NCBI GenBank assembly: GCA_938084455.1
Contig: CALKDX010000023.1
Location: 1-63,237, forward strand
Length of the DNA: 63,237 bases
Reading direction: 5' to 3'
DNA from: Candidatus Poseidoniaceae archaeon
GTDB taxonomy: Archaea; Thermoplasmatota; Poseidoniia; Poseidoniales; Poseidoniaceae
In this document: in pieces, positions 1 through 63,237 of the stretch
Layout of the letters: each line of letters starts with the position of its first letter
Position numbering within the stretch: position 1 is the stretch's first letter
Position numbers and translations under genes: made by a program
Notes under the pieces: generated by a model
What the model was told of the DNA's origin: nothing
The model's database searches: none
Seen by the model: only the letters and a program-made list of their open reading frames with translations

Positions 1-14
1 GATGTCAGCGCATC

Positions 15-1079
15 TCATTCCTCTTCAAAATTCCAAAAGGATTCTTTTTCTGGTTCTTCAATATGGCCTATATCATCAAGATGCGAATCAAAATCAGGAA
101 GTTCATGCTTCCAACCGCCTGGCAATTTGGTTTTGTCTTCGATGATCTTCAACATGCGTTCTTGCCAAGCTTTTGGCTTTCGTTGCAAAATGTATGAGTA
201 AAGAACAGATGTCCGGATTTCTTCGTGCATGACGGTGTATCCTGTGGAAGCTTCAAAATTCATAGCACGAAGGAGATTGAATGCAGGGCGGTTGACATTT
301 CGGAACATGCGTCGACTGAAGCGCATACCGATTAGTACCGTTGCAAAGATAAGAAGTGTAGTGAGGCAAAAGCCTCCCCACCCCTGTTCAACAAACCTGT
401 TGGAGTACAACACTTCGAGAAGAAGCACTGGAACAGTTGTGATCATGAAGAGAAAACTCTCAGAAACGGGAGGCTTGTTCATTTTCATTTCAATGGCCCC
501 CCAGCCATTGTGGTGTTTTTCCCATGGTTTGAAAAATTCAGCACTGTCTTGCATTGATGCTGCCATGACCATTTTATGCAATTGTCCAATCTTTGCATAT
601 TGTTGGCCACTGACGTCCATGTTTTCCTCAGTGATGGCCTCGAGTCTGTACTTTGCTTCAGTGTACATCCCCATGTCCGCTAGGAGAGTCGCTTGTTCAA
701 CCAGCGGTGTGACTTCATATGGCATGTGATGTCGGAGTTGCTGCCACCAATCAAGCGCTTCATTCAGCAACCCCAGTTCATCGCTTAACAACCGTCCACC
801 AAGGAACCACATTGCCGTGCGGTCTGGCTCAAGTGCAATGATTTTCTTCACTGCCGCAAGAGATTTCGCAGCTTCCTTGAGTGTTGGACTTTGGCCTTTT
901 TTTGGCAGTGCTGATTCAGCACATAATTGCCAGGCATCGACGTGTTTCGGGTCAGCCTCCACGGCTAATCGGGCCGAGGCATAGGCTGCCTCAAGGTCCC
1001 CTTCGTCATAGGCTTCTACTGCGTCGAGGTAGTGATCTTCTGCACCCATCCCGACACACCTCATCGATTGCTCGATCAA
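15..1079 (-). CDS. TPR-like protein with two transmembrane helices, function unknown
   Basis: 354-aa ORF. N-terminal helical-repeat region (DAVEAYDEGDLEAAYASARLAVEADPKHVDAW). Two hydrophobic helices (FLFMITTVPVLLLEVL, FCLTTLLIFATVLIG). TTG at 1079 overlaps the upstream stop (TTGA); alternative ATG starts at 1064 and 1049. Ends -NFEEE, and its stop overlaps an ATG (18..16) of a further minus-strand gene that leaves the window. Confidence 0.6.
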   Translation of the reverse strand: MIEQSMRCVGMGAEDHYLDAVEAYDEGDLEAAYASARLAVEADPKHVDAWQLCAESALPKKGQSPTLKEAAKSLAAVKKIIALEPDRTAMWFLGGRLLSDELGLLNEALDWWQQLRHHMPYEVTPLVEQATLLADMGMYTEAKYRLEAITEENMDVSGQQYAKIGQLHKMVMAASMQDSAEFFKPWEKHHNGWGAIEMKMNKPPVSESFLFMITTVPVLLLEVLYSNRFVEQGWGGFCLTTLLIFATVLIGMRFSRRMFRNVNRPAFNLLRAMNFEASTGYTVMHEEIRTSVLYSYILQRKPKAWQERMLKIIEDKTKLPGGWKHELPDFDSHLDDIGHIEEPEKESFWNFEEE

Positions 1080-2389
1080 TCCTCTTTATCTCTGCCCATC
1101 AAGTCACGAGGGGGTCGGTTGTGAGCGTGTCCAGAGCCTTTACCGCGTGATTTACGGAATTCTCTAGGTTCCCTTCGGGGGGGGCGTGAATCTTCACCGC
1201 GTGGTTCACGTCGAGGAGGTCGTCCTTGGGCTCGGTCATGTGCGTCCCTGTCGCCGCCACCAAACCTGTCGCCGCCACGTCGGTCACCGCCACGTCGGTC
1301 GTTTCCACCAAACCTGTCGCCACCTCTTCGGTCACCACCACGTCGGTCGTTTCCACCAGACCTGTCGCCACCTCTTCGGTCGCCGCCACGTCGATCATCT
1401 CGGCGTGGCCCTCTGCTCTGGCCACCACTTCGGGGGGCACCACATCGGTTGCATTCTTGACGGAATGCGAAGTTTGAGTTGTTGCATTGTGGACAATCCC
1501 AGTCGTTGTCGTTGAAAATTTCACCACCACGTCGGTCGTTTCCTCTTCGGTCACCGCCACGTCGGTCGTTTCCACCAAACCTGTCGTTGCCTCTTCGGTC
1601 GCCACCGCGTTGATTGCGGTCTTGGAATGAACGTCGGTCGTCACGGCGTGGAGGTCGTCCCCCAGCGCCGCCGGCTTTTGGAGCACCGCACTTGTTGCAT
1701 TCCGTTCGCCAAGCAAAGTTGTCATTGTGGCACTTAGGGCAATCCCAGTCGCCATCTTTTCGATTGCTTGAGCGGTCGTTTCTCTCAAAGCGACCACCTC
1801 GTTGTTCACGGCCTTGGAACCCTCGGTCGTGCGATCTGCCTCCGCTGTTTCCTCTTGGTTCACCGCATCGGTTGCATTCATGACGGAAAGCGAAATTGTT
1901 GTTGTTGCATTTTGGACAATCCCAATCGCCACCATTGTTTGAGCGATTGTTTCGATCAAATCCGCCACCTCTGTCGTTTCGTTCAAATCGGCCACCGCGG
2001 TCGTTTCCTCTTCGGTCACCGCCGCGGTCGTTGTGTCGTCGGTTCTCGCGGTTGTTGTCGCGCCCCCGATCGCCAAAGTTTCGTTCTTCACGAACTTTTT
2101 TCGGACGAATGTTGACCTGAATTCCAACTAAGCCAGGAATGTCGAGTTTTCGATCGAGATGTGCAACGTGAACGAGCGGAGCGTTCGTGTTGCCTAACAC
2201 TGCGTCAACCTTTCCAATGTAATCGCCTGTGTCTTGGTTGATGATGATTGATTCTAGAGCTGGGGAGGAGCCAGTAAAGGACACCAACAGGCCACCTTCG
2301 TGACTCAAAGACTCAACGGTGCCTGCAAACATTACACTCACTCTCAATTTGGTGGGCCGACCTTCCCCTCTTGAGGGTGCCGGTAACAC
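1076..2389 (-). CDS. Gar1-like H/ACA RNP domain fused to an RGG/RD-rich region with three RanBP2-type zinc fingers
   Basis: The N-terminal ~80 aa (nt ~2099-2332) match the Gar1 pattern G.V.....G.L.V...P.L.S......IGKVD.VLG....P.V.V....LVG. Three exact W-x-C-x2-C-x3-N-x6-C-x2-C fingers follow: DWDCPKCNNNNFAFRHECNRCG (~1856-1930), DWDCPKCHNDNFAWRTECNKCG (~1679-1753) and DWDCPQCNNSNFAFRQECNRCG (~1433-1507). They are embedded in (G)GDRRG / RGG repeats. Start is either GTG 2389 or ATG 2332. Confidence 0.75.
   Translation of the reverse strand: MLPAPSRGEGRPTKLRVSVMFAGTVESLSHEGGLLVSFTGSSPALESIIINQDTGDYIGKVDAVLGNTNAPLVHVAHLDRKLDIPGLVGIQVNIRPKKVREERNFGDRGRDNNRENRRHNDRGGDRRGNDRGGRFERNDRGGGFDRNNRSNNGGDWDCPKCNNNNFAFRHECNRCGEPRGNSGGRSHDRGFQGREQRGGRFERNDRSSNRKDGDWDCPKCHNDNFAWRTECNKCGAPKAGGAGGRPPRRDDRRSFQDRNQRGGDRRGNDRFGGNDRRGGDRRGNDRRGGEIFNDNDWDCPQCNNSNFAFRQECNRCGAPRSGGQSRGPRRDDRRGGDRRGGDRSGGNDRRGGDRRGGDRFGGNDRRGGDRRGGDRFGGGDRDAHDRAQGRPPRREPRGEDSRPPRREPREFRKSRGKGSGHAHNRPPRDLMGRDKED
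1240..1400 (-). repeat. In-frame tandem nucleotide repeats encoding GGDRRGGDRFGGNDRR units
   Basis: Near-identical ~48-nt units (cgtcggtcgtttccaccaaacctgtcgccacctcttcggtcacc...) recur at ~1290-1390 and again at ~1540-1600. They lie inside the Gar1-fusion CDS. Confidence 0.7.
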
Positions 2390-2390
2390 C

Positions 2391-4448
2391 TCACTCTTCT
2401 CTTCCTCTGTTGGTCATTGCAGCGCCAAGCAGAGCGACCGTCAAGGTGGCGAGCATTGATACTGCAGGTAGGCCTTCTTCGACGGTCGTACCACCGTCAT
2501 CAATGATCGGTTCGTCTGAATTTGCGTATGGGTCTGGAACTTGGACTTGCATGGTCGTCATTGTCCCTGATTCATCAGTGGCAACGAGCGTGATGTCATA
2601 GACGGTCACAGGTGGGTTTTGGGAGGAGCACGACACAATGTTGACATCGATTTCCCAAACGATTCCAGAGCGGACAAAGTCGTTGGTTGAGTATCCACAA
2701 AGGGAGAGGCTCATCTCAACGTCTTCACCATCTGGATCCAAAACCTTTCCAGCAATTGTGAATTTGAGGTAACTTGCATCCCAAGTAGCGTTTGATCCAT
2801 CAAGGTTCACATCCACTTCAATCACAGGTGGTGCGCTTGGTTTGTTCAAACCGAAATCGAGCATGAAATTGTAATCAAGCATGCCGTTTGACTGAGCCTG
2901 GCCCATCACCATGACTTCGCCAGGGGCGAGTCCATCAAGTGGGAGTGCAAGTGTGGAGGCTTCGGAGGCGAGCGTTGCCATTCGCATTTCACCCATCATG
3001 GTCATTTGGTGGGCATGGGCGCTGATCGAAAGTTCGCTCACCACGCCGGTTGGCGTCACCGTGAATTCAACGGAATCACCAGATTCGGAAATGGTTGCCT
3101 GTGAAGTGAACGGTTGAGCGAAAGTCCAGTTTCGCGTCTCAATTGAAGATGCACCAAATGGGTCAATAACGCTGCATTCCGCATCGGCCGTTGCGTCGGC
3201 GGCCACATCATTAGGGCCGTCCAAAAACAACGTGCCTTCTTCGTCCAGTCCAGCAGTCCATTGCCCAACCCATTCTTGGTTTGCAAATTGACAATCGAGG
3301 GCCCAACCGCTGTCGTCAGTGGCCCACAATTCGGTCACTTCGCCAGCAACAAGAGTTCGTGTACCCACGGTGTAAGGGATGACGGTTCCATCAACAGGTG
3401 CGTCTGCCGTCCATTCCGGGATTTCGTTCGTTTCGGGGGCTTGGGTTGTGAAATCCAAGAACAAGTTTCGCAGGATTGGATATTCGCTTGAAGCATAGTT
3501 CACTTCTTGACTGACACGAAGTCGACCGTCAGGTAGGTATTCAGCTTCCGGAAGGGGCATGGCGCTGCTCTCGACATTATCGTCTTGGATTGAAGAATTG
3601 ACCAAGCGAAGACCTTGCAGTTGTGGGAAGGTCAGCACCAAGGCAGCAGAACTCATGTTGGTGACGTTGAGGGCGAGCGTGAAGTTCGAAACACCGCTGT
3701 TTGGCAGTTGGTCAAAACGGACGTTGTTGTTTTCACCCTCTTTGGTGAACATGAGGATTTGGAGGTCATCTGTGATGCTTACAGGCACCTCTTTGCAATC
3801 GCTCGAGGCGAGAAGGTCTTGACAATCTCGCTCCTCTGGGTGGTTTTCAGGTACGAGGTTTACCTCGTCCAGTGCGATACCCTCCTTAACGAATTCAAGG
3901 TCGTTCCAATCGACCCCGCCACGGTGTGGTAGACCTTCGCGGATCCCGATTCGTGTGTCCATGTCAGCGATGCATTCAGGGCCAATGGCTCGAACCGCTT
4001 CTCGCTCATCGGTGCTCATCCAAGAGTTGTTTCCTCCGGGTGTTCCGTCAAACAACTCATCGAGGTTCTCACGCACGGTAGCGGAATTGCTGCCGTTCAC
4101 ATAGGCAACTGCGCTCATCTGAGCTGTTGCCCAATCGTCACCAAGAAGGATGTCAAAGGAAGCGAAATTATAGTCGAACAGGTCCTCAAATTTGTAACCG
4201 GTGCAGTCCACATCGAGTGAACCTTGTCGGGCACTGGTCGGGAATTCAGTTGGTTCTGAAATTGCTTTTTGGTTCGTTACAGCGGTGGAGGCGATCATCA
4301 TCAGGAACAGGACGATGATGCTCAAAGCGATTGAAGTCTGGGCGAAACGATGTCTTGCCATGCTTTCTGCGGTGATGTCTTGTCTCAAAGACACTTCGCC
4401 TCCATCGCAACCCAAAGCAGGGTATTTACAACATTCTTTGATGTCCAC
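2391..4448 (-). CDS. Large secreted or surface-anchored protein, function unknown
   Basis: 685-aa ORF. N-terminal signal anchor (MARHRFAQTSIALSIIVLFLMMIASTAV). Long acidic, Thr/Ser/Asn-rich ectodomain. C-terminal hydrophobic helix plus basic tail (LPAVSMLATLTVALLGAAMTNRGREE). GTG 4448 lies 1 nt after the permease stop; alternative ATG at 4361. Confidence 0.65.
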   Translation of the reverse strand: MDIKECCKYPALGCDGGEVSLRQDITAESMARHRFAQTSIALSIIVLFLMMIASTAVTNQKAISEPTEFPTSARQGSLDVDCTGYKFEDLFDYNFASFDILLGDDWATAQMSAVAYVNGSNSATVRENLDELFDGTPGGNNSWMSTDEREAVRAIGPECIADMDTRIGIREGLPHRGGVDWNDLEFVKEGIALDEVNLVPENHPEERDCQDLLASSDCKEVPVSITDDLQILMFTKEGENNNVRFDQLPNSGVSNFTLALNVTNMSSAALVLTFPQLQGLRLVNSSIQDDNVESSAMPLPEAEYLPDGRLRVSQEVNYASSEYPILRNLFLDFTTQAPETNEIPEWTADAPVDGTVIPYTVGTRTLVAGEVTELWATDDSGWALDCQFANQEWVGQWTAGLDEEGTLFLDGPNDVAADATADAECSVIDPFGASSIETRNWTFAQPFTSQATISESGDSVEFTVTPTGVVSELSISAHAHQMTMMGEMRMATLASEASTLALPLDGLAPGEVMVMGQAQSNGMLDYNFMLDFGLNKPSAPPVIEVDVNLDGSNATWDASYLKFTIAGKVLDPDGEDVEMSLSLCGYSTNDFVRSGIVWEIDVNIVSCSSQNPPVTVYDITLVATDESGTMTTMQVQVPDPYANSDEPIIDDGGTTVEEGLPAVSMLATLTVALLGAAMTNRGREE

Positions 4449-4449
4449 T

Positions 4450-5280
4450 TCAGGGTTGCAATGTGTTCATGCGTCGAACGAACAAAGAACTTGGAATCAA
4501 GGTCCAGATCACGGCCATGACCCATGATTGCCATCCAGGGACACCTCGTTCAATCTCCGGCAATCTTGTTTCAAGCAAGTGATGATAGACACCGTTGGGC
4601 GACAAAAGGTCAAGTGAGCCTTCTAAAGCAACCCACTGCGCATCATTTTGCTCCCCTATGGCGACACCAGAAGCATACGCCACCATGGTGGTGAACAGCG
4701 CCCACAAAAACGTGAACAAAAACCACATTCCAATGCCAAAAGCAATCGCAGTTCCTTGGTCCTTCGTCCGTGAAGAGGCAAGCAATGTGAACACCACATA
4801 CCAAAACAGAATCAACGCTGTCGCCGTGAGATAAATCATCACGTCCCAAACCGAAGCCCATTCACCGAGGCGCCAACGAATGATGGCGACGGAGGCCAAA
4901 CTTAGGACGGCGACTGGGATGAAAATTGCTTGCCACATGCCGAGCATCAAAGCAATTGCCTGGTGGGTCCTTGGCATTGGTTGAGCGAGTCGTAATTCAA
5001 AGACGCCACTGGCACGGTCTCTGCTGACACCATCAAAGGCCAACAGCACACCGCACATCGTAGCGCCAAACACCACACCCAGACTTGCATAGAACATGAC
5101 TTCCATTGGCTGGTCTGGTTGATGGCCACCGGGTAAGACGATGTTAGGGTCTGAAAAACCCCAGGCCATTCCCGGCAAAAACAATACGAGAATAGGGAGC
5201 ATGATGAGCATTCGTGTTGATCCGATGCGGTCCCAAAATACCCTTTTCGCAAGGGATTGTATTCGCAGAACATCGCTCAT
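4450..5280 (-). CDS. ABC-2 family (NosY-like) transporter permease
   Basis: 276 aa with about six hydrophobic helices. Its ATG overlaps the stop of the upstream ABC ATPase (ATGA). Confidence 0.7.
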   Translation of the reverse strand: MSDVLRIQSLAKRVFWDRIGSTRMLIMLPILVLFLPGMAWGFSDPNIVLPGGHQPDQPMEVMFYASLGVVFGATMCGVLLAFDGVSRDRASGVFELRLAQPMPRTHQAIALMLGMWQAIFIPVAVLSLASVAIIRWRLGEWASVWDVMIYLTATALILFWYVVFTLLASSRTKDQGTAIAFGIGMWFLFTFLWALFTTMVAYASGVAIGEQNDAQWVALEGSLDLLSPNGVYHHLLETRLPEIERGVPGWQSWVMAVIWTLIPSSLFVRRMNTLQP

Positions 5281-6293
5281 TCTTCTTCACCCCCAATCGA
5301 TTTGTGAGGGAGCATTGCTGTTGAAGCAATTTCCAATCCGACCTCTTCGATGTTCATTCCAGTTGCTGCGCAAAGCAACTCCACAATTCCTGGGCTTTTC
5401 GGATTCCAAGAGTGTACCTCGATGCCACGATCTATGAATTTGGGTAATAGGTCAACACCAGAGTGGTCGAGGCGAATGGTCCAGGTGTCTTGTGCGGATT
5501 CTGATTCGATACGATGTTCACACCATGAAAGGTCTGGTAATTTGCCTGGACCAGAAACCAAAATCGAAGGTTGAAGTTCAAGAGAATCGGCAATCTCTGC
5601 TAGGGTTCCATTGGCAAGAAGTTGGCCTCTATGCATCAATGCAATTCGGTCGGTAATGGCCTCTAGGCCTTCGACTTGGTGTGAAGAAATGATGATTGAA
5701 ACTCCTTTGCTCTTGAGTTCATGCAGCAATTGAACAAAAGCAGTGGCTGCGACTGGGTCTAAACCGTTGAGTGGCTCGTCGAGCAGGAGGAATTTCGGCG
5801 AGCCAAGCAAGGCTGCAGCCAATGTCAGCCGTTGACGCATGCCTTGACTGAGATCTGAAAGATGAGCATTGGCTCGCTGACCTAAACCGACCAAACGCAG
5901 TAATCCATTGACTCGCTTCGCTGATGTCCCACGCATTTCGGCCAATTCCAACAGGGCGTCCTCCACAGATTGACGCCCCTGCCATCGTACCTGCTCTGGC
6001 ATGTGGCCGACAATGTTGCGAAGTGAATCGCTGTCAAGCTGGGTCTCTTTGGCGCTGGACGTCAGCATGAGTTTCCCATTTTGAATTGGTAAGACGCCCG
6101 CAATGGTTCGCAAAAGTGTGGTCTTGCCGGCTCCATTCGGCCCAACCAATCCAAGGATCTCCCCTGGGCGGAGGCTCAAAGTGATGCTGTGTACGCCTGG
6201 CCCGGGCCGTGTTCTCCATGGCTTGAGGCGTGAAGGATCGCTCATTCGATGACGAAATGTCACTTCTTCTAACCGAAGTGAGTCTCCCTCCAT
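5277..6293 (-). CDS. ABC transporter ATP-binding protein
   Basis: Walker A GPNGAGKTT, signature LSQGMRQRL, Walker B LLLDEPLNGLD, H-loop SSHQ. About 100 aa of C-terminal extension. Ends GGEEE. Confidence 0.9.
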   Translation of the reverse strand: MEGDSLRLEEVTFRHRMSDPSRLKPWRTRPGPGVHSITLSLRPGEILGLVGPNGAGKTTLLRTIAGVLPIQNGKLMLTSSAKETQLDSDSLRNIVGHMPEQVRWQGRQSVEDALLELAEMRGTSAKRVNGLLRLVGLGQRANAHLSDLSQGMRQRLTLAAALLGSPKFLLLDEPLNGLDPVAATAFVQLLHELKSKGVSIIISSHQVEGLEAITDRIALMHRGQLLANGTLAEIADSLELQPSILVSGPGKLPDLSWCEHRIESESAQDTWTIRLDHSGVDLLPKFIDRGIEVHSWNPKSPGIVELLCAATGMNIEEVGLEIASTAMLPHKSIGGEEE

Positions 6294-6384
6294 GGTTCGG
6301 CCACGAGGTCATGACTTGACAACATACCGTAGGATTCTCGCATGGACCCCAACCCTCTTGACCGTCGAGAACCCACCCCCTCTC

Positions 6385-7284
6385 ATGAGCCAACTTTGGG
6401 ACCTTGTTCCAACAATGATGGTTCTGATTGGTCTTTTTATTGCCGTATGGTGGTTGCGGCGATCAACTGAGGAGGGTGAGTCAAAGGTTGCTGTACGCAC
6501 CGTATTAGGGCCGATGGGGCTCGAATCAGCTGTTGGTTGTTTAGTGCTCATGTGGATTCTTCCTTGGGGGTTTATTTTGCTGGTGCCGGGAATTCTGATT
6601 CTTTCCTACCTCAGCCCTGCCGGGCGCGTCGCTTGGGGTGAGCATCGAGTTCAACGCCTCACTTTGGTGGTTTGCATGACCGCCATGGTGCTCATTGCAG
6701 GTTTTGTTCCAGTGTCTGAGCCTGTAGCCCCGAAGGAATGGGGTGAACCTTTGCTCAAAGAGAACGCAAATGCGCCGATTTATCCTGCAAGTGAGCAATA
6801 CACCTGGCTCATGCTTCCTGAGGATGCGGGTTTGGATGTTGAAATTGTTCAATCCATCACCATGCGTCTGCCCTATCAATACGGTCCACTTGGAGCGGCA
6901 TCAAGTGCATTTGATCTCTCTGAACTCATCGGGATGGAGCAGGGGCGTTTGCGCCAAGCAATTGAGTTGCTTGATCAGCAGACTCCAGGACCGAGCCTCG
7001 ATCCAGATGAAATGGAAATGGTTCCAATCAGTTCAGAATCCAAGCATCGCTACCTCTCCACATCAGCAGATGTGGATGTATCGGTGGAGGTTCGGGTGTA
7101 TGAGTTGCGAAGTCTATTGTCCAGTTCTGAAGAAGGAACCCGCGTCGGCGAGGTATTGTGTGTAGCGACACCGACGTTCGGAGGTGAACTCCAGATGCTC
7201 GTGGTTGTCCGACCAATCCTCCACCCGGGGCTTTCCTCAGATCGCTTTGCAGAGTCGCTCGTTATCGAATGGCTTGCTGTTTGA
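6385..7284 (+). CDS. Membrane protein, function unknown
   Basis: The ORF is open from 6292, but the ATG at 6385 starts directly at hydrophobic helices (MSQLWDLVPTMMVLIGLFIAVWW). Four predicted helices are followed by a soluble C-terminal half. Confidence 0.5.
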   Translation: MSQLWDLVPTMMVLIGLFIAVWWLRRSTEEGESKVAVRTVLGPMGLESAVGCLVLMWILPWGFILLVPGILILSYLSPAGRVAWGEHRVQRLTLVVCMTAMVLIAGFVPVSEPVAPKEWGEPLLKENANAPIYPASEQYTWLMLPEDAGLDVEIVQSITMRLPYQYGPLGAASSAFDLSELIGMEQGRLRQAIELLDQQTPGPSLDPDEMEMVPISSESKHRYLSTSADVDVSVEVRVYELRSLLSSSEEGTRVGEVLCVATPTFGGELQMLVVVRPILHPGLSSDRFAESLVIEWLAV

Positions 7285-7325
7285 GGTAGAAAAGCCGACG
7301 GTATTGTTTTTGGCAAATTGTATTT

Positions 7326-7375
7326 TTTAGGGCAGCCTAAACTATATGTATGGAGGGGATTTAGGGCGGCCTAAA
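7326..7375 (+). promoter_or_regulatory. Two copies of a 16-bp palindrome, TTTAGG-N4-CCTAAA; candidate metalloregulator operator
   Basis: TTTAGGGCAGCCTAAA (7326-7341) and TTTAGGGCGGCCTAAA (7360-7375) lie 34 bp apart. The first abuts a T-rich TATA-like stretch (7316-7329). Both are upstream of ATG 7391. Confidence 0.5.
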
Positions 7376-7390
7376 CCGGGGCGCAAAACC

Positions 7391-9508
7391 ATGCACACGA
7401 ACACGATAAAAACCCTGATCATGACCTTAATCATTGGAACCACAGCACTTGCAGGCTGTTTAGAAAATGAAGACGCTTCAAGCAATGACTCCAACCTTGA
7501 GTCGCTTGTTGTTGCCTTTAGCATCAAAGACGACTACACCAATGTTGATGAGAATCCTCAACGCTTTGCCGACTACCTCGGTCAGGCTCTCAACATGGAT
7601 GTTTCACTCTATCCGATCGATTCAGAGGGCGCTGCAATGCAAGCCCTTCGCTTCGGCAATGCTGACATCGCTTTCATGGATGGCGGAGCAGCGTGGGTTG
7701 GCTGGCAACAGTACGGCCTTGATGCTCTTGCAGCTGACCAAAAATCGGATGGAAGGACATACTACAGCGCACACGCTGTGGTTCTCAAGGACTCTGAAAT
7801 CGCTCAGGCCCACCTTGACGATGACCCCACAACAGACCCATTCTCATTGATGGCAGGCAAAACCTCGTGCCACACAGGCTGGCTCAAATCGGCAGGTATG
7901 CTCCTTCCAATGGGCTTCCTTATTGGCAACGGATATGCGAATGTGATCGGCGATGCGAATGATGTCGAATCTCTCCGCTCAACGATTACTAATTTCTTCA
8001 ATGAAGACGCAAGCATTCCAGACTCCGGAACACCGTACTACTCGTACAGTGGAGCTGTGAAATGCCTCTCTGAAGGTGTTGGCGATGTGGCCTTTGTTAA
8101 AGATTCCACGATTGCTTCTTACTGTGGAAACGAAGACGCATCCATAAACGAGGCTTGGTGCTTACCTGAATCGGATTACATCTTGCTTCCATCGTATGGA
8201 AACGCCCCATCACACCCGGTGATGTACAACCCGGATACTTCCGATGCAACCACAATGGCACTTGTTCAAGACGTGCTGGTTGACATGGCCAACACCGAGG
8301 ATGGCCAATCGATCCTCGAAAATGTATTGAACACCCCAGCTATTTCTGCAACCACTGCCGCCGAACACCTCTCTTCGTACGGCAACCTGATTGAAGACGT
8401 CCCTGGAATCTCTGCATACTACGACACTAAATTCTCGATTAACGATTCCATCGAGCCGACCATCTCGAACATCCGAATCGCCTTCGAAATGAAAGACGAT
8501 TATGAAAACCCAGCCGAGAATCCACAAGTCTTGGCTGATTTCATCGCAGAACAAACCGGAGTGACCGTTACGCTCTACCCAGTCGCTTCTGAAGGAGCAA
8601 TCATCGAAGCTCTCCGCTTCGGTAATGCAGACATCGCATTCATGGACGGCGGTGCTGCTTGGGTCGGTTGGAAAGAATACGGGCTTGCGGCAATGGCTGC
8701 TGACCTGAAGTCTGATGGGCGAACTCATTACGATGCACATGCCGTTGTTCTCAACGGCTCGGACATTGCCAATGCTTACCTCGATAACGATTCTTCCACT
8801 GATCCGTTTGCAATGATGGAAGGCAAGACTTCGTGCCACACTGGCTGGCTCAAATCAGCGGGCATGTTGCTTCCAATGGGCCACCTCATCTCCCAAGGCT
8901 ACGCTCCAGTCGTCGGACCGCAAGACGACATCGAATCATTGCGAGATACGATTACCTCTTTCTTTAACGAAAACGCAAGCATTCCCGAATCCGGAACACC
9001 GTACTCCTCCTATTCAGGAGCAGTCAAGTGTTTGACTGAAGGCGTTGGCGATGTGGCTTTTGCAAAGGACTCCACCGTTGCCTCTTACTGTGGCAATGAA
9101 GATGCAAGCGATAATGCGGATTGGTGTTTGCCGGAATCCGAGTACATCCTCTTGCCATCCTATGGATCTGCACCATCTCACCCCGTGATGTACAACCCAG
9201 CTACGCTTGATGTTCAAACGAGGACTGCAATCCTCAACGCTCTCTTGGCATTGAACAACGAGATGTACGTCGAGGACTATCCAATGCAAGGTCAGAATTA
9301 CACTGGATGCTACTCGATGGTTTCCCATCAAGTTGACTCGACTTCTCCACAAGAAGCATGTGGCGATCAAATCTTGTCCAATGTGTTGAACACGGGTGGC
9401 TTGGTTGAGGTCAACTCACAAGAACATCTTGGCAGCTACAGCAACCTCATCAGCGCCATTCCTGGCATCTCATCGTACTTCGATTCGAAGTATGAAATTG
9501 CGGAGTGA
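7391..9508 (+). CDS. Bilobal transferrin-like substrate-binding lipoprotein of an ABC importer
   Basis: Lipobox signal peptide (MHTNTIKTLIMTLIIGTTALAGC). Two homologous lobes each carry ADIAFMDGG, T(Y/H)Y.AHAVVL, GKTSCHTGWLKSAGMLLPMG, YSYSGAVKCL.EGVGDVAF.KDST and APSHPVMYNP, which parallel the transferrin ligand motifs. It is followed by PhnC/PhnE-type genes. Confidence 0.8.
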   Translation: MHTNTIKTLIMTLIIGTTALAGCLENEDASSNDSNLESLVVAFSIKDDYTNVDENPQRFADYLGQALNMDVSLYPIDSEGAAMQALRFGNADIAFMDGGAAWVGWQQYGLDALAADQKSDGRTYYSAHAVVLKDSEIAQAHLDDDPTTDPFSLMAGKTSCHTGWLKSAGMLLPMGFLIGNGYANVIGDANDVESLRSTITNFFNEDASIPDSGTPYYSYSGAVKCLSEGVGDVAFVKDSTIASYCGNEDASINEAWCLPESDYILLPSYGNAPSHPVMYNPDTSDATTMALVQDVLVDMANTEDGQSILENVLNTPAISATTAAEHLSSYGNLIEDVPGISAYYDTKFSINDSIEPTISNIRIAFEMKDDYENPAENPQVLADFIAEQTGVTVTLYPVASEGAIIEALRFGNADIAFMDGGAAWVGWKEYGLAAMAADLKSDGRTHYDAHAVVLNGSDIANAYLDNDSSTDPFAMMEGKTSCHTGWLKSAGMLLPMGHLISQGYAPVVGPQDDIESLRDTITSFFNENASIPESGTPYSSYSGAVKCLTEGVGDVAFAKDSTVASYCGNEDASDNADWCLPESEYILLPSYGSAPSHPVMYNPATLDVQTRTAILNALLALNNEMYVEDYPMQGQNYTGCYSMVSHQVDSTSPQEACGDQILSNVLNTGGLVEVNSQEHLGSYSNLISAIPGISSYFDSKYEIAE
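7507..9505 (+). repeat. Internal tandem duplication (lobe 1 ~7507-8470, lobe 2 ~8471-9505)
   Basis: Long runs are conserved at protein level and partly at nucleotide level, e.g. ggcaaaacctcgtgccacacaggctggctcaaatc vs ggcaagacttcgtgccacactggctggctcaaatc. Confidence 0.85.
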
Positions 9509-9657
9509 ATTCACAGAGTCTTCCTTGATTGAAACTCGTCGGCACCTAAGAGGATTTTACATGAAATCAACATTAGGGAAAAATCTTGCCTCATACCGTA
9601 TTGGTGGGGGCAACCGTTTGAAAAAGACCTGCTTGCAGGACTAACAGAGGAGATGCT

Positions 9658-10344
9658 ATGAGCGAGGGCGTCGTCTTATCCCTAAATGACTTGGTCATTG
9701 GTTATGATGAGCCTCTGTCAGAGCCTATTTCACTGGAAGTAAAACCAGGGGAAATTATTGCAATTCTTGGACCTTCTGGGATCGGCAAAACAACGCTTAT
9801 CCGTACGATTGCGGGGCTCGTCCGCCCTCTTCAAGGGGATTTTGACCTTCATGTCAAACGGCGCGGTGGCCTTGGCTACATCCCCCAACGCCTCGGCCTT
9901 GTGCGCCATGCAACAGTTGCTCACAACGTCTCATTGGGAGCGAGGATGAATGTCCCATGGTCGAGAACGATGTTCCAAGAGCGAAACGAACGAACACAAG
10001 AAGCGATTCGAACACTCGGAATTGAAGAGAAAGCTGGTGAACCTGTCCGTCGTTTATCCGGTGGTCAGCAGCGCCGTGTTGCAACAGCCAGAACTTTGGC
10101 TCAGCGGCCCGAATTGATGCTTGCTGATGAGTTCCTAGGTGAACTGGATCAGCACAACGTGGATCTTGTTCTTGGGGCCGTTCATGAGTTGGTTGAGAAG
10201 GGAACAGCTGTCATTATGGTGGAACATCATGAGGACAACGCGAAAGATTTTGCAACACGGATTTGGGAAATAAAAAACAAGCGTTTCTCAGACATGTCAA
10301 TTGAGGAGTGGGAACTCCACTCATCGGCGGGGGAAGAGGAATGA
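9658..10344 (+). CDS. ABC transporter ATP-binding protein (PhnC-like)
   Basis: Walker A GPSGIGKTT, signature LSGGQQRRV, Walker B MLADEF. SD agaggag lies upstream. Ends AGEEE, and its stop overlaps the next ATG. Confidence 0.85.
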   Translation: MSEGVVLSLNDLVIGYDEPLSEPISLEVKPGEIIAILGPSGIGKTTLIRTIAGLVRPLQGDFDLHVKRRGGLGYIPQRLGLVRHATVAHNVSLGARMNVPWSRTMFQERNERTQEAIRTLGIEEKAGEPVRRLSGGQQRRVATARTLAQRPELMLADEFLGELDQHNVDLVLGAVHELVEKGTAVIMVEHHEDNAKDFATRIWEIKNKRFSDMSIEEWELHSSAGEEE

Positions 10345-11213
10345 AGTACCGATTATTTGGTGCCCTTTTCATTCTCTTTTTCTTAGCATGGCGTACGCTT
10401 GATGGGTTGGTTGAAGGGGATTGGGGCCGTTTGGAAGGCGGACTTTCGAACCTTGGTGTGTTCTTCTCTGAAAGCATGTGGCCTCCCAATTGGAGCGTGC
10501 TTGAGGCCCGTTCATATCCAGTGTGCGAACAGGACATCGAATTCTTCTGTTCCGTTGGTTATCTTGGCATGATGGAAACGCTCAAAATTGCATTTGTCTC
10601 AACGGTTTTAGGTTTTGTAGGAGCAATCACCCTCTCTTCACTTGCTGCTCGAAACTTGATGCCTCTGTCCATCGCACTCCCGGTCCGTATCTTTCTTTCC
10701 GCAGTACGGAGTTTACCAAGTCTTATTTGGGCCATTTTGTTTGTCATAGTGATCGGTTTTGGGCCGCTCTCAGGCGTTCTTGCGATGACGTTCTACACCA
10801 TTGGCTACCTCGGAAAGTTGCAGTACGAGGTGTTTGAAGGCATGGCCAATGACCCGCTCGAGGCGGGCAGAGCCATGGGTCTTTCTCGCCCCAGCATTCT
10901 GTTGAACATTGTCATTCCAGAGAACAGCAATCATCTGCTAAGTCAGTTGATGTTTATGTTTGAGTACAACGTTCGCCATGGAACAGTGATTGGAATTGTG
11001 GGGGCGGGTGGCATTGGCTATTACATCAGCACATACCTAAAGTTCCTACAATATGACAAGGTATTCGCTTTGCTGATCATCATTTTTGTTGTGGTCGTGG
11101 TCATCGACCTTCTCTCGCTTATGATTCGCTCATTCGTTAACGAAGAGGGCGATGTGAGAAAGCCAACATGGTTGAACACGATCATTGCAGCGAAGAAAAG
11201 ACGAACTGAATGA
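10341..11213 (+). CDS. ABC transporter permease (PhnE-like)
   Basis: Six hydrophobic helices. EAA-type loop (EAGRAMGLSRPSILLNIVIPE). ATG 10341 overlaps the upstream stop (ATGA). The ORF track starts earlier, at 10308. Confidence 0.8.
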   Translation: MKYRLFGALFILFFLAWRTLDGLVEGDWGRLEGGLSNLGVFFSESMWPPNWSVLEARSYPVCEQDIEFFCSVGYLGMMETLKIAFVSTVLGFVGAITLSSLAARNLMPLSIALPVRIFLSAVRSLPSLIWAILFVIVIGFGPLSGVLAMTFYTIGYLGKLQYEVFEGMANDPLEAGRAMGLSRPSILLNIVIPENSNHLLSQLMFMFEYNVRHGTVIGIVGAGGIGYYISTYLKFLQYDKVFALLIIIFVVVVVIDLLSLMIRSFVNEEGDVRKPTWLNTIIAAKKRRTE

Positions 11214-11254
11214 CCATTCGGTCACCGTACGACCTTCAGTCTACGATGTGTGAA

Positions 11255-11494
11255 TCAATTTTGGGTGGAAGAGGCCGTTGGGCGAATTCCTATGCCAGTC
11301 TGAGTGTTCTTCGGTTGGGCGTTGTACACGAGCAAACCCAAAACACCACACACGAGCGGTGCAAATAGGAGAGGTAAGAGCACCGGCAAGAGTTGAACAA
11401 AGGCAGCTACGGTGATCCCAAGTATGCCCAGAACATACCCGATTAAGTTCGTTGTTGAAAACAGTTTTTTTGCGTTTGACAGAAGTCCGTCCAT
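11255..11494 (-). CDS. Small two-helix membrane protein
   Basis: 79-aa ORF with two clear hydrophobic helices. No competing ORF overlaps it. Confidence 0.4.
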   Translation of the reverse strand: MDGLLSNAKKLFSTTNLIGYVLGILGITVAAFVQLLPVLLPLLFAPLVCGVLGLLVYNAQPKNTQTGIGIRPTASSTQN

Positions 11495-11688
11495 GAGAAA
11501 TAAAACGAAAGGGAGGTATATGACGCTGTGTTTTTCAATCTCCCAAAGTACAATTGCATGTATACCCCTAATAATCGAGGCACTGCTTGTTAATTTTAAA
11601 CGGCCAATTATACTAAAACTTTAGAATTTTACATCCTGCCATGCCTTTCGAATGAAACACCAAAATACCTACCTATTTAGGAGATAAT

Positions 11689-12279
11689 GTGTCGGAATCC
11701 CATACCTTGTTATCGAAGGTCATCCACTGGAGTTTCGTTCTCCTCTATGGTTACGGGATTGTTAAACAAATTGATGATTTGTCACAACTCGAAGATACGG
11801 GCTTGTTGTTGTTTGAAGTGATGTTTGCGAGCGTATTCCTAATTCTTGTGATCATGCGTTACCTCTACATGCGGCGGTTTGAGACGTTCCTGGGCGCTCG
11901 TGAACCGGTCCCGATAGTTCATACCTATCTTGCTAAAACTGTCCATGCTGGAATGTATCTCTGTTTGATTCTTCTTCCACTCTCGGGGTTAATGATCGCA
12001 GGATTGTTCACTCAGGGGCACACCAATGAGGATGGATTCGTGCTTGGTCTTGTTCTTGCGGTGCATGGATTCTTTGCAGACCTCAGCTATGTCTTAATCG
12101 CAATTCACGTTGGAGCCGCCCTTTTTTCCCGCTTGAAGGGGGATGGAATCTGGGCATCGATGGTTCCTGTACTGAAAGACACTGGTCCTACAAACAATTC
12201 TTTCATCAAGACCCTCTCATCAAATGAGGAGAAAATCTACGCGAGAGCCGAACAATTCTTTGCCTCAAAAAAGCAATAA
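11689..12279 (+). CDS. Cytochrome b561-like (CybB-family) membrane protein
   Basis: Four helices with His in the positions typical of the family (VIHWSF, VHAGMY, AVHGF, IAIHVGAALF). GTG start is preceded by taggag. Confidence 0.5.
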   Translation: MSESHTLLSKVIHWSFVLLYGYGIVKQIDDLSQLEDTGLLLFEVMFASVFLILVIMRYLYMRRFETFLGAREPVPIVHTYLAKTVHAGMYLCLILLPLSGLMIAGLFTQGHTNEDGFVLGLVLAVHGFFADLSYVLIAIHVGAALFSRLKGDGIWASMVPVLKDTGPTNNSFIKTLSSNEEKIYARAEQFFASKKQ

Positions 12280-12325
12280 CTCCTGTTCATGGACGCTTCA
12301 GCATCCCTTTTTCATGCCAGAGCAT

Positions 12326-12541
12326 TCATTCTGCTGCGATGTGAACCGCTCCGTTCTTGTAGAACACTTGAATCCGATCTGGGACCTTTCGAGTCAATGC
12401 CGAAACGGCTTCGTACACTTCATCTTGCTTGACCTTGAATGAGCGTGCGGCTTTGGCAGTGGACCATGCTACAGTCTCGAAATCTGATTGTCGAATCCAC
12501 TCGAAGAGTCGTGCTTCAAGTTCCGTCAGTTCTTCCGCCAT
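12326..12541 (-). CDS. Small hypothetical protein (possibly winged-helix)
   Basis: ATG at 12541 (MAEELTELEARLFEW...). 71 aa, downstream of gpsA on the same strand. Confidence 0.4.
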   Translation of the reverse strand: MAEELTELEARLFEWIRQSDFETVAWSTAKAARSFKVKQDEVYEAVSALTRKVPDRIQVFYKNGAVHIAAE

Positions 12542-12605
12542 GTGAATCCCATACCGCCTTAGGTGAAAATAACACCGATGCTCGGTGGATGGCAAACGAG
12601 AGGCT

Positions 12606-13604
12606 TCAGTGAAGGGCTACCATTCTACGGCAGCACTCTTCAGCATCGATGTAGCCGTCGAGGAGCGTGTTGAGCGCTTTTGTGAATGGGACTTGGATAC
12701 CAAGTGCTTCGGCCCTCTCTCCAAACATCCGGGCGGCGCGTACGCCTTCAGCGACCATGTGCATCTCATCAAGCGCCTGTTCGAGATTCAAACCGGTTCC
12801 AAGTTTTTCTCCCATGGACCGATTCCGTCCATGTGGCGAGGTGGCAGTGACGTACAGATCACCAAGACCGGCAGGCCCGAAGGCTACCTCTGCGCGAGCT
12901 CCGAGCTGGGGAAGTAAAATGCATCCTTCTTTGAATCCAGCCATAAAAATGGCCGCTTTCAGGTTGTCTCCACCAAGCGTTCCGACTTGCTTCAAGCCGT
13001 CAACAAGTCCGCAAGCAAGGGCAACCACGTTCTTGAACGCACCCCACAATTCTGCCCCAGCAGGATCGGCTGCTGGGTGAAGAATGAAGGTTTGAGTGGT
13101 GAGGGTAGAAGCAAGGTGTTTGGCCACAGATACGTCTTCGCTTGCCACAAGTGCGGTTGTCATCACACCGGCAGCGGCCTCTGGAGCAATGGTGGGTCCG
13201 GTGACCACGGCAAGGGGATTGTTCTTCTCAGCCAAGTTGAGTTTCTCATGAATGGCTTGTGAGATGAGTTGACTGCCAGGCGCTAGGCCTTTGGCGAGGT
13301 CGAGCAAGACATGGCCAGGGCGAAGGTGAGGAATCACCTGGTCGACGACATCAAGAATGACCGAAGACGGGACCGCAAGAACGACAATTTCGACACCGTC
13401 GAGGGCTTCCTCGATGTGCATGGTGGCCTCCATCCCTTCAACAGGATGATCGGGGAGGTACTTTCGGTTCACGCCATCCATGGTAATCGATTCGTAGACC
13501 TCTTGTTCGATGGTCCAACCTTTGACATGATGTCCGTCAGCCAGCCACATCCTAGCAATCGCTGTACCCCAATTTCCAAGACCTAAAATTGCAATGTGTG
13601 CCAT
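12606..13604 (-). CDS. gpsA: NAD(P)H-dependent sn-glycerol-3-phosphate dehydrogenase
   Basis: Rossmann motif IAILGLGNWGTAIA. Conserved GpsA blocks are present (GPTIAPE, NVVALACGLVDGL, GLGDLYVTATSPHGRNR, VAEGV). I prefer the ATG at 13604 to the track start at 13634. Confidence 0.9.
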   Translation of the reverse strand: MAHIAILGLGNWGTAIARMWLADGHHVKGWTIEQEVYESITMDGVNRKYLPDHPVEGMEATMHIEEALDGVEIVVLAVPSSVILDVVDQVIPHLRPGHVLLDLAKGLAPGSQLISQAIHEKLNLAEKNNPLAVVTGPTIAPEAAAGVMTTALVASEDVSVAKHLASTLTTQTFILHPAADPAGAELWGAFKNVVALACGLVDGLKQVGTLGGDNLKAAIFMAGFKEGCILLPQLGARAEVAFGPAGLGDLYVTATSPHGRNRSMGEKLGTGLNLEQALDEMHMVAEGVRAARMFGERAEALGIQVPFTKALNTLLDGYIDAEECCRRMVALH

Positions 13605-13704
13605 GGCGAACAGAGTGAACGCTGTCCACTTCATTTATGTTGATTCCCTCGGTTACCCTCGAAACAACGGTGGTTTAACGAGGGACTGGTGCTGAACCAG
13701 ACGC

Positions 13705-14910
13705 TCAAAAGAGATCGTCATCGTCTTCTTCAAAGTCAAAGACATCATCGTTTTTCTCTTCTGCTTTTGCCTTGCTTGCCTTCTTTTTAGGCGCTTTCTT
13801 GGCTGGCTTTTCTTCAGGTAGAGCTGCAGTTTCGGCTTCGGTAGAGGCTTCAGGTTCCGCCTTCGCATCTTCCTTCGGCGCTTCTTTGGTTGCTGCTTGC
13901 TGAGCGTTTGGACGAAGTGCTGCTTGTTGAGCTTCCTTTGCTGCGAGCGCAGCAGGTGTTGTACCGGTTTGAGCTGCAAGAGCGCGCCGTCGGTTTTCCC
14001 TCGCCTTTCGTTCGAGTTGACGGTGGCGTGATTTCTCGATGCTTTGAAGCATGTACATTGCATCGTGTTCCAACAATGGTGAATCGGAAATGAGGGTGAT
14101 GTCCAACCATCCACCATCTTCAACGATAAATTCAGCAAGCGGCTCAAAGTTGAGGTCTGATTTCTTGATCTGAGTGTAATGCATAGCGTTCCCTGTTCGG
14201 TGTTCGACGCCAGAGAAGTGGCAATAGAATTCCTTGGTCCCGATGGTCTCTCTCACTTGGTCAAACAATTCCCCGTAATCTTCTGAAGTTCGCATCTTCC
14301 CGTGTCCACGTGCGTGGATGTGGGCGATGTTGAGCACAGGGATGGTGCCTTCAACATGGTTGACGACTTCGAGCACTTCTTCTAGGCTGCCCCATAACTC
14401 CTGCCGGCCTGAGGTTTCAATACCAATCTTCGAAGGGGTACCATCCTTGATCCACGGGAACACGGGGAATTCATCCTCGTCGTCATGCCAGATTTCTGCG
14501 ACTCGGTCAACGACACCCGCGAAGACATTAGCGACCTGTTCATTGGCTGCAGAACCGGGGCTCATGCCGCCATAGTGGCCAGCGTGAAGGGTGATGTGGC
14601 GGGCATTGATGGTGCGTGCTGCTTGGAGGGTTGATTCGATTTTGGCCAATGAACGACCTCGCTCGACACGGTTGCCGAGCAGTTCAGAGTAGTACGGGCC
14701 GTGGATGTTCATCTCGAACTCGGTCTTGTTGGCTAAGACTCCTGCTTGCCAGTACTGCTCAAAGTGGTTTGGAGCCACCATTCGTACGGTTTGAACTTCC
14801 ATTGTTTCTAAGCCAAGGGAGATGATGTCGTCCATTCCTTCGACGATGGTTCGCCCTTTGCATGACAAAGGTACACCTGCGGGTCCGAGTTTTACTGGCA
14901 TAATTGGCAT
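13705..14910 (-). CDS. AP-endonuclease family 2 (endonuclease IV / xylose-isomerase-like TIM barrel) protein with a K/A/E-rich tail
   Basis: Metal-site pattern IHGPYY, ITLHAGH, IGIETS, LNIAHIHARGHG and CHFSGVEH. The C-terminal ~110 aa are low complexity and end in DDVFDFEEDDDDLF. Confidence 0.6.
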   Translation of the reverse strand: MPIMPVKLGPAGVPLSCKGRTIVEGMDDIISLGLETMEVQTVRMVAPNHFEQYWQAGVLANKTEFEMNIHGPYYSELLGNRVERGRSLAKIESTLQAARTINARHITLHAGHYGGMSPGSAANEQVANVFAGVVDRVAEIWHDDEDEFPVFPWIKDGTPSKIGIETSGRQELWGSLEEVLEVVNHVEGTIPVLNIAHIHARGHGKMRTSEDYGELFDQVRETIGTKEFYCHFSGVEHRTGNAMHYTQIKKSDLNFEPLAEFIVEDGGWLDITLISDSPLLEHDAMYMLQSIEKSRHRQLERKARENRRRALAAQTGTTPAALAAKEAQQAALRPNAQQAATKEAPKEDAKAEPEASTEAETAALPEEKPAKKAPKKKASKAKAEEKNDDVFDFEEDDDDLF

Positions 14911-15047
14911 CCCCGCAGGTACAAGCCAAGGGACATCCTATGATAATCCCTTTCCGTTGGCTGTCCGCAAAATCTTGTGATTTCTGCGTCCTTCACAAAG
15001 GTGATACCATACGACCCTTCATGAACTCCAGCCGGTGAGCGGTGGGC

Positions 15048-15755
15048 ATGGACGAGCAAGTTCAAGCGGCCATAAACGCCTTTCAAGACGGCAAACCAGT
15101 CTGCCTTTTTGATTCAGAAAAGCGTGAAGGAGAAACTGATTTGTTGTTCCCCGGACAGTGTGCAGAACCAGAGACCATGCGCCAGTTGCGCCTGGATTGC
15201 GGAGGCCTTCTGTTCCTCGCTATCGGTCATGATGTCGGCGAGCGCTTCGCTCTGCCTTTCCTTCAAGACCTTCACACTCACCCTTCATTGGTTTCAGAAT
15301 TTAACGTGCTCAACCACCTTGTGACAAACGATCTCAGGTATGATGCACGCTCTGCGTTTACCCTTTCGCTCAACCACCGTGAAACTTACACTGGAATCAC
15401 CGACCACGACCGTGCCCTGACCACCCGAAGGTTCGCTGAACTCACTGCTGAACTTATCGATGGCGGTATTGAAGGAGAAGAGGCTCAACAAGCCCTCGGA
15501 AAAGAATTCCGAACACCTGGCCACATTCCAGTGTGCCGAGAAACCGCAGGTGGTCTCGCAAGAAGGCAAGGTCACACAGAACTCGCTGTTGGGCTTGCTC
15601 GCCTCGCAGGCATGACCCCCGTCGTCATCGGCGCAGAAATGCTGCAGCCAGAAGGCGACTATGCTCTATCGGTCGATGACGCCCGCACATGGGCAAACGA
15701 GCGCGGCATTCCGTTTTTGGAAGGTGCTCAACTGATTGACGCACTTGGGCTTTGA
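15048..15755 (+). CDS. ribB: 3,4-dihydroxy-2-butanone-4-phosphate synthase
   Basis: Motifs FDSEKREGETDLLFPG, RTPGHIPV and GHTELAV. ATG 15048 is preceded by ggtgag; the ORF track starts at GTG 15042. Confidence 0.85.
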   Translation: MDEQVQAAINAFQDGKPVCLFDSEKREGETDLLFPGQCAEPETMRQLRLDCGGLLFLAIGHDVGERFALPFLQDLHTHPSLVSEFNVLNHLVTNDLRYDARSAFTLSLNHRETYTGITDHDRALTTRRFAELTAELIDGGIEGEEAQQALGKEFRTPGHIPVCRETAGGLARRQGHTELAVGLARLAGMTPVVIGAEMLQPEGDYALSVDDARTWANERGIPFLEGAQLIDALGL

Positions 15756-15808
15756 AAACAGCCGGTAGAACCTTGTGCAAGTGCATTTTGACAACAATAG
15801 GTGAGGCA

Positions 15809-16255
15809 ATGAAGCGCGTGATGGCGGTTGGAGTGTTTGACCTCTTGCATGCAGGCCATTTGCATTACATGGAGCAAGCAAAGGCGCTTGGTGACCATCT
15901 AACGGTTGTTGTTGCTCATGATGATACCGTTCGAAAGCGAAAGCATGAACCCGTCACCGGTCAAGATTTACGTTTGCGCATGGTCCAAGGCCTGAAACCA
16001 GTCGATTCCGCCATGATTGGCAACCCCCCAGATGTGCCCATCTTCGATATTCTTCCGTCCATCAACCCCGATGTCATTGCCCTTGGTTACGACCAAGAAC
16101 ATGCAGAAGACCGAATTCGGGCCCGCTTGGTTGAACTTGGATATGCCGACATAGAAGTGACTCGAGTTGAAGGCCTTTCAGAAGACCTCGACGGTACAAG
16201 GAAAATCATTGCTCGTATTCTCGAATTGGCCCAATCCACACAGGAGGGCGAGTAA
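15809..16255 (+). CDS. ribL: Archaeal FAD synthetase (FMN adenylyltransferase, cytidylyltransferase fold)
   Basis: MKRVMAVGVFDLLHAGHLHYMEQAKALGDHLTVVVAHDDTV contains the (H/T)xGH nucleotidyltransferase motif. About 148 aa. The stop overlaps the ribE ATG (TAATG). Confidence 0.8.
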   Translation: MKRVMAVGVFDLLHAGHLHYMEQAKALGDHLTVVVAHDDTVRKRKHEPVTGQDLRLRMVQGLKPVDSAMIGNPPDVPIFDILPSINPDVIALGYDQEHAEDRIRARLVELGYADIEVTRVEGLSEDLDGTRKIIARILELAQSTQEGE

Positions 16256-16854
16256 TGTTCACCGGAATCGTTCAGGGCACAGGAACAGTCACATCCATCG
16301 TTGAAGGCACGACCATCCGCACCCTTGTGTTGTCTCTGCCAAACGTCGAGAACCTTGCGATTGGTGCTAGCGTTGCCATCAACGGCGTTTGCCTAACAGC
16401 AACAAAAATAGAACATCAAGAGGTTCACTTCGATGTGATCCAAGAAACCCTCACAAGAACGACGCTCGGGGAACTTGAAACTGGTCATCAGGTGAATGTG
16501 GAACGATCGCTTGCCTTTGGAGATGAAATCGGCGGCCACCTTCTTTCTGGCCACATTATGGGGACTGGGCTCATTCAATCAATCAATGATATGGGGGAAG
16601 GCATGGACCTTTCCGTTCTTGTGCCCAAAGACATGAGGAAGTACATTCTCGAAAAGGGCTACATTGGCGTTGATGGTATTTCACTCACCGTAGGCGAGGT
16701 TGACCAAGGTTGCTTCTCGCTTCACATCATCCCAGAAACGCTCAGACTCACCACCCTCGGCGCCCATGAGATTGGCGACGCAGTCAACCTAGAAATCGAT
16801 TCAACCACTCAAACAATCGTTGCTACAGTTGAACGGTACCTGTCACAAAACTAA
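16255..16854 (+). CDS. ribE: Riboflavin synthase, bacterial/eukaryotic trimeric type
   Basis: MFTGIVQGTGTV N-terminus. Duplicated lumazine-binding halves (GASVAINGVCLT and GYIGVDGISLT). Confidence 0.9.
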   Translation: MFTGIVQGTGTVTSIVEGTTIRTLVLSLPNVENLAIGASVAINGVCLTATKIEHQEVHFDVIQETLTRTTLGELETGHQVNVERSLAFGDEIGGHLLSGHIMGTGLIQSINDMGEGMDLSVLVPKDMRKYILEKGYIGVDGISLTVGEVDQGCFSLHIIPETLRLTTLGAHEIGDAVNLEIDSTTQTIVATVERYLSQN

Positions 16855-16867
16855 GGAGAAGAAATGT

Positions 16868-17266
16868 ATGACAACATCTATTGCGATTGTGTGTGGCTCA
16901 TTCCACAAAAATGAGATTGAACGAATGCTCGCTTGGGCACAGGACGAAGCCTCTCGCCACGGGCTTGAGATTGCGGAAGTCGTTTGGGTACCAGGTGCAA
17001 TGGAAGTGCCATTGGCGCTTGACCGTTTGCTCAGCCTCGAAGGCATTGCAGGCGCTGCTTGCCTTGGTGTCATCGAGAAGGGCCAAACCCAGCATGGCTT
17101 GGCCATGGGCCAAGCGGTCATCAAATCTGTGATTGAACTGCAATTGGTGCACGAAAAACCAGTTGGCCTCGGCATCATCGGTCCTGGAGCGGAACCACAA
17201 CATATCGAGCCTCGGCTTGAACCACACGCTCGTGCCGCAATAGCGGCCATAGCCAGCATGCTTTAA
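16868..17266 (+). CDS. ribH: 6,7-dimethyl-8-ribityllumazine synthase
   Basis: About 132 aa (IAIVCGSFHKNEIERML...VWVPGAMEVP...). SD aaggagaag upstream. The ORF track starts earlier, at 16820. Confidence 0.8.
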   Translation: MTTSIAIVCGSFHKNEIERMLAWAQDEASRHGLEIAEVVWVPGAMEVPLALDRLLSLEGIAGAACLGVIEKGQTQHGLAMGQAVIKSVIELQLVHEKPVGLGIIGPGAEPQHIEPRLEPHARAAIAAIASML

Positions 17267-17296
17267 GCAAAAAAACAACGCCAAATCCTCGATCTG

Positions 17297-17302
17297 TTTT
17301 TT
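17297..17302 (+). terminator. Oligo-T tract after the rib operon (possible archaeal terminator)
   Basis: T6 run about 30 nt after the ribH stop. Confidence 0.3.
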
Positions 17303-17388
17303 GTAAAACCATTTCTATGCTTGAAACGATTCGATGTGAATGTTCAAGTGGTGAATCCCACCCATGGAAACTTGCTGGAGGCCACCTC

Positions 17389-18318
17389 ATGTCCGAAACA
17401 CACAATGTCATCATCATCGGCTCAGGGCCAGCTGGCTATACTGCAGGCTTGTACGCGGCTCGCGCAATGCTCAACCCGCTCATGTTTGCCGGCTACATGT
17501 CCGGCGGTCAGTTGATGCTTACTTCCGACATTGAAAACTTCCCAGGCTATCCTAAGGGCATTGGCGGTCCGGAAATGATGATGGAATTGAGGGAGCAAGC
17601 AGAACGCTTTGGTCTCCAAGTTCAAGACAAAAATGTCGAATCTGTCGATGTCTCCGAGCGCCCGTACAAGGTGGTCGTCGAGGGTGAAACATTCCTCACT
17701 CACTCAATTATCGTCTGCACCGGTGCAGAGTCAATTTGGCTCAATATGCCAGGTGAAGAAGAACAAAAGGGTCGCGGTATTTCGACCTGTGCCACCTGTG
17801 ATGGTGCTTTCTTCAAGGATGAAGAAGTCATGGTCGTCGGTGGCGGTGATTCTGCTTGTGAAGAGGCCACGTTCCTAACCCGCTTCGCATCAAAGGTCAC
17901 CTTAGTCCATCGAAGAGACGTGTTCAAAGCATCAACTATCATGTACGAACGAGCAGCAAATCACGACAAGATTGAGATCAAAACATTCCGCCAAGTCAAA
18001 TCATGGCTTTCTGATGAAAAAGGACTCACAGGCGCTGTGCTTGAAGACCCTCGAGATGGCAGCACGGAAACGCTGAATGTTACAGGGGCGTTCATTGCTA
18101 TCGGTCACAAGCCGATCACAGGGTTCCTTGCTGGTCAAGTTGAAACGGACTCAGAAGGCTACATTGTCCACAAACTGCACACCATGACCTCAGTCGAAGG
18201 TGTGTTTGCAGCAGGTGACGTTGTTGACACACGTTACAAACAAGCGATTACAGCAGCAGGAATGGGTTGCCAGGCGGCCATGGATGTCGAGAAGTGGCTT
18301 GAAGAAAACCATCTTTGA
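17389..18318 (+). CDS. trxB: Thioredoxin reductase
   Basis: GSGPAGYTAG FAD motif, redox-active CATCDG, and NADPH motif VVGGGDSACEEA. ATG 17389 follows ggagg. Confidence 0.9.
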   Translation: MSETHNVIIIGSGPAGYTAGLYAARAMLNPLMFAGYMSGGQLMLTSDIENFPGYPKGIGGPEMMMELREQAERFGLQVQDKNVESVDVSERPYKVVVEGETFLTHSIIVCTGAESIWLNMPGEEEQKGRGISTCATCDGAFFKDEEVMVVGGGDSACEEATFLTRFASKVTLVHRRDVFKASTIMYERAANHDKIEIKTFRQVKSWLSDEKGLTGAVLEDPRDGSTETLNVTGAFIAIGHKPITGFLAGQVETDSEGYIVHKLHTMTSVEGVFAAGDVVDTRYKQAITAAGMGCQAAMDVEKWLEENHL

Positions 18319-18360
18319 TGCCACCGCTTGCTTTATCTCACGATGGCGACTGCGTGAGCC

Positions 18361-18831
18361 ATGCAACCAGAGAAAACCCCTGAAAAGGGGTTCCAATGGG
18401 ATGAGGCGTCTAAATCATACGGGATTCCCTCCCAAGTTTTGCGTGGAGAAGTACCGATTCAACCCAACGCTCAACCGTTCCAACCCTATCAGCAAAATGT
18501 CCAACCCGCGCAGCAGATGATGGGCAACGGCATGATGGGCAACGGAATGATGGAGCCTATGGCTGAAACCAAAGCAACAACAGCCTTCGTGCTTTCACTT
18601 GTTGCGCTCATTGGCCTTTTCATCTTCCCCTTGACTGTACTCATCGCTCCCGTTTCGCTCATTATGGCGAACAATGCTTTGAAGATCACAAACTTGAATC
18701 CAAGCTACCATCCAGACCACGGAAAGGCCCGCGCTGCTCAGATTATCTCAGCGATCATCACAGTGCTTCTAGGCATCTCTTTGGCGTTTTTGGCCTTGCT
18801 CATTCTTGGGTTAATGATCGGTGGGTTTTGA
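18361..18831 (+). CDS. Membrane protein with a Q/N/M-rich N-terminus (DUF4190-like)
   Basis: 156 aa. Low-complexity N-terminus (QQMMGNGMMGNGMM) followed by two or three hydrophobic helices. Confidence 0.5.
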   Translation: MQPEKTPEKGFQWDEASKSYGIPSQVLRGEVPIQPNAQPFQPYQQNVQPAQQMMGNGMMGNGMMEPMAETKATTAFVLSLVALIGLFIFPLTVLIAPVSLIMANNALKITNLNPSYHPDHGKARAAQIISAIITVLLGISLAFLALLILGLMIGGF

Positions 18832-18834
18832 GGC

Positions 18835-20004
18835 GTGAACATGGGTGATGAGGGGCGTTACTCCCGACATTACTCTCTCCCCGGAGTGGGCGAAAGTGGT
18901 CAAAAGAAACTCGCAGAAGCCCGCGTTTTAGTCATCGGCGCGGGGGGCCTCGGCAGTCCAGTACTTCTCTATCTTGCAGCCGCGGGTGTCGGGCGTTTAG
19001 GGATCATTGATGACGACGAGGTGGCCCTTTCCAATCTGCAACGCCAAGTGCTCCATTCCACTGAAACACTCGGTCACAAAAAAGTTGATTCGGCTCAAAA
19101 ACGCTTGAACGGACTCAACGATGAAGTTGAGATTGTAACCTATGATGCTCGATTCACCCCGGAAAATGCGATGGGCATCCTCAGTGACGGGTGGGATGTC
19201 ATTGTGGATGGTACGGACAACATACCAACACGGTACCTCGTCGATGACGCCTGTTTTCTTTCGGGTATCCCTTGGGTGTATGGTTCTATATATCGGTTTG
19301 AGGGCCAAGTGAGCGTTTTCAATCACCTAGGTGGTCCATGTTATCGAGACTTGTTCACAACCCCGCCCCCACCAGGAAGTGTTCCATCGTGTGCAGAAGG
19401 AGGCGTACTTGGGGTGTTGCCTGGTGTTATTGGTTCTCTTCAAGCCAATGAGGCATTGAAGATCATCCTCGGACTTGGGGAGGTGCTCATCGGGCGTTTG
19501 CTTGTTTACGATGCGGAACAAATGACGTTCAATACATTGAAGTTTAGCCATGTAAAAGACAGAGAAAAAGTCCACAATCTTGACCACGCAGCCTCCATGT
19601 TTTCTTCACCTGAGTGGTGCGCAGTGGCGGATCCAAAGGGTTCATTTCAAGAGGGGGATGCCTCCCATGAGGGACCAATGTTCCACCACATTTCGATGAC
19701 TGATTTTATCGCACGCCGCGAAGAAGGTTGGGCTCCATTTATCCTCGATGTGCGCTCGATGATGGAATACCAACAAGCACGGGTCGCATCTTGCGACCAC
19801 CAAGTGGCCCATGAGTCGGTGTTGTCTGCTCTTGATGCCCTCCCTAAAGACGCTGACATTTTGATTCACTGCAAAAGCGGGATGCGATCACAAATGGCTG
19901 CTATGATGCTTGCTCAAGCGGGAATGGATTCAGCAAAGTTGTACAACCTCGATGGTGGGATCCTGGCCTGGAAAGCCGCTCTTCCTGAGGAAATTGTAAA
20001 CTAA
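18835..20004 (+). CDS. ThiF/MoeB-type adenylyltransferase fused to a rhodanese domain (MOCS3/Uba4-like architecture)
   Basis: RYSRHYSLPGVGESGQKKL, VIGAGGLGSP and NLQRQVLH are present. The C-terminal rhodanese domain has the active-site loop HCKSGMRS. Confidence 0.85.
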   Translation: MNMGDEGRYSRHYSLPGVGESGQKKLAEARVLVIGAGGLGSPVLLYLAAAGVGRLGIIDDDEVALSNLQRQVLHSTETLGHKKVDSAQKRLNGLNDEVEIVTYDARFTPENAMGILSDGWDVIVDGTDNIPTRYLVDDACFLSGIPWVYGSIYRFEGQVSVFNHLGGPCYRDLFTTPPPPGSVPSCAEGGVLGVLPGVIGSLQANEALKIILGLGEVLIGRLLVYDAEQMTFNTLKFSHVKDREKVHNLDHAASMFSSPEWCAVADPKGSFQEGDASHEGPMFHHISMTDFIARREEGWAPFILDVRSMMEYQQARVASCDHQVAHESVLSALDALPKDADILIHCKSGMRSQMAAMMLAQAGMDSAKLYNLDGGILAWKAALPEEIVN

Positions 20005-20011
20005 GCATCGA

Positions 20012-21214
20012 TTGGCCATTCAATTGTCTTCTCCAATTGGCACAGCGGCCATTGAAAGAAGGGTGAGGTTCAAGACTCCACGGCACCCCCTCACAGAAAA
20101 GGGAGGGAGTTCTATCGTCAAAGTCATCGTTGCAGACGAAAACGAAGGTCGACGGAGTCTTCTTGCCAACACCCTCGAACGAGAAGGCTTCGAAATCACA
20201 CGAGCAGGTACGCTTCGCCAAGCAGAAGGCACCGCTCTTGCGATCATGCCAGAGGTTGTGCTCATCGACAGTGAGTGGAAAAACGGTGACGCTATTGATG
20301 CTTCACAGCGATTAATGGGTGACCCAGAGTTTGCTTTCAAATGCAGAATTGTCATTCTCTCGCGCAACACCAGCCAAGAATATCTTGTCAGTGCTGCTCA
20401 AGCCGGTGTTGCAGAAGTGATGGGGAAACCGATTGACATGTCAGCCCTCATTGAACAACTTCACCGCCACACAAAGAAGCAATTCGTTCCACCACCCGCA
20501 GAAGTCAACACTGGAGGAGGGACCGGTGGCACATTTGACGTTTCGATGACCATGGGCGATAGCACATGGGCGCTCCCGATGCTCAAAGGCTTGGTTGGGC
20601 CAGAGAAAATCGATAGTGGATTTATTGATGAAATCCTTGGTCAGATGGGAGAGGAAGGGCTTGAAGTCAACGATGAACTCGATCCTTCAATGATGTCTGC
20701 TATGCTTCGTTTGGCTTTGAACAAGCTTGTCGGTGAGGCGGATGGCTCTGCTCTTCAAGCACAGGATGGGGGTGAGGGTGGACCACCTGCTGAGCCGAAT
20801 CAAGGTCCGGTAAGCAACCAAGCCCCATCGTTTTCAGACCTCAAACGCAGCGCGTCCCTCGGCCAAGGTAAACCTGGGCTTAAGGCCATGAAACAGGGCT
20901 TCAAATCGTCAATGGAAGATATCCTTGAGGCCCAAGCACAAGGCCTTGCACAAGAAGTTGAAGAGGCCATGGATGAGATTTTGGATGAATCCCCTGACCT
21001 TGTTGCCATTCACGACCTCAGCACCATGGTTCCAATCGACCCGGAGGTGCTCAAACTGACTCGCTTGACAAATGAATTTGTTTCGGATCTCATGTGGAGC
21101 CTCGGTCGTCCAGGGGCTGTTTCTGACATCACGCTAATGACTCAGGTTGAAGATGCTGCACAGATGCTAAAGGATGTACTGGATGCTTTACCTGCGGCGG
21201 AGGAAGAGGAATGA
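20012..21214 (+). CDS. CheY-like receiver domain protein with an uncharacterised acidic C-terminal region
   Basis: Receiver signature residues are present (VADENEG, VVLIDSEW, ILSRN, GKP). There is no recognisable output domain. The TTG start at 20012 is uncertain. Ends AAEEEE, and the stop overlaps the next ATG. Confidence 0.65.
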   Translation: MAIQLSSPIGTAAIERRVRFKTPRHPLTEKGGSSIVKVIVADENEGRRSLLANTLEREGFEITRAGTLRQAEGTALAIMPEVVLIDSEWKNGDAIDASQRLMGDPEFAFKCRIVILSRNTSQEYLVSAAQAGVAEVMGKPIDMSALIEQLHRHTKKQFVPPPAEVNTGGGTGGTFDVSMTMGDSTWALPMLKGLVGPEKIDSGFIDEILGQMGEEGLEVNDELDPSMMSAMLRLALNKLVGEADGSALQAQDGGEGGPPAEPNQGPVSNQAPSFSDLKRSASLGQGKPGLKAMKQGFKSSMEDILEAQAQGLAQEVEEAMDEILDESPDLVAIHDLSTMVPIDPEVLKLTRLTNEFVSDLMWSLGRPGAVSDITLMTQVEDAAQMLKDVLDALPAAEEEE

Positions 21215-21996
21215 AGCGATTAGGCTCTCTTCCAAAGCCTGTTGAAATGCAACTGATTGATGGCAGGGAAAACCTGCGACAGATGAAGGAAAACCAACCA
21301 AAACTGTATCGTTGGCGTGCCTTATTTGGCGCAGCCATGCTTCTTGCATGTGCTTTCGCTGGGTATTTTTTGTTCCGAGATGCCAACCAAATCATTGCTT
21401 TGTTCGAAGGCATGGGGCCAACAGGGCCCGTTTTCTACGCCCTTGCGGTTGCTCTGGGCATTGTGTTTTTGATTCCTTCACCCCTCCTCAAGGTCGCTGC
21501 TGGAGCAATTTTCCCCTTTTGGATTGCGACATTGGTCAATTATGCGGCTTCAATGATCGGGGGCATGGTAGCCTTTTTGCTCGGCAGATGGTTGTTTCGA
21601 GATGCGATTAAGGCGTCGATTTCAACCGATGAAAAAATGCAACGCATCGAAACAGCGCTCGGTGAAGACGCCATGCGAATTTCGATTTTAGTTCGTCTTT
21701 CACCGCTCATTCCAGATGAATGGCTGAATTACATGATGTCTGCCGGACCGGTTTCCTTCCGAGTGTTCATGACTTCGAATGCGACAAGCATCATATATTC
21801 GCTTGCCTATGCGTACTATGGGCACGCATTGGGCAGTTTCGCTCTCAATCGAAGTGCCTTAGACAGCGTTCATACATCTGGAACTGGCAGTGCGATGCTT
21901 GTTTTAGGCATTGTAGCCTCCATCCTTACAACCGTCTATGTCACCCGCACTTCAATGCAAGCGCTGAGTGGCGCACTGGGTGCAGAAGAGGATTAA
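21211..21996 (+). CDS. TVP38/DedA (SNARE-associated) family membrane protein
   Basis: 261 aa, 5-6 helices, with an LGRWLFRD-type loop typical of the family. Confidence 0.55.
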   Translation: MKRLGSLPKPVEMQLIDGRENLRQMKENQPKLYRWRALFGAAMLLACAFAGYFLFRDANQIIALFEGMGPTGPVFYALAVALGIVFLIPSPLLKVAAGAIFPFWIATLVNYAASMIGGMVAFLLGRWLFRDAIKASISTDEKMQRIETALGEDAMRISILVRLSPLIPDEWLNYMMSAGPVSFRVFMTSNATSIIYSLAYAYYGHALGSFALNRSALDSVHTSGTGSAMLVLGIVASILTTVYVTRTSMQALSGALGAEED

Positions 21997-22061
21997 TCGA
22001 GGCTGTTGAACCGTGGCTGGCCGCCCGTTGGTTTTGTATTTGGGTGACGGTTGGGTGAACC

Positions 22062-24665
22062 ATGAGCCAAGGCGAGTTACCGGTGATTCACGGTTCAAAC
22101 TGGAGGGCAAGTGGGCCGCTGAAATTCAATCAGCCGTTGCTCGCAGACGCTGCCCGCACCGAGGTTCTCCGCTTTGTCGCACAACGGCATGATGGACATC
22201 TCTTCCTTGTGGCCAATGTTTGGGATGTTCTCATCGAAAACGAGCCTGCACAGTTCGAAGGGGAGTCTTGGCACACCTTCACAACCCGATTTGTGGAGGC
22301 CGTCCATCGAGGTCTACAAGCCCAATTAAAAGCCAAAATGGAACGCGATGAAGGGGTGGAAGTCATCCCACGTCGAACCATGAGTGAATTTCTCGATCGC
22401 CGATCAAAACACTTTTTGGTCGACCTCCGACTTACGTTTCGACGCCTTGCCCATTACATGGCCATCGGCATCGGCCAGAGGCTTGAATGGCAACGGCTGA
22501 TGACGCGCACTCGAAAACTCGATGCCCACTTGAAGACCATTTACACAGACGGAATGCCAACTCCGGACGGTGGCACTTTCGGCGGCAAAGGGTTCCGTTC
22601 AACTTGGCAAGAGGGTGTTGTTGCAGTTGCAACCGCTCTCAATCGTCAACCGGACGCTCCTCGAGATGCCTTGCCGGGTCAAGGCTACGACGGGGATTTG
22701 ATTGCACCAATGATCCGAGACATCGGACTTGGATTGGCTATGGGAGATACACCATTGGACGTCATGGCGGCGAACCTCGGCAAAGCAGGGTCCAACCAGA
22801 ACGGTGGATGGGAAGGCGCCGGTGGGCGAGACCTGCACGTCGGAGCATGGCATGTTGGGGTTCTACCACCGACTGCACCGTTGCCGATTGCAAGCGTTAC
22901 CATGACAGGGCTGGCTTTTGCAGCATGGCGGCAAAACCTCGACCGATTCCATGTGGCCTGCATCGGTGAAGGCGCTTCATCTTCTGGAGAATTCTGGGAG
23001 GCGATGAACCTCGCCGGGGCTCGCGGCCTACCAATTTGCTACATCTTACAGAACAACCAAATCGCCCTTGATACCCCTCCAGCAAAACAGTCTGGCGTTG
23101 AAGTCTGGGCCGACAAAGCGGTTGCTATGGGCTTCCCCGCTTGGACCATCGATGGTTCAGATCCTGCTGCTTGGCATGCAAGTGCTGCAGTTGCCAGGGA
23201 GTTCGCCATGGAAGGTGGTGGACCAACTTTGATTCACGTTGAGACCATGCGAGGGTGTGGCCATGCCCATCACCACGACGATCTCTATCTTGGCAATGAA
23301 TCAGGAACTCCACCAGGCTATGTGGACCGTGAACTCCTCGCCTATTGGGAAGCAAAAGATCCGATTCCAACCCATCGCCAACTTCTGCTCGACCTTGGAG
23401 TCGATGAAATCGCCCTCTCAAACATGGAGGAGGAAGAGCAGGCTCTTGTGGACCAAGCCCTCAACGATGTGACCGAAATGGAGTGGCCCGACCCACTGAC
23501 TGTCACCAAGGGCGTGACGACCCTAAACGATGCAGAAACCCACCAAGATCGATTTAATCGCCTTCAAAAGCCGTATGAGGGAACGCTTGAATCGTCACCA
23601 CTTGAAGTAGGGGAGACAAGCCTTACCTATGCTGAATCTGGTGGTTGGACCTATGCTCGTGCCATACAACAAGCGATGGCAGATATCGCAGACAGGCACG
23701 GGGACAAGTGCGTGTTCATTGGTGAAGATATGGAGGTGGCAGGTGCCTTTGGAATGAACATGGCGCTCAAAAACGCTGGTCATACCGACAAACTGGTTGA
23801 CATGCCTTTGTGTGAGGCCGTTATCGTTCATACAGGGACCGGAGCAGCCCTGTCTGGAATGCGCCCGATGGTCGAAATCCAATTCGGTGGTTTCGCAGCA
23901 CTCGGCTATAACGCTCTCATCAATAACGCTGCTATGCTTCGTTGGCGCTGGGGAGCAGATTGCCCAATGACCATTCGCGTGCCTCTTGGTGCAAAAACCC
24001 GCTCGGGACCATTCCACGCGAACATGATTGAATCGTGGTTTGCCAATGACCCTGGCATGGTTGTGATCGCTCCAGGCTCGCCTCAAGACGCCTATGATTT
24101 GTTAATGGAAGCTGCAGAACTGAATGATCCAGTCATCATGCTGGAACACATTGGCTTGTACGGCCTTGGCGGTGGGCTCACAGGATGGGGCCAAAACATC
24201 AACCAAAAAGTCGATGTGAAACCAGTAAAATCGGCAATCAAGGCTCAAGAACGCTACAAAATTGGTAAGGCTGCCGTAATTCGCGGTGGACGAGACTTGA
24301 CCCTGGTCACTTGGGGTTCTATGATTCACGTTGCCAAAATAGCAGCGGAAACGCTGGCCAGAGAAGGGGTGGAGGTTGAAATCATCGACCTTCGTACGCT
24401 CCTTCCTTTCGACGCACAAACTTGCATCGATTCTGTCGCTCGAACAGGACGTCTCGTGGTGCTGCAAGAAGGGCAATGGAACGGTGGACTTGGACACACC
24501 GTGCAGAGCAGAATTTTGGAATCGTGCTTCTATTTATTGGAAGCAGCACCAGTTGTGATTGGGGCACTTGATACCCCAGTTCCCTTCTCGCCACCGCTTG
24601 AAGACTTCACAGTTCCATCGAGCGATCACGTGATTGAAGTGGTTCGCTTCGTTGCTCAATCTTGA
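22062..24665 (+). CDS. Fused alpha/beta E1 component of a 2-oxoacid dehydrogenase (TPP-dependent)
   Basis: TPP motif GEGASSSGEFWEAMNLAGARGLPICYILQNNQIA. The beta half (FIGEDMEVAGAFGMN...EIQFGGF) is in the same ORF. About 150 aa of N-terminal extension. Confidence 0.85.
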   Translation: MSQGELPVIHGSNWRASGPLKFNQPLLADAARTEVLRFVAQRHDGHLFLVANVWDVLIENEPAQFEGESWHTFTTRFVEAVHRGLQAQLKAKMERDEGVEVIPRRTMSEFLDRRSKHFLVDLRLTFRRLAHYMAIGIGQRLEWQRLMTRTRKLDAHLKTIYTDGMPTPDGGTFGGKGFRSTWQEGVVAVATALNRQPDAPRDALPGQGYDGDLIAPMIRDIGLGLAMGDTPLDVMAANLGKAGSNQNGGWEGAGGRDLHVGAWHVGVLPPTAPLPIASVTMTGLAFAAWRQNLDRFHVACIGEGASSSGEFWEAMNLAGARGLPICYILQNNQIALDTPPAKQSGVEVWADKAVAMGFPAWTIDGSDPAAWHASAAVAREFAMEGGGPTLIHVETMRGCGHAHHHDDLYLGNESGTPPGYVDRELLAYWEAKDPIPTHRQLLLDLGVDEIALSNMEEEEQALVDQALNDVTEMEWPDPLTVTKGVTTLNDAETHQDRFNRLQKPYEGTLESSPLEVGETSLTYAESGGWTYARAIQQAMADIADRHGDKCVFIGEDMEVAGAFGMNMALKNAGHTDKLVDMPLCEAVIVHTGTGAALSGMRPMVEIQFGGFAALGYNALINNAAMLRWRWGADCPMTIRVPLGAKTRSGPFHANMIESWFANDPGMVVIAPGSPQDAYDLLMEAAELNDPVIMLEHIGLYGLGGGLTGWGQNINQKVDVKPVKSAIKAQERYKIGKAAVIRGGRDLTLVTWGSMIHVAKIAAETLAREGVEVEIIDLRTLLPFDAQTCIDSVARTGRLVVLQEGQWNGGLGHTVQSRILESCFYLLEAAPVVIGALDTPVPFSPPLEDFTVPSSDHVIEVVRFVAQS

Positions 24666-25279
24666 TTGTTCTCTGAGGGATAAAATCGGAGGTACGCCTC
24701 GGCTGCAATCAAGGCTCCAATGATGGTTGTAATACTATAGAAGATTAGGCTAGAGTGCATTCCGGAAGCGATATTCGGCCCAAAGGTTCGTGCTGGGTTC
24801 ATCGAAGCCCCAGTCAAAGGACCAAAGAAGTATGCTAAGACGGCAACAGCGCCTCCAACAAAAAAGGCAATCGAGATATGAGTTTCAGATTTTACGACAA
24901 TCCAGTAAATAGACGCCATGAGCGCGAAGGTGATGAACATCTCAATTGCAATCCCTTCTGCCGTGCTAACGCCTGGGGCTAATGCGGTCGGACCAACACC
25001 TCCGAGCATCATGCCCGCAGCAAGCCCGCCAGCGAGCTGCGCCACGATATAGGGTATGAGGAGATGCTTCTCAAGATGCCCAGTTCGAGCAAAGGCGATG
25101 CTGACTGCAGGATTAATGTGGGCACCACTCACCGGTTGCAGCACAAGGATTGCCAACGTCACTGCTCCACCAAAAGCCAGCGAGATCAACCACCCAGGTG
25201 CGCCAAGGGCAACGCTACCACACCCGATGCCTACCATGAACCACGTGCCAAAAAATTCGGCAAGCATTCGGCGCATCAT
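24656..25279 (-). CDS. MIP-family channel (aquaporin/aquaglyceroporin)
   Basis: Two NPA boxes (SGAHINPAVS and GASMNPART) and six helices. Confidence 0.9.
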   Translation of the reverse strand: MMRRMLAEFFGTWFMVGIGCGSVALGAPGWLISLAFGGAVTLAILVLQPVSGAHINPAVSIAFARTGHLEKHLLIPYIVAQLAGGLAAGMMLGGVGPTALAPGVSTAEGIAIEMFITFALMASIYWIVVKSETHISIAFFVGGAVAVLAYFFGPLTGASMNPARTFGPNIASGMHSSLIFYSITTIIGALIAAEAYLRFYPSENNQD

Positions 25280-25379
25280 ATTGATGGGGCAGTGGAGATG
25301 GATTATGGGTCTTTTGAATCCTTAGGTTCAATCGATTCGGGAACAGAACGGTGAAGAAGGATGGCCTAGTGCAACCACT

Positions 25380-26510
25380 ATGGAGTCCGACCAGAAGTTG
25401 ATGGGGATTCCTCAACTGGTTCATTTTCAAACCCTCATTACCACTGGTGCTCTGTTCCTCGGGTTGATGGCCGTCAAACTGATTTCAAGTGAAGCAAGCA
25501 CGAACAACATCGCCGTGACCGTTAGCATTGCAATTCTTGCACTCTTTCTGCTGATCTTTTCCGCTGATTTTTTCATCGAAGGGGCAAAAGGTCTTGCACG
25601 CCGCGGGGGTTTACCAGAGGTGGTCATTGGCCTCACCATCGTTTCAATTGGCACATCTCTTCCCGAAATTTTAGTTTCTGGCTCCGCCGCCAGCAACATC
25701 GGAACTGACCCGCAACTCGCAGATTTCGCTATCGGTGGGATTTTGGGTTCAGTGTTTGTTCAAATCACGTTGATTATGGGTATTGTTGTTGTCAATCGAG
25801 GTCTAAAAATCCGTGAATCTTGGTTGAAGCGAGACGGCCAAATCATGCTTCTCTCCGTGCTTGTGCTCAGTTTCTTTTTGATCACAGAAGGCACTCTGCA
25901 ACGATGGGAAGCAGGTATCCTCGTGACCTCGTATGTCATCTACATCACGTGGCTGTTAACCAACAGAAAGGAAATCCAGGCAGAAGAACTCGAATACGTC
26001 AATGCACCCGATTTGCAAGGGTCTTCATGGAGCACAGCAGCATACCTTGTCATGGTCGTTTTGGGTCTTTCGTTCGCAGTTTTTTCAGCCGAACAACTCG
26101 TCAAGTACGCACAGTTAATCGCCACAGAATTGGACGTTCCAGACGCAATTGTAGGGACCACAGTTTCTGGAATCGGCACTTCATTGCCGGAACTTACAAT
26201 CGCTCTTATGGCTGCCAAGCGCAGCCAAGGTGTTGCGATTGGCACCCTGATTGGCTCAAACATCACAGATCCATTGCTTTCGATTGGAATTGCCGGTCTG
26301 ATCGCTCCGCTTGCCATCACGGCCGAAGGCCATGATTTGCTCATTTACATCATTATGCCGTTCACAATCATCGGTTGTTTGAGCGCCCTCTTGATGATGC
26401 GGACTGCTTATGAATTCAGAAAGTGGGAAGGTTGGGTCATGATTAGCATCTATGGCGCTTTCCTCATTGTGCTCGAATTACACCGTCGCGGTATCTTGGT
26501 CTTTTCGTGA
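25380..26510 (+). CDS. Ca2+/cation antiporter (CaCA, YrbG-like)
   Basis: Two alpha-repeats (GTSLPEILVS and GTSLPELTIAL) and about 10 helices. Confidence 0.85.
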   Translation: MESDQKLMGIPQLVHFQTLITTGALFLGLMAVKLISSEASTNNIAVTVSIAILALFLLIFSADFFIEGAKGLARRGGLPEVVIGLTIVSIGTSLPEILVSGSAASNIGTDPQLADFAIGGILGSVFVQITLIMGIVVVNRGLKIRESWLKRDGQIMLLSVLVLSFFLITEGTLQRWEAGILVTSYVIYITWLLTNRKEIQAEELEYVNAPDLQGSSWSTAAYLVMVVLGLSFAVFSAEQLVKYAQLIATELDVPDAIVGTTVSGIGTSLPELTIALMAAKRSQGVAIGTLIGSNITDPLLSIGIAGLIAPLAITAEGHDLLIYIIMPFTIIGCLSALLMMRTAYEFRKWEGWVMISIYGAFLIVLELHRRGILVFS

Positions 26511-26541
26511 GACAAGGAGACATAAAGGGAGGCCCCCTCCC

Positions 26542-27696
26542 ATGCACATGGTCAACTTCCAACTTGACGAAATGCAGGAGATGCTCAGGGAACTCGCCCA
26601 TGAGTTCGCGGTCGATGAAATTCGACCAAAGGCTGAGCATTGGGATGCAACTTCGACCTATCCCAAAGAAACCATCCAAGCGGCTCATGAAATGGGTTTG
26701 CTAAACCTCCACATTCCAGAGGCATACGGCGGACCTGGTCTTGGGTCGATGGAAGATGTGATCGTGAACGAAGAACTGGCATGGGGCGACCCTGGTTTTG
26801 CCACCGCAGCCTATGCAACGGCATTGGCTTGCGCCCCCATCATCACCGGTGCTACGAATGAACAGAAAGATATCTGGCTGCGAAAAGTCGCAGAAGAAGG
26901 TGCTCTTGCCTCGTATGCAGTGACTGAACCGGGAGCTGGATCTGATCTTGCTGCATGCAAAACTCATGCAGTGCGCGACGGCGATGACTACGTCATTAAC
27001 GGGGCGAAAATGTGGATCACCGGTGCAGGCCATGCTGATTTTTTCTTCGTGCTCGCCAAAACGGATATCGATGCAGGTTACCGTGGTATGTCCGGTTTCA
27101 TTGTTGAAAGCGATTCGGATGGGTTTAGCCTTGGCAAGAAGGAAACCAACATGGGGCAACGATGTTCCGATACCAGATCGATGACCTTTGACGACGTTCG
27201 AGTGCCAGCTGCAAACCTCATTGGCGGTTCGGAATCAGGCGGCTGGATGAACGCCATGAAAGCCTTCGACATGTCCAGGCCAAACATCGCTGCTCACGCA
27301 ACTGGATTGGCACGTGCGGCCTATGAACACGCTTTGCGCTACTCTGGTGAGCGAATGAGTTTCGGTAAGCCTCTTCACAGGCACCAAGCCATTCAATTCA
27401 TGCTCGCAGACATGAAAACTAAAATCGAAGCATCTCGAATGTTGACTTGGAAATCAGCCGCAGAATCAGACGCTGGTCTTCGAAACACCGAATCTGCTGC
27501 CCATGCCAAGCGATTTGCTGCGGACACCGCAATGGAAGTTTCAACCGATGCTGTGCAGGTCTTCGGCGGGTATGGATATTCTGAAGAATACCCGGTTGCA
27601 CAACTGATGAGGGCTGCAAAAGTGATGCAGATTTACGAGGGTTCGTCCCAAGTTCAGCGCATGATCATCGGGCGAGAAATCACAAAAGATCTGTGA
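26542..27696 (+). CDS. Acyl-CoA dehydrogenase
   Basis: Motifs YAVTEPGAGSD, NGAKMWITGAG, QVFGGYGYSEEYPV and IYEGSSQVQR. ATG 26542 follows aaagggagg. Confidence 0.9.
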   Translation: MHMVNFQLDEMQEMLRELAHEFAVDEIRPKAEHWDATSTYPKETIQAAHEMGLLNLHIPEAYGGPGLGSMEDVIVNEELAWGDPGFATAAYATALACAPIITGATNEQKDIWLRKVAEEGALASYAVTEPGAGSDLAACKTHAVRDGDDYVINGAKMWITGAGHADFFFVLAKTDIDAGYRGMSGFIVESDSDGFSLGKKETNMGQRCSDTRSMTFDDVRVPAANLIGGSESGGWMNAMKAFDMSRPNIAAHATGLARAAYEHALRYSGERMSFGKPLHRHQAIQFMLADMKTKIEASRMLTWKSAAESDAGLRNTESAAHAKRFAADTAMEVSTDAVQVFGGYGYSEEYPVAQLMRAAKVMQIYEGSSQVQRMIIGREITKDL

Positions 27697-28509
27697 TCAA
27701 TCATCGTCCCCTCGGTCCTGCTGATTCCAAAAGGCTTCCATCGCCAAGGAATGCATGTGTTGCTCATACTCTTCCCACATACGCTGTTCAGCAATCTCCT
27801 CGGCCGTTGGTGCAGGCAAGTCAATCAAACTCAATGCCTCGGAATCTCGAGGTTCCGCTGGTTCAGGAGGGGCCACAATGTCGTCCTCGATGCCCATGAA
27901 GTGCATTTCCCAGTCTTGGTACATGTCCTCGGGTTCTTGTTGATTAAACGCAGCCTCTTCCTCTTCTGTCAAATCAACCATTCCAAAGTTTTCATCATCG
28001 TTAATCATCGAATGCAAAACCACCATTTCATCTTGGAACACCATGACCTTGGCGAGGTGTTCTCTGGGTGCAACAATAAATTGAGCCAGCAGGGGAATGC
28101 TCATCGCGGTTATGCGGTCGTTATGCAACGAGAGGCACAAGGCTGCAATTTTGTCGCCGACTGGCATCTCTGCTGTTCGATGCGGATTGAGGCATAGGTT
28201 TGGGCAGTATTTGTTGTTGTGAATCACATCGCGTTTTCTTGCCCCACCCCTGACATACAAACTCCATGCTTGAGCATTAAATCCGATGATGGCGTCATTC
28301 CTCTTGGCTTCAATTGCATACCAGCGACGCGATTGACCTTGGACGAACATGGTGACAATCAGATTCGATCGATGTTTATATTCGAGCCACTCATTCGCCT
28401 CTACAATGCTTGTGAGCAACTCCATCGACCTCTTTTCTGGGAGTGTTAAAGGATAGTCGTCCTCGTTCATAGGGTGGTAAATGGCTGAGTCTATTTGAAC
28501 CAAGAGCAA
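27697..28509 (-). CDS. Hypothetical protein with an acidic C-terminal tail
   Basis: 270-aa ORF with no competing frame and no motif that I recognise. Confidence 0.45.
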   Translation of the reverse strand: MLLVQIDSAIYHPMNEDDYPLTLPEKRSMELLTSIVEANEWLEYKHRSNLIVTMFVQGQSRRWYAIEAKRNDAIIGFNAQAWSLYVRGGARKRDVIHNNKYCPNLCLNPHRTAEMPVGDKIAALCLSLHNDRITAMSIPLLAQFIVAPREHLAKVMVFQDEMVVLHSMINDDENFGMVDLTEEEEAAFNQQEPEDMYQDWEMHFMGIEDDIVAPPEPAEPRDSEALSLIDLPAPTAEEIAEQRMWEEYEQHMHSLAMEAFWNQQDRGDDD

Positions 28510-28542
28510 AAAGCCCTTGAGACCGAGCGATGAGGATGGTCC

Positions 28543-29130
28543 ATGGTCAAAGGATGCCCTGCATTTGTTCTCGCAGCGGGAGCAAGCGTTCGTTTGGGTC
28601 AGCCTAAGGCCTTGGTTCCTGTTGCTGGTACGACCCTTGTGGGTCTTGCAGTTCGTCGCTTGATTGCAGCGGGATGTTCTCCTGTGTACGTCATTACGAG
28701 GCAGTCGTTACAATTTGAAGTGATGCTTCAATGCGAAGGAGCCACTGTTGTGGTCAACAAAGATCCTGAACAAGGGCGAACGGGCACCTTGCAACAGGGC
28801 CTCCTTGCTGCGATGGGTGACACAGGACGCCTCCCTCGCCGAGTGATCATCGCTCCTGTGGACCGCCCAGGATGGGATGTGACGCATGTCAGGCAATTGC
28901 TGGGCCAAAGCACAACTTCGACTTTATCATGCAATGGGAAGCTCGGTCACCCTTTGATTGTCCATTCTCCCGATGTTGAAGCAGTGCTCGCAGCACCCCC
29001 TGAAACCCCACTGCGTGATCTTATTGCACCGGACTATGTTGAGGTCAATGCCCCTCATTTGAGCCTTAACATCGACACTCGAGAAGATCTTACGCTCCTC
29101 GCATCCATTGATTTTGAAGTGGATTTTTGA
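28543..29130 (+). CDS. MobA/MocA-like molybdenum-cofactor nucleotidyltransferase
   Basis: N-terminal LAAGASVRLGQPKAL motif. About 195 aa. Adjacent to an XdhC-family gene. Confidence 0.7.
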   Translation: MVKGCPAFVLAAGASVRLGQPKALVPVAGTTLVGLAVRRLIAAGCSPVYVITRQSLQFEVMLQCEGATVVVNKDPEQGRTGTLQQGLLAAMGDTGRLPRRVIIAPVDRPGWDVTHVRQLLGQSTTSTLSCNGKLGHPLIVHSPDVEAVLAAPPETPLRDLIAPDYVEVNAPHLSLNIDTREDLTLLASIDFEVDF

Positions 29131-29180
29131 GCATCTTGCCATGACGGAAATGGTATGAGTGAGCGCCTCGAGGGAGGGGC

Positions 29181-30050
29181 ATGACTGCAGCAGTTCTGGC
29201 TTGGGCTTTGGCCCAAATCGAATGCGGTCACAAAGTGGTCATGGCGAGCGTGGTTGAGACCTCGGGTAGCGTTCCGGGAAAGGTTGGGGCTCGCCTTGCC
29301 ATGCGTTCTTCAGATGAAACATGGGTCGGCACAGTCGGCGGTGCAGGGCTTGAAATGATGGTTTTGAAGCGCAGCCGATCGATGCTGAATGAGCATTATC
29401 TTCCAGCAGGTGAGGTCATCACTTTCGGACTGAATAAAGGGGCGAAGGGCTATGAAGTGACGCCCTTAGATTCGCTCTGTGGGGGTCGAGTGACCCTCAG
29501 TTTGGAGGTTCTTGTCCCAATGCCACACGTGTTGCTCATCGGCGGAGGCCATTGCGCTCAAGCCATTGCTCCGGCTTTGGATGCATTGGGTTGGTCCCAT
29601 TCCATCCATGATACTCGAGAAGATTTCTGCAACCCAGAGACATTTCCAAACGCAAACCACCACCTCCACATGGACATTGATTCCTTTGTTGGCCACCACT
29701 CTGCAGAGGTGTTATCACAGTATTCTGATGTGCTTTTCCTCGGCCATGATTGGTCAGAAGATCAAACAAGATTGCTCGGTATGCTCACCTGCTTACAGGC
29801 TCAAGGTGCTCTTATGAACGGTCAAGATGCTCCCCGCATCGGAGTGATTGGTAGCCGTTCAAAGTGGAAAGCCTTCGAGAAAGCAGCCAAAGGGATTGGC
29901 GTGACAGAAGGCACCCTTGAGCAAGTGATCTGCCCGATTGGTGTTCACATTGGTGCGGAAACCCCACAGGAAATCGCCGTTGCTGTCGTCGCCCAAATCT
30001 TGGCATCCTACAAGGGCGTCAATCCATCGGAGCCAACCTGGCGGGATTGA
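29181..30050 (+). CDS. XdhC/CoxI-family molybdoenzyme maturation factor
   Basis: N-terminal XdhC_CoxI-like segment (VVETSGSVPGKVGARLA) plus a C-terminal Rossmann-like half (LLIGGGHCAQAI). Confidence 0.7.
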   Translation: MTAAVLAWALAQIECGHKVVMASVVETSGSVPGKVGARLAMRSSDETWVGTVGGAGLEMMVLKRSRSMLNEHYLPAGEVITFGLNKGAKGYEVTPLDSLCGGRVTLSLEVLVPMPHVLLIGGGHCAQAIAPALDALGWSHSIHDTREDFCNPETFPNANHHLHMDIDSFVGHHSAEVLSQYSDVLFLGHDWSEDQTRLLGMLTCLQAQGALMNGQDAPRIGVIGSRSKWKAFEKAAKGIGVTEGTLEQVICPIGVHIGAETPQEIAVAVVAQILASYKGVNPSEPTWRD

Positions 30051-30054
30051 TGGT

Positions 30055-30597
30055 TCACTGTTTGAATACCCTCGTTCGGAAGTAACGAAGCTCTTCAATA
30101 GATTCGAGGATGTCATCAAGGGCGAGGTGCGCTCCTTTTTTCTCATACCTTCCGACATCGGGATACCAACGTCTTGATAGTTCTTTGACTGTAGAGACAT
30201 CAATCATGCGGTAATGAAGATATTCAACAAGGCCCGGCATTTCCTTTTCCATGAATTTTTTATCGTTCCAAACGCTGTTTCCACATAACGGCGCCTTGCC
30301 TTCAGGAACCCATTTCTTCAGAAATTCCAAAGTTTGAGCTTCCGCTTCTTTGACAGAGACGCTTTCGTGTTTCACACGTTCAACGAGACCACTTGCTGTA
30401 TGGTGGCTTGTGTTCCATTCATCCATGTTGTTCAACAATTCATCAGAAACTTGAACGGCGAGGTTTGGTCCCTGTGCAATGATGTTCAATTCCCCATCAG
30501 TGACCACTGTTGCGATCTCGATAATGGATTCCTTCGTGATGTCAAGCCCCGTCATTTCAAGGTCAATCCATACCAATCGGTCATCTGCTCCGGTCAT
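30055..30597 (-). CDS. orn: Oligoribonuclease (DEDDh 3'-5' exonuclease)
   Basis: Motifs LVWIDLEMTGLD, CGNSVWNDKKF and AHLALDDILESIEELRYFR. 180 aa. Confidence 0.85.
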   Translation of the reverse strand: MTGADDRLVWIDLEMTGLDITKESIIEIATVVTDGELNIIAQGPNLAVQVSDELLNNMDEWNTSHHTASGLVERVKHESVSVKEAEAQTLEFLKKWVPEGKAPLCGNSVWNDKKFMEKEMPGLVEYLHYRMIDVSTVKELSRRWYPDVGRYEKKGAHLALDDILESIEELRYFRTRVFKQ

Positions 30598-30668
30598 GCT
30601 TCTTGCACAGAGAGCCGGTTCTTCAATCCGGCGTAGGGTTCATTTGCAACCGGCTGAGACGCAATCAC

Positions 30669-32036
30669 ATGGCAGATGCTGCGGATGTGATTCTTGAGGC
30701 AGCTGGGCGGTCGATCGATAGTATGACGAGGAAACAACTGATTGCAGTCACCCTCGCAACCCTTCTTGTGGTGTCAATTGTGGCAGGTTTGTCGTTCTTT
30801 AGCACCGATTCATCTGAAACAAAAACCAGTGCCGTCTTTGGCGGGGAAGATGGCTGGCGAGCCTATTCCGTTGTCGCACCAATCGACACTGGAATCAATG
30901 TCTACCACGATCATTTTCGTACCAATGACACCTACCCTCAATGGCTTCAGGATGGCCTTGGGGTTAACCGGGTCTGTGACCTAACCTTTGAAGGGACATG
31001 GCAAGAGCGCTATGATGCAGACAAAGAAGCGTGTTGGGACACCCTCACCGCCAGTGACATTGTGTACTTCCCCGGCACAAAAATCATCGGCACTTCGCCG
31101 GATGGAGACAGTGACATCCTCATTCTTGACGATCCCTCCGATGGACACGGGTCTGCCGTCACCGGGGCGGTGTTGGACGCCAATCCAATGGCAGTGATCT
31201 TCTTTGTCGAAGGCTTCTCTTCTGAAGCCGTTCAGGCGGCTGCTGACCAACCGCTTGTTGACATCTTGACAACCTCGTTTGGTGCACCAGGCTCAGTTCC
31301 AGTTCCCGGAATTGAAAGGGCGACAGAATCAGCCGTGGTCGAATTCAACAAGATTCACACAGGTGCAGCAGACAACAGCCCTTCGCCAGCAGTGCAAGAC
31401 GCCACAGCGGGTCCGCCTTGGTCGATTGGCATCGCAGGGTATGCTGAGGAAGGGGACGACCAAAAAGAAATCATGTCGGGCTCTTATCCAGATATTTCTG
31501 CAGATTGGACTCAAGTTTTACCAAATCACGATGACATCGATGGCTACCATGAAACATCAGGGACATCGTTTGCAACCCCTCGCACAGCAGGCATACTCTC
31601 TTTTGTCCTCGAATCGTTACGAGAGGAATACAATGATCCATCTTCCGGAGCTTCTCCGGATGTGCGTTCGGGACTTCTTGTGAACGGGACCGATGACGCA
31701 GGAATGAGTTTCTCAATCTCGAACGCACAAGTGCGTGAAGCCCTCAACCTCTCAGCTTGGTATCCTGACCTCGGCTGGGACCCAACCTCTGGGACCATGC
31801 CCATTTCTCCTGTTGCACCTTGTATGCAAACGGGTTGGGGCCTCGTTAATTTATCAAACATTGAACCGATCATCAAGCATTTGAACGGCTCAGAGGCTCT
31901 TCCTGATCGACCTGCTGATGTGGTCGCATGCATGGATCTTAACCAACAAGCAAGGGAAGCCTATTGGGCAGCCTACCCTTCAGCACCGGGTGAAATTTAC
32001 ATCACTGGTGGCGAAGGAACGAGGGTCAAGGATTGA
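30669..32036 (+). CDS. Subtilisin-like (S8) serine protease, membrane-anchored or secreted
   Basis: Catalytic triad motifs APIDTGI, DGHGSAVTG and SGTSFATPRTAG. Signal anchor LIAVTLATLLVVSIVAG. Start could be 30669 or 30723. Confidence 0.75.
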   Translation: MADAADVILEAAGRSIDSMTRKQLIAVTLATLLVVSIVAGLSFFSTDSSETKTSAVFGGEDGWRAYSVVAPIDTGINVYHDHFRTNDTYPQWLQDGLGVNRVCDLTFEGTWQERYDADKEACWDTLTASDIVYFPGTKIIGTSPDGDSDILILDDPSDGHGSAVTGAVLDANPMAVIFFVEGFSSEAVQAAADQPLVDILTTSFGAPGSVPVPGIERATESAVVEFNKIHTGAADNSPSPAVQDATAGPPWSIGIAGYAEEGDDQKEIMSGSYPDISADWTQVLPNHDDIDGYHETSGTSFATPRTAGILSFVLESLREEYNDPSSGASPDVRSGLLVNGTDDAGMSFSISNAQVREALNLSAWYPDLGWDPTSGTMPISPVAPCMQTGWGLVNLSNIEPIIKHLNGSEALPDRPADVVACMDLNQQAREAYWAAYPSAPGEIYITGGEGTRVKD

Positions 32037-35000
32037 TCATTGAGGTTCAAAGTTTAGAATCACTTCTCCACGAGGTCCAAAGGCAACCACGGGTTTGAAC
32101 CCTTCATGTGGAGTTGAGTCAATAGAGGCAAGGATCGTGTTGAACATGTCGTCCGGTAGTTCGATCTCAAAACCATGTTCAGTTTGAACCCGTTCCTTTG
32201 TGAGGACCGGCGGAGGAATCTCAAGTTCTGCTTCAACCGGCTCTTGTGTTGTTTCGACGGCTTGTTCGCCCTCTGGTTCAATTTCTTCCTCTTCTTTGAT
32301 TTCTTCAATGTCCTCTTCATCGTCTTTTTCAATCGATTCAACTTCAGTTGGCTCAGGATGGGTTTCAGAATCGACCACAACAAGGGCCTCGTTTGAAACT
32401 TCGACTTCAGGCGTGTAAAGTGCATTCGAGTCCCCTAGCCGACTGCTGCTCATGAAAATCCAACCAATGGTGACAATGGCACCCAACATGTAACCGATAT
32501 TGACAATGGTCTCACTCACAAACGAGAGGGTGTTAGCCGTTGCAAAGGTCATGATGATTGAGCCATAACCTCCGACAACTCGCCTCCATCGTGCATCGAA
32601 TTCAGGGGAGTAGCCTTGGATTCCCACACCAACCAACACCACAGTGGTCAATGAAAAGGCAAGTGTTGTCCACGTATCTCCACCATTAAAGATCAGGAAT
32701 ATACTGGTAATCATCGTTCCGACACCAACCAAACCAATGCGGTCCATGAACTCAAAGAACGTCTGATCTGAACCCCAATCAAATGCCTCGTGGTCGTAGA
32801 CAGCATCGTTCTTAATCGACAGCACTGTGAAGCCAACTCCTTCAGCCAGAAGAACCAATCCAATGGCCAAATCAAACAAGTCGGTCGGCAGGATATCAGA
32901 TTGAATCAAAAAGTTATAGAGCGCTAGGCCATGGACCAATGGGGCAAACAATGTTAGGTTGAAGAGGCCTCTTGAAACGACTGTCCTTGTTAACAACGCA
33001 GCACCAATGATGGTGCCTGCTCCCCACATGACAGAGATGCTGAATGCCAGGCCGAGGTAGCCAATAATCTGGAACTGCTCATTCAATTGTTCTCTGTCCT
33101 CGTCAGTCTTCAGGTTAGGTATGGTTAACATGGTTGGTTCAGGCATCTCTTTGTCCTTGTTCGCGTGCATGATGCCATTTTCATGCAAGGCAGAGTAAAG
33201 CATCGCGGTAACACCGGTGATGAACACGCTCCATGAAAACACATCCAAATCACTGAGCGTGTTATCGGTGCCACCAAGAGCGATAGAAAGGGAAACACAC
33301 TCTGCGATAAGAAGAAGCGATAGGAATTGAACCTGGCCATTGTACCATGAATTCAACATCAAAACAACCGTGAAGAACAACGGTGTCCATTGGAACCAGT
33401 CCAACTCAGGGAACATGCTCATCAGGCCAATTGCCAACCACGCCCAAGTTCCGATCCATGGCAGTGATTTCTTGATTTTCTTGGCACTGGGCAACAGTTG
33501 GGCCAGAAGAATATAGCTCATTTGAAGGGTTAGGAGCAATCCAGATGCCGCAGACAGTCCAAACATTCCGGAAGTCGATGAGGCTTGCTCCAGCAATTCA
33601 ATCCGTTCGGTTAACAGCCGTCCAATTCCGTTCAATTCAAGCCAATTATTTGCATTGAAAATCAAGACCACTGGGGCAACCATCAAGGCGATATTTTGGC
33701 GATGCTTGACCGAATAATAAGTGACCAATGCCAGCATTGGGATCATCAGCAATCCACCCGAAGTGTCAAGGCAAGCAAGGGCGATTAAACCAATCATTGC
33801 ATACAAGTCAGCTCTCGCTGAGATTGCATCCTTGTCAAGGCCTCGCTTAGAAATCGCCCAAGCGACGATAAACGGTGCTGAAACAAGCATGAGGTCCAAC
33901 AATAACATGCCGGGGAGGAAATTTTTGTCGAGGTATTCGGGATCGCCTTCCATCATAAATCGGTAACCATTGAACACAAGCGAAGGTGCCAGACCAACGG
34001 CAAAGAGCAACCACACTGCTGCCGCCCTTGCCTTGGAACTGATTGTTTTGAGTGCTAAGATTTCCCACACCAAACAAGCGATTGGAACTGCGAGCAACAC
34101 GAGGATGTAAGGGGCCTTCACGAGGTCCTGTGCTTCAGTTTCGCCAAGGAAAGAAGTTGCCACAAACATGCTACTGCTCATCATAATAAGCGGTACAATC
34201 ATTGAAACCCGGCTCAATGGACTCCATGAATACTTCTCGACAAATGCCTCCTCGTCCTCTTCGAAAGAGGGGGTTTCAATCCATGTATTGGTCGATGGAT
34301 CATATTGCGGGGCACCACTGACCATGCTTCCAGTCCATGAAAACAGCATACCGAGATCGAACTCTTTCTCCCTTCCATTAAGGAGCATTCCATAGGACAG
34401 GGCGGCGAAGAAAAACACGTGGAGTTTGTAATCGCGGAAGATGAGCGCTTCCGGGATTTGTATGGCCTCGAAGAGCACCAAGGTCACAACAACTGCATTG
34501 GCCAATAACGAACGCAGGCTCGCATCCCACCGGCTTTGCAGCGATGATTTTTCATCGAGGTTGGAAAATCCAGTCCTCGCAAGGTAGAGCAGGTAAATCA
34601 CGAAGGCCCAAGTGGTGTACCACTCCTGGGTGCCGATGACGGCTCGAGAAAGGGCGACGCTGGCAATCACCAACATATGGACATACAAATCCGTTTTCTG
34701 TTTTCGTTGGGAAAACTCTGAGATGGTGATGAGGGCCAAGGGAATCAAGAAATGGAGGCCGCTTAATCCGAATGTTTCAGTTTGGGCGATGCCCATCTCC
34801 CAAGCGTAAAGATCCACAACGAGGTAGGCGACGGCCGCCATTCCAAGCGTTGCATTTGCGACCCATTTACGAGTGGCTTTGGAAATCAAAAGCATGTAAG
34901 GTAAGATTGCAACCGTGATGATCCAAGGGATTGCGCTCTCTGAATTTGGGATGATCATCAATGCAAATGCCAAGCCGATTGGAATCCACGGCAGGCGTTG

Positions 35001-36143
35001 GTCAAGCATTGCTGGGAAATAAAACACCAGGACAGAAAGCCATAGCATTGAACTCAAAGTGATGTAAGTTCCGAGCGAACCCAATTCTTCGAACTTAAGT
35101 GGACCAAGAATAAGATTGAGGTCGGAACCACGTGCATAGAGCATGGCAAGGACGATGACTGAAATCAAAATAAACGACGCTTTTTGGATGATGTCCTTGC
35201 GTAGTTCTTGCTTCGACGCGTAATAGCCTTGAATGGCAAGTACGAACACCAAAAGGGACAATGCGCCTCCCTTGCCGGCAGAATCGTCTAAGTTTCCTGA
35301 ATGTGCTGCCTCGAAGAGGAGGGGTGTCAAACCGCTTGCGATGACAATCACGGTGAGGTTGATCGAATTGTTTGAACGAAGGGCCATCTCCATTGAAGCG
35401 ACGCTGAGGACAATGAGTGAGATTCCAAGTTCGTAACTGACGACTCCTCCCGACCAACGAAGCCAAGTGTTCATTCCTGCTCCAAGCAGAACAACCATCG
35501 GTGCATATGAGGCGATGGCCCAGCCAAACGAAGTTTGTCCTTTGAAATGGTGGAGCAGTCGATACTGGGCCATCATGACGCCAAGCAGCGCAATAGTTTG
35601 CACGTACACACCATATCCATTTGGATACCAATCATCGGTCCCTTCCAATACATTAGATCCAAAGAAGCCGCTGTCCTCAAACAACCCAATCATGAATCGT
35701 GCGCCCCATACGGCACCCACCGTTGAGAAAAAGAAACCAATGCCAAGCATGTAATCTTGTACATCTCGCAACTGGTGATCGTTCGCTCGGCTTTGAACTT
35801 CAATCCAACCAATCGCAATCAGAGCTGAGAGCATTCCGCCGAAGAACAGCACTGCAAAATCATTGTTCGAAGCGTCTTCATCGAAAGCAATTCGGTATAT
35901 GCTAAGCCAAATTGAACATAGGGCTATGCACAACATGATCACTTGTGAAAAGCGAATTAACGAGCGTTCATTATCGTCGATGACCGTTCCCGGAGCGCGC
36001 ACACGAACCGGTCGGGAAGGCGATTGAGCCTGACCCATCAATCCCGGATTCGGCATTGGTATGTCTTGAATCGGGGCGGCTGTTTTCGTTCTCTTTGGTG
36101 CTGCCATGACAAAAGATTTCCTTTTCTTGGTAAAAGGCTTCAC
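32037..36143 (-). CDS. Giant polytopic membrane protein (over 30 predicted helices), function unknown
   Basis: 1368-aa ORF, almost entirely hydrophobic helices. The acidic C-terminal soluble tail spans ~150 aa (EEDIEEIKEEEEIEPEGE...). Alternative ATG at 36107. Confidence 0.7.
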   Translation of the reverse strand: MKPFTKKRKSFVMAAPKRTKTAAPIQDIPMPNPGLMGQAQSPSRPVRVRAPGTVIDDNERSLIRFSQVIMLCIALCSIWLSIYRIAFDEDASNNDFAVLFFGGMLSALIAIGWIEVQSRANDHQLRDVQDYMLGIGFFFSTVGAVWGARFMIGLFEDSGFFGSNVLEGTDDWYPNGYGVYVQTIALLGVMMAQYRLLHHFKGQTSFGWAIASYAPMVVLLGAGMNTWLRWSGGVVSYELGISLIVLSVASMEMALRSNNSINLTVIVIASGLTPLLFEAAHSGNLDDSAGKGGALSLLVFVLAIQGYYASKQELRKDIIQKASFILISVIVLAMLYARGSDLNLILGPLKFEELGSLGTYITLSSMLWLSVLVFYFPAMLDQRLPWIPIGLAFALMIIPNSESAIPWIITVAILPYMLLISKATRKWVANATLGMAAVAYLVVDLYAWEMGIAQTETFGLSGLHFLIPLALITISEFSQRKQKTDLYVHMLVIASVALSRAVIGTQEWYTTWAFVIYLLYLARTGFSNLDEKSSLQSRWDASLRSLLANAVVVTLVLFEAIQIPEALIFRDYKLHVFFFAALSYGMLLNGREKEFDLGMLFSWTGSMVSGAPQYDPSTNTWIETPSFEEDEEAFVEKYSWSPLSRVSMIVPLIMMSSSMFVATSFLGETEAQDLVKAPYILVLLAVPIACLVWEILALKTISSKARAAAVWLLFAVGLAPSLVFNGYRFMMEGDPEYLDKNFLPGMLLLDLMLVSAPFIVAWAISKRGLDKDAISARADLYAMIGLIALACLDTSGGLLMIPMLALVTYYSVKHRQNIALMVAPVVLIFNANNWLELNGIGRLLTERIELLEQASSTSGMFGLSAASGLLLTLQMSYILLAQLLPSAKKIKKSLPWIGTWAWLAIGLMSMFPELDWFQWTPLFFTVVLMLNSWYNGQVQFLSLLLIAECVSLSIALGGTDNTLSDLDVFSWSVFITGVTAMLYSALHENGIMHANKDKEMPEPTMLTIPNLKTDEDREQLNEQFQIIGYLGLAFSISVMWGAGTIIGAALLTRTVVSRGLFNLTLFAPLVHGLALYNFLIQSDILPTDLFDLAIGLVLLAEGVGFTVLSIKNDAVYDHEAFDWGSDQTFFEFMDRIGLVGVGTMITSIFLIFNGGDTWTTLAFSLTTVVLVGVGIQGYSPEFDARWRRVVGGYGSIIMTFATANTLSFVSETIVNIGYMLGAIVTIGWIFMSSSRLGDSNALYTPEVEVSNEALVVVDSETHPEPTEVESIEKDDEEDIEEIKEEEEIEPEGEQAVETTQEPVEAELEIPPPVLTKERVQTEHGFEIELPDDMFNTILASIDSTPHEGFKPVVAFGPRGEVILNFEPQ

Positions 36144-36262
36144 CCGTTTCCACTGAACAAAGACGCCCTTTGGCAGCCATGGAGAAGCGCGGTGCCACCC
36201 TCAGTCATTTCTTCAATGGATTCAAAAAGTGGCAGTGGTTGGTACGTCCACGAGGCGTTGCT

Positions 36263-38266
36263 ATGTCGAAGGTTCAAACTACACTCACACTTCTCTGCTT
36301 GAGCTTATTCCTTTTCCCTGCTGTCGCTTTGGCGGTCCCTGTTGAGGCGAACCCCACAAGTGAACCAGTTGAGGAAGGGTGGTGGATGAACACCACCGTT
36401 GACCGCGATGGTAACGGAATCGGCGATATGGTTGAACGGCATAAGGACAACCCTCTCTTTTTGGATGAAGATGGAACGTTGCCGCTCATCATTGACTTCG
36501 ACCACACTCCAGATGATGCGGATGTTGCCTTGCTGGAGCGGGAAATTGACTTCCAACACCAATGGACATTGGAAGGGATCGATGCGCTAGCAGGTCGTGT
36601 ACCAGTCGATCGAATTCTCGACACAACGAGGCTCCCCGGCGTCGTGATGATTGAGTTGGACGGCATCTTGAGCATTGCCAATGGAGACGCAGCAGTCCTT
36701 CACGGCGTTGATACGGTCTGGGCTGACACAGGATACGACGGTGCAGGATCCTCAGTTGCGATTATCGATACCGGAATTGACGGTGCACACGCCAGCCTTG
36801 ACGATCTCGATGATGACAATTCAACAGACGATCCAAAGGTGATCGCTTTCTACGACCCGGTCAACAACCCGACGCTTACCAACGGTACCGAAGTCTTCCC
36901 ATACGACGATCAGGGGCACGGTTCGCACTGCGCTGGCACCACTGCTGGAACAGGAGCGCCAAATTATGAGCACATTGGGATGGCCCCACAAGCATTCCTT
37001 GTCGGCGTAAAAGTGCTGGATGCTGGTGGCTCTGGGTCCTTTGCGACCGTGATGGCAGGAATGGAATGGACCGTTGAAAACCGCTACAAATACAACATTC
37101 GTGGTGCCTCGATGAGTCTTGGAGGACCTGGTCTTGCAGAATGGGCATCCTCTGAAGATGACAGCGTCAACCGCTACGCCAATGAAATGATGTCCGCAGG
37201 CATCGCCATCTTCATCGCAGCAGGAAACAACGGCGTGTCTGCTCAAATCGGAACCCCAGGCTCCGCAGAGGACGCTATTACCGTTGGTGCGCTTGACAAA
37301 AACTCAGCCATTGCTGTGTACTCAAGCCAAGGTCCAACTGAAGAACTCCGTGTGAAGCCCAACATCGCTTATGTGGGCAGCAATGTCATGTCGGTGGCCT
37401 TCAACACCGGCGATCAATACACGGGCATGTCAGGGACCTCGATGGCAACTCCTGGTGCAGCAGGTGTTGCTGCTTTGATGTACCAAGCAAACCCGGACTT
37501 GTCACCGTTTGACATCAAGAACATCATGCAAGAAACAGCAACATACCGATTGTGCGTGTACATGGCTGCAAACGAGCCTTGCGCAGAAGACCTCCTTCCT
37601 AAAAACCGACAAAACAACGTCTATGGTCACGGTGAAGTTCGTGCCCTCGATGCAGTGTATGAGGCAGCAGAACGTGATTACGAATTTGATACCTCACTTG
37701 ACGTATCAATTACATCTGAGGTCGGAATGGATAGCCGCTTCCACATGGTTCCAAATGACGCCCTCTCCTATTCCGCCCTGGGCGATGTAGACACCATTCA
37801 ATGGCGAAGCAACCACCTGCGTGACGACTGGTCGAACATCCACAGTTTCTCCCCCGGTGACACAACGGGTACGCTGCAGGCCATCGATATTATTCATCAA
37901 CTTGAGCATCTGCCAGGAATCGACGTGGAGGGCAACCACACGATCTCTTTCCGTGGAATCAAAGCAAACGACAGTGGGGGGCATTCCTCTTCACCTCTCA
38001 TCTCTGCAAACATCATGCTCATGGACACAGCAAGTGCCTTTGAGACTCAAGACGAGTCGTCAACTGGACTCTCGACCACATCAATTGCGATTGGCGTGAT
38101 GTGCTTCATCATCATCTTCATCGTAGCCCTCCTCGTGGTCGGTGCAATCAGCGACAAGGAAGAAGGCACCTTCGCAGGTGTTGATTTCAAAACCCTACAA
38201 GATGGGAACGAAACTGGAATGGATGCGACTTTGCTCGATGAAGCTTCAACCGACGACTCGCCTTAG
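36263..38266 (+). CDS. Subtilisin-like (S8) serine protease with a C-terminal membrane anchor
   Basis: Signal peptide MSKVQTTLTLLCLSLFLFPAVALA. Triad motifs AIIDTGIDG, GHGSHCAGT and SGTSMATPGAAG. C-terminal helix IAIGVMCFIIIFIVALLVVGAI. The ORF track starts at 36170. Confidence 0.85.
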   Translation: MSKVQTTLTLLCLSLFLFPAVALAVPVEANPTSEPVEEGWWMNTTVDRDGNGIGDMVERHKDNPLFLDEDGTLPLIIDFDHTPDDADVALLEREIDFQHQWTLEGIDALAGRVPVDRILDTTRLPGVVMIELDGILSIANGDAAVLHGVDTVWADTGYDGAGSSVAIIDTGIDGAHASLDDLDDDNSTDDPKVIAFYDPVNNPTLTNGTEVFPYDDQGHGSHCAGTTAGTGAPNYEHIGMAPQAFLVGVKVLDAGGSGSFATVMAGMEWTVENRYKYNIRGASMSLGGPGLAEWASSEDDSVNRYANEMMSAGIAIFIAAGNNGVSAQIGTPGSAEDAITVGALDKNSAIAVYSSQGPTEELRVKPNIAYVGSNVMSVAFNTGDQYTGMSGTSMATPGAAGVAALMYQANPDLSPFDIKNIMQETATYRLCVYMAANEPCAEDLLPKNRQNNVYGHGEVRALDAVYEAAERDYEFDTSLDVSITSEVGMDSRFHMVPNDALSYSALGDVDTIQWRSNHLRDDWSNIHSFSPGDTTGTLQAIDIIHQLEHLPGIDVEGNHTISFRGIKANDSGGHSSSPLISANIMLMDTASAFETQDESSTGLSTTSIAIGVMCFIIIFIVALLVVGAISDKEEGTFAGVDFKTLQDGNETGMDATLLDEASTDDSP

Positions 38267-38328
38267 GCGAACTCTTGATGGCCCGCTGCCGGAGATAGTG
38301 ACAAAAGGAGAAACGGTTTCATCCCTCC

Positions 38329-39930
38329 ATGCGATGGCTGAAGGACCCCGTGGGGAATCATCACCCGCGCGTCAACAGAGGCTACCGTTTTTTCAGACGG
38401 TTTTTCCGTTCCCTCGTCACGGTTTGGTTTCGCGAAGTCAACATCGTTGACGATGAAAACTTACCCCCAGAGGGCGGTATTATCTTCATTTCGTGGCATC
38501 CAAGTGGTTTGATTGATCCGATGCTGATGAACGCTGCACTGCCAGGAAAAATTTCAATCATTGCCAAGCATACTCTGTTCAAACTGCCGCTGATAGGGAG
38601 AATTCTACGCTCTGCGGGCGGAGTTCCTGTCGAACGTGCTCAGGACAGCAGTGACAAATCTGGAGCAAGCGCTCGCAATGCAAAAATGCTTGCTGGAGTC
38701 TCATCCCTCGTCGCAAAGGGTGGGCGAATGATGATTTTCCCAGAGGGCACAACACATACAGAATCCAACGTCAAACAGGTTCGTTCTGGTGCTGCTCGAA
38801 TCCTCCTTTCTGCACGGCGCCAGGCTGCCCTAGAAGGTTATCCTGAGCCACAAATCGTTCCAATCGGTTTGCATTACTCCGATTCACAGAGGTTCAGGGA
38901 GCGAGCAGCGGTCATCATCGAGCGGGCAATGGCGTTCCCCCCAATCCCCATTATGGTGGACGACGAAGGTGCTCAGGACCTCGCCGATCGTGAATGGGTG
39001 GGTGCTGCTACCAAAAGCATCGGTGTAGAATTACAACGGGCAAGCCTCTCAAAAACAACTTGGCGTGAACGTACTTTAATTTGGAAAGGGCGAAGCCTCG
39101 CCTACGCTGAGCGCGTCCGGAAAACGGATGGTAAGCTCAAGAAACCAAGTTATGCCCACGCAGTCCTCGGTGCACGCAGGGTCCGTGCGGGATGGGATTA
39201 CATGTCAGCTAATAATCCAGAATTGGCAGCTGAAATTGTCGAAGAGGCAGAAGATCATTTCCAAGAACTCGATGAGAGAGGGATTACCCCCTTCGATATC
39301 GATTCGAAACCGGAACGTCTTACGAAAGCAGGTTTTTCGAAAGTATTCCTTTCATGGGCGTGGGCTGGTGCTTGGATGTTTGGTTTGATTTCTTGGGGTG
39401 CCATGTTAGGCAACATCGTTCCCTACAAGGCGAATGCCTTGCTCGTCAATCGTATGAAAGCAAAGGGTGCAGATGGTTCCATTATTAGCACAATCAAGAT
39501 CCTCTCGGCGCTCGTGTTCTTCCCTTTGTGGTGGATCCTTGCTTCATCGGGTGCGACATGGTTGCTGCTCAATCCATCAAGCCCTGTCAACGAACTGCTT
39601 CAGTTGCATTGGCTGCTCGAGCCGTTGGCCAACCTACCCACCTACCTTGTGTTCTGTGTTTTCTTCATCTATTGGCCGCTTTCAGCCAAGGCTCACATGC
39701 GTTTATTTGCCAAGGTTGTTGTCAATTATCGCGCGCTCAAGCGATGGCAATCATGGCGCGATGAGGAAATGAATTGGGACGAACTTGTCACCCGCCAACG
39801 CAAATTAGCGAGCCGTCTTGTCAGCATTGGTGAGGGCCTCATTCTTCCCGGAGACGAGGATTGGGTGGAGCCCCCGGCGGGTCAGGACGATGTTGTGTCG
39901 GTTCGCCTGAGAGCAAGCACTGCCGCATGA
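38329..39930 (+). CDS. PlsC-family (lysophospholipid/glycerol-phosphate) acyltransferase with C-terminal membrane helices
   Basis: Motif I variant FISWHPSGLIDP, motif III MMIFPEGTTH, and three C-terminal hydrophobic helices. 533 aa. Confidence 0.7.
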   Translation: MRWLKDPVGNHHPRVNRGYRFFRRFFRSLVTVWFREVNIVDDENLPPEGGIIFISWHPSGLIDPMLMNAALPGKISIIAKHTLFKLPLIGRILRSAGGVPVERAQDSSDKSGASARNAKMLAGVSSLVAKGGRMMIFPEGTTHTESNVKQVRSGAARILLSARRQAALEGYPEPQIVPIGLHYSDSQRFRERAAVIIERAMAFPPIPIMVDDEGAQDLADREWVGAATKSIGVELQRASLSKTTWRERTLIWKGRSLAYAERVRKTDGKLKKPSYAHAVLGARRVRAGWDYMSANNPELAAEIVEEAEDHFQELDERGITPFDIDSKPERLTKAGFSKVFLSWAWAGAWMFGLISWGAMLGNIVPYKANALLVNRMKAKGADGSIISTIKILSALVFFPLWWILASSGATWLLLNPSSPVNELLQLHWLLEPLANLPTYLVFCVFFIYWPLSAKAHMRLFAKVVVNYRALKRWQSWRDEEMNWDELVTRQRKLASRLVSIGEGLILPGDEDWVEPPAGQDDVVSVRLRASTAA

Positions 39931-39992
39931 GTGAAAAATATCCTACCCTAGGTTGATATGCGGCGTTCCCCACGTCGCCGTAGGCGACAGAC

Positions 39993-40595
39993 ATGGTAGG
40001 CACCGAACACGTTGAAATGATCCCTGTCGCGAAGAAGGAAATTTGGTCTGCAGAGGTCAACGGAAGGCCTGTTGAAATCCTGGCTCCATCGAACGCAGTT
40101 TTGCTCGATGTGTTGCGCGATGAAGTCGGAACACTTGGTGTCAAACGAGGGTGTGATTTGGGAACTTGCGGATGCTGTACCGTCATGATTGACGGCACGC
40201 CACGGCTCTCCTGCCTTTGTTTAGCCGGGCAAGTTGAAGGCTCTTCCATCATCACCGTCGAAGGTTTGGCTGATGGAGCACACCTCGCCCCTATCCAATC
40301 TTGTTTCGCAGAACATGGCGGTTCGCAATGTGGTTTTTGCACACCTGGTTTCCTTGTGACAGCACAAGCGCTGTTGAATGAAAACAGTGCACCCACCAAC
40401 GATGAAGTGGCACTAGCGATCGAAGGAAACTTGTGCCGATGCACTGGTTATCAACAAATCATCGATTCAATTCAAGCGGCAGCCGCCATTCACCGAGGTG
40501 AAGCCGAACCAGCACCACCGGCAAGCAATCCACACCCCGATCCACATCCGAGCGGGCCTGAAGAACCACAAATGCCTCCGGGCCACGCAAGGTGA
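39993..40595 (+). CDS. [2Fe-2S]-binding small subunit of a xanthine-dehydrogenase-family molybdoenzyme
   Basis: Motifs GCDLGTCGCCTV and CGFCTPGF...CRCTGY. Pro-rich C-terminal extension. Confidence 0.9.
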   Translation: MVGTEHVEMIPVAKKEIWSAEVNGRPVEILAPSNAVLLDVLRDEVGTLGVKRGCDLGTCGCCTVMIDGTPRLSCLCLAGQVEGSSIITVEGLADGAHLAPIQSCFAEHGGSQCGFCTPGFLVTAQALLNENSAPTNDEVALAIEGNLCRCTGYQQIIDSIQAAAAIHRGEAEPAPPASNPHPDPHPSGPEEPQMPPGHAR

Positions 40596-43405
40596 TCGTC
40601 ATGTCTGGAGGCTATCGTCAACAACCCGGAGGGGCTGGAAAAACCACTCGTAAAGACGGCAAGCGCGTCGCAGGCAAACAAGCGTTCCCGCCACCAGGTT
40701 CAGGAGGCTCAAAGCCAAAAATGGCTCCACGGGATCTGGACTACATTCCAGAAATGGTCGGTGGAAAAGAAGCACAACCAGCTGGCGCTCACATCCATGA
40801 CCGTGCACGCACTGGAACCACTGTTGGAAAGCCAACAGCTTTGGTTGACTCAAATGCCAAGGTGACTGGTCAGGCTTGGTACGGGGATGACGTACGACTC
40901 TCGAATGAAGTGATTGGAAAGATCTTGCGCTCACCTCACCACTATGCGAAAATAAAATCGATTGATACATCAAAAGTCGAGGCCCTTCCAGGCGTTCTTG
41001 CCGTGGCAACAGGTGCAGATTCACCCCACCAATTCGGGGTATTGCCCGTCACCAAGGATGAACATGCCATGGCTGTAGAGAAAGTCCGTCACGTCGGTGA
41101 CCTTGTTGCTTGTGTGGCAGCAGTTGATGAAGCAACAGCAATGGCTGCTCTCAACCTTTTTGAGGTGGAATACGAAGTTCTGGAGCCAGTCTTTGATCCA
41201 AAAAAGGGACTGGAAGACACCGATGAGCCAATTCACTGGCGGGGCAAGTACCATTTGGCTCGTACCAATGTCCAAAAGCGTGTGTTTCAAGAGTTTGGAG
41301 ATCGTTCGTTGGTTGAGAAACCCCTCGCATCATCCCATGGGAAATGGAACATGGCAGGTGTCCATCACGGCTTCACTGAACCTCACGCAGTGGTCGCTCA
41401 TTGGGATCCTAACGGCAGACTTCAACTCTACACTCCACAACAGGTGCCTCACTACACTCACCGTGCCCTAGCGACCGTTCTGGACGTCCCAATGCACCAA
41501 ATCAATGTCATTCGAACCTTCGTTGGCGGAGGATTTGGCGGGAAATCAGACCCATTCCCTCACGAGATGTGCGCTGCAATTCTATCGCGGAAATCTGGGC
41601 GACCTGTTCGCATCACCTTCGACCGAGAGGAAGTCTATTGGATCAATCGAGGACGCCACCCTAGCCACATCGAAGTCAAGATGACTGCGGATGAAGAAGC
41701 CCGTATTTCCGGCTTCGATATCGATGCTCTCATCGACGGAGGAGGCTTTGCTTCCTTTGGTCACGTAACCTCGTATTACAACGGAGTTCTCGCAACTGCC
41801 CCATACGAACTTGGCTCCTTCCACTACACGGGTGCACGTGTGTGGACCAATAAACCAGCCTCAGGCGCCATGCGTGGGCATGGGGCAGTCAACACGCGAT
41901 GCGCCGTTGAAGTCGGATTGGATGAAATGTCAGAGCAGTTGAAGGTCGATCCAATCGACTTGCGTTTGGCGAATCTTCTGCCACCTCACAGCCGAACCAT
42001 CAGTGGGTTTAGAATCACATCAAACGGCATGCGTGAAGCCTTAGAAAAGGTCCGTGAAGGATCCGATTGGGATAACAAGTTCCGTCAAATGCCGCTCGGA
42101 AAAGGCATCGGGATTGGCTGTGGTTTCTTCATCTCGGGTTCCGGTCTTCCGATTCATTGGGATCCAAACCGGTTCCCACACGCAACCGTGCACATCCAAG
42201 TGGACATGGATGGGGGCGTAACCGTTCACACCGGTGCTGCAGACATTGGTCAAGGTTCGACCACCGCTGTGGCCCAAGTGGTCGCAGAAGTGCTTGCTCT
42301 GCCCTTGGAAATGATTCATGTCCGAAGCCATGAGAGCGACACCTCACCCGTCGACCTTGGTTCTTATTCGAGCCGTGTCACCTTCATGAATGCGAACGCT
42401 GCCATTCGTGCCGCCCTTGAGATTCGTGAGCAGCTGCTCAAAGCAGCATGGGAGGTGCTTGGCTACCACCCGAATAATTTGGTCCTTAACGACCGCCGTA
42501 TTTACTACAAACACGACCCTGCGATTGGTATTTCCTACCTCAAAGCATTGCACAAAGCGCAAGAGGACAAAGGGGCACTCATCGCCAGCGGCGCCTACCG
42601 CTCCCCCCCGATGGGTGGGGTCCACAAAGGTGCAGCAGCAGGTCTTGCACCAGCGTATTCTTTCTCTGCTTACGTTGCGGAAGTTGATGTTGATGTCGAA
42701 ACGGGCCTGATCAAGTGCACCAATGTTTGGGCTGCTCACGATTGTGGCAAGGCGCTGAATCCGCTTGCGGTCAAAGGGCAAATCATCGGTTCGTGTCACA
42801 TGGGCCTTGGACAGGTGCTGTCAGAGAAAATGGTGTACGGGCGCACTGGCCACTTGCAGAACCCTAACCTTTTGGAATACAAGATTCCGTCGGTTCACGA
42901 GATGCCTCATGTCGAGCCAATCATCATTGAGTCATGCGATCCTGAAGGGCCTTTCGGGGCTAAAGAAGCAGGCGAGGGTCCACTCTTGCCGATTCTTCCG
43001 GCCGTCGTGAACGCCGTCTACGATGCAATTGGCATTCGATTGCGAGACCTTCCATTGACGCCTGATGTTGTTTTCAAAGGCATCGAGAAAGGCATGAAAG
43101 CCGCCGGTGTTGATGATCCGTTGGACCTTGAATCCCCGAGGGTCGAACACGGTGATTTGCAACCAATTCTTGTCAAGCGAGCCGCTGAACACAAGACACG
43201 CGATCGGTCACGGCAACGAAGTGAAGACACAAGTCCGTATGTGAACGGCGTGCTGTTTGGCTTTGATCCAAACTTGCCGCTGGAAGACCAGGTCGAGGGC
43301 TGGCGCATGGCAACAGAACCTGATCCAGAACAACTTGCAGCGCTTGGTTTAGCCGGAAAGGCGTGGCTCAAAAAAGAGCAGCGGCACATGGGCGGTGATG
43401 AATGA
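40592..43405 (+). CDS. Molybdopterin-binding large subunit (xanthine dehydrogenase / aldehyde oxidoreductase family)
   Basis: FVGGGFGGKS, active-site loop SGAMRGHGAV, and catalytic-Glu region AKEAGEGPLLP. N-terminal (~75 aa) and C-terminal (~150 aa) extensions. GTG 40592 overlaps the upstream stop; alternative ATG at 40601. Confidence 0.9.
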   Translation: MIVMSGGYRQQPGGAGKTTRKDGKRVAGKQAFPPPGSGGSKPKMAPRDLDYIPEMVGGKEAQPAGAHIHDRARTGTTVGKPTALVDSNAKVTGQAWYGDDVRLSNEVIGKILRSPHHYAKIKSIDTSKVEALPGVLAVATGADSPHQFGVLPVTKDEHAMAVEKVRHVGDLVACVAAVDEATAMAALNLFEVEYEVLEPVFDPKKGLEDTDEPIHWRGKYHLARTNVQKRVFQEFGDRSLVEKPLASSHGKWNMAGVHHGFTEPHAVVAHWDPNGRLQLYTPQQVPHYTHRALATVLDVPMHQINVIRTFVGGGFGGKSDPFPHEMCAAILSRKSGRPVRITFDREEVYWINRGRHPSHIEVKMTADEEARISGFDIDALIDGGGFASFGHVTSYYNGVLATAPYELGSFHYTGARVWTNKPASGAMRGHGAVNTRCAVEVGLDEMSEQLKVDPIDLRLANLLPPHSRTISGFRITSNGMREALEKVREGSDWDNKFRQMPLGKGIGIGCGFFISGSGLPIHWDPNRFPHATVHIQVDMDGGVTVHTGAADIGQGSTTAVAQVVAEVLALPLEMIHVRSHESDTSPVDLGSYSSRVTFMNANAAIRAALEIREQLLKAAWEVLGYHPNNLVLNDRRIYYKHDPAIGISYLKALHKAQEDKGALIASGAYRSPPMGGVHKGAAAGLAPAYSFSAYVAEVDVDVETGLIKCTNVWAAHDCGKALNPLAVKGQIIGSCHMGLGQVLSEKMVYGRTGHLQNPNLLEYKIPSVHEMPHVEPIIIESCDPEGPFGAKEAGEGPLLPILPAVVNAVYDAIGIRLRDLPLTPDVVFKGIEKGMKAAGVDDPLDLESPRVEHGDLQPILVKRAAEHKTRDRSRQRSEDTSPYVNGVLFGFDPNLPLEDQVEGWRMATEPDPEQLAALGLAGKAWLKKEQRHMGGDE

Positions 43406-44379
43406 TGTTGATGCCTCCTTTTACCCTCCACCATCCAACATCCGTTGATGCTGCATGTGAATTAGCAGCGCAATTAATGGGTGCAGGAGAAGCCTTTGAT
43501 TGGGTTGCTGGTGGAACAGATTTGCTGCCCAATTACAAGTGGCACATCAATCCAAAGCCCCACGTCATCTCCTTGGCGAAGATTGGCGGAACATCCACAA
43601 TCTCGGGTTCAGAAATGGGCTGTATGGTCCGGCTTGCGGACATCACTGAAGAAAATGGAGCTCACCCTGTTGTGGTCCAAGCCGCTTCCAAAGTCGCTTC
43701 CTCATTGGTTCGAACCAACGCCACACTTGGCGGGAATTTGTGCCTCGACACTCGATGTTTCTGGTACAACCAAGGTGAAGATTGGCGTCGTTCAATCGAT
43801 TGGTGCCACAAAGCAGATTGTGGCACAGGTGCAGATTGCCGCGTCATCCCAAACCAAAACACCCTCTGTGTCGCAACCTATCAAGGCGACATTGCGCCAA
43901 CGCTGATGGTGCTCGGGGCCAGCGTTCATCTCATCGGCCCTAACGGTGCGAGAACACTGCCAATCGAATCCTTTTACCAACTCGATGGTATGAAAAAGAA
44001 CGTGCTTGAAGAAGGCGAATTCCTTCTCAAAGTCACCCTCCCTGAAGATGCAGCCACGCGCACTGGTTCGTATCAAAAACTCAGGGTTCGAGATTCGTGG
44101 GATTTCCCAGAAGCAGGCGTAGCAGCCTCTTGGGTCGCAGGTGACCCATCATCGCTACGAATTGCAACCACGGCGCTTGAATCAATTCCCCGCACCCATC
44201 CTGAACAAGTCGAAGAGGTCCTGAAGCCTGGCTGGGAGGGCGTTGATTCAGTCAAAGCACTTTCAACAGCGGTTCAAAAGAGCGTCAAACCAGTCAACAA
44301 CACTGCTTTACCACCTCGTTACCGCCGTTCAATGGTGCGTGTGTTGACCAAGAGAGCCGTCCAAGGTTTGCTGGAGTGA
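43402..44379 (+). CDS. FAD-binding medium subunit (CoxM/XdhB-like)
   Basis: AGGTDLLP motif and TLGGNL. Its ATG overlaps the large-subunit stop (ATGA). Confidence 0.85.
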   Translation: MMLMPPFTLHHPTSVDAACELAAQLMGAGEAFDWVAGGTDLLPNYKWHINPKPHVISLAKIGGTSTISGSEMGCMVRLADITEENGAHPVVVQAASKVASSLVRTNATLGGNLCLDTRCFWYNQGEDWRRSIDWCHKADCGTGADCRVIPNQNTLCVATYQGDIAPTLMVLGASVHLIGPNGARTLPIESFYQLDGMKKNVLEEGEFLLKVTLPEDAATRTGSYQKLRVRDSWDFPEAGVAASWVAGDPSSLRIATTALESIPRTHPEQVEEVLKPGWEGVDSVKALSTAVQKSVKPVNNTALPPRYRRSMVRVLTKRAVQGLLE

Positions 44380-45371
44380 TGAATATGATGGTACGCCGCT
44401 CGTTGATGTTGTTGATCACTGCGCTTCTTCTTGTCGGTCTTGGCCTTCCGCCCACTGTGATGGCTCAAGATCAGTTTGAGGCCCCAAGTTGGACGCTTGG
44501 CTGGTCCACGGACATGGACAACGGGTACACTGTGACGCTTGATGACGATTGGGACATCGAAGGCGAAGTTGTTGCTTATGTTGAAAACACGAGAATGAGT
44601 CAAGTTCAGTTGGATTTGACCTATGACGTCAATTCATGGGTTCCATGGTCCATCGACGGCCCTGAATCAATCACTGTAGCAGCTGGTGAAAACAAAAGCA
44701 TCACGCTGACGCTTTCGACGGGTGTGGACGATGACGCTGTTCGTGAATACAATCCGGACAACACGTCGACGTTAAGCATCATGGCGGACGAAAAAGTTGG
44801 TGAAACATCGGCCGGAAATCAAGAAATTGACGGAACCGTAAAACTTCCTAAAGTGTTCAACTTGCGTCCAGAAATTACGCCATCAAACGATGAACTGCAC
44901 GCTGGTTCCTCAGTTGTGATTTCGATGCAAATGGTCAATCTTGGCAACGCCAATGATGCAGTCAAGGAAGCAACGGCCCAAGTCCGCAGTTGCCCTCACC
45001 TTACGGTGGACGGGCTTGATGCGCTCGAGAATACTGTTGTGGAACCCACTGGGGCCCGAAACGGCAAGGATTCTTTTGCCACACTTACGCTTGTCGCATC
45101 GGAGAGCCAACCACGGCGCACATGCGAGGTGACCATTTCCCTCGTCTCAGAAGGCGATAATGCTGCACGCAGCGCGACATTCGACGTCGAGGTCTTTGCT
45201 TACGAAGAAGAAGATCAACAGTCCAATTCTGGTGACGCTTCGGATGAGGACGAGGACCCCAACAGTGGGCTGAGCGTGGAATCCAATACACTCCCCGGCT
45301 TCTTTGCAGTTGAAGCGATCGCTATGATTGCAGCAGGAGGGCTCCTTCGCCGGAAAAAGACCGAGATGTAA
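44379..45371 (+). CDS. Secreted protein with a PGF-CTERM archaeal sorting signal
   Basis: Signal peptide (MMVRRSLMLLITALLLVGLGLPPTVMA). Two Ig/CARDB-like halves, then an acidic Ser/Asp linker, then LPGFFAVEAIAMIAAGGLLRRKK. The start overlaps the coxM-like stop (GTGATG). Confidence 0.75.
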   Translation: MNMMVRRSLMLLITALLLVGLGLPPTVMAQDQFEAPSWTLGWSTDMDNGYTVTLDDDWDIEGEVVAYVENTRMSQVQLDLTYDVNSWVPWSIDGPESITVAAGENKSITLTLSTGVDDDAVREYNPDNTSTLSIMADEKVGETSAGNQEIDGTVKLPKVFNLRPEITPSNDELHAGSSVVISMQMVNLGNANDAVKEATAQVRSCPHLTVDGLDALENTVVEPTGARNGKDSFATLTLVASESQPRRTCEVTISLVSEGDNAARSATFDVEVFAYEEEDQQSNSGDASDEDEDPNSGLSVESNTLPGFFAVEAIAMIAAGGLLRRKKTEM

Positions 45372-45421
45372 AGAAAAGTCTGCTTTTCTTACATTCCAGG
45401 CGACTAAATCCTCTTTTTTTT
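45371..45421 (+). terminator. Hairpin plus T8 tract
   Basis: AAGAAAAG-TCTG-CTTTTCTT forms a perfect 8-bp stem at 45371-45390. A T8 run follows at 45414-45421. Confidence 0.5.
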
Positions 45422-45561
45422 GTGCACAGGAGGTATATCAACCCCTGCACGGTTCGATTTTCAACGGAGCACCCATGGAGAACCATTATGAGTGGAGCGA
45501 AGTTCCGACAGTTGTCTTTACGAGTATATTATACGCGGGACGAGAAAAAGGAGGGTAGATT

Positions 45562-47148
45562 TTGGCAGAAACAGAGCGGCAAAAACTCTCCATTGAGTCA
45601 TGGCTCAAAATCGGATTGATGGCCTCTCTTGTTCTCTCTGTTGCCCTCATTAGCCTTGTCAGCCTTGACAAGCAAACGGTGCTCTCGCCCTATGCAAATG
45701 CAGACGATGCCTACACGGATCAACAACTGACCTCAATGCGCACCGACTTTTCTGAAAGCGACTTCTCAATCGCCAACACAATGTCAACGCCAATGCTCGT
45801 GAACGATTGGCAAGATCCTCATCGAACCATGCTCGTTATCGCAGGGCCGGAAAAGCCATTCGATGCTGCTGAGGCATCCGCAATCTACGATTTTGTCACT
45901 AAAAAGGGCGGTAAAGTGATTTTGGCAGCCAACTCCACCAATGCACAACTCGTCGCTGACCAATTCGGAGTGAAGTACTTCGGTGATATGGTTCTCGATG
46001 ACCAACGCTATTACGAGATGACCGACAAACTCGACGAACAAGTCCCTGGGGATTACCGTCGAATTTGGGCTGCCGCGAGCATCCAAGCCAATGTCACTGA
46101 AATGGGTGATGAGCGCTTGATCCCGTGCAGTCAGGCCAACCTCGACCAAGGTATCGTTAGCAACTGCCGCCTTCCAGTTCTGTTCCACCGCCCGACCGCA
46201 ATTCAGGTCCTCGACGACCAAACAGACACAAACAGGGATGTCAATGTGCTCGCCGCTGCCTCGACCTCTGCCGTGATTGTGACAGATTCAAGCAACCTCG
46301 ACATCAACAGCGACAAGAACCCAACGCTTGGTGAAGGAAAGACAGGCCTCATCGTTCGAATCGACTACCCTGGCATCGATGTTCTCGATGTCACCATTGA
46401 CAACGATCAGGGTGATGTCAGTGTCACTGGCTCAATCGTCTTCGTGGCTGACCATTCAGTGCTCGCCAACCACCTGTGGGACGAGACTAGAGCCGAGGAA
46501 CTTGGCTACCAACAGTGCGACTCCCCCTACTATGTCCAAGAGGGTCACAACTGCTGGAACTCTGATTCCGATGGCCTCTCCGATGCCCAGGGGGACACCA
46601 CATGGTATGGCAACTCACAATACTTTACCGCCCTCATGATTGACATGATGGAAACAGACAATGAGGAAATCTCCACCTCTGTTACTCGGTTCAATGACAA
46701 CTTCTACATCGTCTTTGACGAAAGCCGCCACGTGGCGAGTGCTTTGTCTTCCCCGTTCACCGAAGCAATGGGTGCGGTTGTGCTCTTGACGAGCGACGTT
46801 GTGCTCAAGTGGCTCATTGTTCTCAACCTCTTCGCCTTGCTGGCCATCGCCATCATGGTCGTTCCAGAAAAAGAAAACTGGCGGCATGTGTTCGATCTTA
46901 CTCGATTCAGAGAGCGTCCGAAGAAAGTGGACGCAGCTCAATACCAAATGCGCACCCGTGAGGCTTTGTTGTCCAAGGTGCGTCAGTTCAACGATTTGAC
47001 GCGTGATGAATTCATGCGCAAAAGCCCAGCGGAAATCATGCAGATGGTGCGTGATCCGCGATTGGTGGAACTCATCAGTTCCAACCGCATCTACTCCAAC
47101 GAAGAATTGCGAGAGGTAATCCCGCAGATACGACGTTGGGGAAATTGA
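45562..47148 (+). CDS. DUF4350-like membrane-anchored protein (first gene of the MoxR module)
   Basis: TTG start after aaaggaggg. N-terminal helix. MLVIAGPEKPFDAAEASAIYDFVTKKGGKVILAAN matches the DUF4350 signature. A second helix lies near the C-terminus. Confidence 0.6.
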   Translation: MAETERQKLSIESWLKIGLMASLVLSVALISLVSLDKQTVLSPYANADDAYTDQQLTSMRTDFSESDFSIANTMSTPMLVNDWQDPHRTMLVIAGPEKPFDAAEASAIYDFVTKKGGKVILAANSTNAQLVADQFGVKYFGDMVLDDQRYYEMTDKLDEQVPGDYRRIWAAASIQANVTEMGDERLIPCSQANLDQGIVSNCRLPVLFHRPTAIQVLDDQTDTNRDVNVLAAASTSAVIVTDSSNLDINSDKNPTLGEGKTGLIVRIDYPGIDVLDVTIDNDQGDVSVTGSIVFVADHSVLANHLWDETRAEELGYQQCDSPYYVQEGHNCWNSDSDGLSDAQGDTTWYGNSQYFTALMIDMMETDNEEISTSVTRFNDNFYIVFDESRHVASALSSPFTEAMGAVVLLTSDVVLKWLIVLNLFALLAIAIMVVPEKENWRHVFDLTRFRERPKKVDAAQYQMRTREALLSKVRQFNDLTRDEFMRKSPAEIMQMVRDPRLVELISSNRIYSNEELREVIPQIRRWGN

Positions 47149-47167
47149 AACCTGGAGGACAATAGAC

Positions 47168-47338
47168 ATGCAACCCCCTGCCCCACCCGCAGCCCCGCCC
47201 GCGCCAGCGCCGCCTATGCCTGTGGCCCCAGCCGCCCCCGCAGCACCCGTTGCGCCAGCACCTATGCCGGCAGCACCTGCAGCACCAGCGGCACCAGCCC
47301 CAGCACCAGCAGCACCGGCCGCTCCGGCCCAGCCGAAG
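47168..47338 (+). repeat. GC-rich low-complexity tract encoding about 56 aa of (P/A)n
   Basis: MQPPAPPAAPPAPAPPMPVAPAAPAAPVAPAPMPAAPAAPAAPAPAPAAPAAPAQP. GCN/CCN repeats generate long spurious antisense ORFs. Confidence 0.85.
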
Positions 47339-48310
47339 CACCAAGCCAGCCCCGAGGTCAAAGCCCGCTTGACCCACGTCGGCGCAATCTCTCAAGCGAT
47401 TGCAGCCGAAGTGCAGAAAGTGATTATCGGTAAGCCTCACGTCATCGACAACGTGTTGATCAACATCTTGTCGAACGGTAACCTTCTGTTCGAAGATTAC
47501 CCTGGTTTGGCGAAGACTTTGATGACCAACACCTTCGCTGATGCGTTGGGTTGCGATTTCAAGCGTGTACAATTCACGCCTGACTTGCTCCCTGCTGACA
47601 TCACAGGTACCAACATCTACGACGCAAAGAAGGGCGAATTCACGTTCAAGCCAGGACCATTGTTCTGTAACCTTCTCCTTGCTGACGAGATTAACCGTGC
47701 TCCTCCAAAGACCCAAGCTGCTTTGCTTGAGGCTATGCAAGAGAAGCAGGTTACCATCGGTACGGTGACCCACAAACTCCCAGCTCCATTCATTGTTATG
47801 GCCACACAAAACCCGGTCGAGCAAGAAGGTACCTACCCGCTTCCTGAAGCGCAACTTGACCGTTTCATGTTCAAGATGTCCGTGGGTTACCCAGACCGTG
47901 CTGACGAAGACGAAATCCTCCGCCGACGTATTTCACGTGGTAAGGACGCAGTCGATGTTGACGTGATCACCGATCCACAACGAGTCATTGCCATGCAGCA
48001 AGCCTGTGAAGACGTTTACGTCGACCCGGCTCTCCGCATGTACATGGTCGAAATCGTGTCGCGAACCCGTGAAGACCCTCGTGTCCTCGTCGGCGCTTCG
48101 CCTCGTGGTTCCCAAGCATTGCTCAAGACTTCCCGTGCAGCAGCAGCCCTTCGTGGTCGTGACTTCGTCACACCTGACGACATCAAGGCTGTTTCTGAAC
48201 TGGCCATCGCACACCGAATTATTCTCAAGCCTGAACATCAAATCAAGGGCCTAGAAGCTGGTGAAGTGATCCAAGCCATTCTACGAGAAGTTCCTGTGCC
48301 AACCGTTTGA
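47168..48310 (+). CDS. MoxR-type AAA+ ATPase (AAA_3) with a Pro/Ala-rich N-terminal extension
   Basis: Motifs LFEDYPGLAKT (Walker A variant), LLADEINRAPPKTQAALLEAMQE, ATQNP and PEAQLDRF. Confidence 0.9.
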   Translation: MQPPAPPAAPPAPAPPMPVAPAAPAAPVAPAPMPAAPAAPAAPAPAPAAPAAPAQPKHQASPEVKARLTHVGAISQAIAAEVQKVIIGKPHVIDNVLINILSNGNLLFEDYPGLAKTLMTNTFADALGCDFKRVQFTPDLLPADITGTNIYDAKKGEFTFKPGPLFCNLLLADEINRAPPKTQAALLEAMQEKQVTIGTVTHKLPAPFIVMATQNPVEQEGTYPLPEAQLDRFMFKMSVGYPDRADEDEILRRRISRGKDAVDVDVITDPQRVIAMQQACEDVYVDPALRMYMVEIVSRTREDPRVLVGASPRGSQALLKTSRAAAALRGRDFVTPDDIKAVSELAIAHRIILKPEHQIKGLEAGEVIQAILREVPVPTV

Positions 48311-48345
48311 GTTGACCAGCGTTACTTGAATTGAGGTGATGATTG

Positions 48346-49659
48346 ATGTGGAGCCGTAAATCTGCTATGCTGGGAAGTTTGGCTGTTGCCATGTATTTGC
48401 TTGGATTGACCTTGCGAAACTCCCAACTTGTGACCATCGCGGTTGTCATCTTTGTGTTCCTCACTTGGGCTTCCTTGTTTGGCGGCCACGCAGACGTCGC
48501 TTCAAGCGGCCGACGTGCAGATGAATGGACCGGCGAAGAAGGTGTTGCTCTTGGCAGTGTTACTGCCCTACGCAAGCTCTCAAGCGCACGAATCTTCGAA
48601 GATGGTGAACTCAACATCACCTTGAAGATGCAAAACCACTCATCCCTTGCTAAAATTTTGGAAGTTCGCGACCGTGTTCCTGAGGTCATGCGCATCAAAG
48701 ACGGTGCGAATTACATCTTGATGGAACTCGGACCTCGCCGTGAAACCCTCATCGAATACACAGTTGAATGCCCTCTAAGAGGCTTCTACAGCGTGGGTCC
48801 TGTGGCTGTCAGGATCCAAGACCCGTTTGGTCTGTTCCACAAGGAAAAGGAATTGCATGTCTACAATGATTTCCTTGTGTTCCCGAAGATGGAAGATCTC
48901 AAAGAGACCTTCGTTAAGTCTCGTGTTCCAAAGATTTTCACCGGTGCTGTCAACATTCGACAACCTGGTCCCGGTTCGGAGTTTTACTCCCTCCGTGAGT
49001 ACTTCGAAGGTGATTCGTTCCGTGCCATTAACTGGTCTGCATACGCACGATCTGGAAAACTGATGGTGAACGAGCGCGAGCGTGATGCTGTTTCCGACAT
49101 CATCATCATCGTCGATTCTCGGTCTGTTGCTGAAACGGGACCTGTTTCCCGAAACGCCCTCGTTTATTCGACACGAGCTGCCGCATCATTGGCCAAGTAT
49201 TTCCTTGGTCGTCGTGACAGCGTTGGTGTTATCGTGTACGGTGACGAGGTCGTCAGCGTGGATCGAGACACTGGCAAGAAGCAACTCTATGTCATTTTGA
49301 CAAAACTCGCTGGCGCAGTCGCAAGAGGAAACATTCCTTTGCAGGTTGTTGTCAACCGAATTTTGCCTCACATCAACAAAGGAAGCCCGATCATCTTCCT
49401 CTCAAACCTCGAAGACGACCCAACGATTGTCAATGCATTGCGTGACTTCAGGGCTCGAGACTTTGACGTGACGGTTCTCACACCTTCTTCTTTGGAGTTT
49501 GAATTCGATGCACGTCGAATTGACCGCACTGGATATGAAGTCATGAAGACTGAACGTGACGTGCTCATCAGCGAACTTCGTGGACTTGGTGTGAACATCA
49601 TGGATTGGGAGCCAGATATGCTCCTGTCAACCGCTCTAGCTGGAGCAAGAGGATTCTGA
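48346..49659 (+). CDS. DUF58-family protein (vWA-like, MoxR partner)
   Basis: SEFYSLREYFEGDSFRAINWSAYARSGKLMVNERERD is the DUF58 hallmark. Two N-terminal helices. ATG follows gaggtgat. Confidence 0.85.
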   Translation: MWSRKSAMLGSLAVAMYLLGLTLRNSQLVTIAVVIFVFLTWASLFGGHADVASSGRRADEWTGEEGVALGSVTALRKLSSARIFEDGELNITLKMQNHSSLAKILEVRDRVPEVMRIKDGANYILMELGPRRETLIEYTVECPLRGFYSVGPVAVRIQDPFGLFHKEKELHVYNDFLVFPKMEDLKETFVKSRVPKIFTGAVNIRQPGPGSEFYSLREYFEGDSFRAINWSAYARSGKLMVNERERDAVSDIIIIVDSRSVAETGPVSRNALVYSTRAAASLAKYFLGRRDSVGVIVYGDEVVSVDRDTGKKQLYVILTKLAGAVARGNIPLQVVVNRILPHINKGSPIIFLSNLEDDPTIVNALRDFRARDFDVTVLTPSSLEFEFDARRIDRTGYEVMKTERDVLISELRGLGVNIMDWEPDMLLSTALAGARGF

Positions 49660-49668
49660 GGTGATACG

Positions 49669-50592
49669 ATGACCGTGAGCAAACCATCCAGCGATACAGC
49701 CCATCTTTACGATGGAAAAACCGTTCGTTCGTCCGCACCTTCGCGAAAGAAGGCCGCAGGGCAAATTGGTGCAGGAAGTGACATCCCAAAGGATGCCATT
49801 CCGACCGTGGAAATTCCAACTTTTATCGAAAGCCTTCTTGGCGGACCATTGGTTCCAAAAACAAAGTTTTTGCCACCGGCTAAGTGGGTTCAAACCCTCC
49901 AACTGTGCGTTTATGTCGTGCTTGTTGCACTGGCTATGCTCACCTACATTATTTCACCTCCAGAGGGTACAATTTGGTACATGATCTCTGGAAGTTTGGG
50001 AGTCGCAACCATCCTCCAATTGACGCTCATCGTCGCTGCCACCGGGACCGGCTTTTGGGGCACATTCCAACGAGATGGACGCTTTAGCCTGCTCAGCAAC
50101 ATGCTGTTCATTCTGGCCATCCTCCGCTTTGCCTCTTCGAAAGTCACCCTTTCCAACGACTTGTTTGGATTGCAAGACAAGGAGTTCTTGCTCTCTGCAC
50201 TTGTTGTTATTTACGCAGTTTTGTTGATCATGTACTTCGAACTAAGCAATGGTGTGTTGCGATACTCCATGCTTGACACCAGCATTCGGACCAATGAAGT
50301 GTATGTGATGAACCCTCAGAAGATTGTCGGAAAGTACCACCGCTCCCTCATCATCAATCCAGTCATTGCAGTGGTTCTAGCAACCCTTGTGCTTTCTGCA
50401 AACACGATTCTGCCCTTCTTCGTTGGAATCTTCTCGAAAGACACAGCGCTCCGAATGGAAGAATCCGTTGAACTCATCTCGGTCTATGGTGTGGCTCTTG
50501 GAACATTCTTCGTCTTCTGTGTGGTTGGAGGCTTGTTCGCTTTGAACCTACCAACACACCTACAGAATTTCCGAGAGAAGCAAGCCGAGTGA
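49669..50592 (+). CDS. Polytopic membrane protein, last gene of the MoxR module
   Basis: 307 aa, 6-7 helices. ATG follows gaggtgat, 10 nt after the DUF58 stop. Confidence 0.55.
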   Translation: MTVSKPSSDTAHLYDGKTVRSSAPSRKKAAGQIGAGSDIPKDAIPTVEIPTFIESLLGGPLVPKTKFLPPAKWVQTLQLCVYVVLVALAMLTYIISPPEGTIWYMISGSLGVATILQLTLIVAATGTGFWGTFQRDGRFSLLSNMLFILAILRFASSKVTLSNDLFGLQDKEFLLSALVVIYAVLLIMYFELSNGVLRYSMLDTSIRTNEVYVMNPQKIVGKYHRSLIINPVIAVVLATLVLSANTILPFFVGIFSKDTALRMEESVELISVYGVALGTFFVFCVVGGLFALNLPTHLQNFREKQAE

Positions 50593-50595
50593 GGC

Positions 50596-51927
50596 TCACT
50601 CTTGATGCTCAAGTCTTTGCCTGAGCCCGTATTTTTGGCTCAAGTGATGCAACACTTCAACGATGTTTCGACTTTTTGTTAAGAGTCGTATGGCGTGTTC
50701 AGCTTCTGACAAGACTTCGATTTCTAATTCCTCAAGGTCCTGATTTCGAAGACCATCCAAGTCGTCTCCGCCGCGGTTGCCAACAAGGGAAACAATTGCA
50801 GTATACGGTTCGATGGTCGTTGAGCCGAAGTGTTCCTCAATCAGACCTTGGGCATGAATCGAATCGTGTTGGGAGACAATCCAACGCAGTTCACCAGGTT
50901 GTGCGTCAAGGTGCCAACATGATATTTCTGCCTCAGCAAAGCGAACAAGCACTTCGCCCAACTGACCGCTTTGCTGTTCAAGTGATTTGGTTTGGCTGTG
51001 GATTGAGACCACGCTTGGAAGGCACCCAATGGCTTTGATCACGTTCTTTTCATACACATTCGGACCAACCACAGTCGCAGCGGATTTGTCCATAGACCCG
51101 TGGAGATGACGGATTTCCAATGGAATTCCAGTGTCCATGAGCGGTTCAACGGTCGCTGGATGAAGAATCGGTGTGTCGAGCCTTGACAATTCCATTGCTT
51201 CCCCGTACCCGAGGTAAGCGATAGGCTCTGTTTCAATGCCCCAACGGGGGTTGAGAGGAAGGACGCCTTGCACGTCCTTCCACAAGATGACCCGGTTTGC
51301 ATCGACTAAGCGAGCAATCGATGTTGCAGTGTGGTCCGAACCACCTCGACTCAATAAGGCCAACTGCCCGTCTTTTCCTTCTCCGAACCAGCCGGTGATA
51401 ACGGGGGTGTCATGCAGTGCTTTTCTGTCCAGCAATCCCATTGAGGCAGCAAGATCCACCGTTGGAGCCCTGTTGACACCATCAAGCCGCAAACCGATAT
51501 CTTCGGCACCAACTGGGTGTGCAGCAATGCCATACTGCTTCAATCGGTGAGCCACCACAAGTGCAGAGAGCCGTTCGCCAGCAGCAAGCAATCGATTGAT
51601 TGCGACTCCATGTGCGGGGCGTCGTGCTAATTCGACCAGTGATTGTTCAATGCCTTTCAGGACCTTGGTGAACTTGGGCCCAAGTTCACTCTCCAAGAGC
51701 CCTGGTGCAAAACGAAGATGCTGGCTTGACAGGTCGTTGACCAAACGGCTTGCGTAACGTGGTTCCTTGCTCGCCCGCATCAAACGGTCAGTGGTGCCCC
51801 ACAAAGCTGAGACAACCACCATTGATTGACCATCCCAGTGGCCAACAACCTCTGCGATTCGATCCAGGTCGGATGAATCTCTGAGGCAAGATCCACCAAA
51901 TTTGTGGATGGTGATGGGGTCATTCAT
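50596..51927 (-). CDS. lysC: Aspartate kinase
   Basis: KFGGSCL motif and an amino-acid-kinase fold, with a C-terminal ACT-like region. ATG 51927 (MNDPITIHKFGGS) overlaps the aroC stop by 8 nt. Confidence 0.8.
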   Translation of the reverse strand: MNDPITIHKFGGSCLRDSSDLDRIAEVVGHWDGQSMVVVSALWGTTDRLMRASKEPRYASRLVNDLSSQHLRFAPGLLESELGPKFTKVLKGIEQSLVELARRPAHGVAINRLLAAGERLSALVVAHRLKQYGIAAHPVGAEDIGLRLDGVNRAPTVDLAASMGLLDRKALHDTPVITGWFGEGKDGQLALLSRGGSDHTATSIARLVDANRVILWKDVQGVLPLNPRWGIETEPIAYLGYGEAMELSRLDTPILHPATVEPLMDTGIPLEIRHLHGSMDKSAATVVGPNVYEKNVIKAIGCLPSVVSIHSQTKSLEQQSGQLGEVLVRFAEAEISCWHLDAQPGELRWIVSQHDSIHAQGLIEEHFGSTTIEPYTAIVSLVGNRGGDDLDGLRNQDLEELEIEVLSEAEHAIRLLTKSRNIVEVLHHLSQKYGLRQRLEHQE

Positions 51928-53011
51928 CGATGAATCCTCCACGAAGCGCGAGGTCGGTCAAGACGAGCATCGCCATTGCTTCCACAACAGCGACCGCTCG
52001 TGGACCAAGGACGGGGTCGTGTCTTCCTTTGACAACTAGAGGCTCCATCGATCCGGTGTTGATGTTGAGCGTGACCTGCTCTGCCGCTATGCTGGATGGT
52101 GGTTTGAAGGCGACAGAGCAATGGATTGGAGCTCCAGTGGCCAAGCCAGCAAGCACGCCATCGGGTTTGTCGCCTAGAAGGACTGGTGCGTTTGGTGTAC
52201 CACCCCATGAATCGTTGTGTTCTTTGCCGGTCATCCCAACCACATCGAATCCACGTCCAAAAGTCACTCCACGTGCTGCAGGGATCGACATCATTGCTCT
52301 GGCCAATGCAGGTTCAATGCCATCGAACCATGGTTCTCCTAAACCAAGAGGGAGGCCTTGAACAGTCACATCGACCCGACTCCCTACCGAGTTGAGATTC
52401 ATCCGATGGTGTTCGACCACTTCGACCATCCGTTTTGCAGCCTCAGGATCTCGACATCGCATTTCTTTGCACGCTTCATTTGCCCACCGCTCCGGTTGTG
52501 TGTTCATTGGATTGGATTCAATCGAACCGATGGCTCCTACATGTGCTTCAATCTCGATGCCACGGCTGGTGAGGAGCGGTGCGACAAAAGCAGCCGCTGC
52601 GACGAGGGGGGCGGTCAATCTTGCCGATGACATCCCGCCACCGCGCAAGTCTGCTTGGCCGTTGGTGCGCTTATGCATCACCATGTCTTGGTGACCTGGG
52701 CGAGGGTGGTCAGGCAGGAAACTGTAGTCTTTGGATTTCGCATCTTGGTTCAGAATCGATAATTCCACAACCTCACCGGTTGTACGACCTTGTTCGACTC
52801 CACTTAGCACAAGAACAGCGTCCTCTTCCTTTCTCTTGCTTGCATAACGCCCACCGGGACGTCGAGTGTTCATGGCTTTTTTTATTCCTTCAACATCGAC
52901 CACAAGTCCCTTTGGAACACCCTCGAGGGTGATTCCGACCTTTGGCCCATGGCTTGTCCCAAACAGGGTCAGGCGAAGATGCTCACCGAGGTGCATGTTC
53001 ATGAGGTTCAT
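51920..53011 (-). CDS. aroC: Chorismate synthase
   Basis: Motifs LRLTLFGTSHGP, RRPGGRYASKR, GGGMSSAR and VVKGRHDP. Start is among ATGs 53011, 53002 and 52996. Confidence 0.9.
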   Translation of the reverse strand: MNLMNMHLGEHLRLTLFGTSHGPKVGITLEGVPKGLVVDVEGIKKAMNTRRPGGRYASKRKEEDAVLVLSGVEQGRTTGEVVELSILNQDAKSKDYSFLPDHPRPGHQDMVMHKRTNGQADLRGGGMSSARLTAPLVAAAAFVAPLLTSRGIEIEAHVGAIGSIESNPMNTQPERWANEACKEMRCRDPEAAKRMVEVVEHHRMNLNSVGSRVDVTVQGLPLGLGEPWFDGIEPALARAMMSIPAARGVTFGRGFDVVGMTGKEHNDSWGGTPNAPVLLGDKPDGVLAGLATGAPIHCSVAFKPPSSIAAEQVTLNINTGSMEPLVVKGRHDPVLGPRAVAVVEAMAMLVLTDLALRGGFIDE

Positions 53012-53062
53012 GCTTTCCAGCCGCGCCCCCCTCAAGAAGGTGCGTGCGAGCCCATGGGTGGT

Positions 53063-53965
53063 TCATTCTTCCTCAAGACCGCTGAGAAACGATGTCACGA
53101 CCACGGTCGTTCCATCGTTGCGTGATTCGAAAAACCGCTTTAATCGCTCACAGGTTGGTTTACTCACCTTTGGAGCGACAACGACAAGGGCAGAGCCAGA
53201 TCCAGTGATGCCTGCGGCCCTAGCGCCGTTGAGCAGGGCATCATTGGTCAATTTACGTCCAAGCATGTCGCCAAGAACGCTGAGCATCGCTCTCCCATTC
53301 CATGTCAAAGCCACGAGTTCCCTGCCTTCTTGTAAAGCGCTCAAGGCTTGTTGAAAAGCACCAGCGTGAGGGACGAAATCTTCCAATTCAGGTTTGCGTT
53401 CTCTGTCGCCACGGCAAACAAGCAAGACATACCAATCATCAGGCTGAGGCCCAGAGCTTTCGAGAAGTACGCCTTCTTGGATTGATTCAGCTTGGGGGTC
53501 GATCAGTTTCCAACCAGGTGCGGCACAAGCCCACGCGTCATCAATTGAACCGGTTAATGATACGCCAGCATCAATTTGCGCTTGAGCAGCCATGGCGACG
53601 ATTTCGGCGGTTTCAAGTTCGGTTGATGTTGCATCAGCAAGTGCTCGCAATGCAGCGACTGCGATGGCAGCGCTCGACTTGAGACCTTGGCGAGGAGGGA
53701 TTTTGGAGGCCACAGCCCAATGGAATGCTTCGGCAGGTTGCCCTTTGGGAAGTTCGTGGCCTGCAGCGGTCCAAGCGGCGAGCACTTGGTCCAGCAATTC
53801 ATCGGGGTCATCCAGGTCTCTTTTGCTGGGTGAATCAAGCAATCGAACGGCAACAGGCAGGTCCAATGCGATGCTGGCCCCATACCCAAGACCTGCTGCA
53901 TGAAGGAGACTACAAGCACCGTGTGCATTGCCGTTTCCAAGTACCGCCAAATCTTCACCTCTCAT
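53063..53965 (-). CDS. aroK: Archaeal GHMP-kinase-type shikimate kinase
   Basis: GHMP motif PPRQGLKSSAAIAVAALRA. ATG 53965 overlaps the DHQ-synthase-II stop by 11 nt. Ends GLEEE. Confidence 0.75.
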   Translation of the reverse strand: MRGEDLAVLGNGNAHGACSLLHAAGLGYGASIALDLPVAVRLLDSPSKRDLDDPDELLDQVLAAWTAAGHELPKGQPAEAFHWAVASKIPPRQGLKSSAAIAVAALRALADATSTELETAEIVAMAAQAQIDAGVSLTGSIDDAWACAAPGWKLIDPQAESIQEGVLLESSGPQPDDWYVLLVCRGDRERKPELEDFVPHAGAFQQALSALQEGRELVALTWNGRAMLSVLGDMLGRKLTNDALLNGARAAGITGSGSALVVVAPKVSKPTCERLKRFFESRNDGTTVVVTSFLSGLEEE

Positions 53966-54956
53966 CGACAGTGCTTGAGATGGCGGCTCCAATGTGTCGC
54001 GCACCATTGTCAACGCAACCAAGAATTTGGTCCCCAATCTTCAGCGTTGTGACTGACATTGGATTCCCATTTGCGCCGACTGCTCGTACCGTCTCTGCTT
54101 GTTGTAAGAACATGTGCCCCTCTTTATGGTTTTCATCCACCCATCGGAATAATAACATTGGGCGGCGCTCGATTTTTATTCTTCCAATGGTCATGGTTCG
54201 GGATGTTCCTTCCTCATTGACGACGCTAACCGTGTCGCCAGAAGACAGTTCGGAAATGTAATTGGTTGTCCCATCGGCCATGAGGGTGTAGGATTGCGGA
54301 GTGCCAGCATTAACGCGGAACGGACGGACTGGAACAAAATCAGAGGGAATTGTTTCACCATGCACCAGCATGAAACTGGTCGCATTTGACCCAATAAGCA
54401 TCCCTTCGCCCTTGTCAAGAAGCGAGGTGAAGTCGATGCAATACCGGTCTCCAACGCCGCCTTCTTCAACTCCAGTGATTTCTAAGATGGAAAGGGAAAG
54501 TTCCTGCGGGCTTTCACCATCTGGTTCGAAGTGTTCTTGCCGCTCTAAGCGGAGCGTCTTTGCAATCAAGGCGGCATCAACCATAGCAGGCTGTGAATCG
54601 ACCACGACAGCATCGACCCCTTGTTCGAGTGCGAAAGCAGCCCCTTGAATCTGGTGTGGCTCAGTGAGCAGTGCGGCGATTCTTGTCGGGGTGCCTTCAG
54701 CAGCAGCGATCAGGTTCTCAATCGGGATCATGGACCAATCATTGAATGAAACCAGCAGCCAAGACACGCTTCCAATCAACGCCTTTGCTTCGTCCTGTCC
54801 GCTGGTGTCCTCGATGTGGCTGTAGGCTCCAAAAATGGAGCCACTCTGCATGATTTTGTTTCCATTGATGGTGAGGTGACCTTCCGCCAACATTCGATCG
54901 AATCCTTCGGGAAGAGAGTCCTCTTCTTCCGAACGGCAATCAATCCAGATTTCCAT
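53955..54956 (-). CDS. aroB': 3-dehydroquinate synthase II (archaeal type)
   Basis: 333 aa. The start (MEIWIDCR) and the length fit the DHQS-II family. It lies between ADH synthase and shikimate kinase. Confidence 0.7.
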   Translation of the reverse strand: MEIWIDCRSEEEDSLPEGFDRMLAEGHLTINGNKIMQSGSIFGAYSHIEDTSGQDEAKALIGSVSWLLVSFNDWSMIPIENLIAAAEGTPTRIAALLTEPHQIQGAAFALEQGVDAVVVDSQPAMVDAALIAKTLRLERQEHFEPDGESPQELSLSILEITGVEEGGVGDRYCIDFTSLLDKGEGMLIGSNATSFMLVHGETIPSDFVPVRPFRVNAGTPQSYTLMADGTTNYISELSSGDTVSVVNEEGTSRTMTIGRIKIERRPMLLFRWVDENHKEGHMFLQQAETVRAVGANGNPMSVTTLKIGDQILGCVDNGARHIGAAISSTVDER

Positions 54957-54965
54957 TGTGCTTCC

Positions 54966-55763
54966 TCACAATCCACAGGCCACGATGGCCTCTTCGACGG
55001 TTGAACCTTGATGAACCAACATCACGAGAGCACGGGCGATTCCTTCGACGTTGTCGTGAGCGAACACTTGCCGACCCATGCACACTCCTGAGGCACCAGC
55101 ATCCAATGCTGTGCGCACCATCGTCAGAATTTGATGGCTATCACCGGTTGAAGGTCCACCTGCAACCAAGATTGGAATTGGTGCTGCTGCCGCAATCACA
55201 CCAAACGATTCAGCATCACCAGTCCATACGGTTTTTGCTGCATCGCACCCAAGTTCGAAAGCGAGACGAACGGCGTGTGCATTGCCGTTTGTCGGATCGC
55301 CAGGTACAGGGTTGAGGTGTTCTCCACGAGCATAAACCATGCCAAACATTGGAAGTTGATGGTGGAGGGCTTCGCGACTAATTTGTCCCATGCGTTCAAT
55401 CATGGATGCTTCATTTGGGCTGCCCATGTTGACTTGGCATGAAACTCCGATTCCGCCCCGAGGGAGAACCTCATCTGCGTGACCAACAAGCACTTTGTTG
55501 GTGGCATCTGGGCCAGCATGGCGAGTGGATACAGATAGGTGAACGACCATTGATGTTTGACTTCCTTGACAAAGATGGTGGTATCGGCTCACAACTCCTT
55601 TCTGCGCCAGAATCCCATCAACGCCTGCGTTGACGAGTGAGCGGATGACTGCTTCAGTGTCGCTGAGTCCATGAATTGGAAAATCAGAGGCACCGTGGTC
55701 GATTGGTATCCATACACCTCTGCCCTGAGGCAACAACTTTTCGAGCCGTTGGGCTTTGTTCAT
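54966..55763 (-). CDS. aroA': 2-amino-3,7-dideoxy-D-threo-hept-6-ulosonate (ADH) synthase, DhnA-type class I aldolase
   Basis: DhnA/FbaB-family TIM barrel (IPIDHG, Schiff-base Lys context CDAAKTVW, ILVAGGP). Operon context with DHQS-II supports the call. Confidence 0.7.
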   Translation of the reverse strand: MNKAQRLEKLLPQGRGVWIPIDHGASDFPIHGLSDTEAVIRSLVNAGVDGILAQKGVVSRYHHLCQGSQTSMVVHLSVSTRHAGPDATNKVLVGHADEVLPRGGIGVSCQVNMGSPNEASMIERMGQISREALHHQLPMFGMVYARGEHLNPVPGDPTNGNAHAVRLAFELGCDAAKTVWTGDAESFGVIAAAAPIPILVAGGPSTGDSHQILTMVRTALDAGASGVCMGRQVFAHDNVEGIARALVMLVHQGSTVEEAIVACGL

Positions 55764-55811
55764 GCTTGGTCCAACCCCTCTCCATTCTCAAGGTTTCGCA
55801 CTTTGACCGAC

Positions 55812-56447
55812 TTACTGAATTTGGTCTGCACCCCAGTGCATTAACGAAATTTCTGCCCGGCTAAGATGCTCTTGAAGGGTCGAACGTGGCGTTTCCATCA
55901 ACTCTGCGAGCTCTCTCAAATTAATTCGCTTAGGATGCTCATAATACCCCGAGCGGACAGCTATTTTCATGCATTCAATCTGCCGTTCGGTAAGTAAACT
56001 CTCGACTGTGCTGGTGTTGCTTTCGATTTCAACGACCTTGACCATGTCTGGCGGAAGGATTTTCCGAGCGATTTTCAAGAAGTCGGAAATACCACTTGGC
56101 ACACCTCTTACCTTGATGGAAATTCCCTCGCCACCGTAAGTGTATGGTGGCAAAATATGAATGTCGGGGAACTTGATGGCAGCAATGGACAGTGGGTGTG
56201 AATTCCAAACTACGAGATGGCCTCCATTGCCCACTCCTAGGACAGATTCGACTTTCAAGAACGGAACCTCATTAAGATCCTCGGGGCCCTTCCCTTCACA
56301 GAACGATGGTGAAATGAGTTGACGAATGCCATCTTCCCCAATATCAAGGTGCCCCACAACCTCCAAATTGTGAGCAATTGAAGCAATTGGCGCGTATTCT
56401 GAGGATGCGACCGTTTGGGCCGTCCAGCGAAGGTGAATCTCTCGCAT
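55812..56447 (-). CDS. HTH_10 (bacterio-opsin-activator-type) transcription regulator
   Basis: C-terminal LTERQIECMKIAVRSGYYEHPKRINLRELAELMETPRSTLQEHLSRAE. Confidence 0.8.
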   Translation of the reverse strand: MREIHLRWTAQTVASSEYAPIASIAHNLEVVGHLDIGEDGIRQLISPSFCEGKGPEDLNEVPFLKVESVLGVGNGGHLVVWNSHPLSIAAIKFPDIHILPPYTYGGEGISIKVRGVPSGISDFLKIARKILPPDMVKVVEIESNTSTVESLLTERQIECMKIAVRSGYYEHPKRINLRELAELMETPRSTLQEHLSRAEISLMHWGADQIQ

Positions 56448-56546
56448 CGTATAACTTTAGGAAGGCATGGTATATTTGCTTGCCCTATGTTTTTTCGATG
56501 TGCGTCAATCGATTTCCGGTTTTGAACTCCATCGTTCTACCAAGGT

Positions 56547-56586
56547 AATTTAATATTCGACCGGCCGGTCGGACCACCTGGTCGAA
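56547..56586 (+). promoter_or_regulatory. TATA-like box plus a palindromic operator upstream of the TetR gene
   Basis: aatttaatattc at 56547-56558. Perfect 14-bp palindrome CGACCGGCCGGTCG at 56558-56571, nested in the outer inverted repeat TTCGACC (56556-56562) / GGTCGAA (56580-56586). The outer repeat ends on the A of the start codon. Confidence 0.55.
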
Positions 56587-57212
56587 TGCCTCTCGTACGC
56601 TATGAATCCATTGACGAATCCCTCAAAACAAGGATTCTTGATGTTTCTAAGGATGAATTCTCCGCCCACGGATTTGAAGGCGCTTCGTACAACAAAATCA
56701 TTCAAAAAATAGGCATCTCAAAAGGTTCGATGTACTATTACTTCGAAAACAAAGAAGATCTGTTCATCACTTGCTTTATCGATGCTTTTGCACGTGCAAC
56801 AGGAGGTTTCGATTTTGCAAAGGCCTCATTCCCCTTGGCAGAGGACAAACCAACATATTGGGATTCAATTAAGATGATTTCATCAAAACAATGGAATGAT
56901 GTTTTTCAGCAACCGGTCTTTATGTCCCTCATGCGCCAATTGGTTTCACTGGGAACGGATCACCCCATTTTCCATAAGTTGAACGCAGAATGTGAGGGCT
57001 TGAGAGAGTATGGTGACATAATGGCCATACTCGAACACGGAGTCAAGATTGGGGCAATCCGTGATGATGTTCCCCTCAATGTACTCATTCGCATGAACAC
57101 CGAATATGAGGTGTGGCTGATACAAGAAACGCAAGAGGGGCGTATAGACGAACAAAAGGCGATTGACAAATTATTCGAGATGTTTAAACAACTCTTTGAA
57201 GCAAGAAGGTGA
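56586..57212 (+). CDS. TetR-family transcription regulator
   Basis: N-terminal HTH (FEGASYNKIIQKIGISKGSMYYYFENKEDLF). 208 aa. Confidence 0.85.
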   Translation: MPLVRYESIDESLKTRILDVSKDEFSAHGFEGASYNKIIQKIGISKGSMYYYFENKEDLFITCFIDAFARATGGFDFAKASFPLAEDKPTYWDSIKMISSKQWNDVFQQPVFMSLMRQLVSLGTDHPIFHKLNAECEGLREYGDIMAILEHGVKIGAIRDDVPLNVLIRMNTEYEVWLIQETQEGRIDEQKAIDKLFEMFKQLFEARR

Positions 57213-57217
57213 AATAA

Positions 57218-57931
57218 ATGAAAAAATTATTGCAAATGGAAAACCTAGAACGGCATTACGAAACGCCTGCAGGCGTCGTCAAAGCTCTTGACGGGGTGAG
57301 TTTTGAAATCCACGAAGGTGAACGTGTGATTCTTCTCGGCCCGTCGGGTTCAGGAAAGACCACGCTTCTGAATTGTCTTTCAGCCCTCGACAGTCCAACC
57401 GGTGGCGAGTACACCTTCATGTCCAAACAAACTGGAGGGTTGGATGCAGTCCCCCGAAATAGTTCCGAGAAAATGACTTCTTTCCGAAGAGAAAACATCG
57501 GGTATGTGTTCCAATTCTTCAATCTCCTGCAGGACCTCACCGTTCTTGAAAACATCCTCTTGATCCAAGAATTGGCTGGTAAAAAAGACCCTGTGCGAGC
57601 GAAGGAATTGTTGAAACTCGTCGGTCTAGAAGCCGAAGTCGACCGTTTCCCTGGTGAAATCAGTGGCGGACAACAACAGCGAGTGGCCATTGCACGAAGC
57701 ATTGCAAAGCGTCCAACTCTTCTGCTCGGCGATGAACTCACTGGCAACCTCGATACAGAAACTTCGAACAAAGTGATGGAAGCCTTGGTGAGCGCATGTA
57801 AGCAAGAAAACATCACTTCAGTGTTTGTTACACACGACGAGGGCTTGGTCAGGTATGCGACCCGAGTCATCCGGATTGACAGTGGCAAAATTATCTCGGA
57901 CGAACTGACGATCAACGACTCTTCAGAGTGA
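57218..57931 (+). CDS. ABC transporter ATP-binding protein (MacB/LolD-like)
   Basis: Motifs GPSGSGKTTLLN, ISGGQQQRVAIARS and LLGDELTGNLD. Confidence 0.9.
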   Translation: MKKLLQMENLERHYETPAGVVKALDGVSFEIHEGERVILLGPSGSGKTTLLNCLSALDSPTGGEYTFMSKQTGGLDAVPRNSSEKMTSFRRENIGYVFQFFNLLQDLTVLENILLIQELAGKKDPVRAKELLKLVGLEAEVDRFPGEISGGQQQRVAIARSIAKRPTLLLGDELTGNLDTETSNKVMEALVSACKQENITSVFVTHDEGLVRYATRVIRIDSGKIISDELTINDSSE

Positions 57932-57940
57932 GGATTTACC

Positions 57941-60388
57941 ATGTCTGCTCTCTTGAACAAGCGCTTGGCTCGAAGCCTATGGCGAACCAAATTACGGCTT
58001 CTGGCCGTGGTATTGATGGTGTTTGTCGGCGTTTTTGCTGGCATAACCTTTGGCGGCTATGCCTACAACCTCGGAGGTATGTACGATACCATGCAAGCCG
58101 ATGATGAAAACGGGGCGAATCTCGCAGATTTGTGGATCGACAACCGCAGTGCTCTTTGGACACCAGAAGATGTCAACACATTCTGTACTGCATTAGAAAG
58201 CGCATGGGATACTTCATCAGTTTCTCAATCGCTTGACTCATGTGAGGGTCGAACCGTGACACAAGGCGCAATGTTTCACACCAACGATACCGGTCAGCAC
58301 ATCATCAACTCACTGTGGCACGGCATTGCTGATGGTGCCAACGCCGACCGTGTCTGGATGCCAGAGGGTCATTCCGAAGGCAGAACCGCCGTTGCTGCTG
58401 ATGAGATTGTCATCGATGCTCACGTGACGGAGGCGCTTGACCTTCATCTTGGCGATACGGTCACGATTGGGGCGGGAAACGCAACGGCTGAATTCACGAT
58501 TGTAGGCACGGGGTATCACCCACTTCACGTCCTCTTTGCACCTGAAGGTGAATTGTTCCCCTCCGAGCCAGGTCAATACGTCGTAGGCTACCTTTCTGAT
58601 GCTGGAATGGCTCGTCTTACCGGTGAAGTCGTTGGCACCAGCAACATGATTCTGTTGGATGTCGAAGGCACACCATCGTTTGATCTACCCGACACCAGCG
58701 AGAATGAAGGCGATGAAATTGATGAGGTGAAGGAACTTGTTGATGCGGCTCTTGACGAAGCAGCGTTGGACGCCCGTGTTCGAGACCGAGGGCAAAACGA
58801 ACCCGTTGAGGTCATGCGACAGGATTTGGAAGGAACCAAGCGAACGACCGTCCCGTTCACCGTCATGATCGCTTCTATTGCCGCTATCACCATTGTCCTC
58901 AGTCTTCAACGCTTGGTTCAAAGCCAAGCCAAGGAAATCGCAGTGCTGCGAACACTAGGGGTCAAGCGCTCATCGCTCATGACAGGCTACCTCATTGCTC
59001 CTTTGGCGATCGGTGGGCTCGGGTGTGCACTTGGGGCATTAGCAGGGCCAGCCGGCATGAATGGAATGTTGGATTTTTACCAAAATTTGGTTGGCGTCCC
59101 GATTGTGGAACGCATCGTTCCAACTTCAGTTGTTGCATCTGTCATTGGCTCGACCATGCTCGTGGTGTTCTTCTCGGGTGCTTTCCCTGCATGGAAGGCA
59201 AGCCGCCTCGACCCTTTAGCCGTGTTAAGCGGTCAAAACGAGATGCGGGTGGGGTCAAACCTCCTGCGAAAACTCACTTCATGGATGCCAACAACGCTTG
59301 GACTCTCCATTCGTTCAAGCGTTCGAAAACCCGTTCGACTCACCATGACATTTGTTGCCGTTGGTATTTCTCTTATGCTGTTTGGTTCAATTCAAATGAT
59401 GTCGGCTGGACTCCAAGATACGATGGTAGGAAGTCTAGAAGACGACCAAACATGGGATGCGCAAGTCTACATCATGCCAGATGGCGAACAACCCGTTGTG
59501 GATTGGGCGGAAAATAAGGCTGTCAATTATGAAATGATCATTGAAATGCCGCTTGGTTCGGTTGCTGATGCTGACGGAATAGATCGGACCTTCACGCTCG
59601 TGGGCCTTGACTCATTTGAAACAGGCATGCGCGCCGTTTCTCTCTTGGAGGGCAATACACCCACTGCAAACTCAACAATTCCTCAAGTCATGATGGATGA
59701 AGGAAGCATGATGTTCCTTGGTTGGAGCATTGGAGAGCAGCAGACAGTCAGTCTTAATGGCGCTCAAACTGAGGTCGAAATTGTTGCAAAATCGTCTGCA
59801 GAATTGGCGAGAGCGATGTATTTCCTTAGAGAAGATCTGAGCGGGATTTTAGGCGTCAATGCGACTTCAGTCTACCTCGAACTTCCACAAGGTGTCGAGG
59901 TTGATTCTGCTTTAGGAGAGGCATCCATGGGTATTGTTGAGCGCCAGACACTCCTCAATGGCATCAACAGTTTGCTCGACCAGCAGACTCAGATTTTCCA
60001 GACGATGATGTACCTTGGATTGCTGTTCACGGTTGTTGTCATGTTCAATACCATGATCATGAACGTAGCCGAACGTGATTTTGAACTGGCCACATTACGT
60101 GTTCTTGGTGCATCCACACGCAACCTTGGAATGATGCTCTTGTTTGAGAGCTTGCTGATTGGCATTGTTGGCGGCATCGTCGGCGTTCTGTTCGCCTATG
60201 GAGGGGCGGTTGGACTCGCAGCATCGTTTTCATCCTGGCAATTTTTTGTACCGGTGACAATTGTTCCTAGCGTAGCATGGCAGCTGATGTCAGGCGTTAT
60301 TCTCATCGCAGTGGCTATGACGCCTTTCGGCGTATGGCGCCTACGTCGAATGGATTTGGTTGAAAAAGTCAAAGATTTGTCTGCTTAA
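57941..60388 (+). CDS. FtsX-like ABC permease with two FtsX modules and large extracytoplasmic domains
   Basis: 815 aa with the typical N-terminal RSLWRTKLRLLAVVLMV helix. Two 3-4-helix bundles are separated by soluble domains. Confidence 0.8.
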   Translation: MSALLNKRLARSLWRTKLRLLAVVLMVFVGVFAGITFGGYAYNLGGMYDTMQADDENGANLADLWIDNRSALWTPEDVNTFCTALESAWDTSSVSQSLDSCEGRTVTQGAMFHTNDTGQHIINSLWHGIADGANADRVWMPEGHSEGRTAVAADEIVIDAHVTEALDLHLGDTVTIGAGNATAEFTIVGTGYHPLHVLFAPEGELFPSEPGQYVVGYLSDAGMARLTGEVVGTSNMILLDVEGTPSFDLPDTSENEGDEIDEVKELVDAALDEAALDARVRDRGQNEPVEVMRQDLEGTKRTTVPFTVMIASIAAITIVLSLQRLVQSQAKEIAVLRTLGVKRSSLMTGYLIAPLAIGGLGCALGALAGPAGMNGMLDFYQNLVGVPIVERIVPTSVVASVIGSTMLVVFFSGAFPAWKASRLDPLAVLSGQNEMRVGSNLLRKLTSWMPTTLGLSIRSSVRKPVRLTMTFVAVGISLMLFGSIQMMSAGLQDTMVGSLEDDQTWDAQVYIMPDGEQPVVDWAENKAVNYEMIIEMPLGSVADADGIDRTFTLVGLDSFETGMRAVSLLEGNTPTANSTIPQVMMDEGSMMFLGWSIGEQQTVSLNGAQTEVEIVAKSSAELARAMYFLREDLSGILGVNATSVYLELPQGVEVDSALGEASMGIVERQTLLNGINSLLDQQTQIFQTMMYLGLLFTVVVMFNTMIMNVAERDFELATLRVLGASTRNLGMMLLFESLLIGIVGGIVGVLFAYGGAVGLAASFSSWQFFVPVTIVPSVAWQLMSGVILIAVAMTPFGVWRLRRMDLVEKVKDLSA

Positions 60389-60441
60389 GGATAGGCAAAC
60401 GACCGATGCTACAATAGACAAGTTCCACTTAGCGGTGATTA

Positions 60442-61674
60442 ATGGACCCCCAATCGATGGGAATGCTTGCTGTCCTTGGTGGCGGCTTTGGTATCGGTTT
60501 GTGGTACATTGTTGCTCGCAGTGATGCGAAATTGGCCATGCGCCAAGGCATGAATCCGGAAGGGTTGCGATACGGTAGCAACCAACCAGGGTTTGGGAAT
60601 GCAAAACAGCAAATCAACGCAAAGTTAGCCATTGTCGAAGAACGCCGCCGCGCAAGAGAACTTGCCCAAGGGCGTCTAGCACAACTCGAGGCGGAGCGCA
60701 ACGTCGCCAAGCAAGCCGCAAACAGGTCTGCTCAAGAAGCGGCCAATCAAGCCCGTGAAGCCGAGCGGTTGCGCCTTGCTGCAATCGCTCAAGCACAAGC
60801 AGAAGCTGATGCAGAGGCCCAGCGAGCGGAAGACGAAGCAGAACGCCGTCGCAGAGAGCGTGAAGAAGCCCGTTTGGCCGAAGCACGCATGGCTCAAATC
60901 GCTGAAATGGAAGCCCAACGCCAATCCGAACTTGACGCAGCTGAAGCGGCTCGCCTTCAAGAGATTGAATCTGCAAGGCAAGCCGAAGCAGTTCAATCCA
61001 AGCAAGCAGCGCAAGCCGCAATGAAGGAACTTCAGGAGCGACTTGAGCGTGAAGGTGCCCGTTCTTCTGACGTGCAAGTGTCCTTGATGTGGAACAATTT
61101 CAACGACTTAGATCTGCACATTGTGTGTCCATCTGGTGAGCGAATCCACGGGGGAAATAAGATTTCGAAGTGCGGTGGAGAACTCGATGTCGACGCGAAC
61201 GTTCGACCGGAAACAAAGAAACCCGTCGAAAATGTGTTCTGGCCCGAGGGCACAGCTCCAGCAGGGCAATACCAAGTGTATGTCCATCACTACAAGAAGC
61301 ACAAAAAGCGACGCTCCAGGGATCCAACGAAGTTCCAGTTGATCGTTAACTCTGTTGGAGATGTGATGGAATACAAGGCTGCTCTCACGCACGGGGACCC
61401 GATCATGCTGGTTGCAACATTTGAGGTTCCGAGCATGGCTGAGCGCCGCCGCAAGCAGAAAGAACTGGAAGACCAAATAGCAGCATTAGAACGCGGGGAA
61501 GAGGTCTCCGTTTCGCAAGAAGTGGCACTTGAAACTCCACAAACGGAACAATCCGAAGCGCTCGTCTCAGAATTGAATGAACGGCTTGAACGCGAAGGGG
61601 CAGAATCGACCTTTGATTTGCCAAGTGCCCCAGACCTCGACAAACTTTCTGACGGTTCTTTAGACCAAGGTTGA
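60442..61674 (+). CDS. Membrane-anchored coiled-coil protein with an uncharacterised globular domain
   Basis: N-terminal helix (MLAVLGGGFGIGLWYIVA). About 170 aa of E/A/R/Q-rich helix. Globular segment VQVSLMWNNFNDLDLHIVCPSGERIHGG...GGELDVDANV...ENVFWPEG...GQYQVYVHHY. Confidence 0.65.
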   Translation: MDPQSMGMLAVLGGGFGIGLWYIVARSDAKLAMRQGMNPEGLRYGSNQPGFGNAKQQINAKLAIVEERRRARELAQGRLAQLEAERNVAKQAANRSAQEAANQAREAERLRLAAIAQAQAEADAEAQRAEDEAERRRREREEARLAEARMAQIAEMEAQRQSELDAAEAARLQEIESARQAEAVQSKQAAQAAMKELQERLEREGARSSDVQVSLMWNNFNDLDLHIVCPSGERIHGGNKISKCGGELDVDANVRPETKKPVENVFWPEGTAPAGQYQVYVHHYKKHKKRRSRDPTKFQLIVNSVGDVMEYKAALTHGDPIMLVATFEVPSMAERRRKQKELEDQIAALERGEEVSVSQEVALETPQTEQSEALVSELNERLEREGAESTFDLPSAPDLDKLSDGSLDQG

Positions 61675-61780
61675 GTGCTTACATCCAGCATCTTGGTCAA
61701 CCACTTGGGGATTTATCCTTCGAACAGAATAAAAAACTGCAGGGGAAAAGGTTGAAACTCGGCTTTCGACTCCTTTAGCC

Positions 61781-63237
61781 ATGGGTAAGAAGACTGAGTC
61801 GTTTTACCTTGTTTTTTTGATGCTTATTTTGTCCTTTTCTTCAGGAATCCCTCACTTTACCACAGATTTGGAGCTCCAAGAGGAGCCACGAGCTGTCGTT
61901 TTATCGCCCATCGATGCGAACCAACCTGGGTTCCAACAGGGCTCGATTTTTTCACAATCCACTCTCGCCATTGGCGGAAGTCACATGTGCGCAGTCCTCG
62001 ATAACCAATCTGTGATGTGCGTGGGTGATGGCGAGCATGGGCAATTAGGCAACAACGACAGCACTGAACAACCGCTTCCAGTCTATACCTCCTCATTTGG
62101 GCGTGGTCGCACAGCTGTGGCTCTCACATCAGGGTTCAGCCATACATGCGCCATCCTCGACAACGGAAACCTGACATGCTGGGGTAAGGGCTCAGAAGGG
62201 CAATTGGGCTTGGGAACATTCACAGACGCATCAACTCCAGGGTCTCCAATCACCTTTGCATCCAACCAAAAAGTCGTAACCCTCGCTGCAGGCCAAGACC
62301 ACACATGCGCCATTCTTGATGACGGGCAGGTCGCCTGCTGGGGTGACGGATCAAACGGTCAACTCGGAAAAGCGGGGGTCACGGGTTCAGCCGTGCCAGT
62401 GCTCACAGATACGCTTGGTCTCAACCGCAGTGCTAAAGCCATAGCCTCAGGTTCAGACCATACATGTGCCATTCTCGACAATGGTTCGACCGTTTGTTGG
62501 GGTGGTGGGTCGAAAGGGCAACTTGGCAACGGTAACTTTGGTAATGCGGATTCCCCAACTCAAGTCGCTTCGTTCCCATTTAATCTGAAAGCCGTCGCAC
62601 TCTCTGCTGGAGACGAACACACGTGCGCTCTTCTATCACAGGGATCGGTTGCATGCTGGGGAAGTGGTGCACGTGGTATGCTTGGTGGCGGCTCCACCTC
62701 AGATTCCGCAGTCCCGCAACTCGTTGAATCGCTTGGGGAAGGTCGAAAAGCGACAGCACTTTCTTCGAAATTCCAGCACACTTGTGCCCTTCTTGATGAT
62801 GGTAATGTGACCTGTTGGGGGGAGAACGAAAACGGGCGAGGTGGAAACAACGGAAGTTCGAGCGAGTCCCTTTCCCCCACCATGACTGCAAACTTTGGTT
62901 CAGACCGGTTTGCAATTGCAATCACATCTGGTTACACCTACACCTGCGCCATTCTCAATGATACCTCAACCTCATGCTGGGGTGACCTTGGCTACACAGG
63001 CTCCTTTGTTCAGTCTGTTCCCACAGATTTTGACGACTTCCCATCACTGCGCACTGTTGCAGTGTCTGAACGCGATTTCAATGGTAATGGCGTGTACAAT
63101 ATCTTTGAATTCCCAGTGAACTTTGATTTTACAGCAAGCGGCTTGTCTGCTGGAGCCAAACACACTTGCGCGATCCTCGATGATGACTCAATCACTTGTT
63201 GGGGTGACAACTCGAAGGGCCAACTTGGGACAGGCGA
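61781..63237 (+). CDS. Secreted RCC1-repeat (beta-propeller) protein; 3' end lies outside the window
   Basis: I translated this by hand. It is open from ATG 61781 to the window end, which is why it is absent from the ORF track. Signal-peptide-like N-terminus (MGKKTESFYLVFLMLILSFSSG). At least eight repeats of (S/A)G..HTCAILD.G...CWG....GQLG. Confidence 0.85.
   Translation, partial: MGKKTESFYLVFLMLILSFSSGIPHFTTDLELQEEPRAVVLSPIDANQPGFQQGSIFSQSTLAIGGSHMCAVLDNQSVMCVGDGEHGQLGNNDSTEQPLPVYTSSFGRGRTAVALTSGFSHTCAILDNGNLTCWGKGSEGQLGLGTFTDASTPGSPITFASNQKVVTLAAGQDHTCAILDDGQVACWGDGSNGQLGKAGVTGSAVPVLTDTLGLNRSAKAIASGSDHTCAILDNGSTVCWGGGSKGQLGNGNFGNADSPTQVASFPFNLKAVALSAGDEHTCALLSQGSVACWGSGARGMLGGGSTSDSAVPQLVESLGEGRKATALSSKFQHTCALLDDGNVTCWGENENGRGGNNGSSSESLSPTMTANFGSDRFAIAITSGYTYTCAILNDTSTSCWGDLGYTGSFVQSVPTDFDDFPSLRTVAVSERDFNGNGVYNIFEFPVNFDFTASGLSAGAKHTCAILDDDSITCWGDNSKGQLGTG

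What the first reader, a model, noticed from the sequence alone, without database searches (positions are those of the whole stretch)
1076..2389. Gar1 core fused to an RGG-rich region with three RanBP2-type zinc fingers
Archaeal Gar1 is normally a ~75-100-aa beta-barrel protein. Here a Gar1-like core (aa ~20-97) is followed by ~340 aa of RGG/GDRRGG/RFERNDR repeats. These are interrupted by three perfect W-x-C-x2-C-x3-N-x6-C-x2-C fingers (GDWDCPKCNNNNFAFRHECNRCG and two more). The fingers closely resemble the ssRNA-binding RanBP2 fingers of ZRANB2 and FUS/EWS/TAF15. Glycine-arginine-rich flanks are the hallmark of eukaryotic Gar1, and RGG-ZnF-RGG is the FET-protein arrangement. Both features are regarded as eukaryotic. 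An H/ACA pseudouridylation subunit with an appended low-complexity RNA-binding module is unexpected in an archaeon.
Basis: partly seen in the sequence, partly recalled or inferred. Interest (0 to 1): 0.8.

Follow-up and report, generated by a model that had tools for sequence, protein, structure and literature searches.

The report
Archaeal Gar1 with RGG–zinc-finger tail
A marine archaeon (Poseidoniales, Marine Group II) encodes a divergent Gar1, normally a small ~100-residue subunit of the RNA-guided pseudouridine synthase, that carries a ~340-residue disordered arginine/glycine-rich tail with three FUS/ZRANB2-type RNA-binding zinc fingers; this eukaryote-like design is conserved across the order and I found no paper describing it.

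Summary
The ORF at 1076..2389 (-) exists, but its true start is probably Met20 (ATG 2332), giving 418 aa.

- **N-terminal domain.** It is a divergent Gar1. It falls below the Pfam cutoff (15.8-21.9 vs 29.3 bits). A family profile nevertheless hits P. furiosus Gar1 first in PDB (E 2e-5), hhalign against canonical Gar1 gives 95% probability, and an AlphaFold model (pLDDT 87) matches Gar1 structures first (TM 0.71/0.81).
- **Zinc fingers.** The three RanBP2 fingers are unambiguous (Pfam E 2e-26). All FUS GGU-contact positions are conserved across 194 fingers of the clade.
- **Linkers.** They are disordered and R/G/D/N-rich. This is a mixed-charge composition, not a classical GAR domain.
- **Not a chimera.** 136 species genomes encode a relative. 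All 80 examined are Poseidoniales; 75 show at least one finger and 51 show the complete in-frame gene with 1-4 fingers.
- **New points.** There is an invariant C-terminal motif (FRKxRGKxxGHAHNRPP). The family also forms a series from canonical-size, fingerless forms to forms with up to five fingers.

Most likely it is the H/ACA Gar1 subunit with an appended ssRNA-capture or RNA-chaperone module. Cbf5 binding and the absence of a second gar1 were not tested. Verdict: new variant of a known kind; interest about 0.65.

The parts
1076..2332 (-). Preferred CDS of the Gar1-RGG-ZnF protein (418 aa, from Met20 ATG at 2332 to TGA at 1078-1076). The mechanical ORF extends to a GTG at 2389.
   Evidence: ORF. 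All homologs begin at MF.G, and the upstream 19 residues are not conserved.
2090..2332 (-). Gar1 core: six-stranded beta-barrel (aa 1-81).
   Evidence: AF2 pLDDT 87-92. Foldseek top hits are Gar1: 2ey4_D, 2hvy_B, 3u28_C, 7trc_D. Profile vs PDB gives E 2.3e-5 to Pfu Gar1. hhalign gives 95%. Pfam PF04410 is sub-threshold in 12/12 members.
1937..2089 (-). Linker 1, disordered and R/G/D/N-rich (aa 82-132; GDRRGNDRGGRFERNDRGGGFDRNNR).
   Evidence: pLDDT < 50; composition.
1844..1936 (-). RanBP2-type zinc finger 1 (aa 133-163; NGGDWDCPKCNNNNFAFRHECNRCGEPR).
   Evidence: Pfam PF00641; pLDDT ~93; motif.
1760..1843 (-). Linker 2 (aa 164-191), disordered.
   Evidence: pLDDT < 50.
1667..1759 (-). RanBP2-type zinc finger 2 (aa 192-222; KDGDWDCPKCHNDNFAWRTECNKCGAPK).
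   Evidence: Best Pfam stretch. Best PDB match is the FUS ZnF 6g99_B, E 2.9e-7. pLDDT ~93.
1511..1666 (-). Linker 3 (aa 223-274), GDRRGNDRFGGNDRRGG repeats.
   Evidence: pLDDT < 50. One 16-aa unit is absent in L003.
1424..1510 (-). RanBP2-type zinc finger 3 (aa 275-303; NDNDWDCPQCNNSNFAFRQECNRCGAPR).
   Evidence: Pfam; PDB match to the ZRANB2 finger 2k1p_A; pLDDT ~93.
1160..1423 (-). Linker 4 (aa 304-391), the longest GDRRGG/GDRFGGNDRRGG array followed by PPRREPR repeats. It contains a 48-nt x 2.9 tandem DNA repeat at 1257-1393.
   Evidence: TRF; pLDDT < 50; copy-number difference to L003.
1109..1159 (-). Conserved C-terminal motif FRKSRGKGSGHAHNRPP (aa 392-408), function unknown.
   Evidence: Present in frame at the C-terminus of 51/80 genome loci, with G-H-A-H-N and the final P (near-)invariant. 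Also invariant or near-invariant columns in A4.
2391..4448 (-). Upstream neighbour: 685-aa predicted secreted/membrane protein with no Pfam hit. It ends 1 nt before the GTG of the mechanical ORF.
   Evidence: The same neighbour occurs in L001, L082-L084.
15..1049 (-). Downstream neighbour: ~345-aa TPR-like membrane protein (probable ATG at 1049, 27 nt after the gar1 stop).
   Evidence: Faint TPR hits in the L084 homolog. Conserved position in L001, L082-L084.

Best explanation
The gene encodes the Gar1 subunit of the Poseidoniales box H/ACA pseudouridylation RNP. In this order it has acquired a long 'beads-on-a-string' C-terminal extension: three (1-5 across the clade) independently folded RanBP2-type zinc ribbons of the single-stranded-RNA-binding FUS/ZRANB2 class, joined by disordered R/G/D/N-rich linkers and ending in a conserved short motif. 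Inferred mechanism: the barrel docks on Cbf5 next to the thumb loop, as canonical Gar1 does, where it controls substrate loading and product release but does not touch RNA. The tail adds multivalent, low-specificity (RGG) plus GGU-type (finger) affinity for single-stranded RNA right at the substrate entry side. This would capture or unfold rRNA substrates, or tether the RNP to pre-ribosomal RNA, a role analogous to the accessory RNA-binding role proposed for RGG domains. Shown here: domain identities, order, disorder, conservation and distribution. Inferred: Cbf5 binding, RNA binding and its specificity, and the effect on pseudouridylation.
For: Gar1 identity:
- Fold match to archaeal and eukaryotic Gar1 in Cbf5 complexes (2ey4_D E 5.5e-4, TM 0.71/0.81, rmsd 2.2 A), from a confident model (pLDDT 87).
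- Family profile against PDB: the top six hits are all Gar1.
- hhalign 95% probability, E 3e-8, over the whole core.
- All 12 clade members hit PF04410 as their best family.
- JGI independently labels members 'rRNA processing protein Gar1'.

Ortholog-like continuum: an exhaustive HMMER search found only 118 representatives. They run from 93-aa canonical-size forms, through ~160-aa basic-tailed fingerless Thalassarchaeaceae forms, to forms with up to five fingers.

Fingers:
- PF00641 E 2e-26.
- Best solved relatives are the RNA-binding fingers of FUS, ZRANB2 and RBM10.
- In 194 fingers, D, N-x-N-[F/Y], R and C-N-x-C are invariant. These correspond to FUS D425, N435, F438, R441 and N445, which contact GGU (PMC12344763).

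Other support:
- The module is exclusive to this family: 108 of 110 tail-search hits carry the Gar1 core.
- Architecture: four folded units with pLDDT ~88-93 and linkers below 50.
- Canonical Gar1 contacts Cbf5 helix 5 and beta7/thumb loop, not the guide RNA (PMC3443816).
Against: - The core fails the curated cutoffs of Pfam PF04410 (15.8-21.9 vs 29.3 bits) and NCBIfam Gar1 (13.5 vs 107), so it is a strongly diverged Gar1.
- Nothing in the window or in syntenic loci links it to cbf5, nop10, L7Ae or guide RNAs. Its conserved neighbours are membrane or secreted proteins.
- I could not check whether these genomes also hold a canonical short gar1. The only attempt reached Thermococcales alone.
- Cbf5-contact residues could not be mapped.
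- The linkers are much more acidic than eukaryotic GAR domains.
Confidence: 0.72

Rival explanations
1. It is a Gar1-fold paralog rather than the catalytic-RNP Gar1. One version is a Naf1-like assembly/escort factor that occupies the Gar1 site on Cbf5. Another is an H/ACA-independent RNA-binding or RNA-chaperone protein that merely reuses the small barrel, with a canonical gar1 encoded elsewhere.
For: The core is below every curated Gar1 threshold. The Naf1 Gar1-domain also appears among the fold hits (2v3m, rank 23, TM 0.59). The gene sits in a conserved, tightly packed cluster with membrane or secreted proteins, not RNP genes. A unique conserved C-terminal motif suggests a partner not known for Gar1. 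The absence of a second gar1 was not established.
Against: Gar1 proper outranks Naf1 in fold similarity (TM 0.71 vs 0.59). The family grades into canonical-size forms (93-102 aa) with only short basic tails, like ordinary archaeal Gar1. Thermococcales Gar1 also has a short basic C-terminal tail, so the Poseidoniales tail looks like an elaboration of an existing feature. From my own knowledge, not tested here, Naf1 is known only from eukaryotes.
Confidence: 0.2
2. It is an assembly chimera or frameshift artefact: a short gar1 joined to unrelated repeat or eukaryotic sequence, or a eukaryotic contaminant.
For: The repeat region breaks assemblies. 29 of 80 related loci are truncated, N-filled or frameshifted inside it. 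L001 and L002 (long polished contigs) carry frameshifts there.
Against: 51 of 80 independent species-level genome assemblies contain the uninterrupted gene, with the core, 1-4 fingers and the same C-terminal motif in one frame, flanked by the same archaeal neighbours. L003 reproduces the window gene end to end, differing by two exact 16-aa unit deletions. Contigs of 0.2-2 Mb span the gene (L008, L011, L016). The window's frame runs intact into the conserved C-terminal motif.
Confidence: 0.01
3. The fingers are protein-binding (ubiquitin/NZF-like or Ran-like) or DNA-binding modules rather than RNA binders, so the tail recruits proteins rather than RNA.
For: RanBP2-type fingers include protein-binding classes such as Nup153, RanBP2, Npl4 and MDM2. 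Weak PDB hits to Nup153, RanBP2 and MDM2 are present.
Against: The strongest solved matches are RNA-binding fingers (FUS 2.9e-7, ZRANB2 9.5e-6 and 9.7e-5, RBM10 2.2e-4), compared with Nup153 1.9e-4 and MDM2 0.19. All GGU-contact positions are invariant in 194 fingers. From my own knowledge of the Npl4 and Nup153 finger structures, the positions after the second Cys are N-[SN]-N-F rather than the T-F of NZF ubiquitin binders or the L-V of Nup153 Ran binders. Archaea have no Ran system.
Confidence: 0.07

Closest known systems
Archaeal Gar1 (e.g. Pyrococcus furiosus PF1791; PDB 2EY4, 2HVY)
   Same: The same six-stranded barrel (TM 0.71/0.81, rmsd ~2 A). Homologous at profile level. A short basic C-terminal tail already exists in Thermococcales Gar1.
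   Different: Only ~21% identity, and below the Pfam and NCBIfam cutoffs. Canonical proteins are 90-112 aa, whereas this one is 418 aa with three zinc fingers, about 250 residues of disordered R/G/D-rich linker, and a novel conserved C-terminal motif.
Eukaryotic GAR1 (yeast Gar1p, human GAR1)
   Same: A Gar1 core flanked by arginine/glycine-rich low-complexity sequence. The literature contrasts this feature with archaeal Gar1 (PMC8096250). The fold matches 3u28_C, 7trc_D and 9yfl.
   Different: Eukaryotic GAR domains sit on both sides of the core, are nearly acid-free, and contain no zinc fingers. Here the extension is C-terminal only, mixed-charge (43 D, 16 E), and interrupted by RanBP2 fingers. 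It most likely has an independent origin.
FET proteins (FUS/EWS/TAF15) and ZRANB2
   Same: RGG-ZnF-RGG arrangement. The finger sequence is very close (DWDCPKCHNDNFAWRTECNKCGAPK vs FUS [27 protein letters not shown]). All GGU-contact positions are conserved. ZRANB2 likewise has tandem fingers.
   Different: No RRM, no SYGQ prion-like domain and no PY-NLS (Pfam finds none). The fingers are attached to an RNP enzyme subunit rather than an hnRNP or splicing factor. It is archaeal.
Naf1 (eukaryotic H/ACA assembly factor with a Gar1 domain)
   Same: A Gar1-fold domain embedded in a much longer, largely disordered protein. It appears in the fold hits (2v3m).
   Different: Lower structural similarity than Gar1 proper, no zinc fingers, and known only from eukaryotes.
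Other archaeal RanBP2-like zinc ribbons (e.g. Sulfolobus ArnA N-terminus)
   Same: A four-Cys zinc ribbon described as RanBP2-type in an archaeon (PMC6509490).
   Different: A single finger in a signalling protein, without the RGG context. Whether it carries the N-x-N-F-x-x-R RNA-contact signature was not tested here.

Membership tests
Gar1 (H/ACA RNP subunit; Pfam PF04410, COG3277) | Six-stranded beta-barrel Gar1 fold | tested here: met
   AF2 model with pLDDT 87 and six strands. The top Foldseek PDB hits are Gar1 chains from archaeal, yeast, insect and human H/ACA RNPs; the best is 2ey4_D at E 5.5e-4, TM 0.71/0.81.
Gar1 (H/ACA RNP subunit; Pfam PF04410, COG3277) | Scores above the curated family cutoff (Pfam gathering 29.3 bits; NCBIfam NF009632 107 bits) | tested here: not met
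   15.8 bits for the whole protein, 20.3 bits for the core alone, and at best E 2e-4 among 12 members. 17-22 bits in divergent members. NCBIfam 13.5 bits.
Gar1 (H/ACA RNP subunit; Pfam PF04410, COG3277) | Statistically significant profile-level homology to bona fide Gar1 | tested here: met
   The A2 profile against PDB gives Pfu Gar1 2hvy_B at E 2.3e-5, and the six best hits are all Gar1. hhalign of A2 against Thermococcales Gar1 gives 95% probability, E 3e-8, over 69 columns.
Gar1 (H/ACA RNP subunit; Pfam PF04410, COG3277) | Binds Cbf5 near the thumb loop and is part of the H/ACA RNP | not testable with these tools
   No multimer modelling or biochemistry is available. No cbf5, nop10 or L7Ae gene lies in the window or the syntenic loci.
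Gar1 (H/ACA RNP subunit; Pfam PF04410, COG3277) | Is the (single) Gar1 ortholog of its genome | tested here: inconclusive
   The search with canonical Pfu Gar1 reached only Thermococcales. Indirect support comes from the family grading into canonical-size forms and from JGI naming members Gar1.
RanBP2-type zinc finger, ssRNA-binding subclass (PF00641; FUS/ZRANB2/RBM5/RBM10 type) | W-x-C-x2-C-x3-N-x6-C-x2-C signature, above the Pfam cutoff | tested here: met
   Three exact matches and none in shuffles. PF00641 scores 91.3 bits against a cutoff of 27, with three stretches.
RanBP2-type zinc finger, ssRNA-binding subclass (PF00641; FUS/ZRANB2/RBM5/RBM10 type) | Conservation of the GGU-contacting residues (FUS D425, N435, F438, W440, R441, N445) | tested here: met
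   In 194 fingers: D 194/194, N 194/194, F/Y 194/194, R 194/194 and N 194/194. The W440 position is F, W or R. Contacts are taken from PMC12344763.
RanBP2-type zinc finger, ssRNA-binding subclass (PF00641; FUS/ZRANB2/RBM5/RBM10 type) | Compact zinc-ribbon fold (two beta-hairpins) | tested here: met
   Each finger is predicted with pLDDT ~93 and paired short strands. This is a prediction only.
RanBP2-type zinc finger, ssRNA-binding subclass (PF00641; FUS/ZRANB2/RBM5/RBM10 type) | Actual zinc and ssRNA (GGU) binding | not testable with these tools
   Requires biochemistry.
Eukaryotic GAR / RGG domain | Dense RGG/RG repeats in an intrinsically disordered segment | tested here: met
   13 RGG and 22 RG. 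R+G make up 43% of the 337-aa tail. Linker pLDDT is below 50.
Eukaryotic GAR / RGG domain | G/R/F-dominated composition, essentially free of acidic residues | tested here: not met
   43 D + 16 E = 17.5% of the tail. The typical unit is GDRRGG/RFERNDR, a mixed-charge composition.
FET family (FUS/EWS/TAF15) | RGG-ZnF-RGG combined with an RRM, an N-terminal SYGQ-rich domain and a PY-NLS | tested here: not met
   Only the RGG-ZnF-RGG element is present. Pfam finds no RRM, and the N-terminus is a Gar1 barrel. It may work like a FET C-terminal half but is not a member.

The most novel reading that the evidence does not exclude
The multivalent RGG-finger tail makes the Poseidoniales H/ACA RNP a scaffold for an RNA-dependent condensate or pre-rRNA-tethered 'proto-nucleolar' assembly in an archaeon outside Asgard. 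The RGG-ZnF(RanBP2)-RGG RNA-binding grammar of FET proteins and the GAR extension of eukaryotic Gar1 would then have arisen convergently here, or the fingers would have been captured from planktonic eukaryotes by HGT. The invariant C-terminal FRKxRGKxxGHAHNRPP motif would be a docking peptide for a still unknown partner, possibly linked to the conserved flanking membrane-protein genes.
Probability: 0.15. Interest if true: 0.85.

Novelty: new variant of a known kind. Interest (0 to 1): 0.65.

Why it matters
The field describes archaeal Gar1 as a minimal barrel that never touches RNA, and treats RGG extensions as a eukaryotic addition (PMC8096250). Here an entire, globally abundant order of marine archaea has built a large RGG-plus-zinc-finger RNA-binding array onto Gar1, apparently independently of eukaryotes.

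- It offers a natural experiment on what low-complexity RNA-binding tails do for H/ACA RNPs, for example in substrate capture, RNA chaperoning or condensation.
- It is a prokaryotic, genetically simple example of the FET-type RGG-ZnF-RGG module.
- It fixes annotation. Public records call these proteins 'hypothetical' or 'zinc finger protein', and curated Gar1 models miss them, so automated surveys may score Poseidoniales as lacking Gar1.
- The repeat array also breaks MAG assemblies at this locus, which matters for completeness estimates.

Tried and rejected
- **A1 profile against PDB sequences.** The narrow 12-sequence profile found no Gar1. Only the broadened 25-sequence profile (A2) did.
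- **Search for a second, canonical gar1 in Poseidoniales.** The query was the P. furiosus Gar1 core. The word-indexed search returned only Thermococcales, so it says nothing about Poseidoniales. No tool here scans a named genome in full.
- **Rfam and tRNA scans of the window.** Nothing was found, so there is no H/ACA guide RNA or other RNA gene nearby.
- **Pfam annotation of about 40 window genes.** They are transport and metabolism genes, with no functional link to RNA modification.
- **Published Gar1-Cbf5 contact residues.** The papers describe the Cbf5 side (helix 5, beta7, thumb loop) but give no Gar1 residue list I could map.
- **Assembly chimera or eukaryotic contamination.** Rejected on 51 intact independent assemblies with archaeal synteny.
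- **Ubiquitin-type or Ran-type finger function.** Rejected as the leading reading on contact-residue conservation and the ranking of PDB hits.
- **Alternative-frame 342-aa ORF (1099..2127).** It is a by-product of the repeat composition.
- **Literature.** I found no paper that describes a Gar1/RanBP2 fusion or discusses Gar1 in Poseidoniales.
Full report
**1. Observation**

The window contains the 437-aa ORF at 1076..2389 on the minus strand.

- Pfam finds three RanBP2-type zinc fingers (PF00641, 91.3 bits, E 2.1e-26, cutoff 27). It gives only a sub-threshold Gar1 match (PF04410, 15.8 bits, cutoff 29.3).
- NCBIfam's Gar1 equivalog is far below its cutoff.
- A six-frame scan of the whole 63-kb window finds exactly three matches to W-x-C-x2-C-x3-N-x6-C-x2-C, all in this ORF. 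Thirty shuffled windows gave none.
- The tail (337 aa) has 79 R, 65 G, 43 D, 35 N and 16 E, with a net charge of +28. The protein has 13 RGG and 22 RG.
- A 48-nt tandem DNA repeat at 1257-1393, with 92% matches, underlies the last GDRRGG array.
- All homologs start at 'MF.G' and the preceding residues are not conserved. The real start is therefore most likely Met20 (ATG 2332), giving 418 aa.

**2. Is the N-terminal domain Gar1?**

A search with the core alone returned 43 proteins. Those that carry a source name are from Poseidoniaceae or marine 'Euryarchaeota'/Thermoplasmatota. Many are cut at contig ends, and several continue into an R/G stretch and a RanBP2 finger.

- Each of 12 diverse members hits PF04410 as its best family, but always below the cutoff (best E 2e-4).
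- A narrow profile (A1) did not find Gar1 in PDB sequences.
- An exhaustive HMMER search with A1 against 1.84 billion representatives found only 118 relatives.
- I added the divergent relatives to make a 25-sequence core profile (A2). The best PDB sequence hits then became P. furiosus Gar1 (2hvy_B, E 2.3e-5; also 3mqk, 2ey4, 2rfk), followed by yeast and human GAR1.
- hhalign of A2 against 12 Thermococcales Gar1 proteins (A3) gives 95% probability, E 3e-8, over 69 columns that span the whole barrel.
- An AlphaFold2 model of the core (pLDDT 87, six strands) matches Gar1 chains first in the PDB. The best are 2ey4_D (E 5.5e-4, TM 0.71/0.81, rmsd 2.2 A) and 2hvy_B, then insect, yeast and human GAR1 in H/ACA and telomerase RNPs.
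- The Naf1 Gar1-domain and the generic barrels of F1-ATPase rank lower.

Conclusion: this is a genuine but strongly diverged Gar1 domain that curated models miss.

**3. The fingers**

- The best solved relatives are the RNA-binding fingers of FUS (6g99_B, E 2.9e-7), ZRANB2/ZNF265 (1n0z, 2k1p) and RBM10. Nup153, RanBP2 and MDM2 are weaker.
- Across 194 fingers collected from 80 related genomes plus the window, the consensus is D-W-[DET]-C-P-[KQ]-C-x-N-[SN]-N-F-[AS]-[FRW]-R-x-E-C-N-[RK]-C-G-x-P-[RK].
- D, W, the four Cys, both N of N-x-N, F/Y, R, and the N of C-N-x-C are invariant.
- These positions correspond to FUS D425, N435, F438, R441 and N445, and the W440 position is F, W or R. PMC12344763 identifies these residues as the GGU contacts.
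- From my own knowledge of the Npl4 NZF and Nup153 structures, the T-F (ubiquitin) and L-V (Ran) signatures after the second Cys are absent.
- The full-length AlphaFold model, built on a 31-sequence alignment (A4), is beads on a string. The barrel (1-81) has pLDDT ~88, and the fingers (133-163, 192-222, 275-303) have pLDDT ~93. All linkers are below 50, and the C-terminal motif is not confidently structured.

**4. Real gene, or chimera?**

A scan of one genome per GTDB species found 136 genomes with a relative. The best 80 are all Poseidoniales, Poseidoniaceae or Poseidonia MAGs, including the 2.06-Mb MG-II chromosome CM001443.1 and contigs of 0.2-0.8 Mb.

- Translating from the match start, 75 of 80 show at least one finger.
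- 51 of 80 are uninterrupted genes of 294-532 aa with 1-4 fingers. They end in the same motif: [FY]-R-[KR]-[AS]-[RK]-G-[KN]-x-x-G-H-A-H-N-[RQ]-[PG]-P.
- The other 29 stop at contig ends, N-runs or frameshifts inside the repeats, so the array is an assembly hazard.
- L003 has a core 98% identical to the window's. It reproduces the window gene end to end, with two deletions of exactly one 16-aa unit each.
- L002 aligns end to end but is 34 nt longer, and so is frameshifted near the 3' end.
- L001, a 468-kb polished contig, has the same locus with a frameshift, one finger and the same C-terminal motif.
- The window's own frame runs intact into the conserved C-terminal motif.

The chimera and contamination readings are rejected.

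**5. Distribution and evolution**

- A search with the tail alone gave 243 hits at E below 1e-5; those among the top 120 that carry a source name are Poseidoniales or marine 'Euryarchaeota'. Of the 110 new proteins, 108 carry the Gar1-like core, and the other two are a fragment and a frame-disrupted call. Finger counts run from 1 to 5. This RGG-finger module was therefore found only on this Gar1 family.
- Public names are 'hypothetical protein', 'zinc finger protein' or 'zinc finger Ran-binding domain-containing protein' at NCBI, and 'rRNA processing protein Gar1' at JGI.
- The wider family forms a series:
  - 93-102-aa canonical-size forms with a short basic tail;
  - ~155-167-aa forms with long basic R/K/S/G tails and no finger (Thalassarchaeaceae, MGIIb);
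  - MGIIb forms with one degenerate zinc ribbon (WVCSACRSMNSRTSKCSKCG);
  - forms with 1-5 canonical fingers (mostly Poseidoniaceae, MGIIa).
- Thermococcales Gar1 also has a short basic C-terminal tail.
- This pattern fits an orthologous Gar1 lineage that elaborated its tail. It does not prove that no second gar1 exists.

**6. Context**

- The gene lies between a 685-aa secreted/membrane protein with no Pfam hit (2391..4448) and a ~345-aa TPR-like membrane protein (15..1049), all on the same strand with gaps of 1-57 nt.
- The same three-gene order holds for relatives whose cores are only ~44% identical (L082-L084). There the genes overlap by a few nucleotides.
- ABC transporter genes lie close to this cluster in all of these loci.
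- The rest of the window encodes transport and metabolism: riboflavin synthesis, ThiF/rhodanese, 2-oxoacid dehydrogenase E1, a CoxSML-type molybdoenzyme, MoxR/DUF58, an S8 peptidase and others. It has no H/ACA proteins, Rfam hits or tRNAs.

**7. Mechanism**

[quoted passage not shown] It modulates the thumb loop, substrate placement and product release.

Eukaryotic Gar1 adds RGG domains. [quoted passage not shown] The literature explicitly contrasts this with the archaeal protein (PMC8096250).

The most economical reading is that the Poseidoniales protein is the H/ACA Gar1. Its tail would supply multivalent ssRNA affinity close to the substrate channel, with GGU-type recognition from the fingers and degenerate affinity from the RGG linkers. 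That would help capture or unfold rRNA substrates, or tether the RNP to pre-rRNA.

- Shown: domain identities, order, disorder, conservation.
- Inferred: Cbf5 binding, RNA binding, functional effect.
- Confidence: about 0.72.
- Main rival (about 0.2): a Gar1-fold paralog, either Naf1-like or H/ACA-independent. It stays open because I could not scan a complete genome for a second gar1, and because of the odd conserved neighbourhood and the unexplained C-terminal motif.

**8. Comparison and novelty**

- It is a member of the Gar1 superfamily by fold and by profile homology, but it fails the curated cutoffs.
- Its fingers are bona fide PF00641 members of the ssRNA-binding subclass.
- Its linkers are RGG-like but too acidic to count as a classical GAR domain.
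- It resembles the C-terminal half of FET proteins (RGG-ZnF-RGG) but lacks the RRM, SYGQ domain and PY-NLS, so it is not a FET protein.
- RanBP2-like ribbons have been noted before in archaea, for example ArnA (PMC6509490), so the finger fold is not strictly eukaryotic.
- Searches for Gar1 with Poseidoniales, and for Gar1 with RanBP2 and archaea, found no paper describing this architecture.

Verdict: a new variant of a known kind. It is real, conserved across an abundant archaeal order, and so far noticed only by automated annotation. Interest: 0.65.

Noticed in passing
window 1109..1159 (-), aa 392-408 from Met20: The extreme C-terminus carries a conserved motif, [FY]-R-[KR]-[AS]-[RK]-G-[KN]-x-x-G-H-A-H-N-[RQ]-[PG]-P. 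It is present in frame in all 51 complete genes among the 80 genome loci. Degenerate versions (KGHH.S.R.P..PF) occur in divergent relatives. There is no confident predicted structure and no known function. It may be a docking peptide.
   Followed up: partly
window 15..4448 (-); L001, L082, L083, L084: A conserved, abutting or overlapping three-gene cluster: a ~630-685-aa secreted/membrane protein with no Pfam hit, then gar1-ZnF, then a ~330-350-aa TPR-like membrane protein. ABC transporter genes lie nearby in all these loci, and an AdoHcyase gene follows the TPR-like gene in L001, L082 and L083. This is an unexpected operon-like partnership for an RNP subunit.
   Followed up: partly
window 1257..1393; L002, L003, L001: A 48-nt tandem repeat (2.9 copies, 92% matches) encodes GGNDRRGGDRRGGDRF units. 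The closest relative, L003, differs by two exact 16-aa unit deletions. 29 of 80 related genome loci are truncated, N-filled or frameshifted inside the repeat array, so this gene is a recurrent breakpoint in MAG assemblies.
   Followed up: yes
window 1099..2127 (-): A 342-aa alternative-frame ORF overlaps the gene (T/A/V/E-rich translation). It is a by-product of the repetitive codon composition, not a gene.
   Followed up: partly
window 7346..9508 (+): A 720-aa protein combines a phosphonate-type periplasmic binding domain (PF12974) with Transferrin-family domains (PF00405, 4 stretches). ABC transporter ATPase and permease genes follow it, so it is possibly an iron-uptake system. Homologous neighbours occur in L001 and L082.
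   Followed up: no
window 32037..36143 (-) and 36170..38266 (+): A 1368-aa ORF with no Pfam hit at all lies next to a 698-aa S8 subtilase. A 477-aa ORF (30603..32036) also has no hit.
   Followed up: no
window 39993..45371 (+) and 28543..30050 (+): A CoxS/CoxL/CoxM-type molybdenum hydroxylase cluster ([2Fe-2S], MoCo-binding and FAD-binding subunits). XdhC and MobA-like maturation genes lie about 10 kb upstream.
   Followed up: no
P0139/P0140/P0142 (Thalassarchaeaceae members of the family): MGIIb versions of the protein carry a single degenerate zinc ribbon, W-V-C-x2-C-R-x2-N-S-[RK]-T-x-K-C-x2-C. It has one residue fewer between the Cys pairs and lacks the N-F-x-x-R RNA-contact signature. It could be either a decayed finger or an ancestral one.
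   Followed up: partly

What the first reader, a model, noticed from the sequence alone, without database searches (positions are those of the whole stretch)
7391..9508. Two-lobed transferrin homologue used as an archaeal ABC substrate-binding lipoprotein
Both halves of this protein carry the hallmark motifs of eukaryotic transferrin lobes, in the canonical order. Human serotransferrin sequences below are recalled from memory.
- ADIAFMDGG vs ADAVTLDAG (Asp ligand).
- TYYSAHAVVLKD / THYDAHAVVLNG vs YYAVAVVKK (Tyr ligand).
- GKTSCHTGWLKSAGMLLPMG vs [20 protein letters not shown]. This is the Thr plus basic residue of the synergistic carbonate site; Lys replaces Arg here.
- YSYSGAVKCLSEGVGDVAFVKDST vs [23 protein letters not shown] (second Tyr ligand).
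- APSHPVM vs VPSHTVV (His ligand).
The Cys residues of SCHTG and KCL, which form a disulfide pair in transferrins, are also kept. Unlike transferrins, the protein has a lipobox signal peptide (LAGC) and is followed by PhnC/PhnE-type ABC genes. Bilobal transferrins are considered eukaryotic. Transferrins and phytotransferrins have been proposed to derive from PhnD-like phosphonate-binding proteins. This gene has the transferrin ligand set in a PhnCDE-like operon, plus an apparently independent lobe duplication.
Basis: partly seen in the sequence, partly recalled or inferred. Interest (0 to 1): 0.85.

Follow-up and report, generated by a model that had tools for sequence, protein, structure and literature searches.

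The report
Archaeal two-lobed transferrin-like iron-binding protein
A very abundant group of marine archaea carries a true relative of animal transferrin, with all its iron-binding residues intact, as the capture protein of a membrane importer that sits behind an iron-repressor-type DNA switch, so a transporter long labelled "phosphonate uptake" is most likely an iron uptake system.

Summary
Window 7391-9508 (+) encodes a 705-aa lipoprotein (lipobox LAGC) made of two lobes that are 61% identical. Each lobe passes Pfam Transferrin (77-78 bits, cut-off 20.3) and carries Asp/Tyr/Tyr/His plus Thr/Lys in the same alignment columns as pig transferrin and lemur lactoferrin. A PhnC-like ATPase gene and a PhnE permease gene follow.

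New evidence points to iron:
- A palindrome, TTTAGG-N4-CCTAAA, flanks the TATA box just upstream of the gene.
- In 80 related genomes, 127 of 134 exact copies lie directly upstream of this gene.
- Its half-sites match the DtxR/IdeR iron box.
- In nine related loci a DtxR-family repressor with the iron-type Met/Cys site is encoded divergently next to it.
- The same operator precedes 76 of 76 archaeal Fea1-like (algal low-iron-inducible family) genes.

The family spans Poseidoniales (MGII/III) and other Thermoplasmatota, as one-, two- and three-lobe forms. Its closest eukaryotic relatives are transferrins of unicellular Holozoa. Archaea and eukaryotes separate cleanly (298/300 bootstraps). The direction of transfer is unresolved.

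MGII literature calls this phosphonate transport. Iron binding is inferred, not shown.

The parts
7327..7340 (.). Operator copy 1, TTAGGGCAGCCTAA (extended palindrome TTTAGG-N4-CCTAAA), directly upstream of the TATA-like element
   Evidence: 2 exact matches plus 1 one-mismatch match in the window, against 0.40 expected by chance; conserved at the same position in related loci.
7343..7352 (+). TATA-like element CTATATGTAT, the putative archaeal promoter core, lying between the two operator copies
   Evidence: sequence; the same CTATATGTA/CTTTATGTA element sits between the operator copies in most MGIIa loci. Its promoter role is inferred.
7361..7374 (.). Operator copy 2, TTAGGGCGGCCTAA, about 17 nt upstream of the ATG, near the expected transcription start
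7391..9508 (+). Gene for the 705-aa two-lobed transferrin-like substrate-binding lipoprotein. Signal peptide and lipobox LAGC are residues 1-23, with Cys23 as the predicted lipid-anchored N-terminus.
7496..8455 (+). Lobe 1 (residues 36-355). Predicted Fe ligands are D97, Y125, Y219 and H275. The anion site is T162 and K166. Cys pairs are C160/C225 and C245/C257.
   Evidence: The AlphaFold model has pLDDT 96.2.
8456..9505 (+). Lobe 2 (residues 356-705). Predicted Fe ligands are D419, Y447, Y541 and H597. The anion site is T484 and K488.
9308..9361 (+). Small Cys-bridged module CYSMVSHQVDSTSPQEAC (residues 640-657), inside the roughly 31-residue insertion that lobe 2 has relative to lobe 1. Function unknown.
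   Evidence: insertion; the module is in about 113 of the roughly 700-aa MGII proteins, 4 times in P0026 and 2 times in the archaeal Fea1-like protein. It is absent from the eukaryotic and single-lobe proteins checked.
9658..10344 (+). ABC transporter ATP-binding subunit. PhnC is the best NCBIfam hit, but metal-type ATPases (AztA, MntA) score nearly as high.
10308..11213 (+). ABC permease of PhnE type. The mechanical ORF starts at GTG 10308. The likely real start is the ATG at 10341, which overlaps the ATPase stop codon.
   Evidence: TIGR01097 PhnE scores 222.6 bits, above the cut-off of 216.7.
6385..7284 (+). Conserved membrane-anchored protein of unknown function, directly upstream. It is a stable neighbour, but the promoter and operators separate it from the binding-protein gene. 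Whether it belongs to the system is not shown.
   Evidence: no Pfam family; present directly upstream in 41 other loci (27-96% identity); not related to the Fea1-like gene that holds this position in L086.

Best explanation
The gene encodes the extracellular capture protein of an iron importer.

Proposed mechanism:
- The protein is lipid-anchored to the outside of the archaeal membrane through Cys23.
- Each of its two transferrin-type lobes closes around one Fe(III) ion.
- The iron is held by one Asp, two Tyr and one His, together with a synergistic carbonate held by Thr, Lys and a helix N-terminus, as in animal transferrin.
- The loaded protein docks on the PhnE-type permease.
- The PhnC-like ATPase drives release and import.
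- Transcription is shut off when iron is sufficient, by a DtxR/IdeR-family Fe(II)-sensing repressor. It would bind two palindromic operators (TTTAGG-N4-CCTAAA) that bracket the TATA box.

Shown here:
- Family membership.
- Ligand-column equivalence and conservation.
- Operon structure.
- The conserved operator.
- DtxR adjacency in related lineages.
- Co-occurrence of the operator with Fea1-like genes.

Inferred:
- Fe(III)/carbonate as the ligand.
- The repressor-operator pairing.
- Transport through the PhnE-type permease.
For: Family and site:
- Each lobe passes Pfam Transferrin.
- Only transferrin-family chains appear among the top 60 PDB sequence hits for the family profile.
- The ligand columns align with mammalian transferrin and lactoferrin.
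- Y125, T162, Y219 and H275 are invariant, and D97 and K166 at least 90% conserved, over 64 sequences down to 31% identity.
- The lobe-1 model has pLDDT 96.2. It matches transferrin lobes with probability 1.0 and TM-score up to 0.69.

Operon:
- ABC ATPase and PhnE-type permease follow the gene.
- Synteny is conserved.
- The gene is found in 383 GTDB genome loci; the best 80 are all Poseidoniales or relatives.

Regulation:
- Of 134 exact operator sites in 843 kb, 127 lie within 300 nt upstream of the gene: 5.4/kb against 0.0085/kb elsewhere.
- Six of the remaining seven sit at the end of the binding-protein gene, ahead of the ATPase gene.
- The half-sites equal those of the DtxR consensus TTAGGTTAGCCTAACCTAA (PMC7762939).
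- A three-domain DtxR-family gene (PF01325 + PF02742 + FeoA) lies divergently adjacent in 9 loci, sharing the operator-bearing intergenic region.
- These regulators keep Met10, Cys102, Glu105 and His106, the iron-type primary site.
- Flavodoxin lies nearby in L042.

Independent iron link:
- The same operator lies within 150 nt upstream of 76 of 76 archaeal Fea1-domain genes (Pfam 'low iron-inducible periplasmic protein').
- 48 of 62 of those genes are followed by a transferrin-like binding-protein gene.

Internal control:
- In L086 the operator precedes the ligand-bearing single-lobe gene, the Fea1-like gene and the ATPase gene.
- It does not precede the paralogue that has lost the ligands.
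Against: - No biochemical datum exists for any member.
- The permease is a bona fide PhnE by NCBIfam, a family known for phosphonate, phosphite and phosphate, not for metal cations.
- Each lobe also scores 70-83 bits on Pfam Phosphonate-bd.
- Foldseek ranks the phosphite-binding PtxB and the arsenite/phosphate-binding AioX level with transferrins.
- No DtxR gene was found in this window, so the regulator link for this lineage is by operator similarity only.
- The 14-16-bp palindrome has a different centre and arm length from the 19-bp DtxR box.
- Some transferrin-family proteins that keep most ligands bind other things.
Confidence: 0.75

Rival explanations
1. It is what the databases and the MGII literature call it: a PhnD-type binding protein that delivers phosphonate, phosphite or phosphate to a PhnCE transporter. 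On this view the transferrin-like residues are retained by ancestry, or used to bind the oxyanion.
For: - Pfam Phosphonate-bd scores 70-83 bits per lobe.
- The PhnE permease is above its curated cut-off and PhnC is the best ATPase hit.
- Source annotations read 'ABC-type phosphate/phosphonate transport system substrate-binding protein'.
- Tully 2019 lists phosphonate transport as a core MGII trait.
- PtxB and AioX are structural neighbours.
Against: - It fails both NCBIfam PhnD models (68 vs 261 bits; 95 vs 112 bits).
- E. coli PhnD reaches only about 23 bits.
- The complete metal-ligand set is conserved in both lobes over hundreds of species.
- The operator is of iron-repressor type, with an adjacent Fe-type DtxR gene.
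- It is co-regulated with Fea1-like genes.
- No phosphonate catabolic genes were seen among the ORFs scanned, roughly 0-32 kb of the window.
Confidence: 0.08
2. It is a metal-binding protein of a DtxR-family-controlled importer, but the physiological substrate is not free Fe(III)-carbonate. It could be another hard cation (Mn(III), Ti(IV), Al(III), Ga(III)). It could also be Fe(III) held with a different synergistic anion or small organic chelator.
For: - Transferrins are solved with Ti(IV), Cr and oxalate or malonate as alternative ligands (entries listed).
- DtxR-family regulators include Mn sensors, and the ancillary metal site is not conserved in the archaeal regulators.
- Lys rather than Arg sits at the anion site.
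Against: - The regulator's primary site is Met/Cys/Glu/His, the iron type, not the Asp/Glu of MntR (the selectivity rule is from general knowledge).
- The Fea1 family is tied to low iron.
- Fe is the scarce, biologically demanded hard cation in oxic seawater (general knowledge).
- Lys is common in iron-binding transferrin lobes of fish and invertebrates.
Confidence: 0.12
3. The archaeal gene is a recent capture of a eukaryotic transferrin (eukaryote-to-archaeon transfer), or an assembly or binning contaminant, and not an indigenous archaeal system.
For: - Transferrins are otherwise known from eukaryotes.
- The tree is unrooted in practice, because the PhnD branch is too long.
- Two hits sit in MAGs labelled as bacteria (L066, L079).
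Against: - Contamination is excluded. There are 383 GTDB loci, including a complete 2.06-Mb MG-II chromosome, with conserved archaeal synteny, lipobox, ABC partners and an archaeal-style promoter/operator.
- The two 'bacterial' contigs carry the same MGII-type upstream gene and look mis-binned.
- Archaeal lobes are not nested in any eukaryotic group (298/300).
- They span one-, two- and three-lobe forms across Poseidoniales, other Thermoplasmatota and a Halobacteriales MAG.
- All deeper relatives (PhnD, PtxB, AioX) are prokaryotic binding proteins.
- An ancient eukaryote-to-archaeon transfer is not excluded.
Confidence: 0.05

Closest known systems
Eukaryotic transferrins (serotransferrin, lactoferrin, ovotransferrin, melanotransferrin; Pfam PF00405)
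   Same: - Homologous by sequence.
- Same fold.
- Same Asp/Tyr/Tyr/His ligand columns and Thr + Lys/Arg anion site.
- Same Cys pair as the SCHTG/KCL pair.
- Two tandem lobes.
   Different: - Archaeal lipoprotein, not a secreted glycoprotein.
- Few cysteines (11 against about 30).
- Delivers to an ABC permease, not through receptor-mediated endocytosis.
- Lobes duplicated independently (61% identical to each other).
- Has an extra Cys pair shared only with unicellular Holozoa.
- Carries a lobe-2 Cys module not seen in eukaryotes.
PhnD-family ABC substrate-binding proteins (E. coli PhnD, PtxB, HtxB, AioX; Pfam PF12974)
   Same: - Same fold class.
- Same operon logic, with PhnC/PhnE-type partners.
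- Passes Pfam Phosphonate-bd.
- Prokaryotic lipoprotein or periplasmic binding-protein role.
   Different: - Only about 23 bits to E. coli PhnD.
- Fails the NCBIfam PhnD models.
- E. coli PhnD has G/Y/D/T/S/H/A/K/-/D at the ten ligand and Cys columns tabulated.
- Two lobes.
- Iron-repressor-type operator.
FbpA/FutA/SfuA 'bacterial transferrins' (ferric-binding proteins of FbpABC-type importers)
   Same: From general knowledge, works alike. These are binding proteins that hold naked Fe(III) with Tyr/His/acidic ligands plus a synergistic anion, and hand it to an ABC importer under iron repression.
   Different: - Not detectably homologous at sequence level: no such family appears among the Pfam or NCBIfam hits.
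- Different ligand arrangement.
- Single lobe.
- Different permease family.
Phytotransferrin ISIP2a / Fea1 (Pfam PF07692)
   Same: Proposed functional analogue: carbonate-dependent Fe(III) capture at the cell surface in marine microbes (PMC7676907). In related archaeal loci a Fea1-domain lipoprotein gene sits directly upstream of a transferrin-like binding-protein gene, behind the same operator.
   Different: The window protein has no Fea1 match. The window's own upstream gene is not Fea1-like.
Multi-lobe transferrins of unicellular Holozoa (Ichthyophonus, Creolimax, Sphaeroforma, Abeoforma, Chromosphaera, Corallochytrium)
   Same: - Closest eukaryotic relatives: per-lobe scores of 120-210 bits on the archaeal lobe HMM, against 56-117 for metazoa.
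- 32% mean identity.
- Full ligand set, Lys at the anion site and the C245/C257 Cys pair are shared.
- PhnD-like N-terminal strand (RFAF/RIAL).
   Different: - Eukaryotic signal peptides.
- Cys-rich.
- No ABC operon.
- Separated from the archaeal clade by a 298/300 split.

Membership tests
Transferrin family (Pfam PF00405) | Sequence matches the family HMM above the curated threshold, for each lobe on its own | tested here: met
   lobe 1 scores 76.7 bits and lobe 2 scores 77.8 bits, against a cut-off of 20.3; the top 60 PDB sequence hits are all transferrin-family chains.
Transferrin family (Pfam PF00405) | Four iron ligands (Asp, Tyr, Tyr, His) at the homologous positions | tested here: met
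   both lobes read D/Y/Y/H in the columns where pig transferrin and lemur lactoferrin N-lobes read D/Y/Y/H. Y, Y and H are invariant and D is at least 90% conserved over 64 sequences.
Transferrin family (Pfam PF00405) | Synergistic-anion site: Thr plus a basic residue at the N-terminus of a helix (SCHTG..R/K-SAG) | tested here: met
   T162/K166 and T484/K488. Lys is also found in fish, shark, amphioxus and ichthyosporean lobes.
Transferrin family (Pfam PF00405) | Two-subdomain, hinge-closing binding-protein fold | tested here: met
   model pLDDT 96.2; transferrin lobes match at probability 1.0 with TMq up to 0.69. The fold is shared with the PhnD family, so this feature is necessary but does not discriminate.
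Transferrin family (Pfam PF00405) | The ligands converge on one site in 3D, and the protein binds Fe(III) with carbonate | not testable with these tools
Binding needs purified protein.
Transferrin family (Pfam PF00405) | Eukaryotic secreted protein delivering iron through receptor-mediated uptake (the classical biological definition) | tested here: not met
   it is an archaeal lipoprotein encoded in an ABC importer operon.
PhnD phosphonate-binding protein (NCBIfam TIGR03431 / TIGR01098) | Score at or above the curated equivalog or subfamily cut-off | tested here: not met
   TIGR03431 scores 68.3 against 261.1. TIGR01098 scores 94.8 against 112.05.
PhnD phosphonate-binding protein (NCBIfam TIGR03431 / TIGR01098) | Encoded with PhnC and PhnE transporter subunits | tested here: met
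   PhnE TIGR01097 scores 222.6 against 216.7 (met). PhnC TIGR02315 scores 123.7 against 266.1: it is the best hit but below the cut-off, and metal-type ATPases score nearly as high.
PhnD phosphonate-binding protein (NCBIfam TIGR03431 / TIGR01098) | Genomic link to phosphonate catabolism (C-P lyase or phosphonatase genes) | tested here: not met
   none among the ORFs scanned, roughly 0-32 kb of the window. The rest of the genome was not examined.
DtxR/IdeR iron regulon | Operator related to the iron box, positioned over the promoter | tested here: met
   two TTTAGG-N4-CCTAAA copies bracket the TATA element, with about 630-fold positional enrichment across 80 loci; the half-sites equal those of TTAGGTTAGCCTAACCTAA. 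The palindrome geometry differs from the 19-bp box.
DtxR/IdeR iron regulon | A DtxR-family Fe-type regulator that binds this operator | tested here: inconclusive
   an Fe-type DtxR gene (M10/C102/E105/H106) lies divergently adjacent in 9 related loci. None is present in this window, and binding is untested.
Phytotransferrin / Fea1 (Pfam PF07692) | Match to the Fea1 domain | tested here: not met
   no Fea1 hit for the window protein at E up to 0.1; the Fea1 hit belongs to a neighbouring gene in related loci only.

The most novel reading that the evidence does not exclude
Two linked propositions.

(1) The Poseidoniales/Thermoplasmatota binding proteins are the surviving prokaryotic stock from which eukaryotic transferrin arose. 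The route would be a transfer into an early holozoan, with the unicellular holozoan multi-lobe proteins as intermediates. That would fill the gap between PhnD-like binding proteins and animal transferrin.

(2) The 'phosphonate transporter' counted as a core trait of Marine Group II archaea is in fact their main high-affinity, carbonate-dependent Fe(III) uptake system. It would be run by a DtxR-type iron regulon that also includes archaeal phytotransferrin-like (Fea1) lipoproteins.
Probability: 0.35. Interest if true: 0.9.

Novelty: new variant of a known kind. Interest (0 to 1): 0.8.

Why it matters
**Iron biology.** From general knowledge, transferrin is treated as a eukaryotic invention whose prokaryotic roots are only distantly visible in PhnD. 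Here a prokaryotic lineage carries the complete transferrin iron/carbonate site. It is still working in the ancestral setting of a binding protein for an ABC importer. That makes the PhnD-to-transferrin transition directly testable.

**Ocean microbiology.** Marine Group II archaea are among the most abundant surface-ocean heterotrophs, and their iron acquisition is essentially undescribed. This operon has been read as phosphonate transport (PMC6336850). Re-reading it as iron uptake changes phosphorus- and iron-cycle inferences drawn from metagenomes and metatranscriptomes.

**Ocean chemistry.** If uptake needs carbonate, as reported for diatom phytotransferrin, archaeal iron uptake would be sensitive to ocean acidification.

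**Practical handle.** The conserved operator gives a way to map an archaeal iron regulon in uncultured organisms.

Tried and rejected
- **First structure prediction.** The whole protein with a 15-sequence, 74-93%-identical alignment failed (pLDDT 38.5) and was discarded. A 64-sequence alignment of lobe 1 then gave pLDDT 96.2.
- **Fold search.** It did not separate transferrin from the PhnD family, so I do not use it as discriminating evidence.
- **Genome scan.** A 12-sequence alignment was too divergent for the scan. An 8-sequence alignment worked.
- **Cytochrome b561 gene (11689-12279).** I considered it as a possible ferric-reductase partner. It is absent from the syntenic locus of a 74%-identical relative and occurs only in the closest relative, L005. 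Rejected as part of the system.
- **Upstream gene 6385-7284.** I tested it as a diverged Fea1/ISIP2a homologue, because a Fea1 gene holds that position in L086. BLASTP gives E = 6.7 and there is no Pfam hit. Rejected.
- **Operator near-match at 28594.** It lies inside a MobA-like gene and is treated as chance.
- **Rooting with E. coli PhnD.** It gave an obviously long-branch-driven root. Direction of transfer is left open.
- **Literature.** Ten searches found no paper describing an archaeal transferrin. McQuaid 2018 (Nature 555:534) could not be read. It may have used these sequences as its 'phosphonate-binding periplasmic proteins'.
- **RNA.** No Rfam family or tRNA in the window.


Full report
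**1. What is there**

Window 7391-9508 (+) encodes a 705-aa protein. It begins with a signal peptide ending in a lipobox (LAGC, Cys23). It consists of two tandem lobes, residues about 36-355 and 356-705, that are 61% identical to each other. Lobe 2 carries an extra insertion of about 31 residues. The mechanical ORF starts at 7346, but that ATG lies inside a TATA-like element and upstream of an operator copy. Homologues start at the position equivalent to 7391.

**2. Family**

- Each lobe alone scores 76.7 / 77.8 bits on Pfam Transferrin (cut-off 20.3). Each also scores 83 / 70 bits on Pfam Phosphonate-bd.
- The protein fails the NCBIfam PhnD models: TIGR03431 at 68 against 261 bits, and TIGR01098 at 95 against 112 bits.
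- phmmer of lobe 1 against all PDB sequences returns lactoferrins and transferrins only among the best 60 (best E = 2e-30). The quoted motifs are aligned residue for residue.
- A profile of 64 archaeal family members gives melanotransferrin at 1.3e-62 and isolated transferrin N-lobes at about 1e-37. No PhnD-family chain is among the best 60.
- E. coli PhnD reaches 22.7 bits by BLASTP and 23 bits against the archaeal lobe HMM.
- A first AlphaFold run on the whole protein failed (pLDDT 38.5). A second run, on lobe 1 with a diverse alignment, gave pLDDT 96.2 and pTM 0.90.
- Foldseek matches transferrin lobes (TM-score up to 0.69, best with open forms). It matches PtxB and AioX of the PhnD family about equally well. 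Fold confirms the class but does not discriminate. Sequence and site residues do.

**3. The site**

I aligned 95 lobes from archaea, unicellular Holozoa, green algae and animals. The columns that read D/Y/T/R/Y/H in pig transferrin and lemur lactoferrin N-lobes read D/Y/T/K/Y/H in both window lobes: D97, Y125, T162, K166, Y219, H275 and D419, Y447, T484, K488, Y541, H597. From general knowledge, those mammalian residues are the iron ligands and the carbonate anchors. The Cys pair corresponding to SCHTG/KCL is also kept.

Over 64 archaeal sequences down to 31% identity, the two Tyr, the His and the Thr are invariant. The Asp and Lys are at least 90% conserved. Lys in place of Arg is common in fish, shark, amphioxus, brittle-star and ichthyosporean lobes, so it is not an anomaly.

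**4. Distribution and architectures**

- The protein has 840 detected relatives, and the best 120 listed are about 700-aa proteins. The named ones are from Poseidoniales (Marine Group II) and are labelled 'PhnD/SsuA/transferrin family' or 'phosphate/phosphonate' binding protein.
- A scan of one genome per GTDB species found 383 loci. The best 80 are MGIIa, MGIIb and MGIII genomes, including a complete 2.06-Mb MG-II chromosome.
- An exhaustive HMM search of 1.84 billion representatives found only 421 proteins at E <= 0.001. The family is therefore narrow and ordinary PhnDs are not reached.
- Architectures include single-lobe forms (MGIIb, MGIII, other Thermoplasmatota, one Halobacteriales MAG), two-lobe forms, and a three-lobe form (P0026).
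- Some two-lobe paralogues (P0122, P0123, P0125, P0126, P0128) have lost the ligands.

**5. Context and regulation**

Downstream lie an ABC ATPase gene (9658-10344) and a PhnE-type permease gene (to 11213; TIGR01097 at 222.6 against 216.7 bits). This order is conserved in a 74%-identical relative.

The operator:
- Upstream, two copies of a palindrome bracket a TATA-like CTATATGTAT. They are TTAGGGCAGCCTAA at 7327-7340 and TTAGGGCGGCCTAA at 7361-7374.
- In the window the pattern gives 2 exact matches plus 1 one-mismatch match, against 0.40 expected.
- Across 80 related genomic loci, 127 of 134 exact sites fall within 300 nt upstream of the binding-protein gene, in 69 loci. That is 5.4 per kb against 0.0085 per kb elsewhere.
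- Six of the other seven sit at the end of the binding-protein gene, ahead of the ATPase gene. The seventh (L041, +4499) was not assigned.
- The extended consensus is TTTAGG-N4-CCTAAA. The layout is operator, TATA, 12-20 nt, operator, 15-25 nt, ATG. That is typical of archaeal repressors that block promoter access (an inference).

The regulator:
- The half-sites are those of the DtxR/IdeR iron box TTAGGTTAGCCTAACCTAA (PMC7762939).
- In nine loci (MGIII-type and one MGIIb) a 216-aa regulator is encoded divergently, immediately upstream. It shares the operator-bearing intergenic region.
- It has the full DtxR architecture: PF01325, PF02742 and an FeoA-like domain.
- These regulators keep Met10, Cys102, Glu105 and His106. 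From general knowledge, that is the iron-selective primary site of DtxR/IdeR and not the Asp/Glu of Mn-sensing MntR.
- A flavodoxin gene lies beside the regulator in L042.
- No DtxR gene is in this window.

**6. An independent iron link**

In contigs carrying the ligand-less two-lobe paralogue (L086, L087), the gene directly upstream is a lipoprotein with a Pfam Fea1 domain ('low iron-inducible periplasmic protein'; 63 bits, cut-off 25). This is the family of algal Fea1 and diatom ISIP2a phytotransferrin (PMC7676907).

In L086 the operator precedes three units: the Fea1-like gene, a second single-lobe transferrin-like gene with the full ligand set, and the ATPase gene. It does not precede the ligand-less gene.

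A metagenome scan found 168 such Fea1-like loci. Of the best 80:
- 76 of 76 with enough upstream sequence have the operator within 150 nt of the start.
- 48 of 62 are followed by a transferrin-like binding-protein gene.

The operator thus marks a regulon. It joins two unrelated protein families, each tied elsewhere to Fe(III) capture.

**7. Mechanism proposed**

A lipid-anchored, two-site Fe(III)-carbonate capture protein feeds a PhnE/PhnC-type ABC importer. A DtxR-type repressor shuts the system off when iron is sufficient.

- Shown: homology, site conservation, operon, operator, and its associations.
- Inferred: the ligand, the repressor-operator pairing, and passage of iron through a PhnE-type permease.

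The last point is the weakest link, because that permease family is known for phosphorus oxyanions. The ATPase scores almost as well on metal-type models (AztA, MntA) as on PhnC.

**8. Evolution**

- The closest eukaryotic relatives are multi-lobe proteins of unicellular Holozoa: Ichthyophonus, Creolimax, Sphaeroforma, Abeoforma, Chromosphaera and Corallochytrium.
- Per lobe, these score 120-210 bits on the archaeal HMM. Green algae score 76-101 and animals 56-117.
- They share the Lys and a second Cys pair (C245/C257) with the archaea only.
- In a neighbour-joining analysis with long branches removed, two splits are strong. Archaea against all eukaryotes has 298/300 bootstraps. Metazoa plus green algae against the rest has 300/300. 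The holozoan protist lobes lie between and are unresolved.
- With PhnD as outgroup the root is unreliable, so the direction of transfer is not settled.
- A prokaryotic origin is favoured for two reasons. All deeper relatives are prokaryotic binding proteins, and the archaeal proteins keep the ancestral operon role. This is an inference.
- The archaeal lobe duplication is independent of the animal one.

**9. Prior knowledge**

- Databases already flag the Transferrin domain. One JGI record is auto-named 'melanoma-associated antigen p97'.
- The MGII literature treats the system as phosphonate transport, a core MGII trait (PMC6336850).
- I found no paper in the held library that describes an archaeal transferrin or its iron regulon.
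- McQuaid et al. 2018, which proposed a PhnD-like origin of transferrins, could not be read. It may have included these sequences.
- I therefore rate this as a new variant of a known kind, with high interest.

**10. Caveats**

- The tree uses a simple distance method.
- The DtxR probe and the Fe/Mn selectivity rule come from memory. The hits were verified by Pfam, and the aligned ACRMEH/ACRWEH motif is direct evidence.
- 3D convergence of the ligands and all binding claims are untested.

Noticed in passing
L086:4576-5835 (+); L088-L167: Archaeal lipoproteins with a Pfam Fea1 domain, the algal Fea1 / diatom ISIP2a phytotransferrin family. They are common in marine metagenomes (168 loci). They sit directly upstream of transferrin-like ABC operons and always behind the same TTAGG-N4-CCTAA operator. 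I did not find this described in the held literature.
   Followed up: partly
P0122, P0123, P0125, P0126, P0128; L086:6001-8136: Two-lobe archaeal paralogues that have lost the iron ligands (for example P0122 lobe 1 D/Y/T/K/F/D and lobe 2 A/H/T/D/P/E). They keep the ABC operon. In L086 this gene lacks the operator in front of it but follows the Fea1-like gene. Their substrate or role is unknown; a docking partner for the Fea1-like protein is one possibility.
   Followed up: partly
window 9308-9361 (protein residues 640-657): A small module, C-Y-x-M-V-S-H-x10-C, is inserted in lobe 2 only. It is repeated four times in the three-lobe protein P0026 and twice in the C-terminus of the unrelated archaeal Fea1-like lipoprotein. 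It is absent from the eukaryotic and single-lobe proteins checked. A shared module in two iron-regulon surface proteins suggests a common docking or anchoring role.
   Followed up: partly
window 6385-7284 (+): A membrane-anchored protein with no Pfam family. It is conserved directly upstream of the binding-protein gene in 41 other loci, but evolves much faster (36% identity where the binding protein is 74%). Function unknown.
   Followed up: partly
window 11689-12279 (+), with the 475-bp gap 11214-11688: A prokaryotic cytochrome b561 gene (PF01292) is inserted between the permease gene and the small conserved minus-strand gene. It is present only in the closest relative (L005) and absent from other syntenic loci.
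   Followed up: yes
L042:5112-5762 (-), L042:4227-4730 (+), L042:8649-9575 (+): In MGIII-type loci the operon is flanked by a divergent DtxR-family regulator gene, a flavodoxin gene and, after the permease gene, a gene with a weak sub-threshold HmuY-like (haem-binding) match (22 bits against a cut-off of 27).
   Followed up: partly
L066 (MAG labelled Yoonia sp.) and L079 (MAG labelled Salinimicrobium sp.): Two contigs in MAGs labelled as bacteria carry the Poseidoniales-type binding-protein gene together with the MGII-type upstream gene. L066 also has an exact operator copy; L079 has only a degenerate one. They are probably mis-binned archaeal contigs.
   Followed up: partly
P0131, P0140, P0141, P0146, P0163, P0300 (proteins): Unicellular relatives of animals (Ichthyosporea, Corallochytrium) encode two- to five-lobe transferrins with full ligand sets. 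Green algae (Bryopsis, Caulerpa) encode proteins with up to seven lobes that group with the animal transferrins.
   Followed up: partly
window 1076-2389 (-): An archaeal protein with three RanBP-type zinc-finger repeats (PF00641, 91 bits), conserved in the syntenic loci of relatives.
   Followed up: no
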